Shown piece after piece: positions 1 to 64,000 of a stretch of DNA of 64,000 nucleotides. This stretch comes from a virus (Duplodnaviria > Heunggongvirae > Uroviricota > Caudoviricetes): IMG/VR virus record IMGVR_UViG_3300014208_000038, one strand, 5' to 3'. A program made the translations under genes and the position numbers. How positions within the stretch are numbered: position 1 is the first letter of the stretch; the number at the start of each line of letters is the position of its first letter. Under the pieces are notes generated by a model. That model ran no database searches, was not told where the DNA came from, and worked only from the letters and a program-made list of their open reading frames with translations.

Positions 1-131
1 ACATAATTGAATACCTAAAACCGATGAAGAGGTAATTTAAGATGGTAATTATTTCTGTAAACAACAATGTAACAGAAGAGCACAATATTCAATAATTGGT
101 AAACCCAAGTGGACAAAGGAAGTAGATCAAA

Positions 132-383
132 ATGCTTAGAAAAATTACTGATAAATCAAAAATCAGAGATATATTAGATTACAAAATGCGGAATCGAGCT
201 TTATTGGCCTCAGTATATATTAAATCTAAAAATACAATTTATGAGGGAGTTAAAGTTATAGGTGCAGTTACATATTGCTTAACAGGACAGAAAAAATATA
301 TATTTTCAGATGGTAGCTCTTTTTATAGATCTTCACTCGTATGTTGTGATTTGGAAGATATTATATATATTGAGGTTCTTTAA
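132..383 (+). CDS. hypothetical protein (overlaps next ORF in another frame; one of the two may be spurious)
   Basis: 83-aa open frame; no recognisable motif. Confidence 0.3.
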   Translation: MLRKITDKSKIRDILDYKMRNRALLASVYIKSKNTIYEGVKVIGAVTYCLTGQKKYIFSDGSSFYRSSLVCCDLEDIIYIEVL

Positions 384-582
384 AATGATGATTTCTTTGG
401 GTAAAATTGAATTGGAGCTTCTAGATTCAATTCATTGTAATTTTGTTCATGAGGATATTCTTAAGATAGAATTTAATGGGAATAAATCATGTTGGGTTCA
501 TTTTGAAGGAAAAATTATACACGGTTATTATGAAGCAGATGGAAAAGTTAGTTGGGATAAAGAGAGGAGATTAAAAAAATGA
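310..582 (+). CDS. hypothetical protein
   Basis: 90-aa open frame; stop overlaps next ATG (ATGA). Confidence 0.3.
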   Translation: MVALFIDLHSYVVIWKILYILRFFKMMISLGKIELELLDSIHCNFVHEDILKIEFNGNKSCWVHFEGKIIHGYYEADGKVSWDKERRLKK

Positions 583-752
583 ATTCTATTGTTTTATCTA
601 TATTTTGTGGTATTATAGCTATCTTTTATACCATTTTTGCAATAGGTGCTTTAGGAATGAATTTGTCAGTATTGATTGTTCTTTTTTATGCTGGAATAGC
701 AATCTATAATGGTGGGATGTCCATAGGTTTTATGGATTTGGGAGAAAACTGA
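579..752 (+). CDS. small hydrophobic membrane protein (paralog 1 of tandem pair)
   Basis: 57-aa ORF not in track (<60 aa); aaaaaATG start overlapping upstream stop; two predicted TM segments; paralog of 765..944 (shared ...TIFAIGALG(M/I)N...AGIAI.NG..S..FMDL). Confidence 0.45.
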   Translation: MNSIVLSIFCGIIAIFYTIFAIGALGMNLSVLIVLFYAGIAIYNGGMSIGFMDLGEN

Positions 753-764
753 GGTGATTAAAAA

Positions 765-944
765 ATGACTACTACTTTTCCATCTATATTTAGTGGTTTT
801 GTAGCTGTAATTGGCACCATTTTTGCAATAGGTGCTTTAGGAATAAATTCGCCAATATTAGTTGTTCTTTTTTGTGCTGGAATAGCAATTACAAATGGTT
901 GGATATCTATAAATTTTATGGATTTAAATGAACAACTGAGGTGA
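765..944 (+). CDS. small hydrophobic membrane protein (paralog 2)
   Basis: 59-aa ORF; gaggtgattaaaaaATG SD-like; tandem duplicate of 579..752. Confidence 0.45.
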   Translation: MTTTFPSIFSGFVAVIGTIFAIGALGINSPILVVLFCAGIAITNGWISINFMDLNEQLR

Positions 945-1111
945 TTTAAAGATGGAAACAATCATTCGATGGAATATTAAATTAGATAATGAAGAAATTC
1001 AAATAAAGAATCTTCCTCATTGGGTGTAAGCTAATTTTAGAAGGTTATTCAAGTGGAGCTTTAATTTTAGAAGAAAAAGAATATGTAAATTCCAGGAGGT
1101 AATAGATAAAT

Positions 1112-1474
1112 ATGATAATTGAGAAACACATAATAGAAGAAGCATTGGAGAAAGCAATTGCTTCTCATGAAGATAGAGCAAAAGGTGGATATGGGTTAGA
1201 AGATTGTCCATTATGTCTGCTAAGTGATATGGAATGCCAAGAATATTGTCCAATTGCTAAAATAACCTCACAGCGAGGATGTTCTGGTACTCCATATTCT
1301 AGAACACAAAACCAACAAGACTCGATATCATGGGGTGATTGTACTTGTCCAACAGATTGCCCTCACAGAGAGCGATGTGATAATGGGGAAACAGCGTATT
1401 GTATTCTAGAGGAAGAGAACGAAATTGCTTTCCTCAAATGGGTGAGATATAATCTGAAGATGGGATGGATTTAA
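1112..1474 (+). CDS. Cys-rich hypothetical protein
   Basis: 120 aa; SD ggaggtaatagataaatATG; several CxxC/CPxC pairs. Confidence 0.45.
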   Translation: MIIEKHIIEEALEKAIASHEDRAKGGYGLEDCPLCLLSDMECQEYCPIAKITSQRGCSGTPYSRTQNQQDSISWGDCTCPTDCPHRERCDNGETAYCILEEENEIAFLKWVRYNLKMGWI

Positions 1475-1475
1475 A

Positions 1476-2636
1476 ATGAGGGAAATTAAGACAGAGAGAA
1501 TTCCAATATGGTTATGGGCAGACTATATGGAGGATGGAGCTAAAAAACAGGCTATAAATTTAGCTTTGCATCCATATACTTTTAATCACATAGCAATAAT
1601 GCCAGATAATCATCAAGGATATGGTGTACCAATTGGTGGTGTAGCTGCCACAAAAGGGGTTATAATACCGGAGGCGGTAGGTGTAGACATTGGCTGTGGA
1701 ATGCGAGCAGTTAAAACATCTTTGATTAATATTCCTATTAATAAATTACAAACTATTGTAGATGAAATTAAACTTAAAATCCCGGTTGGGTTTAGTCATA
1801 GACAGGAATCTTTGCAAAAATATATGCCAACTCAATTTGCTCCTAAAATATTAGAAACAATCTATAAAGAATATGATTCTGCTTGTCATCAATTAGGCAC
1901 TTTGGGCGGAGGAAATCATTTTATTGAAATTCAAAAAGGTGATGATGGAAATATATGGATTATGGTTCATTCAGGTAGTAGAAATTTAGGGAAGAAAGTT
2001 GCTGATCATCATATTAGAATAGCTAATGAGCAAACGGAAAAATCAGAAGTTAATATTCCTCATTCTTGGGAATTAGATTATTTATATATTAATTCAATTG
2101 AAGGTAGATATTATATTGATGAAATGAGATACTGTATGCTATTTGCAAAAGCCAATAGACTTTATATGATGGATGAAATTCAAAAAATTATATTAAATGA
2201 ATATCCAGAAACAAGATTTATTTCTGAATACGATGTCCATCATAATTATGCAGAGATAGAAAATCATTATGACCAAAATGTGATGGTTCATAGAAAAGGG
2301 GCTACATCAGCAAGAAGAGGAGAAATTGGTATAATTCCTGGTAGTCAAGGAACTTCATCTTATATAGTTGAGGGTCGAGGAAATCAAAAATCATTTATGT
2401 CATGTTCTCATGGTAGTGGAAGAACTATGGGAAGAGGAGTAGCAAAGCGTACCCTTAATTTTGAGGAGCAAAAATCTCTTTTAGATAACCAAGGGATTAT
2501 TCATGATATGATCTCTGTAGATGCTTTAGATGAGGCCCCAGGAGCCTATAAGCAGATAGAAGAGGTAATAAAACAACAAATGGATTTAGTTAAACCAATT
2601 GTGAGACTAACTCCATTAGCTGTAATAAAAGGATGA
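1476..2636 (+). CDS. rtcB: RNA-splicing ligase RtcB (3'-phosphate/5'-OH RNA ligase)
   Basis: Hallmark RtcB motifs: MPDNHQGYGVPIGGV, HSGSRNLG, HHNYAEIE, SCSHGSGR. Confidence 0.9.
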   Translation: MREIKTERIPIWLWADYMEDGAKKQAINLALHPYTFNHIAIMPDNHQGYGVPIGGVAATKGVIIPEAVGVDIGCGMRAVKTSLINIPINKLQTIVDEIKLKIPVGFSHRQESLQKYMPTQFAPKILETIYKEYDSACHQLGTLGGGNHFIEIQKGDDGNIWIMVHSGSRNLGKKVADHHIRIANEQTEKSEVNIPHSWELDYLYINSIEGRYYIDEMRYCMLFAKANRLYMMDEIQKIILNEYPETRFISEYDVHHNYAEIENHYDQNVMVHRKGATSARRGEIGIIPGSQGTSSYIVEGRGNQKSFMSCSHGSGRTMGRGVAKRTLNFEEQKSLLDNQGIIHDMISVDALDEAPGAYKQIEEVIKQQMDLVKPIVRLTPLAVIKG

Positions 2637-2642
2637 TTTAAA

Positions 2643-3137
2643 ATGGAAAATAGATTAGAAAAAGAGATAGCTTTTTCTAGATTAGAAAAAGCAATTGATT
2701 TTGCTGTTCAAGCACATAGGGGTCAAACAGATAAAGTAGGTTTGCCTTATATTTTACATCCACTAGCAGTAATGTTTTATGGAAAATGTGAATCCGAAAG
2801 AATAGTTGGAGTTCTTCATGATGTAGTTGAAGATACTCCATATGGAATAAACGATCTTAATGAGATGGTGAGTCTGACTTCTGAAGAGGAAATAGCTTTA
2901 ATAGCTCTTACTCATCTTAAAAATGAACCATATATAGATTATATAAAAAGAATTGCTAATTCAAATCGATTAGCTATTGAAGTAAAATTAAATGATTTGT
3001 TTCATAATATGAGCGAAGAAAGAATGATGGGATTAGATGAGCAAACCCAAGTTAGATTGAAAAAGAAATATGATATAGCTTGGAGTATGCTTTACTCCCC
3101 AGGATGGCCATTCATTCTTTCTACAATTCAGCCATAA
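2643..3137 (+). CDS. HD-domain phosphohydrolase, RelA/SpoT-hydrolase-like (small alarmone hydrolase family)
   Basis: YILHPLAV...LHDVVEDT matches the SpoT/Mesh1 HD hydrolase signature; 164 aa single domain. Confidence 0.7.
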   Translation: MENRLEKEIAFSRLEKAIDFAVQAHRGQTDKVGLPYILHPLAVMFYGKCESERIVGVLHDVVEDTPYGINDLNEMVSLTSEEEIALIALTHLKNEPYIDYIKRIANSNRLAIEVKLNDLFHNMSEERMMGLDEQTQVRLKKKYDIAWSMLYSPGWPFILSTIQP

Positions 3138-3171
3138 TCCTTAAATACATTTACCACCACTAGTACATATT

Positions 3172-3489
3172 ATGTTAGACTCCAAAATTAGACCTCTGAA
3201 ATCTGGGGATAAAATTGTTTTAGAATATAATGGTTCAAAAAGAAGAATTAAGAAGATAGATAGGATTACTCCAAAAGGACAGATTGTCGTAGACGCAATA
3301 AGATTTTCTCCCAATGGGAAGGAAATGACCTCAAATTTTCCACACTATTCTTTGGATTATGTTACCTCTCAAGATATAGAGGACTTCAAAAGGAGAACTA
3401 TGGTTAAAAAGTGCCAGGGAACAAAATTAGAGGATTTAAACTTGGATCAATTAAATAGAATATATAAAATTATGCAGGAAGGTGTGTAA
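3172..3489 (+). CDS. hypothetical protein
   Basis: 105-aa ORF. Confidence 0.4.
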   Translation: MLDSKIRPLKSGDKIVLEYNGSKRRIKKIDRITPKGQIVVDAIRFSPNGKEMTSNFPHYSLDYVTSQDIEDFKRRTMVKKCQGTKLEDLNLDQLNRIYKIMQEGV

Positions 3490-3642
3490 AATGACAGGAT
3501 GGTGTCCAATAGCAAAAGTATATAATTCTGGATGTAATAATTGTAATCTGTATAGTTCTTACAACCATGATTGTAAATTCATTGTAGCTTTTAAAGAGGC
3601 ATTAGCAAAAGGGCAAATTAATTTTGTTAAGGAGTAAAAAAT

Positions 3643-3849
3643 ATGGATAGAATATATATTCAAAGTGATTGGGATTCAGAAGAATTTACAAAACTATTAA
3701 ACGCAAACAATATTCCGAGAATAGGGGAGAGAATAACTACAAAAGATTTAGAGGGGCAGAGATTTATTTACAAAGTTATAAATATAGAACATTCCCTAGA
3801 TCTTGAAAATAAAGAAAGAACAATTCATATAAATGTGAGTAGGCTATGA
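3643..3849 (+). CDS. hypothetical protein
   Basis: 68-aa ORF with SD ggagtaaaaaatATG. Confidence 0.4.
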   Translation: MDRIYIQSDWDSEEFTKLLNANNIPRIGERITTKDLEGQRFIYKVINIEHSLDLENKERTIHINVSRL

Positions 3850-4019
3850 AAAAATTGGAGGTATAAAACTATGATTAATTATCCTTATGTTGCGTTTTGT
3901 TTGTGGATGTTAAATCAAGAAATTAACAATTTTGTAAATAATTATTTAGATATAATTACGAATATGTCTTATTTACATTATGTTATTTATATTTAAAAAT
4001 TTTTGAGGAGGAAATTTCT

Positions 4020-4181
4020 ATGATAATTTCTATAATAGAACTATTCCAAATTTTCTTTTTACTTCTTAGTTTTTATTTTTATTTAATAAATCTTATAGAA
4101 ATAAGTTTATTTTGTTTCTTCATAATGATTACATTTATATCTTTAAAGTTTCTACTTTCCGTAGAAAAGGTTAAATACTAA
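4020..4181 (+). CDS. small hydrophobic protein
   Basis: 53-aa ORF with strong SD gaggaggaaatttctATG; hydrophobic; ends in the TTAAATACTAA motif. Confidence 0.3.
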   Translation: MIISIIELFQIFFLLLSFYFYLINLIEISLFCFFIMITFISLKFLLSVEKVKY

Positions 4182-4199
4182 TAGATACTAGTATGATCT

Positions 4200-4892
4200 A
4201 TGACAACGAATGAAGTTCAAGGAAAAATAGTTCTAGAAAGAACACATACGTATTTTGTGCCTTATGACCTTTGGTATAAATCTACCCACGTAGAGGATAT
4301 TACAGAATCTTGGCTTAAGGAACAAAAAACGCTTGCAGAAGATTGTGAAGTTAGAAATAGGGAGATAGAATCTCAGATTTTAAAGAGAGTAGGAGTTATT
4401 AAATCTGAAATTAAAGAAATTTATGGAGAAAATTCCAAGATTTTTAAATATATAAAAAATGCTCTCGGCACGCAATTTAATCATAAACCAATGCTATTAG
4501 AAGTTCTTAAGAGAGAAGAAGAAAGATTTAAGAAAAATCAAAAAAAGATTCTTGATATTCAAAAGAAAGAATTTCAAGAAGAGTATAATCTTAAACTTAC
4601 ACAGGAAGCAATTATTTTCCTAGAAAAGAATGGAAAACATATTGGTATAGATTTTTCAATAGAAAAAGCTATCGGAGAAGCAAATAGTCTAGCTTTTGAC
4701 ATTTTGGTTGCTGAAAAGATTAAAGAAAATAAAGAAAAAGGAACTTTATTTTCTTTTGGAGGAGAGGATAATTGTGAAGGTTGTGGTGGATGGGACGGTA
4801 GTTCAAGAAGATGTGAATGCGGTAATCGTAGAGTGAGTTGGGAACACGGTGGAGATTTTAGAGATATGTATATTTATGGGGAGGCGTATTAA
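4200..4892 (+). CDS. hypothetical protein with Cys-rich C-terminus
   Basis: 230 aa; C-terminal CEGCGGW...CECGN cluster; ATG 23 nt after the TTAAATAC box (leaderless-like). Confidence 0.45.
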   Translation: MTTNEVQGKIVLERTHTYFVPYDLWYKSTHVEDITESWLKEQKTLAEDCEVRNREIESQILKRVGVIKSEIKEIYGENSKIFKYIKNALGTQFNHKPMLLEVLKREEERFKKNQKKILDIQKKEFQEEYNLKLTQEAIIFLEKNGKHIGIDFSIEKAIGEANSLAFDILVAEKIKENKEKGTLFSFGGEDNCEGCGGWDGSSRRCECGNRRVSWEHGGDFRDMYIYGEAY

Positions 4893-4893
4893 G

Positions 4894-5343
4894 ATGTTTA
4901 AAAAGGTTATTCAATCTCCAGAAGAACTTTACAAATTATATAGTGTTGACGAAAGAATCCGAAGAGGATTCTACAAAGCAAAACCTCTTCCAGATAATAT
5001 TTTTGATATTCAAAGAAAAACGGTGGAAAAGCTTAATAAGCAAGCAGAATTCCTCCTACATGGAGCAGAGGAACTTGGCATCAATATTAGCCAGACTAAT
5101 TTTATGGATAGAGTTCATGAAAATCTCGATGTTTATGGTAACATAAGAAATCTTCTTACTAAACATGGAAAAGAACAATTAGATCTTCAAAGGAAATTCA
5201 AAAAAGAGCTGGAGGAGGAATTTGCAACCGTAAATAATCCAAAAAAAGATGTTTTGTTTTCAAAAGCTTACGAACAAGGACATGCAAATGGAATGGAAGA
5301 AGTCTATAATGTGTATGCCAATTTAGTGGGGTTAATTAGATGA
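4894..5343 (+). CDS. hypothetical protein
   Basis: ATG at 4894 is 1 nt after the upstream TAA; the track ORF start at 4849 is probably an N-terminal over-extension. Confidence 0.45.
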   Translation: MFKKVIQSPEELYKLYSVDERIRRGFYKAKPLPDNIFDIQRKTVEKLNKQAEFLLHGAEELGINISQTNFMDRVHENLDVYGNIRNLLTKHGKEQLDLQRKFKKELEEEFATVNNPKKDVLFSKAYEQGHANGMEEVYNVYANLVGLIR

Positions 5344-5612
5344 AGAAATTTTCTCCTAAAACTCTGAGTAAAATTTGTGAGAATTGTATTCATTGTTCTG
5401 TTTATAGCCATAGTAAAAACTTAGGTGTTTGTAATATTAAAAAAGAAAGAGATTATCAAGAAGATAAATTAAGGTTTGATAAAAATGAATATCATCATCA
5501 TCCTGAAAAACTACCAAGTGGAGATCCCTGGCCATTTATTTATATGATGAGTAGAAATTGTTTTGTGGATTTAGATGATTCTTGTGATGAGGAGGAAAAA
5601 GAAATATGCTAA
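5340..5612 (+). CDS. Cys/His-rich hypothetical protein
   Basis: 90 aa; CENCIHCS...C.N; ATGA overlap with upstream. Confidence 0.4.
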   Translation: MKKFSPKTLSKICENCIHCSVYSHSKNLGVCNIKKERDYQEDKLRFDKNEYHHHPEKLPSGDPWPFIYMMSRNCFVDLDDSCDEEEKEIC

Positions 5613-6046
5613 AAGATAAACTAAAAAATTTATATGATATTTTAGAAATAAAATATCAAAATTTTAGATATCTTGACCTACCAGAATTTTATATGGACCA
5701 CATTCTGTTCTATTGGTTACATTATCTTTGCGGGCAAAAATGCGGTAATTGTCGAAATTGGACCTATACGGGTCGGTTACAATCTGATGGAATAGAAAGA
5801 GGAGATTGTTTTTTGTGGAAAGAAACTTTCTTGAGTTATCACGGACATTGTTTTTGTTGGAATCAAGATTTAGATGAAGATGAGAGAGGATATACTCATT
5901 GTGAAGATGGATGTGAAATGCTATGTGAAACTCCTAATGGAAAGCAAATTACTATGATTAGTAAAAATGGTAGATGGATGTATTTACACGATGGAGAGCC
6001 AACTTGGTATTCTAAATATGTAAAAAGGGGTGATTTAAATGAGTAG
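5606..6046 (+). CDS. Cys/His-rich hypothetical protein
   Basis: 146 aa; CGQKCGNC and other Cys/His clusters; overlapping start/stop. Confidence 0.4.
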   Translation: MLKDKLKNLYDILEIKYQNFRYLDLPEFYMDHILFYWLHYLCGQKCGNCRNWTYTGRLQSDGIERGDCFLWKETFLSYHGHCFCWNQDLDEDERGYTHCEDGCEMLCETPNGKQITMISKNGRWMYLHDGEPTWYSKYVKRGDLNE

Positions 6047-6686
6047 TAAGAATATAGCTCTAGAAGATCAATTAGCAGCAACTATTCATGCTTATACTTC
6101 GGGTCAAAGAAGATATATAGATGAATTTATTCAACAATATAAGATTGCCGCTGATCTACTTCAATTAGGTATTTACCCGGATGCAAAAGAGATTACTGAA
6201 AGCTATGGGGCTTTCAATGCTGTTAGAAAGTATTTAAAACAATATGATATGAATGACCCTGGAGTAACTTTGGTATCTGTGGGTGATGGCAGAAGTCCTA
6301 GAACAGCCGCTTTATTTGCCTTCAAAACTAAATGGAATTGTATTAGCATTGATCCTGGATTGGATGTTTCTAAGACAGATATGTGGGAATCCTCAATAAA
6401 GAGATTAACTTGTATTCCAAAAAAAGTAGAAGATATTTTGGATTATGGACCAATGTACTTTAAAAAAGTAGTTATAGTTGCAGTACATAGTCATGCTGAT
6501 ATGGGAGAAACATTAAAAACTATAATTGGTAATCCTTTAAGGAGCCTTGTAGCAATTCCTTGTTGTTTTCCTTGGGGTAGCCCGACTAAAAATCTGGATG
6601 GAAAAAGTTTTGCTCCAAGTACAGAATATAATGATAGTGGAATTTGGAGTCCGAAAAATAGAGTAAAAGTTTGGAAAAATATTTAG
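6039..6686 (+). CDS. hypothetical protein (weak Rossmann/methyltransferase-like G-x-G stretch)
   Basis: 215 aa; LVSVGDGRSPRTAALFA weakly resembles SAM-MTase motif I; not conclusive. Confidence 0.4.
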   Translation: MSSKNIALEDQLAATIHAYTSGQRRYIDEFIQQYKIAADLLQLGIYPDAKEITESYGAFNAVRKYLKQYDMNDPGVTLVSVGDGRSPRTAALFAFKTKWNCISIDPGLDVSKTDMWESSIKRLTCIPKKVEDILDYGPMYFKKVVIVAVHSHADMGETLKTIIGNPLRSLVAIPCCFPWGSPTKNLDGKSFAPSTEYNDSGIWSPKNRVKVWKNI

Positions 6687-6698
6687 GAGGAATTCGTA

Positions 6699-7070
6699 AT
6701 GAAGAAATCTTTAATTGAAATGTGCAAGTTATTAAAAGAGAAAGCCACACACGGAGAATGGGGGCCTGGCGATCTAGAAAAGAACTGTATCGCAGAAGAT
6801 GGTGGGAAAGGAAAAGTCGTGCTTCGCTACACCAACGGGGGTATAATACCATCACGAGAGAACATTAATCTGATATGTGACCTACGAAATACTGTTCCGA
6901 AGTTGCTTGACGTTTTGGATTTTCAACTAGGGGATGCTAAGCGATTGGCGGTGCTACTTAGGTTGCAAGTTATCAATGATGTATGCACGCAAGAGGAAAT
7001 TGATATGCTAGACAGATTACATACGATGTGTTGCAAGATGGAGGCGAAAAGCAATGAGTACACAAAATGA
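6699..7070 (+). CDS. hypothetical protein (inside GC-rich island)
   Basis: 123 aa; SD taggaggaattcgtaATG; local GC about 45-50% vs about 30% background. Confidence 0.4.
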   Translation: MKKSLIEMCKLLKEKATHGEWGPGDLEKNCIAEDGGKGKVVLRYTNGGIIPSRENINLICDLRNTVPKLLDVLDFQLGDAKRLAVLLRLQVINDVCTQEEIDMLDRLHTMCCKMEAKSNEYTK

Positions 7071-7299
7071 TCTGTACGATACGGAACAGGAACTGGAAGC
7101 AGCCATTCTACGAATAGATACCCAGGATAAGCAGATAGCCGCTCTGAAAACAACAATGATCAAAACACAAGCGGAATTGGATTTTTCAACCGGATCACAT
7201 GGATGCCCTTACATTGGTGATGAAGCAAGAAGGCTAAAAGCGGCTCGAAATACGCTCAAGTCCAAGCTGCCTATGATTGATTGGGAGGACATGAAATGA
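7054..7299 (+). CDS. coiled-coil hypothetical protein
   Basis: 81 aa; C-terminus LPMIDWEDMK is encoded by a 45-bp direct repeat. Confidence 0.4.
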   Translation: MSTQNDLYDTEQELEAAILRIDTQDKQIAALKTTMIKTQAELDFSTGSHGCPYIGDEARRLKAARNTLKSKLPMIDWEDMK

Positions 7300-7625
7300 A
7301 TGAATTCTGGATAGGCAACACCCGTGAAAACGCGATCAGAGCGCGAGATAATTATCATGCAGAAATCATGCGATTGGAGAAGGCGCGTGCTGAAAGTGAA
7401 AATTCCTGGATAGAGGAAATCGCAGAGCTGCATAAGCAGATTTCCTCCTTGAAAACTGCCCTTATTCGAGAAACTGCCCGAAGTACATATTACGAAAATG
7501 GATTGGGAAAGGGTGTATGTACTTGGTTCAATCTGGAAGGATTAGCCAGAATATCCAAAGAAGCGGAGGCCAAGGGCAAATTGGCTCGCGATCTACCTAT
7601 GATTAGTTGGGAGGATATGAAATGA
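7296..7625 (+). CDS. coiled-coil hypothetical protein (starts MNEFWIG; ends LPMISWEDMK)
   Basis: ATG at 7296 overlaps upstream TGA (ATGA); the track start at 7281 is TTG; the same repeat forms both its start and its end. Confidence 0.4.
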   Translation: MNEFWIGNTRENAIRARDNYHAEIMRLEKARAESENSWIEEIAELHKQISSLKTALIRETARSTYYENGLGKGVCTWFNLEGLARISKEAEAKGKLARDLPMISWEDMK

Positions 7626-7729
7626 ATGAATTCTGGATAGGATTCATGACGGGGGCAATAATATCAGTGGCTATAATATACATAGCCATTAATTTAAATA
7701 GGAGAGGATGTCATGAGTGATGATCTCAT
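7622..7729 (+). CDS. small TM protein starting MNEFWIG (third use of the repeat-encoded start)
   Basis: 35-aa hydrophobic ORF; ATGA overlap with upstream. Confidence 0.25.
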
Positions 7730-8045
7730 AGAGGATGCCATCAGTTGTCTAAGAGGCGAAGGATGGGACAAGGAAGCAGACGCGGTCGTTGGTTTGGTAG
7801 CCGAGGTTAAACGCCTCCGAAAAGAGAACGATTGCCTGCGAAACGGTACATGTGTAGAAAGTGAGAAAATCAGCCAAGCAGATAGCTATCTGGAAGAGTT
7901 GGAAAATGCTTTCTTGGATGCTAAAAAAGGCGAATTATATTTCAGGGAATATTCCAAACGGGGCGATATAACCCTACCAGATGCTTATGACCGGGCAAAA
8001 AAAGAGGCGCGAGATGCCTTAGACAAGATTCGTGTAAGTAGGTAA
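7713..8045 (+). CDS. hypothetical protein (GC-rich copy; N-terminus MSDDLIEDAISCL)
   Basis: 110 aa; the N-terminus has an AT-rich paralog at 8181. Confidence 0.4.
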   Translation: MSDDLIEDAISCLRGEGWDKEADAVVGLVAEVKRLRKENDCLRNGTCVESEKISQADSYLEELENAFLDAKKGELYFREYSKRGDITLPDAYDRAKKEARDALDKIRVSR

Positions 8046-8180
8046 CAATTGGATGATATGGCGGAATTTTTGGTGGAAGATAAATGATGAGTGAATATTC
8101 TGAGAAAATATGCTATGTATGGGACGCCCATCGATTGGTGCTTCTGCATTTTTCGCGGGGTTTTTATTGGGAGTACTTGT

Positions 8181-8534
8181 ATGTCGATGAGTGATGATCT
8201 TATAAAGAAAATAGAGACATTGTGTGATACTAGCTATAAAGGTGGGCAATCCAAGAATGCACAGAATCAAGTATATGGAATTAGATATTTAGAATTATGT
8301 AATTTACTTCCTAAATTACTGACTAAAATCAAATGCTTTCAAGAACAAAAGGATGCATGGTTAAAAACTCTAGAAAAATTAGGAAGTTTATCTATTCAGC
8401 AGCATGAAAATTTTAATAATTTAGCAGATTTTGCATTAAAAATAATTGACGAAGCTGAAGAACAGATTCTTGCTCAAGATCTAGAAATAAAAAAACTTAA
8501 ATTGGAATTAGCTAAATATAAAGGAAAAGAATAA
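8181..8534 (+). CDS. hypothetical protein (AT-rich paralog; MSMSDDLIKKIETLC)
   Basis: internal ATG at 8181 preferred over the track start at 8091; N-terminus parallels 7713 ORF. Confidence 0.4.
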   Translation: MSMSDDLIKKIETLCDTSYKGGQSKNAQNQVYGIRYLELCNLLPKLLTKIKCFQEQKDAWLKTLEKLGSLSIQQHENFNNLADFALKIIDEAEEQILAQDLEIKKLKLELAKYKGKE

Positions 8535-8631
8535 TTTATACCTAGATAATCATTTTGAGTATTTTGTAGAATGAGCAAAATCTTTATATATCAATATATA
8601 CCTATATTGCAATTGTGAGGTGTAATAAGAA

Positions 8632-8862
8632 ATGAAGCTTAGAACCGTGATACAGGCAATTCATAGTGTTAAGGAAGATATATCGAATATGGATTTGGGT
8701 TCTGCAAAAAAGCAACTAGACCAATTAGTAAAATTATTTGAAACAGAAGGGGTAGAAGTAACCCAAAATGTTAAACCAGAATATCCTCTTTATGGTGATT
8801 GTGGAGGTATTCTTACTGAAAATTGGGAGTATAATGATGAAAAATATCTAGATCAGGAGTGA
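8632..8862 (+). CDS. hypothetical protein
   Basis: 76-aa ORF. Confidence 0.4.
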   Translation: MKLRTVIQAIHSVKEDISNMDLGSAKKQLDQLVKLFETEGVEVTQNVKPEYPLYGDCGGILTENWEYNDEKYLDQE

Positions 8863-8868
8863 TTCTTA

Positions 8869-9123
8869 ATGGAAACTTCTAAAGTTTATGATTTAGCAGG
8901 AGATTTTGCAGATAAAGTAGATTATAGAACAAGACTCCTCCGACCAGAAACTTGGTTTGAATATTTTATTAATAAAGCAGTTAATCCAGAATATATTGAT
9001 TTTCTAGTATTCTGTGAGACAACAGAACGGTATTTATCTATACAAAAATTGATGGATATAGAAAAGGCTTTTATAATTGGTGTGGAAATAGGAATGTTAG
9101 AGTTCGATAAGAAGGAGGTTTAA
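8869..9123 (+). CDS. hypothetical protein
   Basis: 84-aa ORF. Confidence 0.4.
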   Translation: METSKVYDLAGDFADKVDYRTRLLRPETWFEYFINKAVNPEYIDFLVFCETTERYLSIQKLMDIEKAFIIGVEIGMLEFDKKEV

Positions 9124-9126
9124 AAA

Positions 9127-9336
9127 ATGTCGTCCAATAATGCAATTCTAATTAAGAAAGTGGGTCCAAAAATTGAAGTTAGAGATGTTTGTGTAGATAC
9201 TTATCCCGACTATCCAGGATCTCTAATTTGTGTTATAGAATATTCTCCTAATGCTCTTCAGACAGCAATCCGAATTGCTCAAAAATATATGAGGGAGAAT
9301 GTAGTAGAATATGGTATCACATTTGAGGGGATTTAA
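9127..9336 (+). CDS. hypothetical protein
   Basis: 69-aa ORF; SD aaggaggtttaaaaaATG. Confidence 0.4.
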   Translation: MSSNNAILIKKVGPKIEVRDVCVDTYPDYPGSLICVIEYSPNALQTAIRIAQKYMRENVVEYGITFEGI

Positions 9337-9344
9337 GAAAAATC

Positions 9345-9431
9345 CTTAAATAAAATATTTAAGGGAAACCCTTAAATAAAATATTTAAGGGAAACCCTTA
9401 AATAAAATATTTAAGGGAAACCCTTAAATAC
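9345..9431. repeat. perfect tandem repeat: 3 full + 1 partial copies of the 26-bp unit CCTTAAATAAAATATTTAAGGGAAAC; each unit contains a 9/9-bp palindrome (CCTTAAATA...TATTTAAGG)
   Basis: read directly; intergenic, upstream of the Ubl/E1 operon. Confidence 0.9.
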
Positions 9432-9515
9432 TAATATGTGCTTAGTATTTAATACTGCGATACGAAAATGTTTGTGTCGCTTAAGAATAAAAAATAAAGA
9501 GAGGACTGATAAAAA

Positions 9516-9767
9516 ATGGTAAAGGAAATAACAACTGGAATGGTACTGGAAGATGTTAAACTGCCTGAGAACAGAGAAGAAGGTTCTTGGATTGTAATGG
9601 ATGCAAAATTAGAACAATCCGTTACATTTGACGAGAAACCTACTTGGGATGAACTCCAAGATGTAAAAGAAGGTATATTTGGATATTCCAAAGCCAAGAT
9701 GGCTGTTAACGAAGAGTTAAACTTAATTGTCTTAACTCCAGTAGATGTTTCCGGTTTTTCTTTTTAG
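9516..9767 (+). CDS. small protein, candidate ubiquitin-like modifier precursor
   Basis: 83 aa immediately upstream of the E1/E2/JAB genes; ends ...VDVSG-FSF (a Gly followed by a 3-aa tail that could be trimmed); no Ubl fold is demonstrable from sequence. Confidence 0.3.
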   Translation: MVKEITTGMVLEDVKLPENREEGSWIVMDAKLEQSVTFDEKPTWDELQDVKEGIFGYSKAKMAVNEELNLIVLTPVDVSGFSF

Positions 9768-9830
9768 AAAAACCTTAACGGGTTTTTTCTTTTTAGAAAT
9801 TTTTTATAATTTTTTTCTAAAAAGAAAATC
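9753..9830. repeat. two direct copies of GGTTTTTCTTTTTAGAAA plus one inverted copy (TTTCTAAAAAGAAAA) between the Ubl candidate and the E1 gene
   Basis: read directly; the first copy encodes the last codons and stop of the 9516 ORF. Confidence 0.8.
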
Positions 9831-9877
9831 TTTTTAAGAAAACTTAAATATTTTTTAAATATAAAAATAGAGGAGGA

Positions 9878-10441
9878 ATGATTTTCACGAAAAATATTGC
9901 TATTATTGGCTCAGGTGGATTAGGAGCAAACCTTACAATGCTTTTGTTGGATCAAGGATACAATGTATTTTTGATAGATGGAGATACAGCAGATGAGAAG
10001 TTTTTTAAGAGATTTTCCACATTTACCAACTCTTTTGTTCTTAACTCAGGAAGAGCAAAGGTAGAAGTAGTAAAATCTGTAGCTCGTGGAAGAGGTTATG
10101 AAGATAAAATTAGAACTAGATCAGTAATGGTTGGACCGGAATTTGATTACAACTTATTTAAGCCTTATGAGCTGGTAATCATTGCGGTGGATACAATTAC
10201 TGGAAGGCAAACTATTGAGCTTAATCTTAAAAAGAATGGATTGACTAATTTTATCCACGTAGGGCTCAATCTGAATAGCATTAGTATTTTTAAGACGGCT
10301 GATGGATTACTAGGGGCAGATCCGCTACCGGATGCTCAAACTTCATATGATAGAGTCCCGGATGCAAGAACATATCTTACAGCTTGTTTAGAAGTATTAG
10401 ATATAATTGATCCTGTAACCATTCAGGTATATAAGGAGTAA
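9878..10441 (+). CDS. ThiF/MoeB-family E1-like adenylyltransferase (short, 187 aa)
   Basis: Rossmann IAIIGSGGLGANLTMLL...DGDTADEKFFKRF, parallel to E1 G-x-G-x-x-G ... D-x-D-x-x-E-x-x-N/R; SD agaggaggaATG. Confidence 0.65.
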   Translation: MIFTKNIAIIGSGGLGANLTMLLLDQGYNVFLIDGDTADEKFFKRFSTFTNSFVLNSGRAKVEVVKSVARGRGYEDKIRTRSVMVGPEFDYNLFKPYELVIIAVDTITGRQTIELNLKKNGLTNFIHVGLNLNSISIFKTADGLLGADPLPDAQTSYDRVPDARTYLTACLEVLDIIDPVTIQVYKE

Positions 10442-10447
10442 ATAAAT

Positions 10448-11536
10448 ATGTCTCAAACCTCTTATTTTTTTAAAGTTTCTCTCATTAATAATGGAACAAA
10501 GATCTTACTTTCTTATCATATAAAAGAATATATAACGAGAGAATCTCAGGAATCTATTGCTAGAAGTATTAATCAAAAATTTCCAGATGGACTTGCAGAC
10601 CTCAGAAGATTGATCAGTTTTGATATTTTATCTTCGCTTCGATCTTATAAAAGATATACTTATAATTTTTACATTCCTCCAACAAATGTAGCAGAATCTA
10701 ACTCAAAAGTTATTCCTGTATTAAAATATTTAGAACCAATTTTAGCAGGATTAGACCTAATTGATCAAAAAGAGGCCAGCACAAAAAAGATATGGACAGA
10801 AATTGTAAGGGAGAAAAATGTTCATCCTCTTCTTGTGACAGGAGAAAAAGTTTATAAGTTGACTTTAGTGGAAGATGTTAGTGGCCGTCCTATTAGACCA
10901 ACAGAAGCCTTCCAGGAAGCAATTAATGAAGAAGTAGAAAGCATAAAAATTCAATATGAGCAAATGTTATCCCAGGGAATAGAAAGCTTTAAGAAAGAAA
11001 ATTTTACTTCTTATGTTTTGAGAATAGAAGATTTTCAACAAGGTTTTGTAAGTTTTCTTGATTCACAAAATAATCCTTGTCTTGCTAAAAAAGTTATGTT
11101 TTGTCCTCTTCATATTATGTTTAGCTCTCAAGATATTAGAAAAATTAAACAGGAATATAGAGAAAAAATGAAACAAGAAGTTTTTATTGTATATAATTCT
11201 AATAGTAGAATATCTGTATATGAATCAAATGGGGTAACTCCGGCAAAGCTTCCTCATAATTGGAATGGAGGAGCGATGTGTACGGGAAGCTATCACATTG
11301 AATCTAATGTGAGTGATGTTGTTAAGGCAAAAGAAATAGTGAATCATATTGAGGAAATGCTTCAAATGATTAATATGACATCTTTGGCAGATGGCTATAT
11401 TTTATATGATGGAGAGCTAAAATTTATGAGAACTATTTCTACAGACTTACGAGATATTTGTGAATCTAATACGCCGGTACAATCAACTTGGAATGAAAAT
11501 AGGGAAACAGTAATTTATGATGGGCAAATTCTTTAA
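10448..11536 (+). CDS. protein with C-terminal E2-like (UBC-fold-like) catalytic motif
   Basis: LPHNWNGGAMCTG resembles the E2 HPN-x4-G-x-I-C motif (His-Asn then Cys about 8 aa later); sits between the E1 and JAB genes. Confidence 0.45.
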   Translation: MSQTSYFFKVSLINNGTKILLSYHIKEYITRESQESIARSINQKFPDGLADLRRLISFDILSSLRSYKRYTYNFYIPPTNVAESNSKVIPVLKYLEPILAGLDLIDQKEASTKKIWTEIVREKNVHPLLVTGEKVYKLTLVEDVSGRPIRPTEAFQEAINEEVESIKIQYEQMLSQGIESFKKENFTSYVLRIEDFQQGFVSFLDSQNNPCLAKKVMFCPLHIMFSSQDIRKIKQEYREKMKQEVFIVYNSNSRISVYESNGVTPAKLPHNWNGGAMCTGSYHIESNVSDVVKAKEIVNHIEEMLQMINMTSLADGYILYDGELKFMRTISTDLRDICESNTPVQSTWNENRETVIYDGQIL

Positions 11537-11542
11537 AAAGGA

Positions 11543-12241
11543 GTGAGTTTAAAAATGTTAGATGAAGTAAAGCATAGTCAATGTCCCATATGCACCGATT
11601 TAGATACTTCAAAATGTGAGGTTAAAATGGGTGCCGTGGTTTGGGGTTATCTTCAAGCCCTAATGTATAAAATGGGAAGTCAAGAATTTGCTGCGTATCT
11701 TTTGGGGTCCATAAGTGAAGATGGACAAAAATTTATTGTTGATGAGTATTATATTCCAACACAGGGAGTAAATTCAGTAAATGTAGAGATAGGCGAAGAA
11801 ATTTTTACAATACCAAAAGAAATTAGGGAAAGAATAATTGGTCATCTACATTCTCATCATATAATGGGTTTCTCTCCAAGCGGAACAGACAAGGAACATC
11901 TTAATTATCCTTTACATATCATAATTGCACATCAAGGATATAAAACCACAATTAGAAAGAGGGTTGGATGTGGTAAATGGCTTGCTATTTCTGATGTTCC
12001 GATTACGTTCTATTCGGATTATGTAGAGCTGGGTGAGACTGAAAAAATTGAGATCGTACAACCAAAATATGTTGATTTATATCAAAGTAGATTAGATGAG
12101 GGTGGAAATTATTTTGATCCTGTGGAAGAAAAAGATAATTTTGAAGAGTACCAAAAATATTTAGAAAATGAAAATAATTCTTGGTTTCCCCCATCATCGG
12201 AAGTGGTAAGCCGAGAAATTCAAGATGGAATGGAGATTTAA
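11543..12241 (+). CDS. JAB/MPN (JAMM) metalloprotease, deubiquitinase-like
   Basis: JAMM motif HLHSHHIMGFSPSGTD (H-x-H-x7-S-x2-D); upstream Glu present. Confidence 0.75.
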   Translation: MSLKMLDEVKHSQCPICTDLDTSKCEVKMGAVVWGYLQALMYKMGSQEFAAYLLGSISEDGQKFIVDEYYIPTQGVNSVNVEIGEEIFTIPKEIRERIIGHLHSHHIMGFSPSGTDKEHLNYPLHIIIAHQGYKTTIRKRVGCGKWLAISDVPITFYSDYVELGETEKIEIVQPKYVDLYQSRLDEGGNYFDPVEEKDNFEEYQKYLENENNSWFPPSSEVVSREIQDGMEI

Positions 12242-12243
12242 AT

Positions 12244-12441
12244 ATGAGTGGGTTTGACCGTTTATGTATTACAGTAAGAGAAGATCAAAGAGAAGAAATG
12301 AAAAAATATCCTGAAAATTATTCAGGGTGGGTTCAAATATTTTTAGACATGCTATTGAAAAATTTAGCAATAGCAAAAGAAAAAACAGAAAGGGAATTTT
12401 TAGAAAAAATTGATGATAAAAGAGATGATAATGCACAATGA
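12244..12441 (+). CDS. hypothetical protein
   Basis: ATG at 12244 directly after the JAB stop; the track start at 12181 overlaps the JAB gene. Confidence 0.35.
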   Translation: MSGFDRLCITVREDQREEMKKYPENYSGWVQIFLDMLLKNLAIAKEKTEREFLEKIDDKRDDNAQ

Positions 12442-13130
12442 GAACTATTGTTTGTGGGGATGCCCACGGGCAACCCTGGCTTATTCAGAATGTATTAGAT
12501 CGTTCTGAATATGATGTAAGAAAAGATAGGTTGATATTTGTGGGGGATTCAGTGGATATTGGATATTCTGCCTTAGATTGTTTGAATATTTTATTAGACA
12601 ATAAAGCAGAAATACTTTGGGGAAACCACGATTTAGCATATATCTTAGGTAAATCAATCTGGCCACAAAATCAGTTTGATTATGATTTTTATGATAAATT
12701 GATGGAAGTAAAAGATCAAATAAAAGTATTCACTCAATGTGGAAATATTTTTATAACACATGCGGGAATATCTGAACATTATTATAGATGTTTTTTAGGG
12801 ATTATTTTCAATTTAAATCCAAAATTTGAAAATATTTCAGATGTAAGGAAAAATTTAGAAAATTATATAAATTCTTCTTCCTTAGAAGAATTATGGAAGA
12901 AAGATAGCCCTGTTTGGTATCGACCAAATAAATCTGATCCGCCAATTGGTTTCTTACCTCAAATAGTTGGTCATACCCCTCCAGGATGGTTAGCACAAAC
13001 AGGATTGCAATTAGATAACTTTATAAGTGTTGACCCCTATAGTACAATTGGGTTTGATGAAACCAGGTATAGATATGTAATTATAGAAAACAATGAGATG
13101 AAATTAATAGATTCAAATATAAAAAAATAA
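12438..13130 (+). CDS. calcineurin-like metallophosphoesterase (PPP-family phosphatase)
   Basis: GDAHG ... GDSVDIG ... GNHD motifs in canonical order. Confidence 0.75.
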   Translation: MRTIVCGDAHGQPWLIQNVLDRSEYDVRKDRLIFVGDSVDIGYSALDCLNILLDNKAEILWGNHDLAYILGKSIWPQNQFDYDFYDKLMEVKDQIKVFTQCGNIFITHAGISEHYYRCFLGIIFNLNPKFENISDVRKNLENYINSSSLEELWKKDSPVWYRPNKSDPPIGFLPQIVGHTPPGWLAQTGLQLDNFISVDPYSTIGFDETRYRYVIIENNEMKLIDSNIKK

Positions 13131-13146
13131 AGAGGAAGGAAAAATT

Positions 13147-13299
13147 ATGGAAGAGTGTGCTTATTGTTATGATCCGATTAAAACAAATGTTTACTATGTG
13201 GCAGGTATGACATTTCATCAAGAGTGTAAAGAATATCTTAAACAAAATCCTGACTGCTGGCCACAGAGTCAAACCGAAGTTGAAGAATGCCGACCTAAA
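13147..13299 (+). CDS. small Cys-rich (zinc-ribbon-like) protein
   Basis: 50-aa ORF not in track; SD gaggaaggaaaaattATG; CAYCYD...HQEC...DCW. Confidence 0.35.
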
Positions 13300-13347
13300 T
13301 AATAGTAACTAAAGAATAGGAATAACAAATAGAGGAGGAAAAAGAAT

Positions 13348-14172
13348 ATGGTATTATTTTTTGAACAGGTTAGACCAACAGAAAGAGCATTAATTGAACG
13401 ATTTGGAAAATTTGCTAGATATGAGCCAACAGGCCTTGTGCTTTATTATCCAATTATAGAGAGATGCAGAAAAGTAAATATTACAGAAAAAATGGTGGCT
13501 TGTCCGAGACAAGAAGTTATTACTGAGGATAATTTAAATGCGGCTGTTTCTGCTCAAGTGTATTATAAAATAAAAGATGATGAACAAAATGTAAAAAATT
13601 CACAATATAATGTGAATCACGTAGAACGGCAAATTGTTTCCCTTGCACAAACTACTTTAAGAAATACTCTTGGTAGTTTTAGTTTAAATGGAGCTAACAA
13701 AAATAGGGCCGATATAAACAAAAAGTTACAAGAAACAATAACACAAGAGACATTAAATTGGGGTATAGATATTGTTAGATGTGAAATTGCTGAAATTGAG
13801 CCTCCTGAGAATGTTCAAAAAGCAATGAATAATATTGTAATCGCTCAATCTGAGAAGCAAGCTGCTACTGATTTTGCAACCGCTGTAGAAACTAAAGCAG
13901 ATGGTACTAGAAGGGCAGCCATTAAAGAGGCTGAGGGCCGAGCTAAGTCTCTTACTGTAGAGGCTGATGCAAAAGCAGAGGCAATAAGGACCGTTAATAA
14001 GGCGGCAAGTGAAACATTTACTGGCGCTGCCGTAGATCTTAAGAAGTTGGAAGTTGCCGAGACAATATTTAAGAATAATTCTAAAATAATTATTCCACAA
14101 GGATCTGATGTAACTACATTTATTTCAGATCTAGTTGGTACGGGACCAATCCCTATACCAGTTAAGAAATAA
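13348..14172 (+). CDS. SPFH/band-7 (stomatin/prohibitin-like) membrane scaffold protein
   Basis: SPFH core (ERFGKF..., ...EIEPPENVQKAMNN..AQSEKQA) then an Ala/Glu-rich coiled coil; SD agaggaggaaaaagaatATG. Confidence 0.8.
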   Translation: MVLFFEQVRPTERALIERFGKFARYEPTGLVLYYPIIERCRKVNITEKMVACPRQEVITEDNLNAAVSAQVYYKIKDDEQNVKNSQYNVNHVERQIVSLAQTTLRNTLGSFSLNGANKNRADINKKLQETITQETLNWGIDIVRCEIAEIEPPENVQKAMNNIVIAQSEKQAATDFATAVETKADGTRRAAIKEAEGRAKSLTVEADAKAEAIRTVNKAASETFTGAAVDLKKLEVAETIFKNNSKIIIPQGSDVTTFISDLVGTGPIPIPVKK

Positions 14173-14192
14173 ATTATTTTAGGAGACACAAA

Positions 14193-14633
14193 ATGAAATC
14201 ATTATTTTATATATTTTCCATAATAACACTAATTGCAATAATTTGTTTAGGTTGCATAGGAAATAATGAGGCGACTAAAGATAGAGTATATCAGGAGAGG
14301 GAATCTCCATGTATTCAAGGAGAACCTCTTTATATTGCGTATGCTACGACTCACTGCGAAGATACTTTCTATACAATGGATCATGCAGAATTACTCACAG
14401 CGGTTAATTCTGGTTGCTGGTGGTCAAATGGCAAAATAGCTGGGTATCTCTCCAGAATACTAGAAAACGGTACAATTCCGCTATATCGATCTTGGAATGG
14501 CTGCAAGCACTTCTATACTACGGATCAAAATGAATTCAATCTATCCCTATCTCGTGGTTATAGAGCAGAGGGGATAGCTGGATATGTCATATCAGGACAA
14601 GAACCAATGTTGGTGGATCAGGTGTTACAATGA
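14193..14633 (+). CDS. secreted/lipoprotein-like hypothetical protein
   Basis: N-terminal hydrophobic signal with LGC lipobox-like Cys; 146 aa. Confidence 0.45.
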   Translation: MKSLFYIFSIITLIAIICLGCIGNNEATKDRVYQERESPCIQGEPLYIAYATTHCEDTFYTMDHAELLTAVNSGCWWSNGKIAGYLSRILENGTIPLYRSWNGCKHFYTTDQNEFNLSLSRGYRAEGIAGYVISGQEPMLVDQVLQ

Positions 14634-14690
14634 AAAAAATTATTTTTTTATTAGTATGTAGGATATTTGTTTATTTGGGATTGATTTAAA

Positions 14691-15101
14691 ATGAATAAGC
14701 AAGTAGCACTAGATCTTTTGATGCTGGCAATTTTTATGTTTGTAGTTCCATCTGTTGCAGAAAATGGATCTATCACGATCGTGCGAGTAGATGGGGATTA
14801 TATTTCTGTTGCTGATAATCAACTTGAAGATATAATCGTGTTTTTTATAAACGATTATAATTATTCTACAATCTGGATTGGAAAGAACGGCAATAAAAAT
14901 CATGCGGTCCTACATGCTATGCGATTGCTAAACTATTCAATACTTAATAACACCACCGACTTCGATATTGTCAAATTGGTTGAGATAGAATATGCACGGC
15001 GACAGAATGAGTTGACCAAAATCAAGCAATGTGAAGAGCAAACTGCAAGAGATTTAGCTAATAGAACACATGTAAATACTTATGAATGGATAAAGGGGTA
15101 A
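14691..15101 (+). CDS. secreted/membrane-anchored hypothetical protein with multiple N-x-S/T sequons
   Basis: signal-peptide-like N-terminus; NGS, NYS, NTT sequons. Confidence 0.4.
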   Translation: MNKQVALDLLMLAIFMFVVPSVAENGSITIVRVDGDYISVADNQLEDIIVFFINDYNYSTIWIGKNGNKNHAVLHAMRLLNYSILNNTTDFDIVKLVEIEYARRQNELTKIKQCEEQTARDLANRTHVNTYEWIKG

Positions 15102-15355
15102 TTATGGAAAATCCATTAACTAAAATTTTTATCATTATTATTTTGTTTTCTATAGTTGGATTTATTAGTTTAAATTATGTAAATAAAAATAATGAGGATT
15201 CTTATAATTTTGGAGAATTAAAAATAACAAAGTGTCCTAATGAAAGTTATATCCTTAATGTTACATCAGAGGTAAAAATACTTACTATTAACCAAAATTC
15301 TGAATGGGTAGGAACTATTGATTTTGAAAAATTATGGGATATACAAAATCCTTAA
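15086..15355 (+). CDS. membrane-anchored hypothetical protein
   Basis: N-terminal TM helix; stop lies inside a TTAAATACTAATA box. Confidence 0.4.
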   Translation: MDKGVIMENPLTKIFIIIILFSIVGFISLNYVNKNNEDSYNFGELKITKCPNESYILNVTSEVKILTINQNSEWVGTIDFEKLWDIQNP

Positions 15356-15382
15356 ATACTAATACACTCCATAATACGTATT

Positions 15383-15640
15383 ATGACGACAGAGAAAGAG
15401 GAATCTCGAAAATTGAGTGAAGAAGAAATAGAGGTTTTAATTCATAACTATCCAGAGGCTAACAAAGATGCTATTCGATTTACGTTCCAGGAATATCCAT
15501 ATGAAGATTCTTATGATTTTTGTATAGGGTATCTTACGTTAGATGCTCATCTATTCAGGTGGAATGAAGCTACAGTAAATGCCATTCGAAAGGGGTATGA
15601 CTTAGCCTTTGGAAGAATTACTAAACTGAAAGTGAAATAA
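15383..15640 (+). CDS. hypothetical protein
   Basis: ATG 28 nt after the TTAAATAC box, no SD (leaderless-like). Confidence 0.4.
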   Translation: MTTEKEESRKLSEEEIEVLIHNYPEANKDAIRFTFQEYPYEDSYDFCIGYLTLDAHLFRWNEATVNAIRKGYDLAFGRITKLKVK

Positions 15641-15641
15641 A

Positions 15642-15845
15642 ATGAATCTTATAGATTTTTTTGACCCAAAGAGCAAAGATCATCTAAAAGCTTATCTTAA
15701 TTGGTATAAAAGAGGATGCTGGCCGCAAGGATTCTTGCCCGAAGGGATAAAAATTCCCAATGGATGGAATTTTTTGTTAGCAGAAAAAATAGTGCGAACT
15801 TATTTAAAAGATAATATTCCTGATGAATGTGGAGGAGTTTTATGA
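15642..15845 (+). CDS. hypothetical protein
   Basis: 67-aa ORF. Confidence 0.35.
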   Translation: MNLIDFFDPKSKDHLKAYLNWYKRGCWPQGFLPEGIKIPNGWNFLLAEKIVRTYLKDNIPDECGGVL

Positions 15846-16306
15846 TATTCAAACTATGTGATAATGGCACAATTAATGTTGAAAAAAGAAATACTCTTGA
15901 ACATGATACAGTAGAGCTTCAAAATCCGATAAAAATAGAAGATTTTTTGGCTAATATTTCTATTTGGACAGAAGTTTTAAACAAATTTAAATCTCCAGTA
16001 GTAACTCAACCAATGTTAATTTTAGAAGATCTTATAAAAGAAAATTACCAACAATTATCATCAAAAAATCTTAGAGTAACACTTAATATAATCGGAGCAA
16101 AAATTCTTATGCAGGATTTTAGAGGGATTCATTATATAAAAGCAGTAGATATTGAAAGAAATTATATTTTATGCTTTGCAAAAAGTGAATCTCAAGAAGA
16201 TACATATTATATAATTGACTTCCAAAAGAAAAGGTGTGGATGCTCTGGTTTTAAATATAGAAATCACTGCAAGCATATTGATAATCTGCCACCATTTTTG
16301 ATCTAA
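15827..16306 (+). CDS. SWIM-type zinc-finger protein
   Basis: C-terminal CGCSGFKYRNHCKHI fits SWIM CxCxnCxH. Confidence 0.45.
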   Translation: MWRSFMIFKLCDNGTINVEKRNTLEHDTVELQNPIKIEDFLANISIWTEVLNKFKSPVVTQPMLILEDLIKENYQQLSSKNLRVTLNIIGAKILMQDFRGIHYIKAVDIERNYILCFAKSESQEDTYYIIDFQKKRCGCSGFKYRNHCKHIDNLPPFLI

Positions 16307-16442
16307 ATATATCTAAACCTCTAGATTTTGATCAAGATTTAAATGTTTGGAGTATATATTTAAATATGGGTACAAATAATATTGGATATATTTATGCAAA
16401 AGAAGAAGAATATTTAAGTAAGCTTTATAAGGAGGTAAACAA

Positions 16443-16781
16443 ATGACAAATAAATCATTTACATTTTGTGAGGTTAGTTTATTTGGAAAAATAAACTGTG
16501 TTGGAGAACAAATAGCTTTTTATGATCTAAAACCTAGAACATTAGTTAGATTTTTAAAGACAGTTGACCTTAAAAAGATTAAGATATTACCTCTTCTTCA
16601 ACAGGAAGAACCCACATTTAAATTTGATGAGAAAACAATGCTTTTTGTTAATTATATTTTAAGAAGAGCTAATAATATTAGAAAAATTTGTTTTTTAAAA
16701 TTTTATCCAGAAACTAATGAGCTTATTGTTGGTTTTAACAGAGATAGTTCTGATTTATTAAAGATCAAGGAAAAGAGTTAA
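16443..16781 (+). CDS. hypothetical protein
   Basis: SD aaggaggtaaacaaATG. Confidence 0.4.
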   Translation: MTNKSFTFCEVSLFGKINCVGEQIAFYDLKPRTLVRFLKTVDLKKIKILPLLQQEEPTFKFDEKTMLFVNYILRRANNIRKICFLKFYPETNELIVGFNRDSSDLLKIKEKS

Positions 16782-16806
16782 ATACTTTAAGATACTAGTA
16801 TGTATT

Positions 16807-17025
16807 ATGATAGTAAAAGAAGAACAGGAATTTGAAGTCCATCAACAGGCCGGAAGAGTTAACAGAGAGATCCAGAGAATTATTATAGATCTTCAAAAAC
16901 TGAGTGACCTAGTTGGATCTGGGGAGGATCTATATGAGCATTATATGCCACAACAGTCTCTAATTGATATAGCTATTCAATATGGACAGTTGATAGCTAT
17001 GAAGAGAGGGATGAAGGTAGATTAA
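16807..17025 (+). CDS. hypothetical protein
   Basis: ATG 26 nt after a TTAAATACT box; leaderless-like. Confidence 0.4.
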   Translation: MIVKEEQEFEVHQQAGRVNREIQRIIIDLQKLSDLVGSGEDLYEHYMPQQSLIDIAIQYGQLIAMKRGMKVD

Positions 17026-17168
17026 AATGAACTATACTCTATATTATAAAAAAAGAAGCACAGGATATCGACTACAGATGGGAATATCACGTAGTTTTGA
17101 GGATGAAATTATCAAAGACTGTGAGGAATTTAAAAAATTTCATCCAACACTAGAATGTGGATATTTAG

Positions 17169-17360
17169 TTGATTAAGCATAACCTTTTTATATCATTACC
17201 ATCCTTAGTATTAGATATGGAATTATTTGATATTAAAAAGATGGAAAATATTCTTTCTGAGAGAGCTAAGTATGGTTTTTCAGGACGGAATTTTAGTGTT
17301 ACCGAATCTGAGATGAAAGCAATTATAGCTGAGATTAAAGAATATAGGAGGCTGATTTAA
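17169..17360 (+). CDS. hypothetical protein
   Basis: 63-aa ORF. Confidence 0.35.
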   Translation: MIKHNLFISLPSLVLDMELFDIKKMENILSERAKYGFSGRNFSVTESEMKAIIAEIKEYRRLI

Positions 17361-17362
17361 AG

Positions 17363-17731
17363 ATGGAAAGAGCTGTTGGTGCATCCGAGTATAGAAAATT
17401 TCAAGCCGGAGAGGAACTTTCTAGTACCGAAATGATTAAGGCTATGTGTTTTTTATGTACTGGATTTTATGCAGATGGTAGAATAGATTGTGAAGGAAAA
17501 ACTTGTCCTCTCTATGGAAAAATGCCATATAAAAATATAGCCGAGGGGGAAATAGTTAAACCCAAGAAGATTATGCCTAAGAGCTGTGCTAGGTGCGAGT
17601 TTCCTGACAGAGAAAATGCTTATGCTTGTTCCAAGAGATTATCCCAAATAGAAAAAGAGGGGAGAATGTATCCCCAGGATGAGTCTTGTTGGAAGGGAAG
17701 AATTGTTAGGGGTGGTAGGAACGGAATGTAA
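17363..17731 (+). CDS. Cys-rich hypothetical protein
   Basis: CFLCTG...CEGKTCP...CARCEF. Confidence 0.4.
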   Translation: MERAVGASEYRKFQAGEELSSTEMIKAMCFLCTGFYADGRIDCEGKTCPLYGKMPYKNIAEGEIVKPKKIMPKSCARCEFPDRENAYACSKRLSQIEKEGRMYPQDESCWKGRIVRGGRNGM

Positions 17732-17987
17732 TTCCGTTCTGAAAGGAAAGAAATGTAGAATATTTTTTATTTCCTTGTTTCTTATTTTTAATACATGTTC
17801 TGCTACTGAGGAATTAGATTCTGTTAATGAAATATTAAAATCAGTTAAACCAGATAATCCAATAGAAGATTTATCTTTTCTACTATCGACTCATGGATAC
17901 ACTACGGATGGAAGAGGAAATCTCACTTTGTCAGATGGTTCAATTTGGAAAATAAGAGAAAATGGAACTTTAATTGAGGTTAATTAA
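17679..17987 (+). CDS. secreted hypothetical protein
   Basis: signal-peptide-like segment FFISLFLIFNTCSA. Confidence 0.35.
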   Translation: MSLVGREELLGVVGTECNSVLKGKKCRIFFISLFLIFNTCSATEELDSVNEILKSVKPDNPIEDLSFLLSTHGYTTDGRGNLTLSDGSIWKIRENGTLIEVN

Positions 17988-18262
17988 TGAATAATCCCCA
18001 AAAATTTGATCTTGATTATTTTAAAAAAGATATTCGAGAAGAACCGCTTAAATATATAATGATGATTATTTCCTTATCTGGCGCATTTTTAACAGCAGGT
18101 TCCTTTTCTTTTTTAAGAGGTTTGGGGTTTTTTGTTTGGCTATTTAGCAATATGTATGTAATACTTATATTTTATAAACAAAATAATCTACCTATGAGTT
18201 TTGCATATATAGGTTATGAAATTGCTAATTTAATAGGAGTATATAATAATTGGTTGGTGTAG
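17987..18262 (+). CDS. small membrane protein
   Basis: two TM helices. Confidence 0.4.
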   Translation: MNNPQKFDLDYFKKDIREEPLKYIMMIISLSGAFLTAGSFSFLRGLGFFVWLFSNMYVILIFYKQNNLPMSFAYIGYEIANLIGVYNNWLV

Positions 18263-18265
18263 TTT

Positions 18266-18760
18266 ATGTTTTATTGGGATATTGATGGAGTTTTAAGAGA
18301 ATTAGATCAATTAACTTTAGGCAAGACGTTACCTTATTGGGATTATAAACAAAATGGTAAAAGTTTTGTTCAATTAGTGGATGAAAATATAGAAATTTGT
18401 GAATTAGCTTCTCCTTATCAAGATTATTTAGATATTTTAAATAGTTGCTTTACAAAAGTTAATATTTTAACTCATCAACCCAATAATTGGAAACCTTATA
18501 CAGAAAAATGGTTAAATCATTATATTAAAATTCCATATAATTTATATTATGTAAATAATATAAAAGAGAAAGAAAAATTTTTAAGGTGGCCAAATGATTA
18601 TTTAATAGATGATTATCCTTTGTTTTCTAATTATGAAAATATTCTATTAATTAATAGAGAATGGAATAAAAATGTGGAAGCTCCTATGAGAATTCATAAT
18701 GGAGAGATGTTGAAGGACAATATTGATTATTTGAAAAAAATATATAAAATGGAGGTCTAA
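18266..18760 (+). CDS. HAD-superfamily 5'(3')-deoxyribonucleotidase-like protein
   Basis: N-terminal HAD motif I WDIDGVL. Confidence 0.5.
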   Translation: MFYWDIDGVLRELDQLTLGKTLPYWDYKQNGKSFVQLVDENIEICELASPYQDYLDILNSCFTKVNILTHQPNNWKPYTEKWLNHYIKIPYNLYYVNNIKEKEKFLRWPNDYLIDDYPLFSNYENILLINREWNKNVEAPMRIHNGEMLKDNIDYLKKIYKMEV

Positions 18761-18764
18761 ATTT

Positions 18765-19214
18765 ATGGAAGAACAACAAATGGTTATGGTGTGCTCTGAT
18801 TGTGGATCACGCAAAAGAATAATTTTTGAACAGGTTATTTTACCCATAAGTTTTAATAAGGTTTGTATGACGGTGGATTCAGAATGTGAAGACTGTGGTT
18901 CTATCGGAAGAACAGGAAGTTTTTTTGTTAATCTTCAATTTAAACAAAATTTTGTAAATAAAGTACAGGGTTTTTGTTGTAATCATTGTGGAAATTATGG
19001 TTTTATTGATATAAAAAACATACAAGACCATCCTACAACAGATATTAATAGTCAGTATTTTTATGCCACATGTTCAAAATGTAATCAAAAAATTCTATTA
19101 ATAAATTATTCCAGCAAGGATGTTTCAAAATTGAATCAGATAATGAATGATAAGGAAGAACAACAAAAAATAAAAAGTATTTTAAACAATTTTGAGGACC
19201 AAGAGTATGAGTGA
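18765..19214 (+). CDS. multi zinc-ribbon protein
   Basis: four CxxC pairs (CSDCG, CEDCG, CNHCG, CSKCN). Confidence 0.45.
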   Translation: MEEQQMVMVCSDCGSRKRIIFEQVILPISFNKVCMTVDSECEDCGSIGRTGSFFVNLQFKQNFVNKVQGFCCNHCGNYGFIDIKNIQDHPTTDINSQYFYATCSKCNQKILLINYSSKDVSKLNQIMNDKEEQQKIKSILNNFEDQEYE

Positions 19215-19246
19215 ACAATTAGCTTATAAAATTAGACGCAAAACCG

Positions 19247-19582
19247 ATGGACTATATTCTAGTGGGGGTCAACATCCTATTTTTACTACAAAAGGAAAAA
19301 TTTGGAGTGATTTTTATGGATGAAAATAAAATTATAGTTTATAAAATTCGTAGAAAATCTGATGGTTTATATTCTAATGGTGGCAATGAACCAGTTTTTA
19401 TGAAGAGGGGAAAAATTTGGACCAATGTAGGTCATATTAAAAATCATTTTAATTTAATTAGAGAATATCATACAAGTACAAAATATTTAGAAAATTTATA
19501 TAAAAATTGTGAGATAGTAACTTTTGAACTTAGTCCTACTGAAACAGTTAATATTGAAGAGTTTTTATCCCGAAAGATTTAA
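19247..19582 (+). CDS. hypothetical protein
   Basis: 111 aa; a degenerate duplicate of its N-terminus lies at 19216..19320 in another frame. Confidence 0.4.
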   Translation: MDYILVGVNILFLLQKEKFGVIFMDENKIIVYKIRRKSDGLYSNGGNEPVFMKRGKIWTNVGHIKNHFNLIREYHTSTKYLENLYKNCEIVTFELSPTETVNIEEFLSRKI

Positions 19583-19627
19583 ATACTTTAACTAGAAACT
19601 AGTGTAATAGTGGAGATGTGATAAAAC

Positions 19628-19885
19628 ATGGATACAGGAAATCTAATTAATGAAGCAACTGCAAAAGCTATGACATATGCGCTTAAACAAGCTAGAACTG
19701 TTGATCCAGAGAAGATGGACAGATTTATGGGTGCCATAGATCTAGTAGATGAGATTGCTGACGCAATTGCTGACGAGGAAGTTACAGCAGAAGAGGCACA
19801 ACAGATTATTGCCCTAATGAGAAAGGGCGGGTCTATTGAGACTTTTATGAAGATGCTGCTGGCCGAGGTAGGCATCAAAATTTAA
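19628..19885 (+). CDS. hypothetical acidic protein
   Basis: ATG 46 nt after a TTAAATACT box. Confidence 0.4.
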   Translation: MDTGNLINEATAKAMTYALKQARTVDPEKMDRFMGAIDLVDEIADAIADEEVTAEEAQQIIALMRKGGSIETFMKMLLAEVGIKI

Positions 19886-19943
19886 ACCTTTTTTAAATAT
19901 TTTTAAAAAATATGGTTTATATCAAAATTGGAGGATTATAATT

Positions 19944-20273
19944 ATGGTTAAGAAAAATGGAAAGAAGAGTTTTTTGCTTCTAGGTGAGGCAGATGCTATT
20001 GTAGCAAAGTTTGAGAATAAGTATCCACGAGGAGCAGCTCTTAAAGCCGCTAACAAGGGTTTTACAACTATTAGGCTCCTTGAGAGAGGGTCTAAAAATA
20101 AAGATAAGGGCGGTTGGAAATTGCATATCTTTACTGGTGAGAGAACCAAAGTTCCAAAGCCAGTAGGTGCTCCTGAGTGGATGGCTGCCGAGGTTTATAA
20201 GCCCACTGTAATTAAGGTAGGCATTGAAAGGAAGGTAGTTAATCTATCTTCCGAAGGTGACGATACAGAATAG
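19944..20273 (+). CDS. MC1-family archaeal chromatin (nucleoid) protein
   Basis: PRGAALKAANKG...IRLLERGSK...KLHIFTG...VPKPVGAPEWM...KP.VIKVGIERK parallels Methanosarcina MC1 (PRQAALKAANRG...IRLRERGTKKVHVF...); SD ttggaggattataattATG. Confidence 0.75.
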   Translation: MVKKNGKKSFLLLGEADAIVAKFENKYPRGAALKAANKGFTTIRLLERGSKNKDKGGWKLHIFTGERTKVPKPVGAPEWMAAEVYKPTVIKVGIERKVVNLSSEGDDTE

Positions 20274-20408
20274 ATATTTTTAACTTGTAGGATTGCGAAG
20301 GACGGAGCGGGAAGCCCCCATCGTTCACGGTGGGGATGAAAGCGGAGTCCTTTGCTCCTGTTTCGGGCTACCAATAACTATTTAACGTAATAATGCGATG
20401 CACATTTT

Positions 20409-20831
20409 TTGGTAAATCCAATGAAATACAAGCTCGATAGGTCTGCACATTCAGTGTACTCACTTCACTATCACTTGGTGGTAGTCATCAAGTACCGTAG
20501 GAAAGCACTCTATGATGAAGCGATTCGCGAGAGGCTAAAGCAGATCATTTGGAGTTTGATGGATGAACTTGGAATAGAAATACTAGCACAGGAACCCGCC
20601 GAAGATCATCTCCATATACTGTTCACAGCGACACCTACAACCAACTTATCCAACGTCGTGAATGTAATCAAGGGCGTCACTGCCAGAAGACTCCGACAAG
20701 AGTTTCCGCAAACCAAGGAGTTCCTTTGGGGGGACTCATTTTGGTCAAATTCCTACTTCATTTCCAGTACAGGGCAGGTATCTCTCGATGTTCTGATGCA
20801 GTATGTAGAGTCTCAGATGGAGAAAGTATGA
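20409..20831 (+). CDS. tnpA: IS200-type Y1 (HuH) transposase TnpA
   Basis: HuH motif HYHLVVV and downstream catalytic Tyr region; about 140 aa. Confidence 0.9.
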   Translation: MVNPMKYKLDRSAHSVYSLHYHLVVVIKYRRKALYDEAIRERLKQIIWSLMDELGIEILAQEPAEDHLHILFTATPTTNLSNVVNVIKGVTARRLRQEFPQTKEFLWGDSFWSNSYFISSTGQVSLDVLMQYVESQMEKV

Positions 20832-22015
20832 TTATAAGCTACAAGTATCCTATCTTCCCGAATAAGATCGCCCAATGGAAGTTAGCGGAGAATTTGGATG
20901 CTTGTAGATGGCTCTATAATCGGCTTCTCCAAGACCTGAATGAAGCAAAAGAAAAAGGTATCAAGCTCAAGACCTATGATTCTCAGAACATGATTCCTTC
21001 TCTGAAGCTCGTAAATCCAAAGCTGGATCTTGTCTACTCTAAAGTTCTTCAGATGGTGAATTACACTCTTTGGTCTAACATCAAAGGACTCTCGGCATCA
21101 AAGAAGAACGGTCGGAAGATCGGTCATATCCGCTTCAAAGGGTATGGTTGGTATAATACCCTGAATTACAACCAATCCGGGTTCAAGATCGATCGAGATC
21201 ATGGCCTATTGCATCTCTCCAAGATCGGAGAAATGCGGATCAAGATCTATCGAAAGATCGAAGGTTGCATCAAAGCCGTCATAATCAAGAGAGAAGGCGA
21301 GAGATGGTTCGCCATAGTCCAGGCCAATCAGGAACCACAGCCGTTACCAAGAACCGAGGAAGCGGTAGGTCTGGATGTCGGTTTGACTTCCTTCGTGGTT
21401 GACTCCGAAGGCAATAATATAGAAAATCCAAGATGTGCCGAGCAATCTGCTGATAAACTGGCAAAGCTACAAAGAAAGCTAGCCAGAGCCAAGATGGGAT
21501 CAAATAATCGCAAAGCAATCAAGGATAAGATCGCCAAGCTGCATAAAAGAATCAATTGCCAACGAGATGATTTCCTGCATAAGTTATCTCGGACCTATAT
21601 TAATAACTTTGATATCATTTGTGTTGAAGATCTTGATGTCAAAGGCCTGAAAGAGAAAGGCCATAACACTGGCATGCATCGCAGCATTCATGATGCATCC
21701 TGGTCTAAGTTCATATTCATGCTTTCGTACAAGGCTCAAAGTGCTGGTCGAAAGTTGATAAAAGTAGATCCCAGGAACACCACTCAAAGGTGTTCTGCTT
21801 GTGGAAGCATCGTAAAGAAAGATCTGTCGGTACGAGTACATGAGTGCCCTTATTGCGGATTCTCGTGTGATCGAGACTATAATGCTTCCAGGAATATACT
21901 CATCACAGGGATGGAACAGCCCGTAGCGCCCAAAGAACCAAAACCACTACATCACATATCAGTGATGCAAGTTTTGGCAATGACGTGGGAAGCCGTGCCC
22001 TTCAGGACGCGGTAG
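20828..22015 (+). CDS. tnpB: TnpB (OrfB) RNA-guided-nuclease-family protein
   Basis: RuvC-like motifs (GLDVGL, ICVEDLDVKGL), C-terminal zinc finger CSACG...CPYCG...RDYNAS.NI; ATG 20828 overlaps tnpA stop; the track start 20726 is an over-extension. Confidence 0.9.
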   Translation: MIISYKYPIFPNKIAQWKLAENLDACRWLYNRLLQDLNEAKEKGIKLKTYDSQNMIPSLKLVNPKLDLVYSKVLQMVNYTLWSNIKGLSASKKNGRKIGHIRFKGYGWYNTLNYNQSGFKIDRDHGLLHLSKIGEMRIKIYRKIEGCIKAVIIKREGERWFAIVQANQEPQPLPRTEEAVGLDVGLTSFVVDSEGNNIENPRCAEQSADKLAKLQRKLARAKMGSNNRKAIKDKIAKLHKRINCQRDDFLHKLSRTYINNFDIICVEDLDVKGLKEKGHNTGMHRSIHDASWSKFIFMLSYKAQSAGRKLIKVDPRNTTQRCSACGSIVKKDLSVRVHECPYCGFSCDRDYNASRNILITGMEQPVAPKEPKPLHHISVMQVLAMTWEAVPFRTR

Positions 22016-22045
22016 TTCACTTAAAGCATATAAGGATTAAAAAAA

Positions 22046-22395
22046 TGCCAAGAGGAAGGAAGAGAAAACCTATTAAAAAACAAGAAGAACAGAATGAAGA
22101 ATTTAAAGAATTTCAGAAAATAGAACAGGGGGAAAAACAGCAAAGTTTGAAAAAATCAAAAGAAGTATTTAAATCGTTAAGAGAAGAGATTCTTAGAAGA
22201 GCTTCTTGGAAAAATGGAGTTACTGTAACCGGATTAACAATGTTTCTTTTTGAGCATCCAGAAAGAAATAATTTAACAAAGGTTATATATGAATTAAAAA
22301 GTGAAAATAAAATTACTATTACTCCAATTCAGATAAAAAAAGAAGCTGCTCTTTTCGGGGCTAGTTATCAAACATTAATAAAAACAGTGGAATAA
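22046..22395 (+). CDS. Lys/Arg-rich hypothetical protein
   Basis: ATG at 22046 just outside the IS right end; the track start 21985 lies inside the IS. Confidence 0.4.
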
Positions 22396-22403
22396 GAGGA
22401 TTT

Positions 22404-22772
22404 ATGCCAACTAAAAAAATTAGTTATATAAATATTCCATTTGACAAAGATGGTAATTTACTTCATTATTTTGGAGGGGATACCGATAACGAATTGGGCA
22501 AAAATAAAGCTCGTAGATTAGGAATTAGTTTATTGCCCAACTATATCTTTGGAGCAACTCTAAAATTTTTAGGATTTCAAAGAGGGCGTTCCGCTGCATA
22601 TGCCTTATTTGAAAATTGTACTAATTTTAAAAAATATGGTATGTTTTTAATAGATTTAGAATATATTTTTCATTATTGTTATTTCGATGAAGGGTTCGTA
22701 TGGGGATTTTGGACCTTTCAAAAAAGAGGATCAAATTTTGGGGTAAGATTATTAAAACCGGATGAATTTTAA
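22404..22772 (+). CDS. hypothetical protein
   Basis: 122-aa ORF. Confidence 0.4.
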   Translation: MPTKKISYINIPFDKDGNLLHYFGGDTDNELGKNKARRLGISLLPNYIFGATLKFLGFQRGRSAAYALFENCTNFKKYGMFLIDLEYIFHYCYFDEGFVWGFWTFQKRGSNFGVRLLKPDEF

Positions 22773-22822
22773 AATTATTTTTAATAATGATTTGTAAAGA
22801 GTTAACATAGGAGGGAAATAAA

Positions 22823-23293
22823 ATGAAAAAGTTTCTTATTAAAGATTCAAAACTTTTGTCTCAAATTAAAAATATTATTAATATAAAATGGAAAGCAAAT
22901 AAGAAATATGTTCTTGCGGATTTAGTAATCTCTGCTCCAAATATTTATACTCCAGATTTAAGAACAGAATATGCATTTACGCCAGATGGAGATTTAATTG
23001 GAGATCCTAAAGCAGCTCAAATCTTGATTACTCAAAAAGGAATTAAACCTGAATTAAGAAGGCCCATAGATCAGATTTGTAGTATTGGATGGAGTTCTAA
23101 GACTCAAATGTACTATGGTTGGACATCTGGTAAAATAAGAGGTTTTAAAGTCAATGGAAAACCATTGGAATCTGGAGACATATTAACTGATATTTTAGAG
23201 GCAGGTTACGTCCCTCAATCAAAAGAAGATTGCAAACAGATGGCTATTTTGTTTGTGGAATTAGCTTCAAAAGAAGGTAAAATGCATGGTTAA
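22823..23293 (+). CDS. hypothetical protein
   Basis: SD aggagggaaataaaATG. Confidence 0.4.
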   Translation: MKKFLIKDSKLLSQIKNIINIKWKANKKYVLADLVISAPNIYTPDLRTEYAFTPDGDLIGDPKAAQILITQKGIKPELRRPIDQICSIGWSSKTQMYYGWTSGKIRGFKVNGKPLESGDILTDILEAGYVPQSKEDCKQMAILFVELASKEGKMHG

Positions 23294-23410
23294 ACATTGG
23301 CAAACTATAGAGGTTAAAGGTTTTTGTCCTGTTTGTGAAGCTCCTATTTATCTTCAAAAAAATGTAGACTTTCCAAATGTAACTGTAAACAAATGGTCCT
23401 GTGAACATCA

Positions 23411-24139
23411 ATGGGCTACCCGAATAGAAGAAACAAAGGAGGGATAGAATTTAATTATCTCACTCCTACTGAATATAGATTTTTACAAGATGGTTTAGCT
23501 TCAATTTACCGTTTTCCTGGTCATATAGAGCCTATGTTTGGACAAATATTTGAAGATTTATTTGCAGAAATGAAACAAGGAGAAGTTATAAAAACAGGAA
23601 GCCGAAGTTCTGTAGATGTTGTAGGAAATACAGGAATAAAATTTTCATTAAAAACAAAGATGTTGAGGACAAATTTACCTGTAGAAAATTATTTTTGTAA
23701 AAAGATAGATATTCAATTTTCTAAAATATCTCGTGAAAAATTATTTATAAAAAATAATTATGATTTAAATATTTTTCAGGAGAATATAAATAATATATAT
23801 AATAAATTTCAAGAACAGATAGATAGGCAAGTTTTTTTAATTAGGGTTTTAGATTCTAAAATGGGTTCGAGGGGTATATTTTTATATTGGGAACAACCTT
23901 TTGAAGTTATAGATTTCAAAGGATATAAGATATTTGAAAACCAAGGAGGGAAAGGGGTAGATAAAAATAGATTTGAATCTCAAATTAGATTAAAAAGTTC
24001 TCCTACAAAATTTTTTTGGACATCGGCTTCTCAAAGTCTTGTAGTATATTATAAGATACCAGAAGATGCCGACATCATTATTATCAATAAAGATAGTCCA
24101 AAAATGAGTTGGCCTGAATTTATTGAAAAAGTTAAATGA
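23411..24139 (+). CDS. hypothetical protein
   Basis: 242-aa ORF. Confidence 0.4.
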   Translation: MGYPNRRNKGGIEFNYLTPTEYRFLQDGLASIYRFPGHIEPMFGQIFEDLFAEMKQGEVIKTGSRSSVDVVGNTGIKFSLKTKMLRTNLPVENYFCKKIDIQFSKISREKLFIKNNYDLNIFQENINNIYNKFQEQIDRQVFLIRVLDSKMGSRGIFLYWEQPFEVIDFKGYKIFENQGGKGVDKNRFESQIRLKSSPTKFFWTSASQSLVVYYKIPEDADIIIINKDSPKMSWPEFIEKVK

Positions 24140-24175
24140 GGAAAAAGTATAAATAGAATAATTACCTAATAAATT

Positions 24176-24481
24176 ATGAGGAGTTTAAAAATGTTTTATA
24201 TAACCCAAATATATGGTGTTGTTTTACAGCAAGCTATTCCAGTTACGATTCATATCCAATCAGATGCTGGAGGAAAAATAACTTATGTAGCTGATTTGGG
24301 AGTATCTAGAGGTTTTGTTATAACCGCTAGTAAATTTGATCTATTAGTTAAAAATATATTAAATAAAGTTCATATGTGGAGAAATACAATATTTGATGAT
24401 AATTCACCAATAACAAATCTGGATGATATTGCAGTAATTAAAGAGAAGATAAAAAATTGGTATGGTATTTCTTATGACTAG
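24176..24481 (+). CDS. hypothetical protein
   Basis: SD tgaggagtttaaaaATG. Confidence 0.4.
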   Translation: MRSLKMFYITQIYGVVLQQAIPVTIHIQSDAGGKITYVADLGVSRGFVITASKFDLLVKNILNKVHMWRNTIFDDNSPITNLDDIAVIKEKIKNWYGISYD

Positions 24482-24803
24482 AACTAGACGTATTTATAAT
24501 AAATATCAAATTAGAAGAGGAAAATGGGGAGAGCTTACTTTTCATCCTTATAAACAGCTTACAATGAAGTGCCATTGCAGAAATTGTATAAGTTGGAGAA
24601 AACATTTAAATACAAAAAAGATAAGATGTGCCAATAAAATAGATCTTAGACAAAATATAAAATTTGGTTCAAACATAGGGGGGCGAGATAGATTATATGA
24701 TGAAGATGTTTATCTTCATTCTGAAGATCCTCTTGCTGAGTTGGTTCCACTATACGATAATTATTTAGATTTTTTGAATCCTCATCGTGAGTGGGATGAT
24801 TAA
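24462..24803 (+). CDS. hypothetical protein
   Basis: 113-aa ORF overlapping neighbours by a few codons. Confidence 0.35.
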   Translation: MVFLMTRTRRIYNKYQIRRGKWGELTFHPYKQLTMKCHCRNCISWRKHLNTKKIRCANKIDLRQNIKFGSNIGGRDRLYDEDVYLHSEDPLAELVPLYDNYLDFLNPHREWDD

Positions 24804-25649
24804 ATGAAGATTTTACATATAGGAGATATATGTGGAGTACCACAATTAATTTCTGAAGAACAAAGACGAAGGGGATTAGACTCTCAATCTATTTCCTATC
24901 CTCCAGATTATAGTTTAGTAGGGAGACTAAAAAAATTTAATGATTTATTTAAAATTATAAAGAATTTTAATATAATTCATTTTCATTATTCTACAGGGCT
25001 TCCATATGGGTTAGATTTGCCTATTTGGAAATTATTAAATAAAAAAATTATAATGCATTATCATGGCAGGATAAGAAGGTTAGGACTTCCTATACTGCAT
25101 AGATTTTTTGTAGATAAATTTTATGTATCCACTCCTGACCTTTTAAAATATGCACCAAAGGATGCGATTTATATCCCAAATCCTATAAAATTAGAAAAAG
25201 TTCATAAAAAATCAAGAAGCAATCCATTAAAATTTATTCATTTACCCACTAATAGAAAAGTAAAGGGTACAAAATATATAATAAAAGCTTTTGAAGAATT
25301 AAAAATGATGGGATATGAATTTGAATTTAAAATTATTGAAGGAAAAAGTCATTCGGAAGCTATTTCTGCTATAAAAGAGGCAGATGTTGTTATTGATCAA
25401 TTACATTGTGGATGGTATGGACTCGTTTCAATAGAAGCCTGGATGCTCAATAAGCCTGTGATTTGTTATATTAGACCAGATCTTTATTTTAAATATGATG
25501 TTCCAGTTAATCCGGCTGGTACAACTACAATTAAGGATGCTATAAAAGAATTTATTACTTGGCCAGAGATATGCGAATTATGGGGAAACAGGGGAAGGAA
25601 ATATGTAGAACGAAATCATGACATAGAAAAAATGCAGTTAGAGGACTAA
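24804..25649 (+). CDS. GT-B-fold glycosyltransferase (group 1/GT4-like)
   Basis: C-terminal ...EAISAIKEADVVIDQ...GLVSIEAWMLNKPVI resembles the GT4 E-x7-E region. Confidence 0.5.
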   Translation: MKILHIGDICGVPQLISEEQRRRGLDSQSISYPPDYSLVGRLKKFNDLFKIIKNFNIIHFHYSTGLPYGLDLPIWKLLNKKIIMHYHGRIRRLGLPILHRFFVDKFYVSTPDLLKYAPKDAIYIPNPIKLEKVHKKSRSNPLKFIHLPTNRKVKGTKYIIKAFEELKMMGYEFEFKIIEGKSHSEAISAIKEADVVIDQLHCGWYGLVSIEAWMLNKPVICYIRPDLYFKYDVPVNPAGTTTIKDAIKEFITWPEICELWGNRGRKYVERNHDIEKMQLED

Positions 25650-26858
25650 ATGAGATCAATTTTAATGAAAACTGGAATGACTTTTAAAAATAAAGATTTT
25701 CTTTCTATTTTGAATAAAATTAACAATGATTATGATAATAAAAATGAAATGTATCAAGAAAATAAATTAAGAAATATATTAAATTTTTGTTATAAGTATA
25801 TTCCTTATTACAAGAAAATAGAAAATTATCATGGTTTTAATCTAAAAAATTTTCCAATTCTTACAAAGGATATGATTAAAAAAGATTATAACAATTTTTT
25901 ACCCAATATTAAAGTTCCCCATGTTGTAGGTCGTACAGGCGGTTCTACCGGAGAACCTTTCCAATATAGGATGTCTAGAGAAGATGAAATTACAAGTTTA
26001 GCATTAATGTATCATGGTTGGGGCTATGCTGGATATAATTTAGGGGATAGTATGTTTTTGATTGGGGGCCGTTCTATTGTTTCTCCACAAAAAACAATGA
26101 TGGGAAATATTAAATCTTATATTTTAAATGAGAAAAGATATTCCTCTTTTGAATTATCAGATATTCAAATTAATAAAATTATTGATGATATTAACAAATA
26201 TAAACCAAAATTTATAAAAGGATACGCAGCCTCTCTTGATTTAATTGCAAGATATATTTTACAATATAATAAAAAAATAGATTACATTCCCAATGGTATA
26301 TTTTCAACAGCAGAAATGTTATATCCTCAAGCTAGAAAAAATATTGAAGAAGCTTTTAATGGATCTAAAGTGTTTAATCAATATGGGATAAATGATGGAG
26401 GAGTTTCTGCTTTTGAATGTATGGAAGGGAAGATGCATATTGATACTTTTCGGTCTATTTTAGAAGTAAAAAATAATAAAATTTTGGCTACAAACCTTAT
26501 AAATAAAGCGTTCCCTTTTATTAGATATGATACTGGGGATCTTGGGGAATTACAAGAAGATTATTCATGTAAATGTGGAAGGACTTCATCAATTTTAACT
26601 AATATAATAGGAAGGCAGGGAGATTTTATAACATTACCTGATGGTTCAAAAGTTCATCCAGTTTTTTTTGATAATTTATTTTGGAATATAAAGTGTCGTA
26701 AATTTCAGGTAATAAAAGAAAGAAATGATATTACAATTTTGATAATTCCTTGGGAAGAAAAAACAATAGATATTAATTTTATTAAAAATATTGTAGAAGA
26801 AAAATGGGATGAAATAAAATCTGATAATAAATATAGGTCTGTGATAGTAAATGATTGA
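25650..26858 (+). CDS. CapK/PaaK-like adenylate-forming enzyme (coenzyme F390 synthetase family)
   Basis: AMP-binding P-loop-like GRTGGSTGEPF; overall CapK-like length and layout. Confidence 0.6.
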   Translation: MRSILMKTGMTFKNKDFLSILNKINNDYDNKNEMYQENKLRNILNFCYKYIPYYKKIENYHGFNLKNFPILTKDMIKKDYNNFLPNIKVPHVVGRTGGSTGEPFQYRMSREDEITSLALMYHGWGYAGYNLGDSMFLIGGRSIVSPQKTMMGNIKSYILNEKRYSSFELSDIQINKIIDDINKYKPKFIKGYAASLDLIARYILQYNKKIDYIPNGIFSTAEMLYPQARKNIEEAFNGSKVFNQYGINDGGVSAFECMEGKMHIDTFRSILEVKNNKILATNLINKAFPFIRYDTGDLGELQEDYSCKCGRTSSILTNIIGRQGDFITLPDGSKVHPVFFDNLFWNIKCRKFQVIKERNDITILIIPWEEKTIDINFIKNIVEEKWDEIKSDNKYRSVIVND

Positions 26859-26923
26859 AGAAATCGGGATTTTAGTTTTTTGTATTTTTCTAGTATTAGT
26901 ATTAGGACTATCTTTTTGTTACT

Positions 26924-27256
26924 GTGATTATAAATATTTTTGGAGATAAAATGGAGAAGATAGATATAATTACAAAATTATTAGTTTTAAAGGACTGTAC
27001 CGTGGAATGGGCAGGAATTCCTTCTTTTTTTATGATGTATTATTTATTTTCTACAAAAATGTTAGAAACAGGCGCTTTGGCAATAATAAGTGTTTATATA
27101 AATTTACCAATTTGGTTTTATATTATTAGTCCATTTTTATTTTTAATTATACTGGGATTAATTAATATGTTTTATTTAATGCCTCATAAACAAGCTTATT
27201 ATATGAGTCATAATAATGAATGGAAAAAATTTAAAAAAGGATTAAACAAGGAATAA
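26924..27256 (+). CDS. polytopic small membrane protein
   Basis: three hydrophobic helices. Confidence 0.4.
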   Translation: MIINIFGDKMEKIDIITKLLVLKDCTVEWAGIPSFFMMYYLFSTKMLETGALAIISVYINLPIWFYIISPFLFLIILGLINMFYLMPHKQAYYMSHNNEWKKFKKGLNKE

Positions 27257-27264
27257 AAAGGGAG

Positions 27265-27468
27265 TTGAAAATATTGGGAATAGCCTGTCAGGAATCAATA
27301 GAAAAACATATTTGTGTTACCTGTGGAAAACAGTGTAAAGAAAAAGAAGGTTTTGTTCATTCTAGTTATGGCTGGTGTTGTGGAATAGAATGTTATAAGA
27401 TACAATTAGCAGAGAGAACTGAATTAATTAGACAGTCAATATGGGGTCCAAAAGATTTAAATACGTAA
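27265..27468 (+). CDS. zinc-ribbon protein
   Basis: CVTCG...CC..EC. Confidence 0.35.
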   Translation: MKILGIACQESIEKHICVTCGKQCKEKEGFVHSSYGWCCGIECYKIQLAERTELIRQSIWGPKDLNT

Positions 27469-27495
27469 AAGAGAATTGAGATAGAGGAGAAAAAT

Positions 27496-28044
27496 ATGAG
27501 AATTATTACTATTCTATTAATATTAGGATTTATTCTAAGTCCGGTGATGGCTGTTGATCTTTCTAGTTCATTTAGAGGAACAGGGGATTGGAGTAGTTCG
27601 ATTACAGCAGGAACTACAAAATCTGAGATGAGCGGCCAGGATGGGCAAATAAGTATTGCTACCCAGGGATCTTTTACAAGTAATGGAGACATTTTTAAGC
27701 AGGGTATAGAATTTAATGGCACTCAAGGTAGAATGAAAATTCAAAATATTTTGAGCGATGTAGTCCAAAATTTACAGGTTAAAAATGCTAATAGTATTTC
27801 TATGAGGTTGGTTTTGGATACCAGGTCGAAGGAAGAAACCCAAGACTCTTCCATAGGACAATTAAATCTCTATAATACAGATCTGAATGTCTTTGTAAAT
27901 GGTTCTGTGGCCGAAGTAATTAATAGAGGATCTATAATGGGTCGTCCGATTGAGCTTAGTACTCAAAAAGGAACTAATGGAATTTGGGAAATTAATTCCA
28001 GTATAAAATTGAATGAATATGATAATGGATGGAATAACCAGTAA
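27496..28044 (+). CDS. secreted hypothetical protein
   Basis: cleavable signal-peptide-like N-terminus (LILGFILSPVMA); SD agaggagaaaaatATG. Confidence 0.45.
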   Translation: MRIITILLILGFILSPVMAVDLSSSFRGTGDWSSSITAGTTKSEMSGQDGQISIATQGSFTSNGDIFKQGIEFNGTQGRMKIQNILSDVVQNLQVKNANSISMRLVLDTRSKEETQDSSIGQLNLYNTDLNVFVNGSVAEVINRGSIMGRPIELSTQKGTNGIWEINSSIKLNEYDNGWNNQ

Positions 28045-28083
28045 AATTTACTGGTTTAAATTTTTAGGATGATGTGATACAAA

Positions 28084-28524
28084 ATGTCTAACGGAAAATT
28101 ACCTGATAAAATTGATTTAGATGAATGCGGTCCAGGAACTTGTGGACAAAACGCATATATAGATGAAACTAATTATGCAGAATGTGTTCCTTGGGCAGAT
28201 CCCCAAAAACTTCTAGTTTTGGGAGGCACAATTACTGGTGCTCCCTATGAATGGGAAGATTTTCTTGTTGAAAATAGTATAAAATATACAAAACATTCTA
28301 AATTAGTAATAGATTTAGAAGTAGATGAAGAAGAATACCAAGTTTTTGTAAAGAATTTTGGCACAGGATCTATGCTATTTAGTAGAGCCGGTGGTCAAGG
28401 TAGAATAACAAGAGCAGGATGGAAAGAGATGTATGGTGGCCAAGATGCTCTGAAAGGTATGATTATGAAAACCTTAAATAAAGAATTGTTCAATAAAGGA
28501 AAAGGTGGAATTAAATATGGATGA
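28084..28524 (+). CDS. hypothetical protein
   Basis: 146-aa ORF; last + strand gene before the strand switch. Confidence 0.4.
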   Translation: MSNGKLPDKIDLDECGPGTCGQNAYIDETNYAECVPWADPQKLLVLGGTITGAPYEWEDFLVENSIKYTKHSKLVIDLEVDEEEYQVFVKNFGTGSMLFSRAGGQGRITRAGWKEMYGGQDALKGMIMKTLNKELFNKGKGGIKYG

Positions 28525-28555
28525 TCCTACCCAATAAAAAAAATATATTTTTTTG

Positions 28556-28666
28556 CGGATAAAAATTAAATAATTTTTCTATAATTAGAAAAATTAAATA
28601 ATTTTTTCAGTTATAAAAAATCAAATAATTTTTCCAATTGTGGAAAAATTAAATAAAAAATTACTT
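28556..28666. repeat. four iteron-like direct repeats of AAAAATTAAATAATTTTT(C) at about 27-bp spacing, in the convergent intergenic region
   Basis: read directly at about 28561, 28589, 28616, 28643. Confidence 0.8.
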
Positions 28667-28675
28667 AGAATTTTT

Positions 28676-29113
28676 TTAAATAAAAAATTCTGCCATTATT
28701 TCTTTATTATCAAATAAATTTTCTATTTTATCTTTTATTACTAATCTTATTGAGTCATCTTCATAAATGTAAATTTCTGAAAAATATTCTTCAGGAAATA
28801 ATAATAGAAAATTAACAAAGGATCGGGGGAACCACACATCTTTTATATCATTTTTAACTATACAACAAGAACCCCAAGAATCTTCAGGTTCGGATGCAAT
28901 TAAATTATTATTATTATCATATATATTTAAAGAAGATGTAATAATTTTTGCAGTATATGTTTTTTCTATTCTACCTGTTGATCTAAATATGATTCCATTT
29001 TTATATGTGTCTTGTTCTTGATCTATTTTGCTATTAATACTGGTTAATTCTATTTTTGTAGCACTATTTTCGGTAAGAATACTAAATATGGTTACTAGTG
29101 CTTTAAGAGGCAT
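28676..29113 (-). CDS. hypothetical protein
   Basis: 145-aa minus-strand ORF in the only minus-strand block. Confidence 0.4.
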   Translation of the reverse strand: MPLKALVTIFSILTENSATKIELTSINSKIDQEQDTYKNGIIFRSTGRIEKTYTAKIITSSLNIYDNNNNLIASEPEDSWGSCCIVKNDIKDVWFPRSFVNFLLLFPEEYFSEIYIYEDDSIRLVIKDKIENLFDNKEIMAEFFI

Positions 29114-29242
29114 ATATAATTTACAAAAAATTTCTTTAGAAATAAAATCAACTCCTTAAATAATATAATATTTATTTAAGTATTTAAAGGTTTCTTTTAT
29201 AATTAGAAATCCTTTTATACTTATAAAAGATTATTTATATAG

Positions 29243-29725
29243 GTGATTAAAATAACTCAAATGGAATCTGCATTAGTTTCTGCGTTTAATTTTTTTTACT
29301 TTACATCAAAAATACAAGCTTTTGCTTTTAGATTAGACCAGGGTTTATATTATGGAGTTCAATTATCAGATTTTTTATCAGATTCATTAAATAGAGATTA
29401 TTATTTTGCTGTTGAAGCAAAATCTATAAATAGTTTTAAATATAAAACATTTAATTTTAAATCTAGGTTTTCTGAAGGGCAATTAGAAAGAGAAAAGAAA
29501 TATTGTGATTTAGTTGGAAGGCAACATTTTACGGCTATAGAATTAAGGGCTGGCCGTGGTGAAAAAAGATCTTGTCATTTTATAAAAAGTGAAAAGTTAT
29601 TAACTAAAATAAATAATGGAATTAAATCTATAAAAGTAGAAGATATAAAAAATTATCCGGGTCTACCTAGAGAAAAAGGAAAATACATAATCAACAAAAA
29701 AATATGGGCGAAGATTGTAGCATAA
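29243..29725 (+). CDS. hypothetical protein with possible PD-(D/E)xK nuclease motif
   Basis: ...RDYYFAVEAKS... fits D...E-x-K spacing of restriction-endonuclease-fold (Hjc-like) proteins; weak. Confidence 0.3.
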   Translation: MIKITQMESALVSAFNFFYFTSKIQAFAFRLDQGLYYGVQLSDFLSDSLNRDYYFAVEAKSINSFKYKTFNFKSRFSEGQLEREKKYCDLVGRQHFTAIELRAGRGEKRSCHFIKSEKLLTKINNGIKSIKVEDIKNYPGLPREKGKYIINKKIWAKIVA

Positions 29726-29758
29726 GATTTATAAACCCGTAAAGCTGTAGTAATTATT

Positions 29759-30079
29759 ATGATATCCTTTAGAAAACTTGGTAAAAACCCAATTGTCTAT
29801 GATTTTCCTATAGAGTTTAATTGTAAAAACCTTTATATGGGTTCTAAAGAGGGAGCAACTTTTAGTACAAGTATTCCTATATCCTCAAAAGAATGGAGAG
29901 TTAAATTTGGTAGAATACCTGAAGTAAGAGTTAAGGTAGAAAAAGCTAAAACTATATTCAATATTATTGATGATTATAGTCAAAAATATATTGTAGAAAT
30001 TAGTAATGAACACCAGAGTATTATTGAAGGAGCCATCCTTTCCGCAATAGACGATGATCTATTGAGGGGGAATTTTTAA
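29759..30079 (+). CDS. hypothetical protein
   Basis: 106-aa ORF. Confidence 0.35.
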   Translation: MISFRKLGKNPIVYDFPIEFNCKNLYMGSKEGATFSTSIPISSKEWRVKFGRIPEVRVKVEKAKTIFNIIDDYSQKYIVEISNEHQSIIEGAILSAIDDDLLRGNF

Positions 30080-30130
30080 ATGATTGCACTAGAATTAGTC
30101 CTTTAATGGGATGAGGAGGAATAAATAATA

Positions 30131-30913
30131 TTATTCTCCTATAAAAGAATCCATATTTTTTATTATTTCTTTTGGATTGTTATATAAGTTCTTCCATCTT
30201 ATTCTTATAAGTTCCCATCCCAAACTAATTAATAATTTATCTTTCTTTTTATCACTTTCTATTTGTTTTTTAGTAAGATGTTGATCTCCATCAATTTCTA
30301 TTGCTTTCATTTTTTCTTTCCAAGCAAAATCTATAGAATAACGACCAACAGAATATTCTCTAATATAGTTTTTATCTTTAAAATTATTTTTTATTGCCTT
30401 TATTACAAATTGTTCTGGATAAGAAGGTTCATTATTCCAACGACAAGATCCTATATTATGAGCCCTGCCTTCTGCATGAGCTTTTTTCATAGATTTTGAA
30501 ATTTTTATTTTTTGTTTACCACTTATAATAGGATGTGGATTTTTTAAATAATATTCTTTTTTTATTTTACTAAGGCTTAGGCATAAATTTTTTGTTTTTT
30601 CTTCTCCATAAAGTTCGTTATATGTTTTATCTTTATTGAAATTTGGTTTTCCTAATTTTATATATTTTATTTTTTTAGAATGTTCTTGACCAGAATAAAT
30701 ATGTACGCGCCATATATGAGTAGAAATTCCTTTTAAAGTAAATTCTTTTGAACAAATAGGGCAAAGATAAAATCCATTTTCTTGTATGCAATTTTTATTT
30801 ATTTCAAAATTTTTTATTTTTTTAATATTAGAATGAGATAAAATATGTTTTTTAATATTAGAATTACTTATTAATCTTTTACACTCTGGGCATTCTGTTT
30901 TATTTCTAATCAT
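30131..30913 (-). CDS. 2x C2H2 zinc finger + DUF559 (Vsr-like endonuclease fold) protein; putative site-specific/homing-type endonuclease
   Basis: CPECK...H...H and CPICS...H...H fingers; C-terminal YSVGRYSIDFAW...IEIDGDQH...LGWELIRIRW is the DUF559 signature. Confidence 0.6.
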   Translation of the reverse strand: MIRNKTECPECKRLISNSNIKKHILSHSNIKKIKNFEINKNCIQENGFYLCPICSKEFTLKGISTHIWRVHIYSGQEHSKKIKYIKLGKPNFNKDKTYNELYGEEKTKNLCLSLSKIKKEYYLKNPHPIISGKQKIKISKSMKKAHAEGRAHNIGSCRWNNEPSYPEQFVIKAIKNNFKDKNYIREYSVGRYSIDFAWKEKMKAIEIDGDQHLTKKQIESDKKKDKLLISLGWELIRIRWKNLYNNPKEIIKNMDSFIGE

Positions 30914-30932
30914 AAAAACTCTCTGAATTTAA

Positions 30933-31004
30933 TCTGTACTCCCGAAGTTGAATCGGGTTAATCTCGGTCTACAGCCGAGTGCATAACCGTTCTGCCAAGT
31001 ACAG
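30933..31004 (-). tRNA. tRNA-Tyr (anticodon GUA), 72 nt, C1:G72 pair
   Basis: manual fold: acceptor CTGTACT/AGTACAG, anticodon arm CTCGG-CTGTAGA-CCGAG, T-arm CCCGA-TTCAACT-TCGGG; C1:G72 is the archaeal/eukaryal Tyr identity pair; no encoded CCA. Confidence 0.7.
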
Positions 31005-31151
31005 TTTTTTGCCACCACAGATATTTCGATATACTAACAGCGTACTCGTCTTTTCTAGACTTATGGGTGTTGACTCCTTTTCCTGAAGCCGCAAGGGTAC
31101 TGATTTATATCGAGGTACTACTACCCTTTATTCCCTTCTATGGTGACAAAA

Positions 31152-31257
31152 TGGACAGTGAGGAACTCGAATCCCCGGCCTCCTGCTATTTTGTTTGACC
31201 TTTCCCCATTATGTCAAAAATGCAAAGCAGGCTATCTTCCAACTGATATAACTGCCC
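31152..31257 (-). tRNA. tRNA-Ala (anticodon UGC) with a 33-nt intron at position 37/38
   Basis: acceptor GGGCAGT/ACTGTCC with G3:U70; D-arm TATC-AGTTGGAA-GATA; anticodon stem CCTGC/GCAGG, loop TT-TGC-A | intron TTTTTGAC...GTCAAACAAAAT | A; T-arm GGGGA-TTCGAGT-TCCTC; followed by TTTT. Confidence 0.75.
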
Positions 31258-31295
31258 AAGAGCAGTGATTATGTGCCCAATATCCCTATCACCAA

Positions 31296-31369
31296 TGGGC
31301 TTGTTCGGATTTGAACCGAAGGCCAAGTGGTTCCAGACCACCTATGCTACCAGGCTACACTACAAACCC
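31296..31369 (-). tRNA. tRNA-Pro-like (anticodon UGG), unusual C33
   Basis: acceptor GGGTTTG/CAAGCCC, D-loop TAGCCTGGTAGC (archaeal/eukaryal style), anticodon arm GGTGG-TCTGGAA-CCACT, T-arm TTCGG-TTCAAAT-CCGAA; TTTATAG TATA-like box about 28 nt upstream. Confidence 0.6.
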
Positions 31370-31458
31370 ATATCTTAGTATATGGTTCTTCTATAAATAG
31401 TTTTCTCTTATGATTTCGGAGCGTTAACTATTTATCTTAGGCAACATAAGAATATATT
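31370..31458. promoter_or_regulatory. divergent promoter region: TATA-like boxes for the minus-strand tRNA cluster and the + strand ligase gene
   Basis: minus-strand AAAACTATTTATAGAAG about 28 nt upstream of tRNA-Pro 5' end; + strand ACTATTTATCTTAGG about 30 nt before ATG 31459 (no SD, leaderless-like). Confidence 0.45.
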
Positions 31459-32109
31459 ATGAAATACCCTCATACTCCATATTTTAGTTTTAGTCCAGCA
31501 GTAAGCGAGAAAGATAGAAACAGAAAGGATGTATATATTAATTTACAACATCTTCTTAATAAGCCTTTAGTATTTACTATTAAGATGGATGGTAGTAATT
31601 TAGGAATGACTAGAGAAAAAATATTTGCTAGGAATGGAATTGATGCCAGGCACAAATCGTTTGACTTAGCAAAGAGCCTTCATAACAGAATTAAGAAAGA
31701 AATTCCAGAAAATGAAATTTGGTATGGAGAGTGGTTGTATGCTAAACATTCTATTCATTATTCTGATCTAGAATCGTACTACCAATTATTTGCTATATAT
31801 TTTGTTGAAGAAGATTATTGGACTGGAGTTAATTGGATAAAGAATAGGGCAGAACTTCATGGACTGAAAACCGTGCCTTTGCTTACTAGAGGACCACAAT
31901 ACGGGGATGTTAAAACTTTGAAGCAGGTAATTCAACAGGAGGGAGACAGAGTAATTAAAATGGGTCAAGAAGGTATTGTGGTTAGAACCAAAGATGGGTT
32001 TTACGCAAAAGACTTAAATAAGTGTATAGCGAAATATGTTCGTGCAAATCATATTCAAACCGATGAGCATTGGAAAACACAGAAAATTGTGAAAAATTTA
32101 TTGAGGTGA
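31459..32109 (+). CDS. compact ATP-dependent polynucleotide ligase (KxDG nucleotidyltransferase), RNA/DNA ligase-like
   Basis: motif I TIKMDGSNLG (Lys-x-Asp-Gly), motif IV-like EWLYAKHS, motif V-like GIVVRTKDG...AKYVR; 216 aa. Confidence 0.6.
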   Translation: MKYPHTPYFSFSPAVSEKDRNRKDVYINLQHLLNKPLVFTIKMDGSNLGMTREKIFARNGIDARHKSFDLAKSLHNRIKKEIPENEIWYGEWLYAKHSIHYSDLESYYQLFAIYFVEEDYWTGVNWIKNRAELHGLKTVPLLTRGPQYGDVKTLKQVIQQEGDRVIKMGQEGIVVRTKDGFYAKDLNKCIAKYVRANHIQTDEHWKTQKIVKNLLR

Positions 32110-32264
32110 ACTAAAATGGTAGATTAAAAGAGGATAAATGAATTAGTTATAATGAAGATTATTTAACTTGGAATTCTTATTATAAAGAGTTCAGAGTAGC
32201 TATGGTTAACAAAGCAAGAGAGGCAAGAGAGATTTTAAAAAAAGAAAGAGGAGAGTGTTAGATT

Positions 32265-32750
32265 ATGGAACATTCGATTATAGATTATAGGGATCATACT
32301 AAAGAATATTTTAGAACTTTTATTGAACCTAAGGAAAATGGGGAAGGGTATATTTTCAATCCAAATAGCGGAGAAAATTATAAAGTCTTACAAAATTCCA
32401 TTCATCCTTACATAAAAAATTTAACAGAATATTTTGTTCAAAAAAGAACGGATATAGAATTAGAAAAATCTTATAGAAATGCAATGTTGAATCAAAAATT
32501 TTATGATTTTGATTTAGATTCTCATATTAGAGGATGTATGTCTATAGCAATGGATCAAGTGGATCATGATACAATGAGATATTATAGAAAAATTAGACAG
32601 ATTTATTCTACATTATATGCTAGTGAAAAAGTGCTTTTGTATGCAATCCTTTTAAACAAGAAGAATAGCTCAGAAAATATATGGCGATGGGCTGCCATAG
32701 GTGAATTGAAACATATTAAAAGAGTACTGGATGGGGAGGTTAAAAGATAA
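32265..32750 (+). CDS. hypothetical protein
   Basis: 161-aa ORF. Confidence 0.4.
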   Translation: MEHSIIDYRDHTKEYFRTFIEPKENGEGYIFNPNSGENYKVLQNSIHPYIKNLTEYFVQKRTDIELEKSYRNAMLNQKFYDFDLDSHIRGCMSIAMDQVDHDTMRYYRKIRQIYSTLYASEKVLLYAILLNKKNSSENIWRWAAIGELKHIKRVLDGEVKR

Positions 32751-33226
32751 TGAAAGAGAAATTTTTAGAATTATTGAGGTCAGAAAATGCAATTGCTCAT
32801 AGGAATTATCACGCTACTAAATCAATGGCAGAAGGAAAATCACATGCAGTAAATTATTGGTACACTAGAAATGTCTTTAGCAAAAAATTAATAGAACTTA
32901 TTAATAGTTATCTTCCAGATGAGGCAATTAATGATTTGTTTGCAGAATTAGTTTTTAATTTAATAAAAAAAGAATCTTATTCTATAAAAGGGAATTCTAC
33001 TGAACAGCAATCTAATTCTATTTATAGTTGTATAAAAGATGAGGATTATGAAGAATTTTATCCAGAGATATATCAAGGAGTTGCCGTTAGACATATTTGT
33101 ACGACAGAAGATTTATTTAATGCTATGGAAGGTAATTTGACTCTTTCTGCTAAAGAGTTGAATTATTATGCACAATTCTTTGATAGAGGATATCAATGGT
33201 GGCAAATAAAAAGATTACTCCACTAA
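32750..33226 (+). CDS. hypothetical protein
   Basis: 158-aa ORF, ATGA overlap. Confidence 0.4.
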   Translation: MKEKFLELLRSENAIAHRNYHATKSMAEGKSHAVNYWYTRNVFSKKLIELINSYLPDEAINDLFAELVFNLIKKESYSIKGNSTEQQSNSIYSCIKDEDYEEFYPEIYQGVAVRHICTTEDLFNAMEGNLTLSAKELNYYAQFFDRGYQWWQIKRLLH

Positions 33227-33262
33227 AAAGAGTTTTTTGGGAGTAATCTACTAAGAGAGGAG

Positions 33263-33450
33263 AGAACTTTATCTAGTAAGGGAAAGAGGAGGAAACCTTA
33301 CTAGATATTTATTACTATTGTATCGAACTTATATTTAAATCTTTCTATATTATAAAAATAAAGTTTAAAAATAGTGGTATCCTCTATAAATTTGTTGATG
33401 GGAGAGAGTTTAGAAACCTTTATCTAGGAGAACCTTCTAATATAAGGTTC
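33263..33450. promoter_or_regulatory. hairpin-rich intergenic region upstream of the primase-helicase gene (candidate origin/operator)
   Basis: perfect 11-bp inverted repeat ATCTAGTAAGG-(14 nt)-CCTTACTAGAT at about 33271-33306; 7-bp hairpin GAACCTT-(7)-AAGGTTC at about 33430-33450; direct repeat CTTTATCTAG x2. Confidence 0.5.
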
Positions 33451-33473
33451 CAGACATTTTTAGGTGATAAAAA

Positions 33474-35786
33474 TTGACTCAAAAAGAACTATCGATTGAA
33501 GAATTAAAATTTTTAAAAGAGAACAAAATAGACTTTGAAGGAGATTTAATTACAGAATACGTAGAAAGAGGTTATAATCTTTGCCCTGTAAGTAAAGGAA
33601 CTAAAGATCAATACCTATACAAATGGTCGTTGCTTCAAGAAAAAAAAGCAACTCTTCAACAAATTAATGGGTGGAGAGGAAAATATAACTCAGATTGGGT
33701 TCTTGTATGTGGAAAACAGAATGAGAACATTATTGTAATTGATTTTGATGATCCAGAAATTTATGAAAGGTATTTTTCTGAGTATAAGAAAATGTTATCT
33801 AGATCTCCTTCTGGAGGTTATCATCTCTATATTAAGGCCAAAAAACTTCCGGGTGCTATAAATGGATTTGGAGGATTTTTAATTGATATCAAAGGGGAAG
33901 GTTCCGTTTGCCACATTCCTCCATCAGAAGGTAATGATTGGATTTTCTTGGAGTCAGAACCTGATGAAATTGATATAAATATAGAAGATTGGATTCTATC
34001 TTTGCTCCCTTCTGGCAAAATAGAATCAAAATATAAGACAGGGGAAATTCCAGCAGATATTTTTAGTTATGCTAGAGAGAAACTTAAGGTAACTTTTGAG
34101 GATAAAAAAGGTAGATATCTTAAATGTACCTGTCCTTTTCATAGAGGCGGAAAAGAAACAGATGGTTCTTTAACTATATTTGCTCATGACCAAAAGTTTT
34201 GGTGTTTTTCCTGTCATAAAAAGGGAGGAATGTTTGAGCTAATAAAAGAATTTGAGTCAGGAATTACTGAAAATGAAATTTTAGAGCGATATGGTCTAAT
34301 CAAAGAACCTGGAACTATTGTTCAAAAAGTAATTAAGTTAGCTAGAGATAGTTGTAAATTTGTTAAAGATCAGAATAATACTACATATGCAGTTATTATA
34401 AAAAATCAATGTGATATGGATCAGAACATCTATGTTATTGATAGCCTTGGCTTCAGATGGTGGTTAGCTCATAATTATGAAGCTGTATATGAAGGGGCCT
34501 TACCTTCGGATAATCAAGCAAGTCAGGCAATGAAACATTTAGCTGGATTTGCTATTACAAAAGGAGAGAGAATTAGAAGTTTTAATAGAATTGGTGTCGG
34601 AAATAATTCTAAAGAAATATTTTATGATATCGGAGATGGTTCCTATCTTAAAATAGAACCTGATGATATAAATATTGTTAAATCAACAGATCTATTCTTT
34701 AGAAGAGAGAGTCATCAAGGGATACAGGTTTTGCCTCATAAATTTAACCCAATGGATACAATTAAATTATTTGATATTATAAATGTAAAAGAACAGAAGA
34801 GTAAACTGCTTTTAATTGCCTGGCTAGTGACTTCTCTGCTTCCCGATGAAGAACATCCTGTTTTATTACTTCATGGTTCGCAGGGTGCCGGTAAGTCTGT
34901 TGCTGCTAGGATCACAAAAAGGTTAATTGACCCAACCAGTTCAGAAAAGAATGAATTATCTAGGTTAAATGCTAAAGATTATGGGCAAATTACATTTACA
35001 TTAGCTCATAATTTTGTTACTATATTCGATAATATATCTTTTACTGATAAATCAATAGATGATATTCTTTGTTTGGGTGTAACTGGTGGATCAGAAATTA
35101 AAAGAGCCTTATTTACGAACTCAGAAACTGTGTCTACAGATATTAGCAGTACTATTATTCTAACAACTATCAACCCGGATTTGATCACAGCAGGAGATCT
35201 TGGAGATAGATCTATACAGATCGAATTAGATAGACCTGTAGGAAAGTTTTTAAACAGGAAATTTATTGATGCTCACTTTAATTCTGTCAAATCTGAGATT
35301 TTTGGTGGGCTGATTGCCTTGGTACAGCTTTATCTAGAGAAAAAAGAAGAGTTAGAAAAAGAACCATCTAGCTTTAGGATGACTACATATGCCGCTGTTG
35401 GAAAACTTGTAGCCGAAACACTTGGATTAGGAAGTTTTGAAGAGGCTTATCTAGCAGATCAGCTATATATTACTAGATCTGTGCTCGAAAATGAGCCTTT
35501 GTCTCAATTTGTTTATTATATGGCAGATCAACATCCTGATACTCCGTATTCTTTTACGGATCTTTTAGCTGAAATGCAAGATTGGGGCACTAAAACTGGA
35601 ATTAATACTACAATTGGCAAGGAATTTCCAACTGGTGCAAAAGGTATGTCTCAAAAACTAAAAAGATTAGAAGAAGATCTAAGGAGAAGTTGGAAGATTA
35701 AAACTACCAGATGTGATGTAAATAAGAGTAGAGGAATTATGTTTAGTAAACCGGGATCATCCGATATAAGAAGAGAGGAGGAATAA
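33474..35786 (+). CDS. primase-polymerase (prim-pol) / CHC2 zinc-finger / P-loop NTPase (D5-like helicase) fusion protein
   Basis: N-terminal prim-pol (IVIDFDD...SPSGGYHLYI), CHC2 finger CTCPFHRGGKETDGS...CFSCHKKG, Walker A HGSQGAGKSV; apparent TTG start. Confidence 0.75.
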   Translation: MTQKELSIEELKFLKENKIDFEGDLITEYVERGYNLCPVSKGTKDQYLYKWSLLQEKKATLQQINGWRGKYNSDWVLVCGKQNENIIVIDFDDPEIYERYFSEYKKMLSRSPSGGYHLYIKAKKLPGAINGFGGFLIDIKGEGSVCHIPPSEGNDWIFLESEPDEIDINIEDWILSLLPSGKIESKYKTGEIPADIFSYAREKLKVTFEDKKGRYLKCTCPFHRGGKETDGSLTIFAHDQKFWCFSCHKKGGMFELIKEFESGITENEILERYGLIKEPGTIVQKVIKLARDSCKFVKDQNNTTYAVIIKNQCDMDQNIYVIDSLGFRWWLAHNYEAVYEGALPSDNQASQAMKHLAGFAITKGERIRSFNRIGVGNNSKEIFYDIGDGSYLKIEPDDINIVKSTDLFFRRESHQGIQVLPHKFNPMDTIKLFDIINVKEQKSKLLLIAWLVTSLLPDEEHPVLLLHGSQGAGKSVAARITKRLIDPTSSEKNELSRLNAKDYGQITFTLAHNFVTIFDNISFTDKSIDDILCLGVTGGSEIKRALFTNSETVSTDISSTIILTTINPDLITAGDLGDRSIQIELDRPVGKFLNRKFIDAHFNSVKSEIFGGLIALVQLYLEKKEELEKEPSSFRMTTYAAVGKLVAETLGLGSFEEAYLADQLYITRSVLENEPLSQFVYYMADQHPDTPYSFTDLLAEMQDWGTKTGINTTIGKEFPTGAKGMSQKLKRLEEDLRRSWKIKTTRCDVNKSRGIMFSKPGSSDIRREEE

Positions 35787-35788
35787 AT

Positions 35789-36526
35789 ATTTTTAAATTA
35801 TCACCCATTAATTTAATTGAAGAAGAGAATTTCCATAATGCGTGGGTCAAGGCGATTAAGTTTTGTGATCGTTATGGAACTCCAATAGTTTTTGGAGATA
35901 AAAAAGATCCCAAAAAAGCAAAAGATAGTTGTCAAACTATATCTTTAACCGGAAATGCAATTACTCAAATAGAGAACAAAGAAATTCACCCCAAGTTTCC
36001 ATTTAAACAGATTAACCAATATTGTAGTGAATTTACTAGAGAATATTTAGAAGAATATTTAAAAAAGCCTGATAATCAAAAATTTGCTTATTTATATTTT
36101 GATAGATTAGTTAATTATGATTGTGGAACAGAAAATGGAATTATAGATCAATTATCTGTATTAAAATATCAATTACAAAAACAGATAGAAGATAATATAA
36201 TTAATAATAGATGTCAGGCTATTACTTGGTATCCTGATGTAGATTTGAGATCTAATAGCCCGCCGTGTTTATTGTCTATTCAAGTAAGATATGTAGGAGA
36301 ACAAAAAGTAGATGTTCATTGGCATTTTCGCAGTCGAGATTTGATTTCTGCATGGCAAGCTAATGTAATTGCCTTAACAGAATGCATAAACAGAGAAGTC
36401 GTTTGGCCAAATAATTGTAGACTTGCTAGAATTATAGATTATAGCGATAGCTTGCATCTCTATAATAATATGCAAAATGTGGTAAATGAAGTTGAGTTAG
36501 TTCCTGATATTTCATTCTACCATTAA
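35789..36526 (+). CDS. divergent thymidylate-synthase (ThyA)-family pyrimidine C5-modifying enzyme; lacks an ATG start
   Basis: frame open from 35789 with no in-frame ATG before 36245; ThyA-like motifs RCQAITWYP (RxxxxSAWNP), SPPCLLSIQ (LPPCH with His to Leu), FRSRD (QRSxD), ANVIAL (FNIASY), SLHLYNN (DAHxYxNH). Confidence 0.6.
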   Translation: MFKLSPINLIEEENFHNAWVKAIKFCDRYGTPIVFGDKKDPKKAKDSCQTISLTGNAITQIENKEIHPKFPFKQINQYCSEFTREYLEEYLKKPDNQKFAYLYFDRLVNYDCGTENGIIDQLSVLKYQLQKQIEDNIINNRCQAITWYPDVDLRSNSPPCLLSIQVRYVGEQKVDVHWHFRSRDLISAWQANVIALTECINREVVWPNNCRLARIIDYSDSLHLYNNMQNVVNEVELVPDISFYH

Positions 36527-36573
36527 CTATTTATACTGAAATAAACCTAATAATTAGAGAGGAGAAGCAAAAC

Positions 36574-36774
36574 ATGGATGAGGAAAAAATTTATACAATT
36601 TCCGAACAAGGAATAGATATTGTGAATAGAAATATTCAACAGCTTACTGATTTGGTAAATATTCTTAATACAGCAATGAGTGCTGAAGGAAAGATGATAA
36701 AAGGCTTTCTAATACAAATTGTAACTAATCTTAACGCTGTAAAACCTATGATTAAAAAAGAGGAGAAAAGATAA
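36574..36774 (+). CDS. hypothetical protein
   Basis: SD agaggagaagcaaaacATG. Confidence 0.4.
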   Translation: MDEEKIYTISEQGIDIVNRNIQQLTDLVNILNTAMSAEGKMIKGFLIQIVTNLNAVKPMIKKEEKR

Positions 36775-36775
36775 A

Positions 36776-37300
36776 ATGAACTCTAACGTTTTATCCAGTG
36801 AGGAAATTAAAGAGAGAAACCTTGTAATAGGAGCAAAGGAGGAACAGTATCAAACTAATGGGGTGGATCTTACTGTTGGTGGAATTTATAAAGTTTTAGA
36901 CCTACCCTTTGGCACAAAACCAAAAGATTCTGACTATGAAAAAATTCCCATGATTCTAGAGGATGAAGATGTAGATCCTTATTGGATTGTTCCAGTAGGT
37001 ATGCCAGTTCTTATTGAAATTGGGGAAACGGTTAATTTAAATAAAGATAATGACTATTCTTTGTTTGGTTATGCAGTAGGAAGATCCTCTATGCACCGCA
37101 TTGGTGTTATGGTGTATGGAAGTTACTGGGATAATGGTTATGTGGGAAAAGGGAAGCTATTAGTGGTTCCAATGGCACAGGATCTTCTTATTAAAAAAGG
37201 GGATAGGTTTGCACAAATAGCATTTTGGCCTGCTAATCAATCAAATAAGAATTATAATGGAACTTATCAAAAAGAAGGTTTAAAAAATGAATACAAATGA
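36776..37300 (+). CDS. dCTP deaminase/dUTPase-family protein
   Basis: GYAVGRSSMHRIGV (R-S-S...G motif of the dUTPase fold) and flanking beta-rich pattern. Confidence 0.65.
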   Translation: MNSNVLSSEEIKERNLVIGAKEEQYQTNGVDLTVGGIYKVLDLPFGTKPKDSDYEKIPMILEDEDVDPYWIVPVGMPVLIEIGETVNLNKDNDYSLFGYAVGRSSMHRIGVMVYGSYWDNGYVGKGKLLVVPMAQDLLIKKGDRFAQIAFWPANQSNKNYNGTYQKEGLKNEYK

Positions 37301-37538
37301 TGGCTTTTTTAAAAAGTATCAAGTTTTTAAGGACGGAGTAGAAGTAAAAGATCATATTTTTGTTCTTAATTTAGATACGGATGAAGCGGCTAGAAGGGTA
37401 GTACTCTCTTATGCTAATTTCATAGGAAACAAAAGGTTATATAATGATTTGAAGAATTTTTATAAAATAAATAATTATAAATATTCTTATATAAATGTTA
37501 TTAAAAATGCATTCAGGAGATTGAAAGAAAATGCCTAA
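37287..37538 (+). CDS. hypothetical protein
   Basis: 83-aa ORF. Confidence 0.35.
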   Translation: MNTNDGFFKKYQVFKDGVEVKDHIFVLNLDTDEAARRVVLSYANFIGNKRLYNDLKNFYKINNYKYSYINVIKNAFRRLKENA

Positions 37539-37797
37539 GATTAATGGAAATAACAAGATTGTAGTTCCACCAGAAATTGTGGAAAGAATGAATGGTCATC
37601 CCGGAGATGAGGTAATTTTTATTGAGGAAATTGATCCTTTTTATCCTGGGGACAATACACTAAAAACTAGTAGAACATATAGATTAAACATTATGTTAAA
37701 ATCTGTTTGGGATGAAGAGTGTAAAAAGATTGCCCAAGGGAAAGATTCTTTTATAGCAGCAAAAATTTTAGATGAGGAGGAGCTTCTTAATGACTGA
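37531..37797 (+). CDS. hypothetical protein
   Basis: 88-aa ORF. Confidence 0.35.
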   Translation: MPKINGNNKIVVPPEIVERMNGHPGDEVIFIEEIDPFYPGDNTLKTSRTYRLNIMLKSVWDEECKKIAQGKDSFIAAKILDEEELLND

Positions 37798-38119
37798 ACT
37801 AAAATTTAATAATTTTATTTTTAATGATGAAATGAATTATACAGTAAGACTTGGAAGACACTATTATGATGATTTGAGTCCAGGTAAGAATATTTTATTA
37901 GTTGGCCTACAAGAAAATCAACGAATTAAAGCTCATATTAAAGAACTTATTAGGTGCAATTTTGAAGGTATTGCTCCATATGTTTATAAAGATGAGCATG
38001 ATCCATTATGTCAAGATAGAGAGGGATTAATTAAAGCTATGCAAACTTCTTATGGAAAAGAGTTTGATGTAGATAAAAATCCTGAAGTAACTTGTATTGG
38101 TTTTGTTCTAGTTAATTAA
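37772..38119 (+). CDS. hypothetical protein
   Basis: 115-aa ORF. Confidence 0.35.
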   Translation: MRRSFLMTELKFNNFIFNDEMNYTVRLGRHYYDDLSPGKNILLVGLQENQRIKAHIKELIRCNFEGIAPYVYKDEHDPLCQDREGLIKAMQTSYGKEFDVDKNPEVTCIGFVLVN

Positions 38120-38133
38120 AGGAGTGAGATAAG

Positions 38134-38370
38134 ATGTCTCACTCCAAAAGTCCAAAAAAAAAGAAGAGATCTCCTAATTTAAAAGTTGCTCCACCAAAAG
38201 AAAAAAGATATTGTCTAATTTGTGATAATGATACTATATGGAAATATGATAGAAATGTGGGGCATGGAAGATGTACCGAATGTGGGAGTCTCAGTTTATA
38301 TAGTGGAATAAATAAAGAGGATGTACTATCAAAATTAGAATTACATAAAAAAGGATTTAATTTTTTATAA
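38134..38370 (+). CDS. basic zinc-ribbon protein
   Basis: CLICDN...CTECG; Lys-rich N-terminus; SD aaggagtgagataagATG. Confidence 0.4.
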   Translation: MSHSKSPKKKKRSPNLKVAPPKEKRYCLICDNDTIWKYDRNVGHGRCTECGSLSLYSGINKEDVLSKLELHKKGFNFL

Positions 38371-38575
38371 TTATGTTCTCAATGTGGCATGATAGTTCTT
38401 AAAGATCTTTCAGTTAAGGTTCATAAATGCCCTTACTGTAAGCTAGAACTAGATCGAGATCATAATGCCGCGCTTAATATACTAAGATTGGGATTACAAT
38501 CTTTGGGTAGTATAATCTATTCTTTGAATGGGTAAATCCCTAGAAGCTCCGCCCTTCAGGACGGGGAGTAGTCAC
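38371..38575 (+). pseudogene. relic of an IS200/IS605 element: TnpB C-terminal fragment plus right-end sequence
   Basis: translation MCSQCGMIVLKDLSVKVHKCPYCKLELDRDHNAALNIL parallels the intact TnpB C-terminus ([37 protein letters not shown]); followed by ...CCGCCCTTCAGGACGGGGAGTAGTCAC matching the IS right end ...GTGCCCTTCAGGACGCGGTAGTTCAC; AT-ameliorated. Confidence 0.8.
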
Positions 38576-38591
38576 AGGAGGAATTTAAGAT

Positions 38592-38957
38592 ATGGAATTT
38601 AAATATAAAATGGCAATAGTTATAAGAAAAGATTTAGAAATGTCTCCTGGAAAACTTGCAGGACAATGTGCTCATGCTGCCTGTGGATGTTTGAGGGCAC
38701 CCATAGGACCAGAAAAATCAAAATATATAGAGGAATGGTTTGAAGAAGGTCAAGTGAAAGTAATTTTGCAAGTAGAAAAACAAGCAGATTTACATATGTT
38801 AGCTTCTAAATGTTTATTAGAAGAAGTACCTTATTATTGTGTTAGAGACTTTGGACTTACAGAATTGGAACCTAATACGCTTACTTGTGTAGGAATTGGT
38901 CCAGATCTCAAAAAGAATGTAGATAAAATTACGGGAAATCTTAAACTATATAGGTGA
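38592..38957 (+). CDS. pth2: peptidyl-tRNA hydrolase, PTH2 (archaeal/eukaryotic type)
   Basis: MAIVIRKDLEMSPGKLAGQCAHAA matches the PTH2 signature (V.R.DL.M..GK.AAQ.AHA); about 120 aa; SD ggaggaatttaagatATG. Confidence 0.8.
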   Translation: MEFKYKMAIVIRKDLEMSPGKLAGQCAHAACGCLRAPIGPEKSKYIEEWFEEGQVKVILQVEKQADLHMLASKCLLEEVPYYCVRDFGLTELEPNTLTCVGIGPDLKKNVDKITGNLKLYR

Positions 38958-38964
38958 TTCTTTT

Positions 38965-39156
38965 ATGAAGGTAAGCACAGAACTTCAAAATTGTAGCCTA
39001 GAAATTAAATATATAGGAACTCCACTTAATATAGCTTTTCAAGAACTGTTTGATACTATAATGAGATTAAGCAATTCTTTTAAAAAAGAGCTTGCGGAGG
39101 GTCTTAAAGAGGCTTCTAAAGTTTTAAAATCTTTTTCGGAGCAATTAGAAAAATGA
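38965..39156 (+). CDS. hypothetical protein
   Basis: 63-aa ORF. Confidence 0.35.
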   Translation: MKVSTELQNCSLEIKYIGTPLNIAFQELFDTIMRLSNSFKKELAEGLKEASKVLKSFSEQLEK

Positions 39157-39282
39157 GATATCTTTTCTTAAGTTTATTTTTTTTGGGTTTTGCTTTTAAT
39201 ATTTTTAAGTTGGTTTTTGAGCATCAGTTTTATATTCTAGTAATTACTAGTATGGTATTGTTAATAAAGAGGTGGATTAAAG

Positions 39283-39519
39283 ATGGCAATATGGTTTAGT
39301 AGAATAGAACAGTCAATAGTAGATTTTGCTTTTACGAGAATAATAACTGGTAGACCAGTGTTTTATGCCAGAGATCTTGAGAATTTTGTGCGATCTCGAC
39401 ATCCAGATATTGCTCCAACTACTCCATGTAGAATAATGAGGCAACTCCGGCTTAAGAATCACCTGGGATATAAAGTTTTAAACAGGAACGAATCTTTGTA
39501 TCAAATGAAGTGGGTATGA
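39283..39519 (+). CDS. hypothetical protein (possible small DNA-binding protein)
   Basis: 78-aa basic ORF. Confidence 0.35.
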   Translation: MAIWFSRIEQSIVDFAFTRIITGRPVFYARDLENFVRSRHPDIAPTTPCRIMRQLRLKNHLGYKVLNRNESLYQMKWV

Positions 39520-39667
39520 GGTATGATTGAAGAAAGGAGAGAATATTATAGAAACAGATATTTTTTAAAAAAGAAAGCAATTCGAGAAGTTCAAGAAAAA
39601 TTAATAAATGAAGAAAATGAAGATTTAGAAAGAATGGCTGAAATTTTATTTAAGGAGGATAAGTAAA

Positions 39668-39862
39668 ATGGATGAGAAACAAAAAGTTTTTGTCTACGGT
39701 CTTAGGACTGTAATAAGACAAAAAATCAAGAAAACTGGGGATACAGTTAATAAAGGACAGTTAAGAACAATAGATACAGTTATTGATGGACTTAATATTA
39801 TAGAAGATATGAGTTTAGAAGAGGTTCAAAAATTAATGAAGAAAATGGAAGGTGAGATTTGA
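39668..39862 (+). CDS. hypothetical protein
   Basis: SD aaggaggataagtaaaATG. Confidence 0.4.
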   Translation: MDEKQKVFVYGLRTVIRQKIKKTGDTVNKGQLRTIDTVIDGLNIIEDMSLEEVQKLMKKMEGEI

Positions 39863-40896
39863 TGGAGCAAAATCAAAAATCTAGGCATCTAGCCTCTGTT
39901 CAACAAATTGTAGATATTCAACCTATTGAAAATGCTGATTCTATTGAACTAGCTCGTGTATTAGGTTGGAATGTAGTAATTAAAAAAGGACAATTTAAAG
40001 TGGGAGATCCTATAGTATATTTTGAAATTGATAGTGTCCTCCCCAAAATTCCTGATTTTGAGTTTCTTAAAGATAAGCATTACAAAGTAAAAACTTGTCG
40101 TCTACGTGGAGCTATTTCCCAGGGGCTATGTACTCCATTAAGTATTCTGCCCGAAGGACATTATGATCTTGGAGATGATGTAACAGAGATTCTTGGAGTA
40201 ACTAAATACGAGAAGCCTATTCCTGTTCAGTTGAGAGGGAGAGTTCGAGGTAATTTTCCAAGAGGGATACCTAAAACAGAAGAGCTGCGGGTTCAATCTA
40301 TTCCACATATAGTAAGTAAATATCAAGGATATACGTTTACTCTAACTGAAAAATTAAATGGTACTTCTGCTACGTATTTTTTGGATGAAGAGACTGGATT
40401 ACATTGTTGCAGCAGAAATTTAGATTTACATCCAGAGACGGTACACAAATTCAATGGAACTGCGTATTGGTTTTTGGCTGAGAAACTAAATATTGAAGAA
40501 ATTATTAAAACATTAGGTAAAAATATCGTGATCCAAGGAGAAATCATTGGCAATGGAATTAATGGAAATCAATATAAATTGAATGATCTTCAACTAAAGA
40601 TATTTAATTTATATGATAAAGAAAACCATGTATATCTGGATCAACAAGTAATGAATGATATCATAGAAGGTCTTGGATTTTCTAAAGATTTTTTTGTCCC
40701 GTATCTTGGACAGATTACGTTGGATCAGAATGTAGATCAAATTGTGGAAATGGCTTATGGAAGATCTGTAATTAATCCAGATGTAATTCGGGAAGGCTTA
40801 GTTTTCCGAGCCAGTCCAGAGATTATAGATCCATTTGTGGGCAGAGTAAGCTGGAAATGTATCTCTCCGAGCTTTAACCTAGAGTTCAAAGAATAA
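39859..40896 (+). CDS. RNA ligase-like nucleotidyltransferase (Rnl2-like family) with N-terminal extension
   Basis: motif I-like TEKLNGTSATYF (K-x-N-G in place of K-x-D/H-G), downstream EGxV and K-rich motif V-like regions; 345 aa. Confidence 0.5.
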   Translation: MMEQNQKSRHLASVQQIVDIQPIENADSIELARVLGWNVVIKKGQFKVGDPIVYFEIDSVLPKIPDFEFLKDKHYKVKTCRLRGAISQGLCTPLSILPEGHYDLGDDVTEILGVTKYEKPIPVQLRGRVRGNFPRGIPKTEELRVQSIPHIVSKYQGYTFTLTEKLNGTSATYFLDEETGLHCCSRNLDLHPETVHKFNGTAYWFLAEKLNIEEIIKTLGKNIVIQGEIIGNGINGNQYKLNDLQLKIFNLYDKENHVYLDQQVMNDIIEGLGFSKDFFVPYLGQITLDQNVDQIVEMAYGRSVINPDVIREGLVFRASPEIIDPFVGRVSWKCISPSFNLEFKE

Positions 40897-40908
40897 GGAG
40901 TTTTCATA

Positions 40909-41253
40909 ATGAGATTCAAAGATGCAAAAGCTAAAATTAGCCGACTTGAAAGGCAAAATTTTTTGTTGCAAAAACGAATAAATGATTCTGTTAAGAATAT
41001 TTCTAAAGAGAAAACATATGATTTTAATTTATTAGAAATTATAGTTCGACCAAGAAGAGAACTTTTATTTCCGTATGATATTTGTACTGTAGACCTTCAA
41101 GTTATAGGTGCTCCAGAGATTCAAGTTCCTACTATACGATCTACAAAGAAGATTACGCAAGCCTCTATTCATTTTGTAAAAGAACATAGAGAAGAATTTA
41201 TAAGAAAAATAGGAGAAATTCTAGCAAGAGAAATTTTAGAAATTTCATATTAA
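40909..41253 (+). CDS. hypothetical protein
   Basis: 114-aa ORF. Confidence 0.4.
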   Translation: MRFKDAKAKISRLERQNFLLQKRINDSVKNISKEKTYDFNLLEIIVRPRRELLFPYDICTVDLQVIGAPEIQVPTIRSTKKITQASIHFVKEHREEFIRKIGEILAREILEISY

Positions 41254-41354
41254 AAATTACATAATTATGCTTAAAGAAGAAAAACTTTATACAATAACTT
41301 ATAATAGATTAGATAAATATATAGAATGGGCTCAAAATAAAGAGAGGTGAAAAT

Positions 41355-41555
41355 ATGCCGGAACCTTGGACTATTATTTTTTGTATATTGGTTTGGATGT
41401 ATATTGGTCATAGATGGAGCAGATTAATTTTAAGAAGAAATATCCTTATTAAAAAGCATAAAAAATTTCAATCAAAAAGAAAATGTTCTGGTTTTTTTTA
41501 TAAAAATCAGAAATGTTTAGCTCAAAAAGGTGGGAAAATTAATAAGAGGATTTAA
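41355..41555 (+). CDS. small basic membrane-anchored protein
   Basis: N-terminal TM + Lys/Arg-rich tail. Confidence 0.35.
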   Translation: MPEPWTIIFCILVWMYIGHRWSRLILRRNILIKKHKKFQSKRKCSGFFYKNQKCLAQKGGKINKRI

Positions 41556-41560
41556 TAAAA

Positions 41561-41743
41561 ATGTCACAAATGTATGAGAGACTTGGACTGTCAGCAGAAA
41601 CGGCAGATGAAATATTTGGAAAGTTAACTGAGATAAGAGATCAGGGCGATCGTTTTAAGTTTGCATTATTAACATATAAAGAAGGTGGAAAAAGAGATTA
41701 TGCAATGTATTTATTGGCCATATTAGACTACGGAGGAATCTAA
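41561..41743 (+). CDS. hypothetical protein
   Basis: 60-aa ORF. Confidence 0.3.
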   Translation: MSQMYERLGLSAETADEIFGKLTEIRDQGDRFKFALLTYKEGGKRDYAMYLLAILDYGGI

Positions 41744-42166
41744 GTGGAAAAATTATATACAATAACCTGTAATCGTAGACAATTGGATCTCATTAGTAGA
41801 GCCTGCGATTTGATGTCGAGATTGCAATGTTGTCAATTTGATCATGTGGCAAATGTAGTTCAACCAAGAGATTTTGGAGTAGAGAATAAAGATTTTAGTA
41901 GATTGCATTATTTTCAAAATGACCTTCTAGAACTTAAAGGTTATTTTAATTTGGGAGAAAATGCTAGTCATGGAATTTATTCAAGAGAAGTTAATAATTC
42001 TGCAAGAACTTTGTGGGATATGCACCAGGTAATAAGAAACAAAATAGCATATGAAGAAAATCCCGAAGTAACTCCTGAGAATCGATGGGAGAAGAGGAAG
42101 ATTACAATTAATTTCGATGAGCCTCGCCAAAGTGATAAAGAAAATAAATTGATTAAAGTGGAGTAA
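41744..42166 (+). CDS. hypothetical protein
   Basis: 140-aa ORF. Confidence 0.4.
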   Translation: MEKLYTITCNRRQLDLISRACDLMSRLQCCQFDHVANVVQPRDFGVENKDFSRLHYFQNDLLELKGYFNLGENASHGIYSREVNNSARTLWDMHQVIRNKIAYEENPEVTPENRWEKRKITINFDEPRQSDKENKLIKVE

Positions 42167-42264
42167 TATCTATGCCTATGTATTTTTGAGATTCTTTATG
42201 GAGATGGAAAGAAATCAAGAAAAATAAATATAATAAAAAAAGAAATTTATACAGGTATGATCCT

Positions 42265-42609
42265 ATGAAATTTGAGAAATTTAATGACGACCTTTGGATT
42301 GCAAAAGGTAAAATATTTGTTGCTATTTTACAAAAAGATTATACCTCTTATACTATTTTTAACAATATGGATGAAGTTTTGACTTTTAAATTAACTATAA
42401 GAAAAATTAACGGAGAATATAAAGAGGAATTTGGATTTTTCCTCGATGAAGAAACGGTTTTAAATAGCAATAGAGATGGAAAATATATTTTAGAACATAT
42501 ACAAAAAATATATATTCCAATAAGTGTAATAGATCGAAAAATTTATAATGCTTTTTCTGAAGTTATAGTTAGAGCAGAAAAACTTATTGATGCATTAGGA
42601 TATGATTGA
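42265..42609 (+). CDS. hypothetical protein
   Basis: 114-aa ORF. Confidence 0.4.
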   Translation: MKFEKFNDDLWIAKGKIFVAILQKDYTSYTIFNNMDEVLTFKLTIRKINGEYKEEFGFFLDEETVLNSNRDGKYILEHIQKIYIPISVIDRKIYNAFSEVIVRAEKLIDALGYD

Positions 42610-42865
42610 TATGGCTTGTTTTGGAACTTGTTTGGATTATGTGAGGGAACTTAAAGATGGTAGAAAGCTTGGAATGACTGATGAACAAATTGAAGCTAAA
42701 TATAATAGAGAATGGGGGCATTTAATAAAAAAGTCAAAAGAAGAAAGAATAAAAACTGGGATGATTATTTAAATTTTTTAATTATTTTTCAATTCTATTT
42801 TCTATTTAGATTTAATACCGAAAGCTTTAATAAGTTAGGTTCCTTTTAGAATATAGAGGAATTTT

Positions 42866-43360
42866 ATGATTTTTAAGTGTGGTGGTATTTCTGATTCTAC
42901 TATAGATGGGATTGGTATGTCTTTAGATATATTCTTTCAAGGATGTTCTAAAGGATGTAAGGGATGCCAAAATCCAGAATTGCAAGATAAGTTTAAAGGA
43001 GATTTTATAGATATTGACTTTATCATGGAACAACTAGAAAAATATTCTGGATTTTATCAATCCCTAGTTTTTGTAGGAGGGGAACCACTTGAACAAATAG
43101 ATCCATTATTGTATTTAATTTGTCTTGCCAAAGAATTTAAATTATATACAGTTTTATATACAGGTAATATATATAAAAATATTCATCCTGATATAAGAAG
43201 AACTTGTGATATTATTGTTGATGGGGATTATAGAGAAGATTTAAAAACTGGTGGGTTTCCGGCTTCGAGTAATCAAAATATTTATATTTATGGTAAAAAA
43301 ATTGAATTAAATAATAACTATAACAAAAGTTTAATGGAGATATTTAATAATGAGAATTGA
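42866..43360 (+). CDS. nrdG: anaerobic ribonucleotide reductase activating protein (radical SAM, NrdG-like)
   Basis: FFQGCSKGCKGCQNP Cys cluster of NrdG-type activases; small size; immediately upstream of and overlapping nrdD. Confidence 0.75.
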   Translation: MIFKCGGISDSTIDGIGMSLDIFFQGCSKGCKGCQNPELQDKFKGDFIDIDFIMEQLEKYSGFYQSLVFVGGEPLEQIDPLLYLICLAKEFKLYTVLYTGNIYKNIHPDIRRTCDIIVDGDYREDLKTGGFPASSNQNIYIYGKKIELNNNYNKSLMEIFNNEN

Positions 43361-45230
43361 AACAACTTTTTCAAACGAGTTTGATGAATGGTATAATAAG
43401 ATTATGAAAGCAAATTTGGGACCAGAATTTTTAGATATAGAAGGAATTTCTAGGCGTTGTATTGATGTAGGATTAATGTCTCATTCCTATTTTACTAAAA
43501 ATTTTACGGACGAAACAATAGATAGTAATGCTAATACGGGAGAATCAATCTCACCAAATAATTATGGTAGTGAAATTGTAAAAGGAGTTCAAAAACTTGA
43601 GGGTTTTTATTTACTTCATAGATATGCTTCAAGAAGATATGGATTGGAAAAGGCAAATAGATTATTAAATGCAATTGTGCGCGGCGACCTCTATTTTCAC
43701 GATTCTAGCGGTCCTGGGATTCAAGAGGTATATTGTACTTCAGTTAGTACTTATCCTATAATGACAGAGGGCAGAAAATATGGCCCCCTCCATAGTCTTC
43801 CTCCCAAGAGAGCTGATTCTTTTATTGCTCAATGTATTGAGTTCACAATGGATCTATCGCAGCAATTCGCAGGTGCAGTAGCTCTTGGAGATTTATTTAT
43901 TAACTACGCTTATTACAGTAGAAAGGAAAATTTATCTGATAAAATTATATTAAATGATTTCCAAAAGTTCGTACATGTAGTCAATAATACATTCAGGGTG
44001 TCCGAACAGAGCCCATTTTCCAACCTTAGTATCTTTGATATACCTAATTTAGAAAAAGTTTTTGGAGACTATAAATATCCAGATGGTTCTTCTCCAGATT
44101 TTGAATATATTATGAATATTCAAAAGTTATTCTGTGAATGGTTTTCTCACGGAGATCCAAAAAGCGGCTTCCCATATCGTTTTCCCATCATCACAATGAA
44201 TCTTCTTTGTGACAAAGATAAGAATATTTTAGATACTGATTTTCTAGACTTTATCTCAAAAGTTAATTTGGAAAAAGCTTGCTTTAATATTTATATAAAT
44301 TCTGGGGAAAAGATTGCATCCTGTTGTAGAATGATAAATGACAAAAAAAGAATGCAATTTAAAGTGGATACTTTTGGAAATGGTGGAATGAATGTAGGTA
44401 GTGTAAGAGTTGTTACAATAAACCCTGTAAGAATTGCTATTAAATCGAATGGCGACCAAACAATTTTCTTCCAAAAATTACAACAACAATTAGAAAATGC
44501 AAGAGATCTTCTTATAGTACATAGAGAGGACATTATAAAAAGGCGTATTGATGCCGGATTTTTAAAATTCTTTAAGCCTTTAAATTGGTTGAATTTGAAA
44601 AGATATTTTAGCACGTTTGGAATAGTTGGAATTTATGAGATGAATAAAACAATGGGTTATGATATAACTTCAGAAGATGGAATCAAATTTACCGCAGAAG
44701 TCTTAAAATATATTGAAGATTTTGCCATAAAGTCAAGTAATGAACTTGGATTTTCCTTCAATGTTGAGGAAATACCAGCAGAATCTGCGGCTAGTAAACT
44801 TGCTCAAAAAGATAGGCTTCTGTTTGGTAAAAACAAAATTCCTTTTGAATCATACTCAAATCAGTATGTTCCTCTTATTGAACAGGCGTCAATTCCCGAA
44901 CGTATAATTACTACTGGTAAATTTATGGAGATACTTTCTGGTGGGGGTATTTTACACCTAAATATTGCAGAACAAATTAAAGATCCAGAAGTTATGAAGC
45001 ACTTAATTGAATATAGTGTAAAACACGGAGTTAGTCACCTAGCAGTAAACTACGGATTTGGGCAGTGTAAAAATAGGCATACAACTATTTGTGGAAATAA
45101 TCCAAAGTGTTCTATATGTGGGTCTAAAATTGATACTTATGTGACAAGAATCGTAGGCTACCAGGCCCGCGTGTCAAATTTTTCTAAAGTAAGAAGAGAA
45201 TATGAGTTTCCTCGGAGGGTATTCAATTAA
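43350..45230 (+). CDS. nrdD: class III anaerobic ribonucleoside-triphosphate reductase (NrdD)
   Basis: N-terminal ATP-cone-like region, C-terminal Zn ribbon CKNRHTTICG...CSICGS and glycyl-radical motif TRIVGYQARV. Confidence 0.85.
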   Translation: MRIETTFSNEFDEWYNKIMKANLGPEFLDIEGISRRCIDVGLMSHSYFTKNFTDETIDSNANTGESISPNNYGSEIVKGVQKLEGFYLLHRYASRRYGLEKANRLLNAIVRGDLYFHDSSGPGIQEVYCTSVSTYPIMTEGRKYGPLHSLPPKRADSFIAQCIEFTMDLSQQFAGAVALGDLFINYAYYSRKENLSDKIILNDFQKFVHVVNNTFRVSEQSPFSNLSIFDIPNLEKVFGDYKYPDGSSPDFEYIMNIQKLFCEWFSHGDPKSGFPYRFPIITMNLLCDKDKNILDTDFLDFISKVNLEKACFNIYINSGEKIASCCRMINDKKRMQFKVDTFGNGGMNVGSVRVVTINPVRIAIKSNGDQTIFFQKLQQQLENARDLLIVHREDIIKRRIDAGFLKFFKPLNWLNLKRYFSTFGIVGIYEMNKTMGYDITSEDGIKFTAEVLKYIEDFAIKSSNELGFSFNVEEIPAESAASKLAQKDRLLFGKNKIPFESYSNQYVPLIEQASIPERIITTGKFMEILSGGGILHLNIAEQIKDPEVMKHLIEYSVKHGVSHLAVNYGFGQCKNRHTTICGNNPKCSICGSKIDTYVTRIVGYQARVSNFSKVRREYEFPRRVFN

Positions 45231-45231
45231 T

Positions 45232-45495
45232 ATGTTAAACCTATTAAAATTTCTTTTTGATAATATAAAAAGAAGTTATACTATTTATTTATCCAAATCC
45301 GATTCAGATTTACTCAAAAAGAAATGCAGAACAATGATGGTTACTGAAGAAGAATATATAGCAAATGTGGTAGCAATTAACGTTAGACCAAATGATGGAG
45401 GGTTCAGAATACTTACGCGAGGAGGATTACTAATTGATTCTAAGGGAAAGTCTATAAATGAATATATGGATGAACAATTAAGTAAATTACCCTAA
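45232..45495 (+). CDS. hypothetical protein
   Basis: ATG at 45232 directly after the nrdD stop; the track start 45202 overlaps nrdD. Confidence 0.35.
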   Translation: MLNLLKFLFDNIKRSYTIYLSKSDSDLLKKKCRTMMVTEEEYIANVVAINVRPNDGGFRILTRGGLLIDSKGKSINEYMDEQLSKLP

Positions 45496-45534
45496 CCAAC
45501 ATCTTTTTATAGATTGAAGATATAATAAGGATTT

Positions 45535-45939
45535 ATGTCAATAGGAAAGCCATTCGGAGGAATATTTGGAGACTCTAATTTAATTAGAGTAGTTCAGCAG
45601 ATCGTAGCTGACCCATTTACAGAATATTTGGCTATAGATTTAGAGATGTTAACTTCTAATTATGAAGATACTAGGAATTCTATAGCATATCTAGTTTCTA
45701 TAGGATTTTTAATAGAAAGAGAAGATAAAATTTGTTCTGTATATAAAGCAAATACGAATTCTAAAAAATACATTGCATTACAATTTTTAGCATATGCAGT
45801 CTTTGACGATAAAAATGAAACAGACACAATGAATGATATTGTTGAAGATTATTTTTTAGAATTACTGGCTAAAATGCCTTTAATGGGCGATTATAAAGAT
45901 GGGGTTATTAATAGATTCTGGAGGAAAGTCTATAGATGA
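45535..45939 (+). CDS. hypothetical protein
   Basis: 134-aa ORF. Confidence 0.4.
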   Translation: MSIGKPFGGIFGDSNLIRVVQQIVADPFTEYLAIDLEMLTSNYEDTRNSIAYLVSIGFLIEREDKICSVYKANTNSKKYIALQFLAYAVFDDKNETDTMNDIVEDYFLELLAKMPLMGDYKDGVINRFWRKVYR

Positions 45940-46066
45940 ATATATGGATGAACAATTATCTAATTGAGGAACCGCCATCTTTTTATACTTTTAGTCTCTA
46001 CTGTTTGTAATTAGGAGAGAATAAATTATTTTTTGATTAGAAAATTGTTACGTTAGGAAATCTTAA

Positions 46067-46282
46067 ATGTCTTGGAATGATCCAGAATTATGTAATCCAG
46101 TTGAGGATATGAAAGCTGCAATAGAAAAATTATCAAAACCAGATCCTCATTACTGGGAAAGACGGGCAAAAATAGAAGAACAAGTTGAAGAGGCCATCAA
46201 AAGATTAACTGAATTAAATTATAATCCAAAAGAAATTGAATTAATACTTATAAAACATGGAATCTGGCCGCAGGTGTTTTAA
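46067..46282 (+). CDS. hypothetical protein
   Basis: 71-aa ORF. Confidence 0.35.
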   Translation: MSWNDPELCNPVEDMKAAIEKLSKPDPHYWERRAKIEEQVEEAIKRLTELNYNPKEIELILIKHGIWPQVF

Positions 46283-46620
46283 TGTATTTTGAATTTAAAT
46301 GTAAAAAATGTGGAAAAGATACCAGATCAGAAGATATAGATTTATACCCGGAAGATGATAATCCAGATCAATATATTTGCTATGTAGCTGCCACAGAAAA
46401 ATTATGTGGATCTTGTGCTTATAATTTAGTAGATATGTCGATAATTAAATACATCTCTAATATATTAGAACATTTTTCTAAAGAAGAAGATAGAGAGATA
46501 ATTATTAATTTAATTGAAAAATTAAATGATAAAAATTCTTACGAAACAATTAGGCTAAGAGAACTCATAGATGAACATTTTAAAGGATCTGATGGTTTAA
46601 GAGCGTGGGGGTTGTGGTAG
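46282..46620 (+). CDS. zinc-ribbon hypothetical protein
   Basis: CKKCG...CGSC. Confidence 0.35.
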   Translation: MYFEFKCKKCGKDTRSEDIDLYPEDDNPDQYICYVAATEKLCGSCAYNLVDMSIIKYISNILEHFSKEEDREIIINLIEKLNDKNSYETIRLRELIDEHFKGSDGLRAWGLW

Positions 46621-46624
46621 TAAT

Positions 46625-46960
46625 ATGAGTTTAATATGTTTAACTTGTGGTTATACAATACCACATGCAGAAGATCTTTTTCAAATTGAAGAATGCTGGT
46701 GTGGAGGATATTTAATTACTAATTATTTGTGGGGGAAAATTATTTCTAAAGAAAAATCATTAAGAAATACTTTACATCTATTTAATTTAGATAATAAACT
46801 ATCTCAAGTGCCAGAACAACAAATGGTGAATTATGCTATTGTCGAACAACTGTTGAGAGAAGAAGCTTTCTTAAAAGGATATTTAGTTTGTGAAAAACAT
46901 ATTAGAGAAAATCCACAAACCTTTTTGATGAAAATAGTTGACTATGTTTTAACAGATTAA
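46625..46960 (+). CDS. hypothetical protein
   Basis: 111-aa ORF. Confidence 0.35.
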   Translation: MSLICLTCGYTIPHAEDLFQIEECWCGGYLITNYLWGKIISKEKSLRNTLHLFNLDNKLSQVPEQQMVNYAIVEQLLREEAFLKGYLVCEKHIRENPQTFLMKIVDYVLTD

Positions 46961-46973
46961 AGGTGATTAAATA

Positions 46974-47429
46974 TTGTACCTATATAAATTTGGATATGGT
47001 TCATATGAAGATAGTGATTTTACGGAAATTTTTCATATTAAACAATTTTCTGAACAAGAATTTTTTAATATAATTAAAAATGCTATCATAAGAGTATTAC
47101 AAGGAGTTATTGATAAAAAATATAATCCTTATATTCATGAGAATGGACTTTCTTATGAAAGTATTCATGAATTTATGTTAGAAGAACTCAAATCAGACGG
47201 TTTTAAAAAGATTCAATATCAAACAGAATGGTCTTGTTTTGGATGGCCTTCTATGGTAGACAAATCATCCTGGTCTGGTCAACGTGGACCTGAATTAGAT
47301 AGATTATTTTGGAAAATTCCAGAAGATATACGGAGAGAAATTGTTAAGTTAGGAAAAGAAGATTATAGAGAGGACATGAAAAGGTTTGATGTTAGATATA
47401 GAGAGGTATTGACCAAAACCTTTTTATAA
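46974..47429 (+). CDS. hypothetical protein
   Basis: 151-aa ORF. Confidence 0.4.
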   Translation: MYLYKFGYGSYEDSDFTEIFHIKQFSEQEFFNIIKNAIIRVLQGVIDKKYNPYIHENGLSYESIHEFMLEELKSDGFKKIQYQTEWSCFGWPSMVDKSSWSGQRGPELDRLFWKIPEDIRREIVKLGKEDYREDMKRFDVRYREVLTKTFL

Positions 47430-47551
47430 CTTGTAGATATTAGTATGCTAATGGAGTTGGTTTAATTTCGCACCATAATGAAGTTCCCCAGGAGATTGCT
47501 GATCTCGCAGAACGACTTTGTAATAAGAAGTCTGGATTTAAAAGATATCCA

Positions 47552-47824
47552 ATGGCTGCAATAATTTATAAAGGTAGAAAACCAATTATTATTTCTACAG
47601 GGGTAAATTATCATCTTCATTGTGGAACGAATATTAAAAGAAAAAATTATAGTATTCATGCAGAAAGGGATGCTATAATGGGTTGCAGTAAACAAGATTT
47701 ATATGGTGCTCACATTTACGTACATCGTAAGGGTTATAAGCTGGCTCGTCCATGTATTAAGTGTATGAACTTGATTATGAGTACAGGAATAAATCACATA
47801 CATTGGTCTAATGGAGGGATTTAA
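47552..47824 (+). CDS. dCMP/cytidine-deaminase-family zinc enzyme (possibly N-terminally longer, frame open from 47444)
   Basis: HAERDAI (H-A-E) ... PCIKC (P-C-x-x-C) zinc-binding signature; upstream in-frame region has no ATG. Confidence 0.55.
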   Translation: MAAIIYKGRKPIIISTGVNYHLHCGTNIKRKNYSIHAERDAIMGCSKQDLYGAHIYVHRKGYKLARPCIKCMNLIMSTGINHIHWSNGGI

Positions 47825-47827
47825 AAG

Positions 47828-48031
47828 ATGACAATGAATTTTAATGATTTTTATTTAAATGAGGGATTTTATTTTACAAAGAACTATCTAGTAACAAAGA
47901 AATTAGTTGTCTATAACAAGAATAAACCAAAAATTATAGAAGTAACTGTTGGAGAAGAAATTTTAAATAAAGTAAAAGTAACTACTAGGCGTGGAAAAGA
48001 AATGTGGGTGAATAAAAAGGAGTTGTTTTAA
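47828..48031 (+). CDS. hypothetical protein
   Basis: 67-aa ORF. Confidence 0.35.
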   Translation: MTMNFNDFYLNEGFYFTKNYLVTKKLVVYNKNKPKIIEVTVGEEILNKVKVTTRRGKEMWVNKKELF

Positions 48032-48033
48032 CT

Positions 48034-48252
48034 ATGGAACTTAAAAAAGAATACTACATTTTAGAAGTTTTAAAATCATTAGCAGAAATGCCAGTAGATG
48101 TTTGTCCAGATTATGATAAAAATAAGAGATTAATAGATATATCTAGATATGTTTTAAAAGAAAGTAATATAGAGTTTATAATGCCAGAAGGGGAAAATTT
48201 TGTAAAGCCAGAAGAATTTTTAAAAAAAATTCAAGATATTGAGGAAATTTAA
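48034..48252 (+). CDS. hypothetical protein
   Basis: 72-aa ORF. Confidence 0.35.
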   Translation: MELKKEYYILEVLKSLAEMPVDVCPDYDKNKRLIDISRYVLKESNIEFIMPEGENFVKPEEFLKKIQDIEEI

Positions 48253-48276
48253 AAATATAGGAGTTGTTTTAAAAAT

Positions 48277-48576
48277 ATGGACCCTAGATTTCAAATTTTA
48301 GGAGAAATTGGTAATAAAAATGAAAGGATTTATAACGAAAAACAAATAGAAGAAAAGCTTAGGAAAATGCAACACGATAAGAACTTCTATATAATGGATT
48401 GTAGTAAAGCAAATATAGAAGCCACAAAAGGACATTTAAAAGTATATGATTCTATAAGAGAAGAAATAACTTATAATCTAATCTATAAAAATATAAAAGG
48501 ATTTTTTATAAAAAAACATAGTAAAAAAATATATTTAGAAGATATGCAAAAAATAAAATTGATTCCAATGGATTGA
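48277..48576 (+). CDS. hypothetical protein
   Basis: 99-aa ORF. Confidence 0.35.
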   Translation: MDPRFQILGEIGNKNERIYNEKQIEEKLRKMQHDKNFYIMDCSKANIEATKGHLKVYDSIREEITYNLIYKNIKGFFIKKHSKKIYLEDMQKIKLIPMD

Positions 48577-48579
48577 ATT

Positions 48580-50241
48580 ATGTTTAAACTTAAATTTGGA
48601 AAACCAAAGGGAACAAAAGAGGCTATCTTAGCTCTACTTGGAGGAGACACTTCTCTTATAAAAGATAGTCTTTATACCCTTGGTTTTAAATTTAATCCAC
48701 TTAATAATTATTGGGTCACTTCTAAATTTAATTCTCATACAATTGACTATCTAAAAGAAATTGATCCAGATATAGAAATATCTGATTTTGTAAGAGAAAA
48801 GTATCAACATTGTTTACTAAAACCAGAACCTATTTTTAAGAATACACTTAGGCAAGAGATGATGCTTCCTCATCAATGGGAAGCCCTTAATTTTTTACAA
48901 AAAGCTGGATCAGGAATATTAGCCTATCAAATAGGTACAGGAAAAACTTTAGGATCTTTATCTTATGCGGAATATATGGGAATAAATACACTTATAGTTT
49001 GCCCTGCAAAGCTCAGAAAACAATGGGAAGAAGAAATTAAAAAATTTACTAATTCAGTTGGGTTCAAAATAGCAGGAACTCAATCTGAAAGAAAAGAATT
49101 ATGGCAATATTCAAAAGATTATCATTATGCAATTATTTCTTATGAATCTTTCCTTAATGAAAAAGATATAGAATACATTAAAAATTATTCAAATAATGGA
49201 ATGATTATTTTTGATGAAATAACAAAATTAAAAAACTCCAAATCAAAAACATTTAAGGCGGCATTTGAAGTCAGACAACAAGCAAGATTTGCTGTTGGTC
49301 TAACAGGAACTCCTTATGAAAATAATTTAGGAGATATTTATGCATTACTTAGATTAATAACTCCTTATTATATTCCTAAATATGAAATATTTGCTCAAAA
49401 TTTTCTTAAGCAAAGTGAACATGAAGTTTTTAATCCAAACACTGGTCATAAAATTAGATATAATAGGATTGATGGGGAAAAGAATATAGAACAATTTAAG
49501 AAAATACTAAAACCAGTTATGATTCGTAAAACTAGGGAAGAAGTATTAGACTTACCCTCTGAATCTACTATTACTTATGATATTGAACTTACTAAAGAGC
49601 AAAGAGAAATAGAGGATATTCTTAAATCTCTAGCAAAGATGTATTCAGAATACATTTTAAAATGGTTTATCTTTGCTATGGAGAATCTGATTAGTCCTTC
49701 CTTAGTAAATGTAAGTTCTATTGGTGAAGTGGCTCCATTCGAAGCTTATGAGGTTCAGAGTCGATCTGAAGGCTCTCCCATGACACCAAGATTAGAAACT
49801 ATATCTGAAATATTAGAAGAAATTGATGGACAAAAAGTTATAATATTTTCTAAATACGTCCGAGCATTAGATTTAATTCAGAAGGAGATCCTTTATAAAC
49901 ATGGGTACGATTATAAAGAAGTAAGTGGAAGAGTTAAACATCCAGAGGAAGAATTACTTTCATTTAAAACTAATGCTAACACAAATGTTTTGTGTATGAC
50001 CCAGGCAGGTCAATATGGACTCAATATAACAGAGGCTCCTCTACTGATAATAGTAGATAAACCCCTTAATCCGGCGAAATTAGATCAACTTAAGGGTCGA
50101 ATTTATAGAAAGGGTCAAAAAGTACCAGTAACCTATTTTGAGCTAATAAGCAACAGCCCAACAGAACAACGAATCGAAAGTATTATAAGTAAGAAGCAAG
50201 TTATATCTCAGAAGGTGTTAGCCAGAGAGGTTTTATTATGA
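48580..50241 (+). CDS. SNF2/Rad54-family (superfamily 2) helicase
   Basis: motif I LAYQIGTGKTL, motif II IFDEITKLK, motif III GLTGTP, C-terminal helicase motifs QAGQYGLNIT...LKGRIYRKGQ. Confidence 0.75.
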   Translation: MFKLKFGKPKGTKEAILALLGGDTSLIKDSLYTLGFKFNPLNNYWVTSKFNSHTIDYLKEIDPDIEISDFVREKYQHCLLKPEPIFKNTLRQEMMLPHQWEALNFLQKAGSGILAYQIGTGKTLGSLSYAEYMGINTLIVCPAKLRKQWEEEIKKFTNSVGFKIAGTQSERKELWQYSKDYHYAIISYESFLNEKDIEYIKNYSNNGMIIFDEITKLKNSKSKTFKAAFEVRQQARFAVGLTGTPYENNLGDIYALLRLITPYYIPKYEIFAQNFLKQSEHEVFNPNTGHKIRYNRIDGEKNIEQFKKILKPVMIRKTREEVLDLPSESTITYDIELTKEQREIEDILKSLAKMYSEYILKWFIFAMENLISPSLVNVSSIGEVAPFEAYEVQSRSEGSPMTPRLETISEILEEIDGQKVIIFSKYVRALDLIQKEILYKHGYDYKEVSGRVKHPEEELLSFKTNANTNVLCMTQAGQYGLNITEAPLLIIVDKPLNPAKLDQLKGRIYRKGQKVPVTYFELISNSPTEQRIESIISKKQVISQKVLAREVLL

Positions 50242-50465
50242 GCGGTGGTGGGCAAGTTTGTGTGTTGGAGCAAAATAAGAGAAATAGAGAACAAATTAAT
50301 AAAAGAAATAAAATATATTATGAAAAGCACAGAGAGGAAATTACAAGAAAAGAAAATGATCGTCAAAAACGTAGAACATTAATTGTTAAACAAGTTCGAG
50401 AAAAATTAGATACCTTAGAGCATTGTGATATGGCAGAAATATTGTTTGCAGGGATAAAAAGATGA
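50238..50465 (+). CDS. Lys/Arg-rich hypothetical protein
   Basis: ATGA overlap with the helicase stop. Confidence 0.35.
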   Translation: MSGGGQVCVLEQNKRNREQINKRNKIYYEKHREEITRKENDRQKRRTLIVKQVREKLDTLEHCDMAEILFAGIKR

Positions 50466-50486
50466 AGGAAATTTTAGAACAAAAAG

Positions 50487-51026
50487 ATGTGTGAGGTGTT
50501 TAAAAGAATGAGTTCTGACCTACATATTCATATTATAGAAAACCAAAATGAAGAAATGAATGTAAAAAATTATCTTAAATCTACTTATTGGTCTAGCAGA
50601 AATCCAATTAAAGAAATTAATTCTTCTGAATTAGATTTAGAAAATTGGAGTCGGGGTTATACTGAAATCTTTTATAAAGAGAAATGGTATGAAATATTAA
50701 ATTTAATATGTTTTTTATCAGAAGAGGAATTTCAAAAGGCAGATATTAGTATAAAAAGAGATATTTATGTTTGGTGTGATACTAATAAAGTTTTAAAAAC
50801 ACCTAATATATTTATTTGTGAGTCTAATCACGTAGAAGATTCAGAAGAAACAGATACTGTTAAAAATTTAGAAAATTTAATTTACAATGATAGATTGGAA
50901 GTTATAACTGAAGATTTAATAGCTAAGATTTTAAAATTATGTAGCAATAACAGAAGGCATAAAAAGCAAGTACGGGCTTTCTTAGAAAAATATTTTGATA
51001 AAAAATGTTTTACAGTGATGTGGTAA
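50487..51026 (+). CDS. hypothetical protein
   Basis: 179-aa ORF. Confidence 0.4.
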   Translation: MCEVFKRMSSDLHIHIIENQNEEMNVKNYLKSTYWSSRNPIKEINSSELDLENWSRGYTEIFYKEKWYEILNLICFLSEEEFQKADISIKRDIYVWCDTNKVLKTPNIFICESNHVEDSEETDTVKNLENLIYNDRLEVITEDLIAKILKLCSNNRRHKKQVRAFLEKYFDKKCFTVMW

Positions 51027-51175
51027 TATGTCTGAAGAAATTGAGCGCCGATTAGATTTAACAAGAAAAGACAAAACGCAGGTTACAGAAATCTTAAATA
51101 CTAGTGGGGATAGTATTGTAGAGGTTAAAATAACTTTTAAATCTGGAAATATATTTTATTTGAGGTGATCTTGGA

Positions 51176-51442
51176 ATGTTTGATTTAGAAGCGGCAGAAA
51201 AAAATTGGAGATTTTTTGAAATAAATAGTCAAATTTTGCCAAGTAATAGTGCAGCTTATTCCCATACTTATGATTTATTTTATGATATCGGAGTTAGGGC
51301 CGGACTTAATGAAATAAGAAAACTTCGAGAATTATTGAAAGAAGAATTTTTTAATAGGGAATGGGAATCTGGAAAATACAGGGATAAAGAAACGGCTATG
51401 GAAGTTGCAGAATTAAAACTAAAATCAAGAGGAATAATATGA
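51176..51442 (+). CDS. hypothetical protein
   Basis: 88-aa ORF. Confidence 0.35.
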   Translation: MFDLEAAEKNWRFFEINSQILPSNSAAYSHTYDLFYDIGVRAGLNEIRKLRELLKEEFFNREWESGKYRDKETAMEVAELKLKSRGII

Positions 51443-51825
51443 AAACATCTTATTTTGCACGTTTTGATAAACTAGTTAGAAGAGGAGAAAATGGAATAGT
51501 AGCAGGGCAAGGAATTTCTATTGCCAGATCTATGCCAAGGAATACAACTTGCACTAAAGAATATATTGCATTAGCTCCATCTCAAAAATTGCTTAATGAT
51601 TATAAACAAGGAAAAGTTAGTTGGGGAGAATATATAAAAGAATATGAAATAATATTTGCTATAAGTAATCCGAAAGAATGGTATAATTATCTCTGTAATT
51701 TAACAGAGGATTATGGTGAACCAATTCTTCTTTGTTGGGAGAATACAAAGTTTAACCTTTGTCATAGAATTTTAGTAGCAAATTGGTTTGAAAAAGCATT
51801 AGGAATTATCATTAACGAGGTGTAA
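51439..51825 (+). CDS. DUF488-family protein
   Basis: ILLCWENTKFNLCHRILVANWF parallels the DUF488 signature (LLC.E.dP..CHR.LlAeWL). Confidence 0.5.
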   Translation: MKTSYFARFDKLVRRGENGIVAGQGISIARSMPRNTTCTKEYIALAPSQKLLNDYKQGKVSWGEYIKEYEIIFAISNPKEWYNYLCNLTEDYGEPILLCWENTKFNLCHRILVANWFEKALGIIINEV

Positions 51826-51827
51826 TT

Positions 51828-52013
51828 ATGATGAGCGATGCAGATGCTACAATTAGACATTCTATTTTATATGGTATAACTAAAAATTGTCACTTAACTG
51901 GTTTAATTGTTTCTGATCCAAATAAATTAGTAGAGGATATTAAAAATTCTATATTTTCTAATACAATAAGATGGGCTGTTGAAGAATATCTTAAAGAAAT
52001 TAATGAGGTATAA
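51828..52013 (+). CDS. hypothetical protein
   Basis: 61-aa ORF. Confidence 0.3.
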   Translation: MMSDADATIRHSILYGITKNCHLTGLIVSDPNKLVEDIKNSIFSNTIRWAVEEYLKEINEV

Positions 52014-52016
52014 AAT

Positions 52017-52427
52017 ATGGATGCGGTACAATTTAAAATAGAGAATATTAAAGAACAAATTGAACAAAAAGAACAAGAAAAAAAAACAACTATTAACCGA
52101 TATGATAATGAAATTGAGTGTTTATTAGCCGAAATGAAAGAATTAGAAATAGAAAATTTAAAATCCAATAGTTTAGAATTTATGTATGCTAAATGTGGTC
52201 ATTTTTTTTCCCCAAATAAAGCTCTTAGACTTGCTGAAATTGATGGCAAAGAAGTTATAGGGGCCTTTGGAAAGAGAGAACATCATTCTATTATTAAAAA
52301 CATAAGTGGAATTAATTTAGCTGTATTTAAGTTAGATCAAGAAAAATTAGATAAAATTGGACATATTATTTCTAAGTCAAATGCTCAACTCAAAATTTGG
52401 AAGGATGGGAGAATTGAGGTAGTTTGA
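52017..52427 (+). CDS. hypothetical coiled-coil protein
   Basis: 136-aa ORF. Confidence 0.35.
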   Translation: MDAVQFKIENIKEQIEQKEQEKKTTINRYDNEIECLLAEMKELEIENLKSNSLEFMYAKCGHFFSPNKALRLAEIDGKEVIGAFGKREHHSIIKNISGINLAVFKLDQEKLDKIGHIISKSNAQLKIWKDGRIEVV

Positions 52428-53009
52428 ATGAATTCTAAAAATGATAGAGCTAAAAAGTTAATGGGTTTAAGACCAATAGGAGAAGTATTAAACCCAAATT
52501 TTAGCTTTATTTGTCCTGTTTGTCAAAATGCTTTGCAATTATCCGAATATAATAATTTTTTATGGTGTAAATATTGTAATATAGATATGCCTATCTATTT
52601 AGGATGGAAAGTTCTTTTAATAGATGATGTAAAAGCAATTACAAAAGATTTTTTAAATTTAATAGAAAACATAAAAAAAAATCCTTCTATTGCTAATTAT
52701 ATGGAAAATATAAGGTCAAAAACTTCTCTTGCTTATTGTATAATAAGTATTTTAGAAAAAGAAGGAGAAATAGAATTTAGAAAATTTAGATTTCTTTTAT
52801 TTGAATTATATTCAAATTTAAAAACAAAAAATATAGATATTAAGCTGCCTCATTATTGGTATGTAGACGGACCTCATATATATCTTAGAGGATTACCAGC
52901 AGTATTTAAACTAAGAATTAAAAAGAGTTTGGAAGATCCGAAGATATATAAAGTTACAATTTTATTAGATAAAAATATAAGCCCAAAATGTATAGAGGAA
53001 AACTTTTAA
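52428..53009 (+). CDS. zinc-finger hypothetical protein
   Basis: CPVCQN...CKYCN. Confidence 0.4.
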   Translation: MNSKNDRAKKLMGLRPIGEVLNPNFSFICPVCQNALQLSEYNNFLWCKYCNIDMPIYLGWKVLLIDDVKAITKDFLNLIENIKKNPSIANYMENIRSKTSLAYCIISILEKEGEIEFRKFRFLLFELYSNLKTKNIDIKLPHYWYVDGPHIYLRGLPAVFKLRIKKSLEDPKIYKVTILLDKNISPKCIEENF

Positions 53010-53035
53010 ATACAATTAAGGAGAATAGTAAGATT

Positions 53036-53782
53036 ATGTCGCAAAATAGATATCCATCCTTGGGAGACAGGATGAAAGAATATGAGGCAATTTCTCAAAA
53101 TAAATTGACTAGAAGGATGCCGGTTATTATTAGATTAGATGGCAAAGGATTTCATAATTATACAAGAAAAATGAAAAAACCTTATGATTCAGATCTTCAG
53201 TTAAATATGTGGAGATCTACAATAAGATTGTGTCAAGAGGTCCAAAATACAGTACTTGCATATTGTCAAAGTGATGAGGTTAGTCTTCTTATTGTAGACT
53301 ATAACACATTGAACACTCAACCTTGGTTTGCTAATGAAGTACAAAAATTATGTTCTCTAGCGGCATCTAGTATGACTCAATATTTTAATGATCCCCAAAC
53401 TAGAGGTGAATTACCTTATGGAGCGCGGTTTGATGCTAGATGTTTTAATCTTCCAAGGGAAGAGGTTACAAACTATTTTATTTGGAGAGAATTAGATTGG
53501 ATAAGAAATAGTATTCAAATGTTAGCACAATATTATTTTAACCCAAAAGAGTTATATAAGAAAAATACTAACCAAATGAAAGAAATGATTTTAAAAGAAA
53601 CTGGAATAAATTGGGATACTAATTTACAACCCTTCCAACGTAGAGGAACTACTTGTATAAAGAAAAATGAGAAATGGATTGTTGATTGTAATCTTCCAAT
53701 GTTTAACGAGAATAGAAATTATATAGAAAATTTATTATATAATGATAAAAATATTTTAGATAGTCCCAAAACCTTTTTATAG
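53036..53782 (+). CDS. Thg1-like protein (tRNA-His guanylyltransferase / 3'-5' nucleotidyltransferase family)
   Basis: N-terminal ...PVIIRLDGKGFHNYT... and ...AYCQSDEVSLLI... match the Thg1/TLP palm motifs; SD aaggagaatagtaagattATG; the track start 52988 is an over-extension. Confidence 0.6.
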   Translation: MSQNRYPSLGDRMKEYEAISQNKLTRRMPVIIRLDGKGFHNYTRKMKKPYDSDLQLNMWRSTIRLCQEVQNTVLAYCQSDEVSLLIVDYNTLNTQPWFANEVQKLCSLAASSMTQYFNDPQTRGELPYGARFDARCFNLPREEVTNYFIWRELDWIRNSIQMLAQYYFNPKELYKKNTNQMKEMILKETGINWDTNLQPFQRRGTTCIKKNEKWIVDCNLPMFNENRNYIENLLYNDKNILDSPKTFL

Positions 53783-53825
53783 GTGAACCAACCACAGTAG
53801 AGATACAATAAAAAGAGGAGAAATT

Positions 53826-55067
53826 ATGTCACAACAAGTTGAGATACCAAAAGAAATTACGCCATCGGTTTTAAATGAACAGGCAAAGGTTCAAAATATT
53901 GAACTAGAAGTTTTTGAGGAAATGTATAAGGCTCAATTAATTAAGCTTACAGATCAAGGAGTAACAGAATATGACCTACAAGGGCAAATGATTAATAAAG
54001 AGCAGCTTGCTTTCTTTAGCACAATAAGTGCTCTTAAGACAAAAGCTCGATCTAGGCAGAATGTAGAGGGGGCCACTGTGATTATTGTTGGCCTTGGAAA
54101 CAGCGGAAAAACAAAGGAGAAGGAACAGCCTTATAGAGCAGTTTATGTAATTGCTGATATGACTATTAAGCCAGAACTATTTTTGGGGCTTAAGAATGAT
54201 GGTCACTATGTAGGATTTAACGCTACCATCTGGAGCAGCAAAAAAGTAACTCCTGGTGAAGTTTGGACTGCAAAAATCAGTAGATCTGGTGCTAGATTTT
54301 CCCTAGATCTAAAAGAAAAAGCAACAATGCCTGATGAATTTGAATTAGTAACAGTAATGGATCAAGTGCTTCCACTTAAGGCATTCCGAGTTCTAACCTG
54401 GGGAAGCAATAAGATTGAAAGAAAAGATAATAGTGGATCTTTTGATTCCGCGTTTATGAATGTTCTTGTTCAGTCACAGGATGGGAAAAAGGAAGTTGTT
54501 TTCATATCAACAACTCTGGATGGTTGGACAAAGACTGCACCAGATACTGGTAAAGTTTATTACGGGGATATTGTCTCCAAAGGAGAATATCATAATTTAT
54601 ATAGTAATCCAATCGAAGCTGTAGGAAAAATAATTACACTAGATAATATTGATAGTGTGGAGAACTACCAAGATTTCTCCAACTTAGATACTCTAGTAGA
54701 GGAACCAAGACCAGAAGAGAAATATCCTGGAACTACGAAGATTGTAGTCCTACAAGGGTTTGGCAGTAGCGAAGTTACTACAGTTGATACAGAGAATGGG
54801 GGAATTGCTGCCTTTGCAGAGATTTCTGATATAATGAATAATGCAATTCCTATTGCAGCATTTACAGATATCTTTGATTCTGTAGTAGATTCTGAAGGTC
54901 AACTGCCACCACTTATTAAGGTTCTAGCTAAGTTGGGTTGGAGGCTTAATAAGAATACTCAGGAATATGAATTAGGAGCTAATGTACTCTCAATTGAACC
55001 AGTTGGTTCTTTTGGAAAAACTGGGGAAAATAAGCCAGTAGTAGACGACATTGAAGAAGGTTGGTAA
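53826..55067 (+). CDS. hypothetical protein with P-loop-like GLGNSGKT motif; less AT-biased than neighbours
   Basis: 413 aa; SD agaggagaaattATG; function unknown. Confidence 0.45.
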   Translation: MSQQVEIPKEITPSVLNEQAKVQNIELEVFEEMYKAQLIKLTDQGVTEYDLQGQMINKEQLAFFSTISALKTKARSRQNVEGATVIIVGLGNSGKTKEKEQPYRAVYVIADMTIKPELFLGLKNDGHYVGFNATIWSSKKVTPGEVWTAKISRSGARFSLDLKEKATMPDEFELVTVMDQVLPLKAFRVLTWGSNKIERKDNSGSFDSAFMNVLVQSQDGKKEVVFISTTLDGWTKTAPDTGKVYYGDIVSKGEYHNLYSNPIEAVGKIITLDNIDSVENYQDFSNLDTLVEEPRPEEKYPGTTKIVVLQGFGSSEVTTVDTENGGIAAFAEISDIMNNAIPIAAFTDIFDSVVDSEGQLPPLIKVLAKLGWRLNKNTQEYELGANVLSIEPVGSFGKTGENKPVVDDIEEGW

Positions 55068-55157
55068 AACCTTCTTTTAATAAAATTTTTAGGAGGGACT
55101 TATGAAATTGGAGTTAAAGACGGAAAAGAATCTTGTAGTAAAAAGAGTGATTTTTAA

Positions 55158-55496
55158 ATGAAAAAACTAGATATATTCGTTCTTTCTATATTTTTTTTAT
55201 TTGCATTTATCTTAGGATATTCTTTAAATCACATAAATCTTAATATTCAAGAAGAAGATATAATATTTATTTATAATGATTTGAACAAAAGTTTTACTTT
55301 GTATCCTTTAGATAGCAATAATGAGAGTTATCAGCTTCCAATTAATACAACAATTAATATATCGATAATTAGAGATAAAAGATATGATAATGAATCTTTT
55401 GTAAAATTAATTATACCAGAAGGATTGCCTTATAAATACTTACGGGGGTTTGTTTCTTCAAGGCTGAATAAAACTCTTGTATTAAGCTGGAGGTAA
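55158..55496 (+). CDS. secreted/membrane-anchored hypothetical protein
   Basis: N-terminal TM/signal; several N-x-S/T sequons. Confidence 0.4.
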   Translation: MKKLDIFVLSIFFLFAFILGYSLNHINLNIQEEDIIFIYNDLNKSFTLYPLDSNNESYQLPINTTINISIIRDKRYDNESFVKLIIPEGLPYKYLRGFVSSRLNKTLVLSWR

Positions 55497-55502
55497 AAAA
55501 AT

Positions 55503-55697
55503 ATGCAGTGTGATAATGCTCAGATAGTTGATGTTCGAGATAACGGAATGGTAATTGGACAAGATATAATTTGTTCTAAAAAGAAAGGTAAAATTTTGGG
55601 AGGATTTAGAGCTGCTCAAGGAGGGTTTTATATGCCTGACTGCTATCGATTATGTTGGGACCGAGTAGTTAACAAAAAATTTGTAAATAGGGAGTAA
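55503..55697 (+). CDS. hypothetical protein
   Basis: 64-aa ORF. Confidence 0.3.
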   Translation: MQCDNAQIVDVRDNGMVIGQDIICSKKKGKILGGFRAAQGGFYMPDCYRLCWDRVVNKKFVNRE

Positions 55698-55699
55698 AA

Positions 55700-56176
55700 A
55701 TGTCAGAAAAATTAAAACCTCCTACTGAAATTTTACCACATTCTATTGATTATAAAGATAATTCTTGGATACAATATGAGATTTGGGAATACGGAATGTG
55801 GGCACATCTTTTAGTTAAGAGATCACAGCATAGAAAAACTGAGGAAAAAGCTGAAAAAGATCTAAGGGATGCTTTTAATTATCTAATTATGGCACAAAAA
55901 AGAGTAGAATTTGAATTAAAAAAACTAGAACACGATTCTCGGCATCCTAAAATATCCTTTGGATTATATGGAGAACCAAAAGAAATAGGATTTTTTGAAA
56001 CAGAAAAAGTTAAAGAAATAATCTCAAAAAATTTAATGAGTACAGATATAATAACATTAAGATATGGAAGAGATGAGGAAGAAGAATGTTATGCTATTGT
56101 TGAAAAAGTAATTCCTATAATAAAAATGGACAAAGTTCTATGTTATAAAATATATTATAGAAAAATTGAAGAATAA
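55700..56176 (+). CDS. hypothetical protein
   Basis: 158-aa ORF. Confidence 0.4.
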   Translation: MSEKLKPPTEILPHSIDYKDNSWIQYEIWEYGMWAHLLVKRSQHRKTEEKAEKDLRDAFNYLIMAQKRVEFELKKLEHDSRHPKISFGLYGEPKEIGFFETEKVKEIISKNLMSTDIITLRYGRDEEEECYAIVEKVIPIIKMDKVLCYKIYYRKIEE

Positions 56177-56344
56177 AAAATATTAAATTTTTAAAAGAGA
56201 CGGTCAAATAATGGTAATCAAAATTACTCCAATAGGCAATAATAGAAAAATTATACAATTTATTCCAACAATTGATTTAAGGCAAAGACATCCTAGACGT
56301 TGGCGGGCAGATGCAAAAATTGTAAAAGAAAAATATTTTAAGGA

Positions 56345-57430
56345 TTGATTAATATGAAATTATTTAATAAAGAAAATACTGAAAAAGATAATCCTGTTAA
56401 ACTTCGGCTTCAAGAAGTTTTGTGGGAGATTACAAGAAAATGTAATATGGATTGTAAATATTGTGGTAGTAAAGGGGTCAAAACGACTGAAAATTCCACA
56501 GATTCTCAAATAATGACTATTGCAGGGGAACTTAAAAAATATCCTCCAGAAATTGTTACAATTACAGGTGGAGAACCAGGATGTCTTGATACAGAGATAT
56601 TAGATAAAGTAATTGGCGATTTATCTGATGCAGGAATTAAGGTTAGAATAGTTACTAATGGAACATTTTTATCATATCGAAATTGGTATAAAAACTTTAA
56701 TAAAGTTGAAATTATTGGGTTAAGTGTTAATGAACCTTGGCCATATTGGTTCGATTATGTAGATGGTATTGAAAAAGATTTGACTATTATTACTAATTTT
56801 GGTACTCATAATATTTTCTACTTTGATGAGTTAACAAAATTCGTAAAAGATAATCATTTTAATACATGGCAAATTCAATTAACAATGGGCGAATTTTGTC
56901 TGCAACCAGAAGGAATTGAATATTTAAGAAATAAAATTAAGAAGCTAAATGGAATAAATTACATTTTATCTGATAATTTACAAGATGAGCATATTTGCAG
57001 CGCGGGGATAAACTCTTGTAGTATTACCGCTGAAGGATTTGTATGTTATTGTCTCTCTGAAAGATCAAGGAACGAGGATTGTTCGGTTGGGATAGTTGGT
57101 AATCTCAATGAAGAGAGTCTTAAATCAATTTGGGAAACCCGATTTCAAGAAGCTAGATTTGGTACTGGATGGGGAAATAAGTGCAGAGATTGCATAAAAT
57201 ATCCCAAAATAAAAGAGTTAACTCCCACGATTTCTAAGAATTCTCATAAAACAAAGATTAAAGATATTCTCCCAGAGGATATATATATTCCAAAAGATGA
57301 AGAACCTTGGTGTCAACCTAGAGTAACTATGTATGGAGTAAATAGGGGAAATGTATTTAGCTATGGAGTTACTAACTGGGAGATTGTAAATGGATCTGTG
57401 ACTAGATACGAGGAACATAGAAAAAAATAG
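56345..57430 (+). CDS. radical SAM protein with Cys-rich C-terminal (SPASM-like) region
   Basis: CNMDCKYCG (CxxxCxxC) near the N-terminus; C-terminal CSAGINSCSITAEGFVCYC cluster. Confidence 0.65.
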   Translation: MINMKLFNKENTEKDNPVKLRLQEVLWEITRKCNMDCKYCGSKGVKTTENSTDSQIMTIAGELKKYPPEIVTITGGEPGCLDTEILDKVIGDLSDAGIKVRIVTNGTFLSYRNWYKNFNKVEIIGLSVNEPWPYWFDYVDGIEKDLTIITNFGTHNIFYFDELTKFVKDNHFNTWQIQLTMGEFCLQPEGIEYLRNKIKKLNGINYILSDNLQDEHICSAGINSCSITAEGFVCYCLSERSRNEDCSVGIVGNLNEESLKSIWETRFQEARFGTGWGNKCRDCIKYPKIKELTPTISKNSHKTKIKDILPEDIYIPKDEEPWCQPRVTMYGVNRGNVFSYGVTNWEIVNGSVTRYEEHRKK

Positions 57431-57443
57431 GAGCTATGTAAAA

Positions 57444-60400
57444 ATGTTTAAAGATATCCAAGAGTTAAATTCTCAAATTAAGGTTTGCCAAAAGTGTAAA
57501 TTAGCTCAAGTTAGAGAAAAAGAAAATGGAAAAATAGTTATTGGAAGAGGGTCCAAAAATCCAGATATTTTGTTCGTGGGCGAAGGCCCTGGGCAAACCG
57601 AAATGCAAGAGGGTCGTCCCTTTTGCGGTCGAAGTGGAAAACTCTTGGATATTGCATTAGAAAAAAATAATATTAAAGATTATGCGATAGTAAACATAGT
57701 TAAATGTCATCCTCCGGGTAATCGTCCTCCAGAGAAAGATGAAATTGATGCCTGCAAATCTTGGTTAGAGGAGCAAATAAAACTCCTTAATCCTAAGACA
57801 ATTGTTCCTCTTGGAAATACAGCTCTTAAATTCTTTTTTCCAAAAAATGGTATAACTTCCTCTCACAAACAATGTTTTGAATTAAACGGTAGACAATTTA
57901 TTCCATTATATCATCCTGCCTATATTTTAAGAAATCCGAGTATGAGAGATTCTTATATAAAGGATTTCACTATTTTAAATAATAATTCAAACCATGTAAA
58001 AGGAGAATCTATCAAAGAAGAAATAAAAAAAAACCATATACATCAGGAGATCTCTATAAAAAATTTTCAAGAGGATGTCTTGCCTTTCCACTTAAAAATT
58101 GATGGTCAATCTCAACCTTTTGTTCATTTACATAATCATACAGAACGAGGTTCTCCTGGAGATGTCTACAGAAATTTAGATGAATGGGCTATTGATCTTA
58201 AAGAAAAGGGCTTTGGCGCAGGCGCTTGTACAGATCATGGATCTTGTTCTGGATTATATTATTTCCAAAGGGCTATGCAAAAACAAAATATTAAGCCAAT
58301 TCTTGGAGTAGAATTATATATTAAAGAAGGAGCAAAAACATCGCACATGGTTTTACTTGTAAAAAATGAAATAGGATGGCAGAATCTTTTAAAAATTAGA
58401 AGAGAATCTTGGCTTAATAGAGATGCGGGGAAAAAGGTAAGCAATAATAGTAGAAGCACTATTGAGAGTGTTTTAGAAAATCATGAAGGTCTAATTTGTT
58501 CCACCGCCTGCATAAACGGATTTTTAGGTTATAAAGTTAAAAATCAGCTTGAATATGAACCAATGATTCTTAAATTTAAAGAAGTATTTGGTGAGGATTT
58601 TTACCTAGAAGTGCAACCACATATAATTCCTGAACAAGTAATGGTTAACAAAGTGGTTATCCAACTTCACGAAAAATATAATATTCCAATTATAATAACA
58701 GCAGATACTCATTATACACATAAAGAAGATAAAGAAATTCATAACATAGTGGAAGCCCTCAGATATAGAAGAGTATTTCACAAAGATGTTACTATAAATG
58801 ATAACCCAGGATTTACAGGAAATACATATTATAATTTAACCTCAGAAGATATTGACCAACTGGTAGAAGAAAATCATAGTTATCTAAAACCTTATCTAAC
58901 AGAGGCTATGGCAAATACAATAAGAATTGCAGAAAAATGCAATTTTATTCTTCCTAGTTCATATCAAAATACTTTACCTGAGATACCGGATGCAGAAGAA
59001 TATGTTGCTCAAAAAATTGCCAGCAATATGCACTTAGTAGCACATCATGATCCAAAATTGATTCAAGAAAGATTGGATCTTGAATTAACTAGAATTCGAA
59101 ATAAGAATTTTTTACCTTACTTTGTTATTGTAGCTCGTCTTTTTGAGTATGCAAAACTGCAAGGGATACCTTGCGGTCCTGGTAGAGGTAGCTCTGGAGG
59201 TTCACTTGTAAGTTATTTGCTAGGGATTACGAAAGTTGACCCCATTAGATTCAATCTTTTGTTTGAGAGATTTTATTCTGAAGCAAGAATTGATCCTCCA
59301 GATATTGATAGTGATTTTAGTCAAGAGAGGAGAGAAGAACTTATTGGCTATTTGAAGTCGCAATATGGTAATGATAATGTTTCTAATATTATTACCTTTT
59401 CAAAATGGAAGGGAAAAGGCGTATTTCGAGATGTTTGTAGAATTTATAATATTCCTTTGTCCCAAGTCAATTTAGTAGCAAAATTTATTGAATCCACAAA
59501 AGAAGGACATGATATCCAAGAAGCAATTGACAAAAACGATATTGTAAGAGAATTTTATGTAACTAATCCTAAAGTAATGGATATAGCAAAAGCTTTAGAA
59601 GGACATACAAATTTTTATGGAAAACATGCCGCTGGTATAGTTATTTGTCCTAATTTAGCTCAAAAAATTCCATTGGAAGCAATTAAAGATGCTGAATTAA
59701 CTTCATGGGAGAAGGATGCTCTTGGAGAACTAGGAATTATTAAGCTAGACTTGCTTGGATTATCAATTCTAGATGAAATAGATAGAACTATTACTAATGC
59801 TAACCTAACTTGGGAAGATTTACCTTATGAGTTTGAAGATCCAAAGGTTTATGATTTATTGAATAAAGGATTAACAATGGGGGTTCATCAATTTGAAACA
59901 CTTTCTGCAACTCAATATGTTCAAAAAGTTCATCCAGACGCATTTCAAGAGCTTATTGATATTACGTGTCTCAATAGACCTGGCCCGACAAAAGCTGGAG
60001 CAGCATTAGAATATGTATTAAGAAAGAATAGTAAATCTTGGGAATATTATCATTCTATTATATCTGATATTACAAAAGAAACAAAAGGTCTTATTATAAC
60101 CCAAGAGCAAGTTATGAGAATAGTTAATAAAGTTGGTGGATTTAGTTTAGAAGAAGCTGAAAAAGTTAGAAAGATTATAGGAAAATCAAAAGGATCAGAT
60201 GCACTAAATAAAAAGAGAGAACAATTTATAAATGGAGCAATAGAACAAAATGGTTTAACAAAAGAAGAAGCAGAAGGTTTATTTGATAAATTAGTTAATT
60301 TTGGTGGATACGGTTTTAATAAATGTTTAAGCGGAGATACACAAATATTTGATGCCAATACAGGATGCCATTATACAATAGAATTTTTATTTAAAAACCA

Positions 60401-62750
60401 AAATAAGATTTTTATTTGGTCTATGAATAACCAATATAAATTAGAAAAACAACCCATATTAAATATTTATGATAACGGAATTCAAGATGTTTTTGAAATA
60501 AAAACCAGAACAGGAAGAAAAATAAAAACTACGATAAATCATAAATTTTATACAATTGATGGTTGGAAGGAATTATCTAATTTAAAGATATATAGTCATA
60601 TAGCTTTACCTAGATTAATTCCTAATAATATTAGTAATCCTGTTTTTTGTGAGGAATTTAAATTAATTGTGTTAGCTTATGCACTTACGGAAGGTAATTT
60701 GTGTCACCCACATGGATTTTATATATATTCAACAGATAAACTTCAGATAAGAGAATATGTCCAAGCTTTAAGAAAATTTAATAACGTTAGACCCTCAGTC
60801 GGAAAAGATGATAACAAATTATATGTATATAGTGCATATAAAAATCAAAAGAACCCAAATGAAGCTGATCTATGGATGAGATCTCTTAATTTATATGGTA
60901 AAAAAGCAACACAAAAAGAAATTCCAGAATTTATATTCTCTTTAGCTGAGGATCAATTATCTCTTTTTATTGCAAAAATGTGGGAAGGAGATGGATGTAT
61001 ATTTACAGGAAAGAATGATAGCATAAGTATATATTATGCTACATCTTCAGAAGTAATGGCTTATCAAGTTGTAGAACTACTCCTTAAATTAGGAGTATAT
61101 TCTTCTGTTTTTAAAAAGTATTTTAAATATAGAGGTGGAGTAAAAATTGGATATACTGTACAAATTAGTGGGAAAGAAAATTTTGCAAATTTTATTCACA
61201 AGACATATCCATTTTTAACAACTAAACGATATCAAGCAGATAAAGTTCTATATATTATATCAAATTTCGTTAAGAATGTAAAAATTGGGACCAGGGATAT
61301 TATTCCAAAATCAATAGTTACTGAAATAAAAGAAGAGATACTAAAAACTGGAACAACAATTAGACAATTTTGTATAAATAAAAATATTTCTGAAAGAAAT
61401 TTATATATGGACCCAAAGAAAAAAGGTTTTGGAAGAAAAACAATTTCCAATTTTGGGGTTTTTTTGAATTCTTCAAGATTACAAAATTTAGCAAATTCTG
61501 ATTTATATTGGGATGAAATTAAAAGTATAGAATATATAGGTCAAGAGCAAACTTATGATGTGGAAGTAAAAGATAATCATAACTTGATAGCAAATAATAT
61601 AATTGTACATAATTCGCACGCAGTAGCGTATTCATTTTTAACTTATTGGTCAGCATGGCTTAAAGCAAACTATCCACTTGAAACCTTTGCAGCATTCATA
61701 GATAATGCAAATAGTGAACAACTTGCTATTTATATAAGAGAAGCTCAGGAAATGGGGATTATTATAAAACCTCCTTCGATGGAATCTCCATATATAAATA
61801 ACTCATTTAACAAAGAAAAAAATACTGTCTATATAGGTCTTCACTTATTACAACAAATTGGTGAATCTGAGGCGCAAGTAATTATTAGTAGTGGAAAATC
61901 TTTTGCTAGATTGAAAAAGAATGTATCAGAAAGAACTCTGAAAATATTAATTGAAGTGGGGTATTTTGATTCTATTGAATCTAACAGAAAACAACTTTAT
62001 AGAAATTTAGAGTTATCAAAGAATACATTATCTAGATTTTTAGAGGAACCAACTGTCTATCAAGATTGGTCTATAAATGAAAAGTTAACAAGAATGAGAA
62101 AACATCTATCTTGGCCTCATAGTAGTTCTGAACTACCAGAAACTATATATGACAAAAACATAATTACATTAGATCAGTATAATAAGGAAAGGGATGCAAT
62201 AGAGACACCTATTTTGTTGAAGGGTTGGATTTACAACATCCGAGAATTTGATTCTAAAGATGGGAATAGTAAAACAGCTTATTTAGAATTTGGAGATGGA
62301 TCTTCTGGTGCCAGAATTGCTCTTGTTCTGCCCTACGGATTATTTAATACATATAAAAATGTAGTAGAACAAGTTAAGACTGGGGAACTAGTTGACTCTA
62401 TAATGGTATTAGTTAATCCTTATTTTAATTCATTTAAGGCCGGATTACATAAAAAAGAGGGAAAATTGAATATTTTAAAGATATTTAAATCAGGAGAACA
62501 AATTTCAGATAAAATACTGAGAGTATTAAATTTAGAAGAACTACAATTAAAGAAAAATCAGATGGTAATAACTAGTACTCAATTTGGTACAAGTAAAAAA
62601 GGAAACCAATATTGTGTAGCCACCACAATTGATCATCTAGGATTTTCTGGTAAGGGATTAATTATGATGAACAAAAGTCCCATTACACCAGATATTGGTG
62701 GAATAATTAATGGTAGATGGAGTGAAGAAGGATTTTTAACGGGGAATTAA
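57444..62750 (+). CDS. dnaE: DNA polymerase III alpha (DnaE-type) with N-terminal family-4 uracil-DNA glycosylase domain; contains an intein
   Basis: UDG-4 motifs CxxC, GEGPG...RPFCGRSG, HPAYILR plus 4 Cys; PHP motif HLHNHTERG; DnaE signature GPGRGSSGGSLVSYLLGIT; extein junction GYGFNK|...|SHAVAYS matches E. coli GYGFNKSHSAAYA. Confidence 0.85.
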   Translation: MFKDIQELNSQIKVCQKCKLAQVREKENGKIVIGRGSKNPDILFVGEGPGQTEMQEGRPFCGRSGKLLDIALEKNNIKDYAIVNIVKCHPPGNRPPEKDEIDACKSWLEEQIKLLNPKTIVPLGNTALKFFFPKNGITSSHKQCFELNGRQFIPLYHPAYILRNPSMRDSYIKDFTILNNNSNHVKGESIKEEIKKNHIHQEISIKNFQEDVLPFHLKIDGQSQPFVHLHNHTERGSPGDVYRNLDEWAIDLKEKGFGAGACTDHGSCSGLYYFQRAMQKQNIKPILGVELYIKEGAKTSHMVLLVKNEIGWQNLLKIRRESWLNRDAGKKVSNNSRSTIESVLENHEGLICSTACINGFLGYKVKNQLEYEPMILKFKEVFGEDFYLEVQPHIIPEQVMVNKVVIQLHEKYNIPIIITADTHYTHKEDKEIHNIVEALRYRRVFHKDVTINDNPGFTGNTYYNLTSEDIDQLVEENHSYLKPYLTEAMANTIRIAEKCNFILPSSYQNTLPEIPDAEEYVAQKIASNMHLVAHHDPKLIQERLDLELTRIRNKNFLPYFVIVARLFEYAKLQGIPCGPGRGSSGGSLVSYLLGITKVDPIRFNLLFERFYSEARIDPPDIDSDFSQERREELIGYLKSQYGNDNVSNIITFSKWKGKGVFRDVCRIYNIPLSQVNLVAKFIESTKEGHDIQEAIDKNDIVREFYVTNPKVMDIAKALEGHTNFYGKHAAGIVICPNLAQKIPLEAIKDAELTSWEKDALGELGIIKLDLLGLSILDEIDRTITNANLTWEDLPYEFEDPKVYDLLNKGLTMGVHQFETLSATQYVQKVHPDAFQELIDITCLNRPGPTKAGAALEYVLRKNSKSWEYYHSIISDITKETKGLIITQEQVMRIVNKVGGFSLEEAEKVRKIIGKSKGSDALNKKREQFINGAIEQNGLTKEEAEGLFDKLVNFGGYGFNKCLSGDTQIFDANTGCHYTIEFLFKNQNKIFIWSMNNQYKLEKQPILNIYDNGIQDVFEIKTRTGRKIKTTINHKFYTIDGWKELSNLKIYSHIALPRLIPNNISNPVFCEEFKLIVLAYALTEGNLCHPHGFYIYSTDKLQIREYVQALRKFNNVRPSVGKDDNKLYVYSAYKNQKNPNEADLWMRSLNLYGKKATQKEIPEFIFSLAEDQLSLFIAKMWEGDGCIFTGKNDSISIYYATSSEVMAYQVVELLLKLGVYSSVFKKYFKYRGGVKIGYTVQISGKENFANFIHKTYPFLTTKRYQADKVLYIISNFVKNVKIGTRDIIPKSIVTEIKEEILKTGTTIRQFCINKNISERNLYMDPKKKGFGRKTISNFGVFLNSSRLQNLANSDLYWDEIKSIEYIGQEQTYDVEVKDNHNLIANNIIVHNSHAVAYSFLTYWSAWLKANYPLETFAAFIDNANSEQLAIYIREAQEMGIIIKPPSMESPYINNSFNKEKNTVYIGLHLLQQIGESEAQVIISSGKSFARLKKNVSERTLKILIEVGYFDSIESNRKQLYRNLELSKNTLSRFLEEPTVYQDWSINEKLTRMRKHLSWPHSSSELPETIYDKNIITLDQYNKERDAIETPILLKGWIYNIREFDSKDGNSKTAYLEFGDGSSGARIALVLPYGLFNTYKNVVEQVKTGELVDSIMVLVNPYFNSFKAGLHKKEGKLNILKIFKSGEQISDKILRVLNLEELQLKKNQMVITSTQFGTSKKGNQYCVATTIDHLGFSGKGLIMMNKSPITPDIGGIINGRWSEEGFLTGN
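60324..61613 (+). other. 430-aa intein with LAGLIDADG homing-endonuclease core inside dnaE
   Basis: starts CLSGDTQIF (Cys1), ends IVHN followed by Ser+1; LAGLIDADG-like LAYALTEGN and LFIAKMWEGDGCI blocks; removal restores the contiguous DnaE GYGFNKSH motif. Confidence 0.8.
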
Positions 62751-62800
62751 AATGAAAAAAAACTGTAAAAATTAAAGTAAAGGATCATACAGAAGAAATT

Positions 62801-63193
62801 ATGATACCTTATAAAAGAACGATTTATAAATATATAGATCAAGAAATGAACGCCTGTGATAAATGTGGTAAAACTTATATAGATACTCTCCCTACATGTA
62901 TAGGATGTGGGAGAACATTGTGTTATCTATGTAATCATAATGATGATTTAAAACATGTTCAATTATGGGTAGGAACCCAAGAAGAATATGGAGATAATTA
63001 TCATATTGAAGGATCAGAAGATTTTGATACGGAATATTTTTACCTATGTCCTATCTGTAAGGAAAATCCACCCGAAAAAATTAGTTTTATGAATAAACAG
63101 AAAATAATTGATGATTTTGAAGATAAAATTAAAAAAGTGACCCAGGAAATGATAATTGATGTTAGAAAAGTAAAAAGAAAGCAAAACCTTTAA
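62801..63193 (+). CDS. zinc-ribbon hypothetical protein
   Basis: CDKCG...CIGCG...CPICK. Confidence 0.4.
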   Translation: MIPYKRTIYKYIDQEMNACDKCGKTYIDTLPTCIGCGRTLCYLCNHNDDLKHVQLWVGTQEEYGDNYHIEGSEDFDTEYFYLCPICKENPPEKISFMNKQKIIDDFEDKIKKVTQEMIIDVRKVKRKQNL

Positions 63194-63235
63194 ATATCAA
63201 TCCAACAAACATATAAGATAGAGGTGCATTAAAAG

Positions 63236-63634
63236 ATGGATACGGAAAAAACGGCAACCGATTTGATGATGGATTTTTTTAGAGATCCTATAAACTTAAA
63301 AGTATTGTTTCTCTTGAATGATACTCAACCTATGGATTTTAGCTCACTAGAAATAAGAGATCTCTTCAAAAAGAGAGGAGATATCGTTGGGGAAAAACAT
63401 ATTAGAAATTGCGTATCTCAGCTTAAGACTTATGATGTTATTAGAACATCTCGTAAAGTTGGCGGTATGAAAATGTACGCTATCAATTTAGAATCTGAAT
63501 TAGTACAAAAAATACTTGAATTGGGGCAAAGTTTTGATAACGTATATTCTATTGTATTTAATCTACCTCCTAAGCCATCTTTTGTGAACCCAAAATTTTA
63601 TGGAGAAAAATCACCCAAACATTGGAGGAAATAA
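63236..63634 (+). CDS. hypothetical protein
   Basis: 132-aa ORF; SD agaggtgcattaaaagATG. Confidence 0.4.
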   Translation: MDTEKTATDLMMDFFRDPINLKVLFLLNDTQPMDFSSLEIRDLFKKRGDIVGEKHIRNCVSQLKTYDVIRTSRKVGGMKMYAINLESELVQKILELGQSFDNVYSIVFNLPPKPSFVNPKFYGEKSPKHWRK

Positions 63635-63637
63635 AAG

Positions 63638-64000
63638 ATGAATAATGATATTTTAAAGGAAACAAAAAATAAAAATTTTAATATGCTAAAAAGAAAAACT
63701 ATGGATCTTCTTATTAAAACTAATATAGGAAATAAATGTGGAATGTTTGATAAAGAAATGGGTCCAATTTTAGCGGCTATTAATGCGGAACCCCATGTTT
63801 TTACCTTTCAAAGTTGTTATGGACACGAAGAATCAGAACCCAAATATTGGGACAATAGATGGAATGAAAGTAAGGGAGAAATTTGGTTATGCTTTAATGG
63901 AGAACTTCCTACAGATTGCCCATTCCCAAATGAAATGCTTAAGGATAGAGAAATAGTTCCCGTTCTGGAAATATTTTTAAAAAAGAGATGCCTGGAAGAT
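63638..64000 (+). CDS. hypothetical protein (3' partial at window end)
   Basis: SD ggaggaaataaaagATG; frame open to the end of the window. Confidence 0.35.
   Translation, partial: MNNDILKETKNKNFNMLKRKTMDLLIKTNIGNKCGMFDKEMGPILAAINAEPHVFTFQSCYGHEESEPKYWDNRWNESKGEIWLCFNGELPTDCPFPNEMLKDREIVPVLEIFLKKRCLED

Follow-up and report, generated by a model that had tools for sequence, protein, structure and literature searches.

An RtcB RNA ligase and an Aph1-type small alarmone hydrolase encoded side by side in the early region of an uncultured phage

RtcB RNA ligases and Aph1-type small alarmone hydrolases (SAHs) are each recognized kinds of phage counter-defense gene. The phage conflict genes listed in a survey of jumbo phages include RtcB, Rnl1/2, Thg1, PTH2 and an "HD-alarmone PDEase" (PMC7824862). 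Aph1 and all 12 of the 12 homologs tested hydrolyze ppApp; modest activity on ppGpp was found in two only, and Aph1 itself needed D24R plus R119A to hydrolyze ppGpp (PMC10083569). The authors defined the Aph1 family through a C-terminal homology region, Y90-E143 (PMC10083569). Aph1 is a tetramer. The SAHs of phages PVP-SE1 and SSU5 neutralize the toxSAS CapRel, PhRel, PhRel2, FaRel2 and FaRel (PMC7229694, Table 1). That of PVP-SE1, from the PbcSpo subfamily, neutralized all toxSAS tested, including those that pyrophosphorylate tRNA (PMC7229694). Kurata et al. found that pyrophosphorylated tRNA can be aminoacylated again after treatment with either of two SAHs, ATfaRel and MESH1. ATfaRel has been placed in the PbcSpo subfamily (PMC7229694) and degrades both ppGpp and ppApp (PMC10083569).

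We analyzed a locus in which genes for an RtcB and an Aph1-type SAH are neighbors (Table 1). This is not a new system. The window, that is, the whole stretch of 64,000 nt that was analyzed (IMG/VR record IMGVR_UViG_3300014208_000038), comes from a large uncultured phage of roughly 30% GC that probably infects an anaerobe, and the locus lies in a densely packed early/replication region. Megablast of positions 1000-4000 against isolate phages gave no match, and the phage is without a close cultured relative.

Table 1. Features of the window discussed in the text.
Feature	Coordinates	Strand	Match or remark
Cys-rich 120-aa ORF, function unassigned	1112..1474	+	ends 1 nt before rtcB ATG
RtcB, 386 aa, short form; predicted RNA 3'-phosphate or 2',3'-cyclic-phosphate to 5'-OH ligase	1476..2636	+	PF01139
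Small alarmone hydrolase, Aph1 / PbcSpo type, 164 aa (HD protein); predicted adenosine 3'-pyrophosphohydrolase	2643..3137	+	PDB 7smg 1.1e-19; phrog_990
105-aa ORF, weak likeness to phage ProQ C-terminal-like domain	3172..3489	+	phrog_9662 1.2e-12
RNA ligase	31459..32109	+	PF09414 1.3e-21; 28 kb from locus
PTH2 peptidyl-tRNA hydrolase	38592..38957	+	PF01981 7.7e-37; first found by phmmer
RNA ligase with N-terminal PHA02142 OB-fold domain	39859..40896	+	PF21189 9.5e-29, PF09414 5.2e-22
Thg1-like 3'-5' nucleotidyltransferase	52988..53782	+	PF04446 1.8e-28

Judged from its sequence, the first gene of the pair encodes a complete RtcB in which none of the catalytic motifs is missing. The metal ligands and GMP-accepting histidine of Pyrococcus horikoshii RtcB are D95, C98, N202/H203, H234, H329 and H404. 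The window RtcB has D71 and C74 (in DIGCG), N147/H148 (GGGNHF), H165 (MVHSGSR), H256 (DVHHN) and H312 (SHGSGR) in alignment with these residues. The protein matched PF01139 at 1.1e-107 (361.3 bits; cut-off 27), phrog_1075 at 2.3e-114 (residues 3-386 covered), and PDB 1uc2/4dwq at 9.4e-48 with the metal-binding and GMP-histidine motifs all aligned. The initial annotation, made from the sequence alone, had called this gene an unambiguous RtcB with its signature motifs, and the Pfam match and aligned catalytic residues agree. The nearest named cellular homologs were ~56% identical (from Desulfobacterales and other MAGs) and the nearest RtcB from an isolate phage was 40.5% identical. Profile searches of the ORFs flanking rtcB for RtcA and RtcR domains found neither.

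The second gene encodes a single-domain SAH of the RelA/SpoT (RSH) superfamily. As the initial annotation had described, its 164-aa product has an HD hydrolase signature, with HPLAV from residue 39 and HDVVEDT from residue 59. The match to Pfam HD_4 (PF13328), at 15.3 bits, fell below the gathering cut-off of 27.2, so membership rests on other matches; precomputed PF13328 assignments are present on many close homologs. The protein matched TIGR00691 (spoT_relA) at 1.4e-11, over the hydrolase portion at the N terminus of the model, and phrog_990 at 2.4e-36. At E ≤1e-3, 16 RSH-hydrolase chains in the PDB were found by sequence and 38 matches by structure, every one of the latter an RSH hydrolase. 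The protein clusters with RSH hydrolases; clustering with generic HD phosphohydrolases would have spoken against the initial annotation. In RelSeq, the HD motif, ED diad and metal/ribose ligands are H53, H77-D78, E81-D82, D144 and N148. The corresponding H39, H59-D60, E63-D64, D118 and N122 are present in the window protein and vary little or not at all across 120 homologs and in a second alignment. The AlphaFold model (pLDDT 90.6) is one helical domain with eight main helices and short turns, and profile searches of the 164 residues found no synthetase or regulatory domain.

Within this superfamily the protein appears, from its sequence and its predicted fold, to belong with Aph1. It is probably not SpoT-like in the sense of a (p)ppGpp hydrolase. 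The best PDB match by sequence was 7smg, annotated as a (p)ppApp hydrolase, at 1.1e-19 (residues 13-146 aligned by HMMER to Aph1 7-137); Rel and SpoT matched at 1e-12 or weaker. Foldseek also placed 7smg at the top (TM 0.79/0.91, rmsd 1.8 Å, 37-38% identity, E 1.5e-9, 142 columns), ahead of MESH1, PaSAH, Rel and SpoT. Normalized to the target, the TM score was 0.91 for 7smg compared to 0.55-0.67 for MESH1, PaSAH and RelH. Both alignments cover the C-terminal homology region that defines the Aph1 family, and the model has the compact fold of Aph1, with fewer helices than (p)ppGpp hydrolases. Five of the six Aph1 signature residues are present: D30, R103, R127, K142 and Y143. Among the nearest 120 homologs, D30 was found in 116, R103 in 117, R127 in 116, K or R at 142 in 119, and Y143 in all 120. 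The sixth position, D116 in Aph1, is S124 here. This counts against an assignment to Aph1, although serine is still a common variant in the family (D in 83 of the 120, S in 19 and N in 13). The specificity pair of Aph1, D24/R119, is kept as D30/R127; BsRel and AbSpoT have Arg at the position of D30. Because this pair is kept and 7smg is the best match by both sequence and fold, ppApp-like substrates, which the initial annotation had listed as one option, are a better reading than (p)ppGpp. The "SpoT-like" label of that annotation holds for membership in the RSH superfamily and has to be refined for the substrate that it implies. On the family-level data, the substrate would be an adenosine 3'-pyrophosphate.

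Related proteins are found in cultured phages. The HD protein is 41% identical to gp220 of PVP-SE1 (5e-25), which is itself Aph1-like (7e-27) and is presumably the PVP-SE1 SAH assayed by Jimmy et al. (PMC7229694). In all, phrog_990 was present in 331 isolate phage records. Matches of the HD protein in Listeria phages were marginal (E = 1e-3, 42% coverage).

The spacing between the two genes is tight, and it is the norm for this genome. The rtcB gene ends with a TGA stop at 2634-2636, and the ATG of the HD gene follows after 6 nt, the gap that the initial annotation had noted. The junction reads AAAGGA-TGA-TTTAAA-ATG, with AGGA ~9 nt 5' of the HD gene ATG. On the plus strand of the window, ~122 ORFs are separated by a median of 13 nt, and the gap is ≤10 nt in 57 of 121 cases. 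Thus, tight spacing says nothing about coupling of rtcB and the HD gene. The repeated junction sequence GGATGRATTTAAAATG had two matches, a number equaled in 12 of 100 shuffles, and so was not over-represented. We rejected it as a special element; it is an SD plus an A/T-rich spacer, as is usual in this genome.

Based on the spacing and the missing convincing terminator, rtcB and the HD gene are probably part of one long early transcript with their neighbors. Separate transcription would have weakened the pairing initially proposed, and nothing that we found argues for it. The sole terminator-like site flagged on the plus strand, a perfect 10-bp palindrome at 2670-2692, lies within the HD ORF. 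Its folding compared to that of shuffled sequences was not significant (z = -1.8), and we rejected it as a terminator. The palindrome arises from a small RLEKEI/RLEKAI duplication. An Rfam scan around the locus found no structured RNA. In PADLOC, neither RtcB nor the HD protein had a match, nor did six of eight other locus-proximal proteins; the sole match near the locus was a weak E1-E2 match to a ThiF-like ORF.

The Cys-rich ORF upstream of rtcB had no match in Pfam, PHROG or PADLOC and only four homologs among 5.8 billion proteins. It lies upstream of RtcB in L001, L002 and L005 and not in L096. This ORF is part of a collinear block, yet it has no link to RtcB outside the lineage of the window. 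The 105-aa ORF downstream of the HD gene matched PF24203 at 0.0053, under the cut-off. A homolog follows the HD gene in L005, from a sister lineage, and there was no counterpart in the 80 viral HD loci.

We found that rtcB and the HD gene are not a conserved unit; their adjacency is specific to the lineage of the window and its sister and is rare elsewhere. A single-sequence search with the locus in IMG/VR found no relatives; finding them there took an alignment-based search. Among close relatives, the adjacency was kept only in L001, L002 and L005. The sister lineage, at 72% identity, keeps it as a four-gene collinear block. Traced from the HD gene, the next relatives had no RtcB nearby (L003, L004 and L006-L010); traced from RtcB, they had no HD gene nearby (L093-L095). 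RtcB was within 10 kb of the HD gene in 2 of 80 viral HD loci, and the two genes were close together in 1 of 911 isolate phage records. Clustering of the neighbors at 85 HD loci revealed no dominant partner family (maximum recurrence 7/85). The high-GC phage L037 has rtcB followed directly by the HD gene with a 5-nt gap, an independent recurrence; in Microcystis phage Mwe-JY26 a distance of 1.3 kb separates the two, and in L089 one of 6 kb. These cases may hint at weak co-selection. Together with the ordinary gap, the distribution does not uphold the functional pair that had been implied.

Other RNA-repair genes are present in the window. Two further ligases, PTH2 and a Thg1-like enzyme had been reported there by the initial annotation, and profile matches confirmed all four, the ligases as RNA ligases (Table 1). 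DHH and NADAR genes lie just past the window. Pnkp, RtcA and a CCA-adding enzyme were not among the genes identified in the window. In a related phage, L094, RtcB is clustered with a CCA-adding enzyme, a DHH protein and an Rnl.

This phage is rich in RNA repair genes, and we favor, with somewhat more confidence than doubt, the notion that RtcB and the HD protein, both from its early region, are two independent damage-reversal enzymes directed against host abortive-infection toxins. RtcB would reseal RNA, chiefly tRNA, that had been cut by metal-independent RNases such as anticodon nucleases to leave 2',3'-cyclic-phosphate or 3'-phosphate and 5'-OH ends; sealing of such ends by RtcB ligases depends on GTP and Mn2+. 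The HD protein is predicted to remove a 3'-pyrophosphate from adenosine in an Mn2+-dependent reaction. One possible substrate is free (p)ppApp from toxic RSH synthetases; a plausible additional one is pyrophosphorylated A76 at the CCA end of tRNA, generated by toxSAS of the CapRel/FaRel2/PhRel type. The adjacency of the two genes would be a lineage-specific accident of accessory-gene packing and not an obligate partnership. The main competing notion, which we consider doubtful, is that the genes are a dedicated tRNA-rescue cassette: the SAH would act on the 3'-pyrophosphorylated CCA end and be co-selected with an RtcB that repairs the anticodon loop, so that together they would restore tRNAs that host defenses attack at one end or the other. 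Retention of the four-gene block in the sister lineage, the recurrence in L037, the proximity in Mwe-JY26 and L089, and the heavy investment of this phage in tRNA repair are all consistent with such a cassette. So are the neutralization of tRNA-targeting toxSAS by phage SAHs of the PbcSpo and PaSpo subfamilies (PMC7229694) and the removal of pyrophosphate from tRNA by SAHs (Kurata et al.). However, the adjacency is gone in the next-closest relatives of either gene, proximity is as infrequent as described above, and near-zero gaps are ordinary in this genome. In addition, 28-50 kb separates the locus from the other tRNA-repair genes of the window, which therefore form no repair "island" with it. 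The chemistry also argues against a cassette. An SAH leaves a 3'-OH, and RtcB needs a 3'-phosphate or 2',3'-cyclic phosphate; therefore a single RNA end cannot be processed first by one and then by the other. The chemistries are incompatible and the ends that are acted on differ, so that no pathway logic demands that the two genes be linked. A broader version, in which Aph1-type SAHs of lytic phages are primarily RNA-end repair enzymes (for the tRNA CCA 3'-pyrophosphate left by CapRel-like defenses) and their repeated and independent placement with RtcB, in the window lineage and L037 and more loosely in Mwe-JY26 and L089, marks a selected two-ended tRNA rescue module, seems to us quite unlikely.

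The remaining alternatives concern what the HD protein hydrolyzes or protects against. It could be a (p)ppGpp hydrolase of the SpoT kind: by damping the stringent response of the host, it would let transcription, translation and nucleotide synthesis continue in infected cells. The protein does have the full catalytic set of the RSH hydrolase superfamily, its homologs are often annotated as ppGpp hydrolases in databases, and ATfaRel, of the PbcSpo subfamily (PMC7229694), accepts ppGpp as well as ppApp (PMC10083569). Nucleotide-metabolism genes are also frequent neighbors of its relatives: thymidylate kinase in 4MG and PVP-SE1, both Seunavirus phages, and genes resembling thymidylate synthase in L003, L007 and L008. 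Nonetheless, the protein has Asp30 at the site of the Arg with which Rel/SpoT contact guanine, and it retains Arg127, when Aph1 needs both positions mutated to gain ppGpp activity; 10 of 12 tested Aph1 homologs did not hydrolyze ppGpp (PMC10083569); and Aph1 scores far above every ppGpp hydrolase by sequence and fold. These findings make (p)ppGpp an improbable substrate. We consider it very improbable that the SAH protects the phage from a (p)ppApp-synthetase toxin of its own, such as a MuF fusion. Such self-immunity is the founding context of Aph1, in a Bacteroides prophage (PMC10083569), and some SAH homologs on viral contigs adjoin head-morphogenesis genes (SPP1-type portal, XkdF protease). 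But there was no RelA_SpoT synthetase domain in window ORFs of at least 180 aa or in the genes called within the 10 kb downstream of the window, on a contig of up to 104 kb, and the HD gene is in the early/replication region and not by portal or MuF genes. The adjoining synthetase toxin and structural immunity protein that would identify a MuF-Apk2/Tis1/Aph1-type module were not found at the locus, and only 0.4% of Aph homologs have a MuF gene nearby (PMC10083569). Another phosphoester, for example NADPH or PAPS as for MESH1, or a different 3'-phosphorylated nucleotide or signaling molecule, is similarly hard to credit. The fold matches do include MESH1 structures with NADPH and PAPS, and RSH hydrolases are versatile in catalysis, but the MESH1 match was much weaker than that of Aph1 (E ~2e-5 compared to 1.5e-9; TM to target 0.64 compared to 0.91) and the Aph1 signature is conserved.

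These results bear on how similar genes are read. Phage genes of the phrog_990 type annotated as "SpoT-like" or "metal-dependent phosphohydrolase" bear the adenosine-specific signature of Aph1. A role in countering toxic RSH enzymes that are specific for adenine and make (p)ppApp or pyrophosphorylated tRNA is a better reading of such genes than modulation of the stringent response. The phage described here, itself uncultured, joins the phages with a broad RNA-repair and counter-defense kit, which in its case comprises RtcB, two Rnl ligases, Thg1, PTH2, an SAH, DHH and NADAR. It also illustrates that a tiny gap between neighbors is no evidence of coupling where half of the gaps in a genome are equally small.

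The locus shares parts with several known systems and differs from each. With the bacterial rtcBA-rtcR RNA repair operon (PMC7790460) it shares an RtcB ligase with identical catalytic residues; unlike in the operon, no RtcA cyclase or RtcR regulator adjoins RtcB, and the flanking genes are phage ORFans. Phage RNA-repair toolkits include T4 Pnkp/Rnl1, which acts against PrrC, and jumbo-phage sets with RtcB, Rnl1/2, Thg1, PTH2 and a CCA-adding enzyme (PMC7824862). The window similarly has RtcB, two Rnl-type ligases, Thg1 and PTH2 together, but here the genes are scattered across 50 kb and are not clustered. The PVP-SE1 (PbcSpo) and SSU5 (PaSpo) SAHs (PMC7229694) are, like the HD protein, stand-alone and phage-encoded, PVP-SE1 gp220 is Aph1-like, and the PVP-SE1 SAH is reported to counter toxSAS that produce (pp)pApp as well as those that pyrophosphorylate tRNA. 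In PVP-SE1 and 4MG, however, the SAH gene comes after thymidylate kinase and not RtcB. Aph1 of the Bacteroides caccae prophage (PDB 7smg; PMC10083569) likewise consists of a single HD domain of ~150 aa, and its D24, R96, R119, K133 and Y134 and all metal-binding and catalytic residues are also present in the HD protein. The HD protein differs in having S124 for D116, ~15 extra, poorly modeled C-terminal residues and a short N-terminal extension. Neither a (p)ppApp synthetase fused to MuF nor an immunity gene like Tis1 lies beside its gene, which instead adjoins RtcB in the early region of a phage that is large and apparently lytic.

We found that the HD protein is clearly a member of the RelA/SpoT hydrolase superfamily, despite a sub-threshold score with Pfam HD_4 (15.3 versus 27.2 bits). 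The HMM search proposed in the initial annotation placed it among the RSH hydrolases (TIGR00691 against its N-terminal hydrolase part, 1.4e-11). All 38 structure matches with E <=1e-3 were RSH hydrolases, and the protein carries H39, H59-D60, E63-D64, D118 and N122. Inside the superfamily it sits with Aph1 (PDB 7smg), both by sequence (7smg, 1.1e-19; Rel/SpoT, 1e-12 or weaker; classical small alarmone hydrolases (SAHs), 3e-5 or weaker) and by predicted fold. The model (pLDDT 90.6) matched 7smg with TM 0.79/0.91, rmsd 1.8 A and E = 1.5e-9, and MESH1 with E ~2e-5 and TM-to-target 0.64.

Aph1, from a Bacteroides caccae prophage, is a hydrolase specific for (p)ppApp with a six-residue signature: D24, R96, D116, R119, K133 and Y134 (PMC10083569). 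D24R plus R119A enabled ppGpp hydrolysis by Aph1; 12 of 12 Aph1 homologs tested hydrolysed ppApp, and only 2 had modest ppGpp activity (PMC10083569). The HD protein shares five of these residues (D30, R103, R127, K142 and Y143), each conserved in 116-120 of its 120 nearest homologs. Unlike Aph1, it has S124 in place of D116, a site where 83 of the same homologs carry D, 19 S and 13 N. Rel and SpoT have Arg at the position of D30. Based on the signature and the activities of the tested homologs, the HD protein is better predicted to be an adenosine 3'-pyrophosphohydrolase. The earlier label "SpoT-like" is correct for the superfamily.

The N-terminus of the HD protein is longer than that of its homolog in the sister lineage L005, due to a short tandem duplication that also gave rise to a palindrome (see table); folding of the palindrome was not significantly better than that of shuffled sequence. 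The homolog in L003 is about twice the usual length, which may reflect an extra domain, a fusion or a gene-calling artefact.

Features of the window, and of related viral loci where a locus is named
Feature	Position	Strand	Description
Cys-rich ORFan	1112-1474	+	120 aa, 12 Cys; ends 1 nt 5' of rtcB
RtcB	1476-2636	+	386 aa; Pfam PF01139
HD protein	2643-3137	+	164 aa; RelA/SpoT hydrolase superfamily
Palindrome	2670-2692	+	perfect, 10 bp, within HD ORF; from duplication RLEKEI/RLEKAI
Gene trio	9878-12241	+	ThiF/E1-like (187 aa), 362-aa ORF, JAB-domain gene (232 aa)
TnpB/IS605 OrfB	20726-22015	+	OrfB_IS605 and Cas12f1-like TNB domains
Islet	30131-31370	-	zf-C2H2; MTES_1575/DUF559 endonuclease
UDG-fused, intein-bearing DnaE	57444-62750	+	1768 aa; N-terminal uracil-DNA-glycosylase domain fused to PHP/DnaE-type Pol III alpha; intein with LAGLIDADG homing endonuclease
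PrimPol, NrdD, SNF2 helicase, radical-SAM enzyme			encoded in window
Two PF09414 RNA ligases, Thg1, PTH2			encoded in window
L003 P0012	8001-8849		HD homolog, 282 aa
L009 neighbourhood	1-20492		SAH homolog after full-length DnaJ gene
L094 cluster	6001-13176		RtcB (60% identical), CCA-adding enzyme (PolyA_pol), DHHA1 protein, PHA02142-type RNA ligase
L098 genes	11607-13637		DHH/DHHA1 phosphoesterase (314 aa), NADAR-domain protein (158 aa); 1.2-3.2 kb past window 3' end

The RtcB and HD ORFs are as initially described. RtcB, a short form, scored 361 bits with its Pfam family (cut-off 27). Aligned to P. horikoshii RtcB, it keeps D71/C74, N147/H148, H165, H256 and H312, which we take to be the metal-binding residues and the histidine that accepts GMP. 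Named RtcBs from Desulfobacterales and other MAGs share ~56% identity with it, those of isolate phages at most 40.5%. No RtcA or RtcR is encoded by the flanking ORFs. The upstream Cys-rich ORFan, with just 4 homologs in 5.8 billion proteins, adjoins RtcB in the window lineage and L005 and not in locus L096.

The rtcB-HD adjacency is lineage-specific. The 6 nt between the RtcB TGA and the HD ATG (AGGA lies ~9 nt 5' of the ATG) are uninformative, because 57 of the 121 intergenic gaps in the window are <=10 nt. In L005 (HD 72%, RtcB 86% identical), four genes remain together: the Cys-rich ORF, RtcB, HD and a 105-aa ORF. The next HD relatives (L003, L004 and L006-L008; 53-59% identity) come from phages that share the SNF2, radical-SAM and metallophosphoesterase genes; there, HD lies after a thymidylate-synthase-like gene and RtcB is absent for 8-10 kb around. 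In L009 and L010 it lies 3' of a DnaJ gene with a Tad3 gene nearby. The flanks of the next-closest RtcBs (L093-L095, 59-65% identity) had no HD homolog. Co-occurrence in related elements, a check proposed in the initial annotation, was rare: of 80 IMG/VR loci that encode an HD homolog (<=10 kb flank per side, 1.34 Mb total), two also encode RtcB, directly upstream in L037 and 6 kb off in L089. When RtcB and HD were searched as one concatenated query in 50,697 isolate phage records, 911 had either gene and only Microcystis phage Mwe-JY26 had both close together, with six small ORFs between them. No neighbour family recurred in >7 of 85 HD loci.

RtcB needs a 3'-phosphate or 2',3'-cyclic phosphate, and a SAH releases pyrophosphate, leaving a 3'-OH. 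The two would therefore not act in sequence on the same RNA end; each would counter a different insult. We favour a reading in which the two are independent enzymes that reverse damage, encoded in the early region of a phage rich in such genes. It is possible, if rather unlikely, that rtcB and the SAH form a co-selected tRNA-rescue cassette. In L037, a 58% GC phage contig, a helicase gene is followed by RtcB (390 aa, 30% identical) and, after a 5-nt gap, HD (130 aa). This juxtaposition is clearly independent of the window lineage, but a few chance adjacencies are expected with ~100-200 genes per genome and hundreds of lineages, so it is a weak hint only. A ppGpp hydrolase acting on the stringent response is improbable, being disfavoured by the signature residues. 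Self-immunity against a phage-borne (p)ppApp synthetase is very improbable; no synthetase was found in window ORFs >=180 aa or the next 10 kb, which are part of the genome. We likewise give very little weight to action of the HD protein on another substrate.

The gene content of the window, including the two other ligases, PTH2 and Thg1-like gene noted initially, marks a large-phage origin. Nearly all genes are on the + strand, GC is ~30%, and metagenomic contigs up to 104 kb contain the same sequence. Megablast of window 1000-4000 found no close relative among isolate phages. The TnpB gene lies within a 44% GC island, which suggests a recent IS insertion. The E1-like/JAB trio, also present in L001, had a weak E1-E2 match in PADLOC and could represent a ubiquitin-like conjugation or deconjugation set carried by the phage. 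The sole minus-strand islet adjoins tRNA-Tyr(GTA) and tRNA-Pro(TGG), and GC skew collapses there; Rfam at gathering score confirmed tRNA-Pro alone, the tRNA-Tyr call being weaker. In L098, the DnaE region is followed by the DHH/DHHA1 and NADAR genes, further candidates for nucleotide-signal or ADP-ribose counter-defence, and then by a block of minus-strand genes.

In L009 and L010, from a different phage, the SAH homolog has as neighbours genes for Tad3, PARP/WGR, Ro60/TROVE, NT5C, dCMP deaminase and ankyrin-repeat proteins, an arrangement that resembles a dense neighbourhood for counter-defence and RNA quality control. L094 has a real RNA-repair cluster, whereas the repair genes of the window are scattered.

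The Salmonella phage PVP-SE1 encodes gp220, which shares 41% identity (5e-25) with the HD protein and whose best solved match is likewise Aph1 (7e-27). The stand-alone SAHs of PVP-SE1 (PbcSpo subfamily) and SSU5 neutralise all toxic small alarmone synthetases (toxSAS) tested: FaRel, a (pp)pApp producer, and the translation inhibitors CapRel, PhRel, PhRel2 and FaRel2 (Jimmy et al., PMC7229694). gp220 is presumably the exact PVP-SE1 protein tested. The translation inhibitors named above pyrophosphorylate the tRNA CCA end, and the ATfaRel and MESH1 SAHs reverse this (Kurata et al.); later work states the same de-pyrophosphorylation for the SSU5 SAH. Since 3'-pyrophosphorylated adenosine is common to both toxSAS products, (pp)pApp and modified tRNA, an Aph1-type enzyme would be chemically suited to either substrate. 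A jumbo-phage survey already lists RtcB, Rnl1/2, Thg1, PTH2 and "HD-alarmone PDEase" as large-phage conflict genes (PMC7824862).

Follow-up and report, generated by a model that had tools for sequence, protein, structure and literature searches.

The window, a stretch of 64,000 nucleotides of viral DNA, carries on its + strand, between positions 9516 and 12241, four co-directional ORFs: a small protein, an E1-like enzyme, a 362-aa protein and a JAB-type metalloprotease (Table 1). As the initial annotation had stated, a Shine-Dalgarno-like site lies 5' of each gene (AGAGGA before 9516, GGAGG before 9878, AAGGAG before 10448, and GGAG at 11541 before the JAB gene). The JAB gene itself had been listed as an ORF of 232 aa at 11543-12241 with a GTG start. 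The gene is present, but its start is most likely the ATG at 11555, 12 nt downstream, because the GTG sits within the GGAG of the putative ribosome-binding site. The gene call on the 79-kb source contig, JGI 3300037810 Ga0376277_0001889, gives 228 aa and agrees with the ATG. Narrow spacing of the genes and the Shine-Dalgarno-like sites indicate a putative co-expressed unit.

Table 1. Features at the locus and position of the MC1 gene in the window.
Feature	Position	Strand	Description
Tandem array	9331..9430		3.8 copies of a 26-nt unit; TRF score 179, 95% matches
Ubl precursor (putative)	9516..9767	+	83 aa; ends ...PVDVSGFSF
T-rich intergenic stretch	9755..9828	+	perfect 15-nt inverted repeat 9785-9799 / 9814-9828; repeated TTTTTCTTTTT tracts
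E1-like adenylating enzyme	9878..10441	+	187 aa; ThiF/MoeB/E1 superfamily
E2-like conjugating enzyme (putative)	10448..11536	+	362 aa; contains LPHNWNGGAMCTG
JAMM/MPN (JAB) metalloprotease	11555..12241	+	228 aa from ATG 11555
65-aa gene directly after JAB	12244..12441	+	RLCITV strand, then two helices
MC1 (archaeal chromatin protein) gene	19944..20270		E 3.3e-16

These are real genes rather than chance ORFs, because their order recurs in related loci at 20-60% protein identity (L001, L002/L003, L004, L009, L010, L011 in part, and L007, which has three tandem paralogous systems). Among related contigs long enough to show all four genes, the order of ubiquitin-like protein (Ubl), E1, E2 and JAB was strict in 8 of 8 informative loci, down to about 20% identity. 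One candidate for a further gene between the Ubl and E1 genes, the 30-aa ORF at 9745-9837, was discarded. It runs into the T-rich spacer, and the ORFs of 49-52 aa found at this gap in L001 and L002 show no relationship to one another.

The small protein had been put forward as a Ubl candidate ending in SG-FSF. The ending was confirmed, and structure prediction gave a beta-grasp fold (predicted core, residues ~25-78) whose structural neighbours are also beta-grasp proteins. In 12 homologues, the C-terminus follows the pattern P-x-D-x-[SA]-[GA] and continues for 0-8 unconserved residues; the family ends in a single Gly or Ala and not in Gly-Gly. The tails beyond this residue vary even among proteins that are 75-86% identical (FSF, F, FKINK, ISV). 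Such a conserved end with a variable tail is the signature of a putative Ubl precursor, and we predict that the mature C-terminus is Gly80 (PVDVSG) and that the FSF tail is removable. Scans of Pfam, PHROGs, PADLOC and NCBIfam gave nothing meaningful for this protein, its family profile matched no PDB sequence, and neither the family libraries nor the PDB profile search revealed a ThiS/MoaD-like sequence. A match to DUF7694 (E 0.0014) was confined to 1 of 11 homologues and attributed to chance.

For the second gene, the assignment to ThiF/E1-like adenylyltransferases held. Pfam ThiF (PF00899) scored 41.3 bits against a cut-off of 28.1 (E 1.2e-10), and the ATP/Mg-site residues are all intact and align with the motifs of UBA2. 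Invariant residues in eight sequences are GxGGxG (G11/G13/G14/G16), D34, D36, R45, K61, D105 and S156-Y157. Profile matches in the PDB were the SUMO E1 UBA2, MccB and the NEDD8 E1 UBA3, and the only PADLOC matches were to Cap2 'E1-E2' models over the E1 region, all of them weak (E 5.5e-4 or worse). The protein consists of one adenylation domain and lacks N-terminal helices, a Zn motif, a separate Cys domain and a UFD. No Cys is invariant among the eight aligned sequences; one at position 169/170 occurs in 9 of 10 sequences and is missing in L009. The N-terminal helices supply the Arg finger in MoeB-type enzymes, and we counted their absence, together with that of an invariant Cys, against a conjugation cascade.

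A reading with no protein conjugation at all has to be weighed here, in which the first two genes would encode a sulfur-carrier pair (ThiS/MoaD with ThiF/MoeB) or carry out MccB-type peptide adenylation, for cofactor, tRNA-thiolation or peptide-antibiotic chemistry. It would fit the best NCBIfam matches of the E1, which are ThiF models below their cut-offs, the place of MccB among the best PDB matches, and a genome rich in tRNA-related enzymes, RtcB, Thg1 and PTH2 among them. However, the scores against the ThiF, MoeB and UbaA models of NCBIfam are far under the cut-offs (27.6 against 275; 14.7 bits against 450 for SAMPActivE1UbaA). No rhodanese, cysteine desulfurase, or thiazole or molybdopterin synthase partner is encoded nearby, and the pair never occurs without a JAB and a Cys/His protein, both of them invariant. 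A precursor tail that has to be cut off is, moreover, typical of conjugation systems. We consider sulfur-carrier or peptide chemistry highly improbable.

The third gene had been said to encode an E2-like protein of 362 aa, and the features it was recognized by are there: LPHNWNGGAMCTG is present, and its His270 and Cys278 (PHxxxGGxMCTG) are, with Gly280, the sole invariant columns across 18 sequences. The protein begins with an alpha/beta module (residues ~1-125); a disordered linker then leads into a long helix (153-184), and next comes a putative UBC-like catalytic core (~190-330) in which a further long helix lies about 13 residues after the Cys. E2 enzymes were the top matches in two independent structure searches, with weak scores. 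With E values of up to 10 allowed, no E2 model, Pfam UQ_con and Prok-E2 included, matched any one of the 18 sequences. The protein had no meaningful match in Pfam, PHROGs, PADLOC or NCBIfam, and the family profile matched no PDB sequence. The sole hhalign match to UbcH5B set PH..C on HPN..C with a non-significant probability of 0.6%. A 2414-aa protein with eight repeated stretches (P0022) was rejected as a relative, being a low-complexity repeat artefact. The absence of matches to E2-family models, the single Gly/Ala end of the small protein and the lack of an E3, target or proteasome link in the sequence were counted against a cascade. In P0023 and one further paralogue, the E1 is fused to the E2-like core, a Rosetta stone arrangement. 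The N-terminal ~180 residues are not part of the catalytic core, and this fusion lacks them, so they are likely a target-recognition module.

The C-terminus of the protein bears on a different reading. It ends in G-Q-I-L, the family tail being G-x-hydrophobic-hydrophobic, and the Gly at -4 (G359) is nearly invariant in the 18 sequences. The 362-aa protein could therefore be a cargo or effector comparable to cGAS of type II CBASS, with G359 exposed by the JAB, adenylated by the E1 and conjugated, or it could be an unrelated Cys/His enzyme. Most JAB proteins likewise end in a Gly-containing tail, looser than that of the E2-like family, and the weak structural scores would also be in keeping with such a role. 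However, the residues after the Gly are of fixed length and conserved hydrophobicity, while the tail of the Ubl varies freely, which would be expected of a C-terminal docking motif more than of a propeptide that is cut away. In every case a separate beta-grasp protein carries a conserved Gly of its own, E2s are still the best structural matches, the invariant His...Cys pair occupies the E2 active-site position, and the fusion of the E1 with the core mirrors the known E2-E1 fusions Cap2 and BubBD. We regard a cargo, effector or unrelated-enzyme role as quite improbable and treat the protein as a putative E2.

The fourth gene matches its description as a JAMM/MPN isopeptidase with the HxHx7Sx2D motif. 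Pfam Prok-JAB (PF14464) scored just above threshold (25.4 bits, cut-off 25, E 1.4e-5), and the zinc site is whole (E48 ... H103-S-H105-x7-S113-x2-D116). Close relatives share E48, H103, H105, S113 and D116 without exception, and the motif is present in distant ones. The family profile had no match among PDB sequences. We predict that the JAB trims the tail of the Ubl and reverses conjugation.

The DNA had been taken for an archaeal virus or extrachromosomal element, which agrees with what the contig encodes: MC1 (for which tblastn was also run), PTH2, Thg1 and a UDG-DnaE whose best match is Methanobacterium virus PhiF1. The presence of MC1, PTH2 and Thg1 supports a large virus of archaea as the carrier, and its host is probably a methane-producing archaeon. 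For the host, tblastn searches of PrimPol and NrdD against phages were uninformative. The same genome holds a homologue of the anti-Thoeris protein Tad6 as well as a tRNA-repair kit.

We think it probable that the four genes form a virus-encoded, self-contained Ubl conjugation cascade that is used in the virus's own programme. The 83-aa beta-grasp protein would be made as a precursor, from which the JAB would cut the variable tail (FSF here) and expose Gly80. Gly80 would be adenylated with ATP by the minimal E1, which is probably homodimeric, as are ThiF, MoeB and UBA5. From there the Ubl would reach Cys278 of the E2-like protein, either directly from the adenylate or via Cys170 or Ser156/Tyr157 of the E1. 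The E2-like protein would join the Ubl to target lysines, with no E3 encoded, and the JAB would also reverse the modification. The tagged proteins could be those of the host, in takeover or counter-defence and possibly feeding the archaeal proteasome, or those of the virus.

A role in the virus's own programme is the most likely one because the cassette keeps its synteny and is vertically conserved within a lineage of large viruses; a sporadic defence island is less likely. Conservation of the cassette along with flanking viral genes among related viruses, the Tad6 homologue and the tRNA-repair kit lend further support. The same biochemistry could instead serve defence, as a Bil-like immunity that tags the structural proteins of rival viruses and brings about superinfection exclusion. 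The characterised prokaryotic Ubl-E1-E2-JAB operons (Bil and type II CBASS) are all antiviral, and Bub is proposed to be so as well (PMC11601596); viruses often carry defence genes, and the three tandem systems of L007 fit an arms-race diversification. Against this, no PADLOC model matches the Ubl, the E2-like protein or the JAB, and the module is not scattered in the way this reading would suggest but follows the viral lineage. No relatives were found in 185,579 GTDB species genomes, whereas defence systems are normally also cellular. Searches of INPHARED phages and of IMG/VR gave no match either. We judge a defence role unlikely.

The own-programme reading can be made more specific, although we hold the full version to be rather doubtful. 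Large viruses of methanogen-type archaea, and some of their relatives, would have a mechanistically distinct and so far unrecognised Ubl cascade with the smallest known E1, which would lack a catalytic Cys and hand over the Ubl by a Ser-Tyr oxyester or leave the E2 to attack the adenylate directly. The E2 would combine a classical His...Cys pair with its own target-recognition domains, and a docking tail would be found on the E2 and, in looser form, on the JAB. The system would tag host proteins, for example chromatin or defence factors, so that they are inactivated or destroyed by the proteasome.

The initial annotation had likened the gene complement to that of Bil/Bub/6E-type systems. The complement is indeed alike, but no PADLOC, Pfam or NCBIfam model gives family membership. 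The cassette belongs to none of Bil, Bub, CBASS and SAMP. In Bil, BilA is the Ubl, BilB the E2, BilC the JAB and BilD the E1; the choice of target is presumed to lie with the E2, and the JAB processes the Ubl precursor (PMC11601596). Our cassette resembles Bil I/II in its free-standing Ubl, E2, JAB and E1 and in having no E3, which is a resemblance of design and not homology. Its E1, which has just one adenylation domain (187 aa) and lacks an invariant Cys, differs from that by which Bil is defined (PMC11601596). The gene order is different, the 362-aa E2-like protein has extra N-terminal modules and, as in classical E2s, a His is retained ahead of its Cys. The setting is also different, a virus of archaea as opposed to a bacterial defence island, and no sequence model joins both.

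The E2s of Bub systems have a catalytic Ser/His and use oxyester chemistry, whereas the E2-like protein here has an invariant Cys278 and His270 in 18 sequences. Ubl and E2, and JAB and E1, are separate genes here, in contrast to Bub, and no Pfam match to the DUF6527/BubE serine protease came from the four genes, from the genes around them or from the window's other 76 ORFs. Type II CBASS similarly brings together E1-like, E2-like and JAB proteins, and the P0023 fusion resembles Cap2 in concept, although its order, E1 then E2, is the reverse of that in Cap2. There is no CD-NTase or effector here, and a dedicated beta-grasp Ubl replaces the C-terminus of cGAS. The PADLOC models of Cap3 and Cap2 did not match the JAB and the E2-like protein, respectively. 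The cassette appears to join an E1 with no invariant Cys, as in Bub, to a classical-looking His/Cys E2.

With the SAMP/UbaA/HvJAMM1 and Urm1 systems, the cassette shares an archaeal setting; in both, the modifier is a small beta-grasp protein with a C-terminal Gly, the E1 is of the ThiF type and a JAMM isopeptidase is present. Sampylation and Urm1-type systems are known to be linked to proteasomal degradation (PMC4895103, PMC4569737). SAMP systems are chromosomal and have no E2, whereas the system here is viral and includes an obligatory E2-like protein. The best structural neighbours of that protein are classical UBC-fold E2s of eukaryotes or archaea, Ubc9 and UBE2S among them. The spacing of His and Cys is 10 in their HPN...C motif and about 8 in the E2-like protein, which has no conserved HPN Asn and no detectable sequence homology to them. 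The UBC fold has four strands as opposed to six in the beta-region of the E2-like model, and the E2-like protein adds ~180 N-terminal residues and a conserved C-terminal tail. In lambdoid and T1 phages, the tail-assembly protein TAPI, a Ubl with a conserved C-terminal Gly, adjoins the JAB domain of TAPK (PMC1779556). That is a tail-assembly module with neither E1 nor E2, whereas a full cascade lies here among early/auxiliary genes.

Prokaryotic Ubl conjugation has so far been characterised either as a cellular antiviral weapon (Bil, type II CBASS and probably Bub) or as archaeal housekeeping (SAMP and Urm1). A full Ubl-E1-E2-JAB cassette as a conserved part of viral genomes reverses this picture. 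It suggests that archaeal viruses, like eukaryotic ones, employ protein tagging for their own ends, and may rewire the proteins of the host or of the virus in a way similar to the use of ubiquitin by eukaryotic cells. If host proteins are indeed tagged, this would be the archaeal-virus counterpart of the hijacking of ubiquitin by eukaryotic viruses. Literature searches for Ubl systems in archaeal viruses gave no description, and the cassette appears to be a new virus-borne version of a known type of system, and its Ubl and E2 families are described in no database. It is unusually compact, with a 187-aa E1 and no E3. The E1 with no invariant Cys, the multidomain E2 and the C-terminal tails of the E2-like and most JAB proteins also set it apart. 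The combination of a Bub-like E1 with a classical-looking E2 would make it a tractable minimal model for the evolution of E1-to-E2 transfer. It is also a possible source of orthogonal protein-ligation tools and adds an archaeal and viral data point on the origin of the eukaryotic ubiquitin machinery.

The locus had further been described as flanked by repeats. This holds only in part: there is the tandem array upstream and the inverted repeat between the first and second genes, but nothing comparable lies downstream. Some 85 nt separate the array from the first gene, each 26-nt unit contains the palindrome TTTAAGGGAAACCCTTAAA, and its motif is confined to the array within the window (0.12 chance matches expected). 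It may serve as an operator or regulatory array. Related loci have no conserved array in front of the operon, so this one is lineage-specific, and it was rejected as a component of the system, since relatives do without it. The T-rich inverted repeat, which separates the Ubl gene from those of the enzymes, could act as a partial terminator or attenuator, and L002 has a 20-nt hairpin at the same site. The 65-aa protein encoded directly after the JAB had no Pfam or NCBIfam match. Its gene is missing in L001 and has homologues at the same position in L002 (BLASTP E 3e-7) and L004. The protein may resemble ribbon-helix-helix DNA-binding proteins and could act as a regulator of the operon.

Four consecutive genes, each preceded by a Shine-Dalgarno-like purine run, lie on the + strand, as the initial annotation had proposed; only the start of the fourth probably needs revision. 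The GTG at 11543 falls within the GGAG of the last Shine-Dalgarno site, so the ATG 12 nt downstream is the more probable start. The order of small protein (the ubiquitin-like candidate, Ubl), ThiF-type E1, E2-like protein and JAMM/MPN metalloprotease (JAB) is kept on the related contigs L001, L002/L003, L004, L009 and L010, synteny being judged only where a relative's contig had enough flanking sequence. Contig L011 is partial and holds only E1, E2-like and JAB genes; on L007, three systems of this kind stand in tandem. In distant relatives, proteins are as little as ~20-30% identical to those of the window. Conservation of both sequence and gene order rules out chance ORFs.

Features of the window discussed in the text
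Feature	Coordinates	Strand	Remarks
Tandem repeat	564-954		186 nt, 2.1 copies, 81% identity; overlaps small ORFs near window start
RNA/tRNA repair kit genes	1476-2636, 31459-32109, 38592-38957, 39859-40896, 52988-53782
Palindrome array	9331-9430		26 nt x 3.8; perfect palindrome TTTAAGGGAAACCCTTAAA
Ubl gene	9516-9767	+	83 aa
Ubl-E1 spacer	9768-9877		T-rich spacer only
E1 gene	9878-10441	+	187 aa
E2-like gene	10448-11536	+	362 aa
E2-like tail segment	11516-11536		GQIL
JAB gene, initial annotation	11543-12241	+	232 aa
JAB gene from ATG	11555-12241	+	228 aa; agrees with gene call on source contig
JAB tail segment	12221-12241		GMEI
Small fifth gene	12244-12441		65 aa; directly 3' of JAB
MC1, archaeal chromatin protein homologue	19944-20270		Pfam E 3.3e-16
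IS200/IS605-type element	20409-22015		Y1 transposase TnpA + TnpB/Cas12f-like
Tad6 homologue, type I Thoeris inhibitor	22823-23293		Pfam PF25188, E 1.4e-20
C2H2 zinc-finger/nuclease and tRNA block	30131-31370	-	Only sizeable - strand block
UDG-PHP-DnaE-type polymerase III alpha fusion	57444-62750		1768 aa; intein with LAGLIDADG homing endonuclease inside

The second gene does encode the ThiF/E1-like adenylyltransferase expected of it. Its Pfam ThiF score of 41.3 bits exceeds the cut-off (28.1), and a profile of close homologues matches the adenylation domains of SUMO E1 UBA2, MccB and NEDD8 E1 UBA3 in the PDB, with the GxGGxG, DxD...R, GRSK and Mg-Asp motifs aligned. The adenylation site looks intact because G11, G13, G14, G16, N18, D34, D36, K41, R45, K61, D105, R110, H127, N131, S134, S136, S156, Y157, P161 and Y166 are invariant in eight sequences of 30-60% identity. 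Most family members have 184-195 aa (225 in one L007 paralogue) and are much shorter than ThiF and MoeB, at ~250 aa; few residues precede the first beta-strand, and CxxC zinc motifs are absent from the family members. The alignment holds no invariant Cys: one lies 2-3 residues past Y166-L167 in nine of ten sequences and is missing in L009. The invariant Ser156-Tyr157 sits C-terminal to the adenylation core, at roughly the same place as the catalytic Tyr370 of Bub E1s, their only invariant crossover-loop residue (PMC11601596). Transfer from the E1 could run via Cys170, via Ser/Tyr or straight from the adenylate.

The small protein had been read as a Ubl with a removable tail, and comparison of 12 homologues fits that reading. 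They have W25, G56-Y57 and P75-x-D77 in common, and the fold ends in [SA]-[GA] followed by 0-8 unconserved residues (FSF, F, FKINK, ISV, Q, K, RGTVGSEE, SF, ADIWIDW, none, YI and Q). These tails diverge even at 75-86% protein identity. Such a pattern is expected for a Ubl precursor trimmed to a reactive Gly/Ala, and it is the strongest evidence on the small protein. The shortest paralogue (62 aa, L007) begins at the beta-grasp core, which makes the N-terminal 24 residues of the Ubl an optional extension. Identification of the fourth protein as a JAMM/MPN isopeptidase with a canonical HxHx7Sx2D motif was also borne out. Pfam Prok-JAB scores 25.4 bits, just above the threshold of 25, and the signature E48...H103-x-H105-x7-S113-x2-D116 is invariant in close homologues and present in distant ones.

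The 362-aa protein is rare: a word-indexed search of 5.8 billion proteins yielded 5 relatives, and exhaustive profile searching of 1.84 billion representative proteins yielded 16. Neither it nor any of 17 relatives is matched by a Pfam, PHROG, PADLOC or NCBIfam model, even with E relaxed to 10. AlphaFold2 modeling from 18 sequences (pLDDT 79) predicted an alpha/beta module at the N-terminus (residues ~7-125), then a disordered linker leading into a long helix (153-184). Residues 200-259 are beta-rich in the model; a loop and a further long helix (291-304) come next, before smaller elements and an extended tail. Across the 18 aligned sequences, only His270, Cys278 and Gly280 are invariant, all inside PHxxxGGxMCTG. 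Ubc9 ranked top in an independent Foldseek search (E 0.1, not significant), and hhalign against UbcH5B gave a single non-significant alignment that placed Cys278 on the catalytic Cys85. The 514-aa relative P0023 joins an E1 domain to the part of this family that corresponds to residues 178-324, and a 466-aa paralogue from that locus is built alike. The fusion marks residues ~190-330 as the core working with E1 and the N-terminal ~180 residues as an accessory module, which presumably serves target binding. The proposal of an E2-like third gene draws on these invariant residues, the Ubc9 ranking, the UbcH5B alignment and the E1 fusion; the structural evidence is weak, and we consider it probable that the protein is an E2.

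The three paralogous systems of L007 occupy 2946-9986 of a 47.8-kb contig, near a NAMPT gene. In the first, E1, E2-like protein and JAB are encoded separately. In the second, a 514-aa E1-E2 fusion precedes a JAB gene, and in the third a 466-aa E1-E2 fusion has no JAB call behind it. A small Ubl of its own accompanies each system (81, 91 and 62 aa).

The C-terminus of nearly every E2-like protein reads hydrophobic-x-x-G-x-hydrophobic-hydrophobic-COOH (GQIL, GTVF, GEVF, GVVF, GVIF, GVIA, GAII, GAVL, GEML, GEVM, GAVI, GAIL, GMVI, GMIL, GQMY), and most JAB proteins have a similar but looser Gly-containing end (GMEI, GMIF, GVVF, GAVF, GMY, GMT, GME). The pattern, preceded by a linker of variable length, recurs at gene ends in L001, L002, L004, L007, L009, L010 and L011; in L002 the two endings are GVVF/GVVF. 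A cleaved propeptide would be one explanation. However, the distance of this motif from the C-terminus is fixed, whereas Ubl tails vary freely, so a docking motif common to both proteins is more probable. The partner may be E1, Ubl or a host factor.

In the cascade we propose, JAB would cut the Ubl precursor after Gly80, which E1 would then adenylate. The Ubl would move to Cys278 of the E2-like protein, which would modify target lysines through its own N-terminal modules with no E3, and JAB could reverse the modification.

The initial annotation had likened the operon to Bil/Bub/6E-type and archaeal systems. The four-part gene complement is indeed common to Bil, but no sequence model of the Bil, Bub, type II CBASS or SAMP families reaches threshold. 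Bil E1s are large IAD-AAD-Cys proteins (PMC11601596), unlike the E1 here. Bub shares an E1 with an invariant Tyr and no invariant Cys, and there is structural similarity to BubB; Bub differs in its Ser-based E2 and BubE protease. Type II CBASS has an E1-E2 fusion alike in concept, but the present system has no CD-NTase. SAMP systems share the archaeal setting, small modifier, ThiF-type E1 and JAMM protease but are without an E2. Literature searches did not turn up any description of archaeal viruses with a Ubl cascade. The system is surprising in its location and compactness, and directly testable.

The 65-aa gene is conserved, overlaps the downstream metallophosphatase gene by ATGA and has a ribbon-helix-helix-like sequence pattern, so its product may be a regulator. 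The palindrome array occurs nowhere else in the 64-kb window, is absent from the related viruses and is a possible operator array for this protein. The Ubl-E1 spacer contains tracts of oligo-T along with a perfect 15-nt inverted repeat, and a hairpin occupies the corresponding position in L002; this would fit partial termination, yielding more Ubl than enzymes. The spacer is also a variable slot, with a 52-aa Cys-rich ORF in L001 (1294-1452) and an unrelated 49-aa ORF in L002 (9263-9412).

Almost all genes of the window lie on one strand, GC is ~30%, and products include PrimPol-primase, NrdD, SNF2 helicase, radical-SAM proteins and dCTP deaminase. An archaeal virus, as first suggested, is supported by MC1, which is not known outside euryarchaeal lineages such as Methanosarcinales, Methanomicrobiales and Halobacteria, by the 61% identical MC1 of the related virus L002, and by Methanobacterium virus PhiF1 as best full-length match of the UDG-DnaE fusion. 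The distant relatives L007, L009 and L010 (GC ~45-46%) may have other hosts; a Kyano_Gp96 domain occurs in L010. A Bil-like role in superinfection exclusion is possible. Since the module shows vertical conservation among these viruses and no cellular counterpart turned up in 185,579 GTDB species genomes, a part in the virus's own programme is more likely, which may be host takeover, counter-defence or viral-protein modification. The first two could possibly run through the archaeal proteasome, by analogy with SAMP/Urm1 conjugates.

Elsewhere, this apparent archaeal virus encodes a Tad6 homologue and a large kit for repair and maintenance of RNA/tRNA (RtcB ligase, two RNA ligases, one with a PHA02142 OB-fold, PTH2 peptidyl-tRNA hydrolase and Thg1 tRNA-His guanylyltransferase) that may counter host tRNA-cleaving defences. 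The IS200/IS605 element sits in a 2-kb island whose 44% GC, against ~30% for the genome, suggests recent insertion. The - strand block coincides with a local GC-skew collapse and encodes a C2H2 zinc-finger protein with a REase_MTES_1575/DUF559 nuclease domain, tRNA-Tyr and tRNA-Pro.

Follow-up and report, generated by a model that had tools for sequence, protein, structure and literature searches.

The window (the whole 64,000-nt stretch of viral DNA analysed here) carries on its minus strand three tRNA genes, for Pro(UGG), Ala(UGC) and Tyr(GUA), and the tRNA-Ala gene is interrupted by a 33-nt intron. We consider it quite probable that these are virus-encoded tRNA genes of archaeal type, predicted to be transcribed and spliced, in a virus most likely of Methanothrix. 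When the literature was searched, no description of this virus was found, nor of intron-bearing tRNAs in methanogen viruses. The features of the window are listed in Table 1.

Table 1 Positions of the tRNA genes, their parts and the associated features in the window
Feature	Position	Strand	Basis and remarks
RtcB RNA ligase	1476-2636	plus	Pfam RtcB, E = 1e-107
IS200/IS605-family element with TnpB	20275-22044	plus	44% G+C vs ~30% for the virus
C2H2 zinc-finger + DUF559/MTES_1575 (Vsr-like) endonuclease	30131-30913	minus	Pfam
tRNA-Tyr(GUA)	30933-31004	minus	ARAGORN + Rfam; archaeal type
Spacer Ala/Tyr, 147 nt	31005-31151	minus	Highly structured, closed by 15-bp helix
tRNA-Ala(UGC)	31152-31257	minus	ARAGORN intron mode; exons + 33-nt intron
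tRNA-Ala exon 2 (positions 38-73)	31152-31187	minus	ARAGORN -i; A73, no encoded CCA, then TTTT
tRNA-Ala intron, 33 nt, UUUUUGACAUAAUGGGGAAAGGUCAAACAAAAU	31188-31220	minus	ARAGORN -i; gap vs relatives; between positions 37/38
tRNA-Ala exon 1 (positions 1-37)	31221-31257	minus	ARAGORN -i; carries G3 of G3:U70
Spacer Pro/Ala, 38 nt	31258-31295	minus	7-bp hairpin UGGUGAU...AUCACUG read from sequence
tRNA-Pro(UGG)	31296-31369	minus	ARAGORN default + Rfam RF00005; A73, G1:C72
TATA box TTTATA	31392-31397	minus	-28 to -23 from G1 of tRNA-Pro; read from sequence
RNA ligase PF09414	31459-32109	plus	Pfam + PHROGs; divergent from tRNA cluster
Peptidyl-tRNA hydrolase PTH2	38592-38957	plus	Pfam PF01981, E = 7.7e-37
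Second RNA ligase (PHA02142 OB-fold + RNA_ligase)	39859-40896	plus	Pfam + PHROG 968
Thg1-like protein	52988-53782	plus	Pfam Thg1, E = 1.8e-28

In default mode, ARAGORN called tRNA-Tyr(GTA) at 30933-31004(-) and tRNA-Pro(TGG) at 31295-31370(-), and the Infernal check that the first-pass annotation had proposed placed both above the gathering threshold of Rfam RF00005 (52.3 and 56.5 bits, respectively; threshold 29). In intron mode it also called tRNA-Ala(TGC) at 31151-31258(-), interrupted by 33 nt at the canonical intron site of the anticodon loop. As RF00005 is not able to score this intron-bearing gene, it was judged by ARAGORN -i and pair counts. It was the sole intron call over the 64-kb window, and spurious intron calls numbered zero in the 64 kb of virus and zero in ~500 kb of host loci. 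None of the three genes encodes CCA, as had been noted (they are followed by TTA, TTT and TTG). The sequence of the locus was identical across three independent assemblies.

The TATA-like box reported about 28 nt upstream of the first tRNA gene was found there as TTTATA, with a purine-rich BRE-like stretch directly upstream of it, and this BRE/TATA-like element is presumed to be the archaeal promoter of the cluster. Two related metagenomic contigs (L089 and L090) share the promoter block from about -36 to +16 without a single change, including the TATA box, and diverge farther upstream. Both contain the same Pro-Ala cluster with an intronless tRNA-Ala (51 bits, Rfam), and in a multiple alignment a clean 33-nt gap corresponds exactly to the predicted intron. 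Because L089 and L090 carry homologous Pro-Ala genes with the gap at that place, the tRNA cluster is not a chance finding.

The tRNA-Tyr has the C1:G72 pair that had been read from it, in addition to A73, and both sequence and fold agree on this. Its variable loop is short (5 nt, AUUAA, class I) and its anticodon loop is CUGUAGA. In bacterial-type tRNA-Tyr, G1:C72 is combined with a long variable arm; the present one differs in both and by its sequence is of the archaeal/eukaryal kind. In the case of tRNA-Pro, the unusual C33 proved genuine: the anticodon loop reads U32-C33-UGG-A37-A38, and it is conserved in both related contigs. The base at 37 is thus A, giving the non-canonical loop UCUGGAA, and neither U33 nor G37 of a canonical elongator tRNA-Pro is found in the window, L089 or L090. 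G37 is universal in CCN-reading tRNAs and is the site of m1G37, and U33 is the base of the U-turn. The Pro identity features G35, G36, A73 and G1:C72 are all present, and the genes are 90% identical to those of the relatives, with one compensatory pair and one A.C break in the T stem. The tRNA may be a decoding variant, as had been suggested. Yeast tRNA-Leu(GAG) tolerates a C33 by itself (PMC13492127). U33 and G37 are both missing here, so normal decoding efficiency of this tRNA-Pro is uncertain.

The first-pass annotation had described a mobile element whose tRNAs have archaeal hallmarks. The archaeal reading is supported by the tRNA-Tyr type, the intron at 37/38, the BRE/TATA-like promoter and a link to Methanothrix through an insertion sequence; as to its nature, the element is probably a tailed virus, since the contig also encodes a terminase large subunit a short way outside the window (PHROG 38, E = 2.9e-26). 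The virus measures at least 104 kb, and no capsid or portal genes were identified. Its IS200/IS605 element shares 90-92% DNA identity over ~1.75 kb with many chromosomal copies in Methanothrix. From this one shared IS element and the archaeal tRNA and promoter features, Methanothrix is the most likely host. The Pol III alpha polymerase and an RtcB of phage type led us to consider a bacteriophage origin. It was rejected, as the tRNA-Tyr is archaeal, the intron forms a bulge-helix-bulge and the promoter has a TATA box, and as PTH2 and the Methanothrix IS element also stand against it.

Several genes for RNA repair accompany the tRNAs. The rtcB gene credited to the element is indeed present, and it encodes a protein of 386 aa, the short type of phages, ~40% identical to phage RtcB proteins. 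RtcB joins 2',3'-cyclic phosphate and 5'-OH ends, and the viral enzyme is a candidate sealer of both the tRNA-Ala exons and damaged tRNAs, although it may serve RNA repair instead of splicing. The PF09414 RNA ligase has homologues, 82% identical, that flank the related tRNA clusters, and it was used as the syntenic anchor for locating relatives. A second RNA ligase, PTH2, a Thg1-like protein (a 3'-5' nucleotidyl transferase family linked to tRNA 5'-end repair) and a Tad6-like anti-defence gene are also found in the window.

The codon use of the virus fits the three anticodons. GCA and GCT make up 80% of its Ala codons, CCA and CCT 83% of its Pro codons and TAT 90% of its Tyr codons, whereas GCC and CCC are preferred in host-locus ORFs (ORFs around the IS copies, a crude sample of the host). 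The G+C content is 30% in the virus against roughly 50% in the host. However, the three tRNAs do not serve TTA, ATT and AAA, the codons with the strongest enrichment in the virus, and this is one of the points in favour of another role, namely that the tRNAs are mainly a counter-defence kit that replaces host tRNAs cut or depleted by anticodon nucleases, alongside the RNA-repair enzymes. The C33/A37 loop of tRNA-Pro and the intron of tRNA-Ala could then make poor nuclease substrates. The density of the repair set (RtcB, two RNA ligases, Thg1-like, PTH2), the Tad6-like gene, the divergent RNA ligase adjoining the cluster in every lineage and the conservation of C33/A37 in two lineages would all suit such a role. 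Against it, Methanothrix is not known or shown to have an anticodon nuclease, the codon use of the virus does match the three anticodons, and the conservation of C33/A37 concerns just two lineages with 90% identical tRNA-Pro and may reflect recent shared ancestry. We therefore regard counter-defence as a possible main role but not the favoured one; it is compatible with a supply of codon-matched tRNAs, and both can be true. That the intron and the C33/A37 loop are themselves adaptive counter-defence parts and not neutral quirks appears unlikely. If they were, the intron, which would have arisen separately here and in the haloarchaeal virus HGTV-1, could shield the tRNA-Ala(UGC) gene or its precursor loop from a host nuclease, CRISPR targeting or integration, RtcB-dependent splicing would be part of the infection programme, the conserved tRNA-Pro without m1G37 (A37) could be a nuclease-resistant or frameshift-prone decoder, and the mosaic structure of tRNA-Ala described below would record a recent intron transfer between tRNA genes.

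In tRNA-Ala, G3:U70 is present as previously read, together with A73, and G3:U70 is invariant in the window, L089 and L090. The position claimed for the intron, exactly between 37 and 38, holds by both ARAGORN -i and the gap against the relatives, and the same mature anticodon loop, UUUGCAA, results from the intron-bearing and intronless genes. A strict bulge-helix-bulge motif calls for a 4-bp central helix, two 3-nt bulges that hold the splice sites and outer helices of at least 2 bp, and the intron conforms to it. The central helix between anticodon loop and intron is U32-A31, U33-A30, U34-A29 and G35-C28, the bulges are C36-A37/U1 and A32-U33/A38 (the slash marking the site), and the inner helix is U2-A27, U3-A26 and U4-A25. 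Thus the bulge-helix-bulge-like pairing of the intron ends was rightly proposed, but TTTGAC/GTCAAA is not its defining helix; it corresponds to the inner helix, and the central one is U32-G35 with CAAA. All pairs of the motif are Watson-Crick, and it was reached by 0.0125-1.6% of 200,000 shuffles. Its fold has -10.1 kcal/mol, i.e. 1.8 above the MFE of -11.9 kcal/mol, and the central helix is weak (three A-U pairs and one G-C pair). In another register the inner helix is stronger, with 6 bp, but the 5' bulge then has 4 nt and is not strictly canonical. Euryarchaeal endonucleases require the strict motif at the canonical position (PMC4090602), and the introns of a Methanotrichaceae tRNA-Met and of the tRNA-Ala of the haloarchaeal virus HGTV-1 fit the same strict register. 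After splicing, tRNA-Ala keeps all 21 cloverleaf pairs, five of them compensatory pairs relative to the relatives; this pairing was matched by none of 500 shuffles, and out-of-register structures give at most one compensatory change. The 33-nt insertion is thereby supported as a canonical archaeal tRNA intron, with splicing predicted.

Two other kinds of element were rejected. A group I intron does not agree with 33 nt, as the ribozyme core exceeds 200 nt, and no Rfam intron or ribozyme match was obtained; a box C/D guide RNA was rejected for the intron and the spacer, which have neither a C box (RUGAUGA) nor a D box (CUGA). In a search of 30700-31600 at E <= 10, Rfam gave no credible match for the intron or the 147-nt spacer. 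The sub-threshold matches in this region (mir-5365, sn2841, PK-IAV and DUF2693) are attributed to chance.

The intron is one of three lineage-specific, hairpin-forming insertions within 250 nt. The Pro/Ala spacer is only 4 nt long in L089 and L090, and in the alignment it contains a 34-nt insertion here. The 147-nt spacer occurs in this lineage only, being absent from both relatives, and folds with -43.1 kcal/mol (z = -4.5; none of 200 shuffles was as stable). Small palindromic insertions may therefore be building up at the locus, and tRNA-Ala could be a pseudogene with a hairpin inserted in its anticodon loop, whose transcript is never spliced; the weak central helix, missing from the MFE fold, would agree with this. 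However, the insertion lies exactly at 37/38 and forms the strict Watson-Crick motif at the shuffle frequencies given above, the exons have kept G3:U70 and A73 and still form a perfect cloverleaf, in which five changes are compensatory, and the same design is shared by HGTV-1 and the host-family tRNA. We consider a pseudogene highly improbable. Since BLAST against the window and all fetched loci gave no second copy of the intron or of either spacer, no repeated mobile element is in evidence.

When tRNA-Ala was compared with the intronless gene of L089, the identity was found to be mosaic, with 33/37 at positions 1-37, 13/28 at positions 38-65 and 8/8 at positions 66-73. From the sequence, the intron is a lineage-specific feature, and it probably arrived within a gene-conversion patch covering about tRNA positions 28-65. 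The surroundings vary too: between the same flanking genes, three related lineages have three different contents, Pro-Ala(intron)-Tyr-endonuclease, TnpB-Phe-Asn-Ala-Pro, and no tRNAs. The tRNA-Tyr gene is missing from the related clusters, which have Asn and Phe instead. The gene of the Vsr-like endonuclease is co-oriented with the tRNAs and begins 20 nt past tRNA-Tyr. Its nearest homologues (45-49% identical) are widely scattered, and none was close enough to reveal more intron-bearing clusters; it is missing from the site in the relatives and is probably a free-standing selfish endonuclease. That the tRNA genes are mainly DNA sites for integration or recombination, or cargo of this endonuclease, is hardly credible. 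The locus is indeed a hotspot, and both here and in HGTV-1 the tRNAs are bordered by an endonuclease gene. However, a nearby integrase was not found, the conservation of the promoter and the compensatory changes in the stems point to selection for the RNA products, and mobility of the endonuclease explains the spread of the cluster but not the upkeep of the tRNA folds.

Further relatives are few. The region 29000-34000 had no match among the INPHARED phages in a DNA similarity search, and the IMG/VR viral contigs gave none when scanned with the RNA ligase, tRNA-Ala exon 1, the tRNA-Ala 3' half, the tRNA-Pro pattern and tRNA-Tyr. A metagenome scan with the tRNA-Pro pattern yielded one additional contig only, L090.

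Returning to the trio as functional viral tRNA genes, the following route is proposed. Transcription would start at or just before tRNA-Pro from the BRE/TATA promoter, and tRNA-Pro and tRNA-Ala would come from one transcript; tRNA-Tyr may belong to the same transcript or have its own weak TATA inside the spacer. In pre-tRNA-Ala, bases 32-35 would pair with the CAAA that lies close to the intron's 3' end, which would place both splice sites in 3-nt bulges. Host EndA would then cut, leaving 2',3'-cyclic phosphate and 5'-OH, and RtcB, of the host or the virus itself, would join the exons; end trimming and CCA addition would fall to host enzymes. Once mature, the tRNAs would read Ala and Pro codons ending in A or U as well as Tyr codons, which are far commoner in the virus than in the host. 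The analysis shows the genes, the boundaries of the intron, its motif, the conserved structure, the link to the host and the viral RtcB; transcription, EndA cleavage, RtcB ligation and the codon-supply benefit of the trio are all steps that we infer from the sequence. In the 60 ORFs scanned against Pfam (the larger ORFs of the window) no tRNA_int_endo (EndA) domain was found, and it is reasonable to infer dependence on the host splicing endonuclease, with EndA cleavage followed by RtcB sealing. A Methanocrinis (Methanotrichaceae) genome contains an intron-bearing tRNA-Met, and an active splicing pathway is therefore implied in the host family.

Methanothrix is among the most important methane producers, and the biology of its viruses is little known. 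One haloarchaeal virus was already known to combine intron-bearing tRNAs with a toolkit for RNA ligation and repair, and the present case extends this to a virus most likely of Methanothrix. Close lineages that share an identical promoter but differ in the presence of the intron offer a natural experiment on intron gain and loss, in which the mosaic similarity suggests that the intron moved as part of the converted patch. The archaeal tRNA features, together with the shared IS element, also provide a practical host assignment for an otherwise unclassifiable contig of 30% G+C.

The tRNA clusters of phages T4 and T5 resemble the present one in their match to codon bias, in the free-standing endonuclease genes in or beside them and in the RNA-repair ligases. 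Where phage tRNAs contain introns, these belong to the self-splicing group I type and exceed 200 nt, unlike the 33-nt intron described here. Chloroviruses and giant eukaryotic viruses also have tRNA clusters, some genes of which have short protein-spliced introns, as is predicted here. However, those viruses have eukaryotic hosts and promoters, whereas the gene organisation, terminase, IS200/IS605 element and host link point here to an archaeal tailed virus. Canonical euryarchaeal tRNA introns share the 37/38 position, the ~30-35 nt class and the strict helix-bulge-helix-bulge-helix register, and the 34-nt intron of the Methanocrinis tRNA-Met is in the same register as the viral one; the latter differs in being virus-encoded and A/U-rich, in its weak central helix and in its presence or absence between close viral lineages.

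The precedent is HGTV-1 (NC_021328), a haloarchaeal tailed virus with an annotated 'tRNA Ala (tgc) + Intron', in which tRNAs also occur together with RtcB and RNA ligases (PMC8651126). Its one intron-bearing tRNA is likewise Ala(UGC), interrupted at 37/38 by an intron of 31 nt (33 nt in the present virus) with a UUUG:CAAA central helix and 3-nt bulges, and an endonuclease gene adjoins the tRNA in both viruses. The tRNAs of HGTV-1 number more than 30, its DNA polymerase belongs to family B and its host is a halophile, at ~55-60% G+C, whereas in the present virus the window contains three tRNAs, the polymerase is of the Pol III alpha type, the host is most likely a methanogen and the G+C content is ~30%. 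The tRNA-Pro of HGTV-1 has the canonical UU-UGG-GA loop (U33 and G37), unlike the C33/A37 loop found here, and the only sequence common to the two introns is the CAAA that the anticodon loop imposes. The occurrence of an intron in tRNA-Ala(UGC) of two unrelated archaeal viruses hints that its recurrence is non-random.

When the window was searched with ARAGORN in default mode, tRNA-Tyr and tRNA-Pro were called on the minus strand. Switching on the intron search added tRNA-Ala, whose 33-nt intron occupies the canonical position in the anticodon loop (see table). ARAGORN intron mode made no further intron call in the 64-kb window, and its single intron call across roughly 500 kb of host loci was a genuine tRNA-Met. 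The covariance-model check proposed in the first-pass annotation supported tRNA-Pro (56.5 bits, whole-window scan) and tRNA-Tyr (52.3 bits, local scan) against the gathering score of 29 for the Rfam tRNA model. The features read earlier from the sequence were found again: C1:G72 in tRNA-Tyr (in addition to A73 and a 5-nt variable loop), G3:U70 in tRNA-Ala (with A73) and no encoded CCA in any of the three genes. The TATA-like box placed about 28 nt upstream is TTTATA, at -28 to -23 relative to tRNA-Pro base 1. As the locus shows zero base differences among three independent assemblies (JGI, ENA and Logan), an assembly artefact is excluded. We concluded that the tRNA trio is real and that its initial interpretation is essentially right, apart from the central helix of the splicing motif.

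Two related metagenomic contigs (L089 and L090, the latter found through the tRNA-Pro pattern) carry minus-strand Pro(TGG)-Ala(TGC)-Asn(GTT)-Phe(GAA) genes at the same place (51-68 bits each, Rfam), and their tRNA-Ala lacks the intron. When they were aligned with the window, one clean 33-nt gap was observed between ...TTTGCA and A..., and the mature anticodon loop UUUGCAA is common to intron-bearing and intronless genes. The intron boundaries are thus fixed independently of any gene finder, and the claimed position between 37 and 38 stands on both the ARAGORN call and the alignment. All 21 cloverleaf pairs (21/21) form in the spliced tRNA-Ala and in the intronless relatives. In five of these pairs both partners have changed; two belong to the anticodon stem and three to the T stem. 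This number of compensatory pairs was reached by 0 of 500 shuffles, and out-of-register structures gave at most one. Identity to the intronless relative is 33/37 over positions 1-37, 13/28 over 38-65 and 8/8 over 66-73, and because of this mosaic the sequences suggest that an intron-carrying patch replaced the middle of the gene. The T arm of the relatives' tRNA-Ala is unrelated to that in the window; its T loop is UGCAAAU with G at position 55, which is almost always U (pseudouridine 55) in tRNAs.

A tRNA-Met intron (34 nt) from Methanocrinis, of the host family, and the tRNA-Ala intron of the haloarchaeal tailed virus HGTV-1 were used as register templates. In each template, bases 32-35 of the loop are paired with intron positions n-5 to n-2 (n, intron length), 36-37|i1 and i(n-1)-i(n)|38 form the bulges, and the inner helix starts from i2. 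The window intron fits this register with exclusively Watson-Crick pairs: a central helix of U32-A31, U33-A30, U34-A29 and G35-C28, bulges C36-A37|U1 and A32-U33|A38, and an inner helix of U2-A27, U3-A26 and U4-A25. Among 200,000 shuffled introns, only 0.0125% equalled the motif when all pairs had to be Watson-Crick and the inner helix had to span 3 bp, and 1.6% when G.U pairs were admitted and an inner helix of 2 bp sufficed. Strictness for a bulge-helix-bulge at the canonical position has been described for euryarchaeal endonucleases (PMC4090602), so the strict register is the relevant one. The bulge-helix-bulge-like pairing noted earlier is present as a strict motif, but the TTTGAC/GTCAAA pairing on which it was based is an alternative, stronger inner helix (which would widen the 5' bulge to 4 nt) and not the central one. 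Owing to its A/U-rich central helix, the motif fold is 1.8 kcal/mol less stable than the minimum-energy fold.

In the case of tRNA-Pro, the reported C33 was confirmed in the loop U32-C33-U34-G35-G36-A37-A38, and this UCUGGAA sequence does not differ between the two tRNA-bearing lineages. Comparison with the relative gave one compensatory pair, a change from G.U to A-U and, on the relative's side, an A.C break; this carries little weight as only two distinct sequences were compared. G37 is the universal m1G37 site of proline tRNAs, and this modification is impossible here because of A37. In yeast tRNA-Leu(GAG), C33 alone hardly impairs the tRNA (PMC13492127), and in bacteria absence of G37 in tRNA-Pro is tied to +1 frameshifting (PMC7577736). 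The missing G37 is a more notable departure than C33.

Homologues of the RNA ligase adjoining the cluster were found at 82% identity. The contigs L083-L088, another related lineage, have no tRNAs at the corresponding site. From about -36 to +16 around the tRNA-Pro start, the TATA box included, the window has the same sequence as L089 and L090; further upstream they have diverged. The window lineage has gained a 34-nt insertion with a 7-bp hairpin in the Pro-Ala spacer, a 147-nt spacer separating tRNA-Ala from tRNA-Tyr (absent from the relatives), and tRNA-Tyr with a zinc-finger/DUF559 endonuclease gene directly beside the cluster. Three lineage-specific hairpin-forming insertions, the 34-nt one among them, were seen in this lineage. 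The spacer folds at -43.1 kcal/mol (z = -4.5) with a 15-bp closing helix, and its two G.U pairs are possible on the tRNA-sense strand alone. Neither an Rfam match nor another copy was found for it; it could represent a small RNA, an inverted-repeat insertion or a stem used in processing. Because the same flanking genes enclose a different content in each of three related lineages, the site is a recombination hotspot.

Features of the window and of related sequences (window coordinates unless another sequence is named)
Feature	Coordinates	Strand	Remark
RtcB	1476-2636	+	Pfam E = 1e-107
ThiF-like (E1-like) protein	9878-10441	+	close to JAB gene
JAB-domain protein	11543-12241	+	
IS200/IS605-family element with TnpB	about 20275-22044	+	1.75 kb; 44% G+C
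Tad6-like protein	22823-23293	+	Pfam E = 1.4e-20
Zinc-finger/DUF559 endonuclease	30131-30913	-	
tRNA-Tyr(GTA)	30933-31004	-	
147-nt spacer	31005-31151	-	
tRNA-Ala(TGC)	31152-31257 (ARAGORN 31151-31258)	-	intron 31188-31220
Hairpin insertion, 34 nt	within 31258-31295	-	
tRNA-Pro(TGG)	31296-31369 (ARAGORN 31295-31370)	-	
TTTATA	31392-31397		
ATP-dependent RNA ligase	31459-32109	+	RNA-repair toolkit
PTH2, peptidyl-tRNA hydrolase	38592-38957	+	tRNA/RNA repair toolkit
ATP-dependent RNA ligase	39859-40896	+	RNA-repair toolkit
NrdD (anaerobic ribonucleotide reductase) and radical-SAM activase	42866-43360 and 43350-45230	+	
Thg1-like enzyme	52988-53782	+	tRNA/RNA repair toolkit
Pol III alpha-type DNA polymerase	57444-62750	+	1768 aa; N-terminal uracil-DNA glycosylase (UDG) domain; intein with LAGLIDADG endonuclease
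Primase-polymerase			encoded in window
Terminase large subunit	L092 16125-17738	-	
tRNA-Ala of relatives	L089 4341-4413; L090 1496-1568	-	intronless
tRNA-Pro of relatives	L089 4418-4491; L090 1573-1646		
HNH endonuclease of HGTV-1	NC_021328 49346-49759		

The window has about 30% G+C. Its genes are nearly all plus-strand, and in the skew profile the tRNA-endonuclease cassette stands out as a local strand inversion. The IS200/IS605 element shares 90-92% DNA identity with many chromosomal copies in Methanothrix genomes; it represents a recent exchange, marks the host, and makes a good case for the virus and Methanothrix occupying the same cell. NrdD and its activase are consistent with a strictly anaerobic host. 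The terminase gene lies about 6 kb past the window's right end on the same 79-kb JGI contig, and another assembly gave a 104-kb contig, which together indicate a large tailed virus. This gene opens a minus-strand block, probably the virion module, whose large proteins matched no family. The bacterial-type replicase is unexpected for an archaeal virus. Tad6 is an inhibitor of the Thoeris defence system, and its homologue here suggests that an archaeal virus carries an anti-defence gene; the ThiF-like and JAB proteins are possibly a ubiquitin-like conjugation/deconjugation pair.

We infer transcription, cleavage, ligation and benefit as follows. The conserved TATA promoter would drive the cluster, and its transcripts would be trimmed by RNase P and RNase Z of the host. 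The host splicing endonuclease EndA would cut pre-tRNA-Ala at its two bulges, RtcB from either host or virus would join the exons, and host enzymes would add CCA. The virus does carry its own rtcB, as first annotated; a Pfam scan of 60 ORFs revealed no domain of a splicing endonuclease or of a CCA-adding enzyme. When codon usage was compared, as had been proposed, GCA+GCT accounted for 80% of the Ala codons in the virus, CCA+CCT for 83% of those for Pro and TAT for 90% of those for Tyr, against a preference for GCC and CCC in a crude sample of host-locus ORFs. These counts fit a tRNA supply role, but the most virus-enriched codons are not covered by these tRNAs. A serious alternative, compatible with supply, is counter-defence, in which tRNAs that host nucleases attack would be replaced or repaired by the viral ones; the dense set of tRNA/RNA repair genes (RtcB, two RNA ligases, PTH2 and a Thg1-like enzyme) favours it.

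Four features are noteworthy: the presence or absence of the intron between close relatives, the recurrence of an intron in viral tRNA-Ala(UGC), the conserved C33/A37 tRNA-Pro and the structured 147-nt spacer. HGTV-1, with more than 30 tRNAs, RtcB, two RNA ligases and a CCA-adding enzyme (PMC8651126) and an intron in one tRNA gene (PMC13532342), is the closest and a direct precedent. Its GenBank record lists 'tRNA Ala (tgc) + Intron' adjoining an HNH endonuclease, and ARAGORN placed a 31-nt intron at 37/38. Thus two unrelated archaeal viruses carry an intron in the same isoacceptor, with the same UUUG:CAAA central helix; the intron sequences share only CAAA, which the anticodon loop forces. 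The HGTV-1 tRNA-Pro loop is normal (U33, G37), unlike C33/A37 here, and the neighbouring endonuclease is HNH instead of zinc-finger/DUF559. Free-standing endonucleases beside the clusters of both viruses suggest endonuclease-driven shuffling of tRNA clusters, and the present intron-bearing tRNA is the first that we could find in a methanogen-associated virus.
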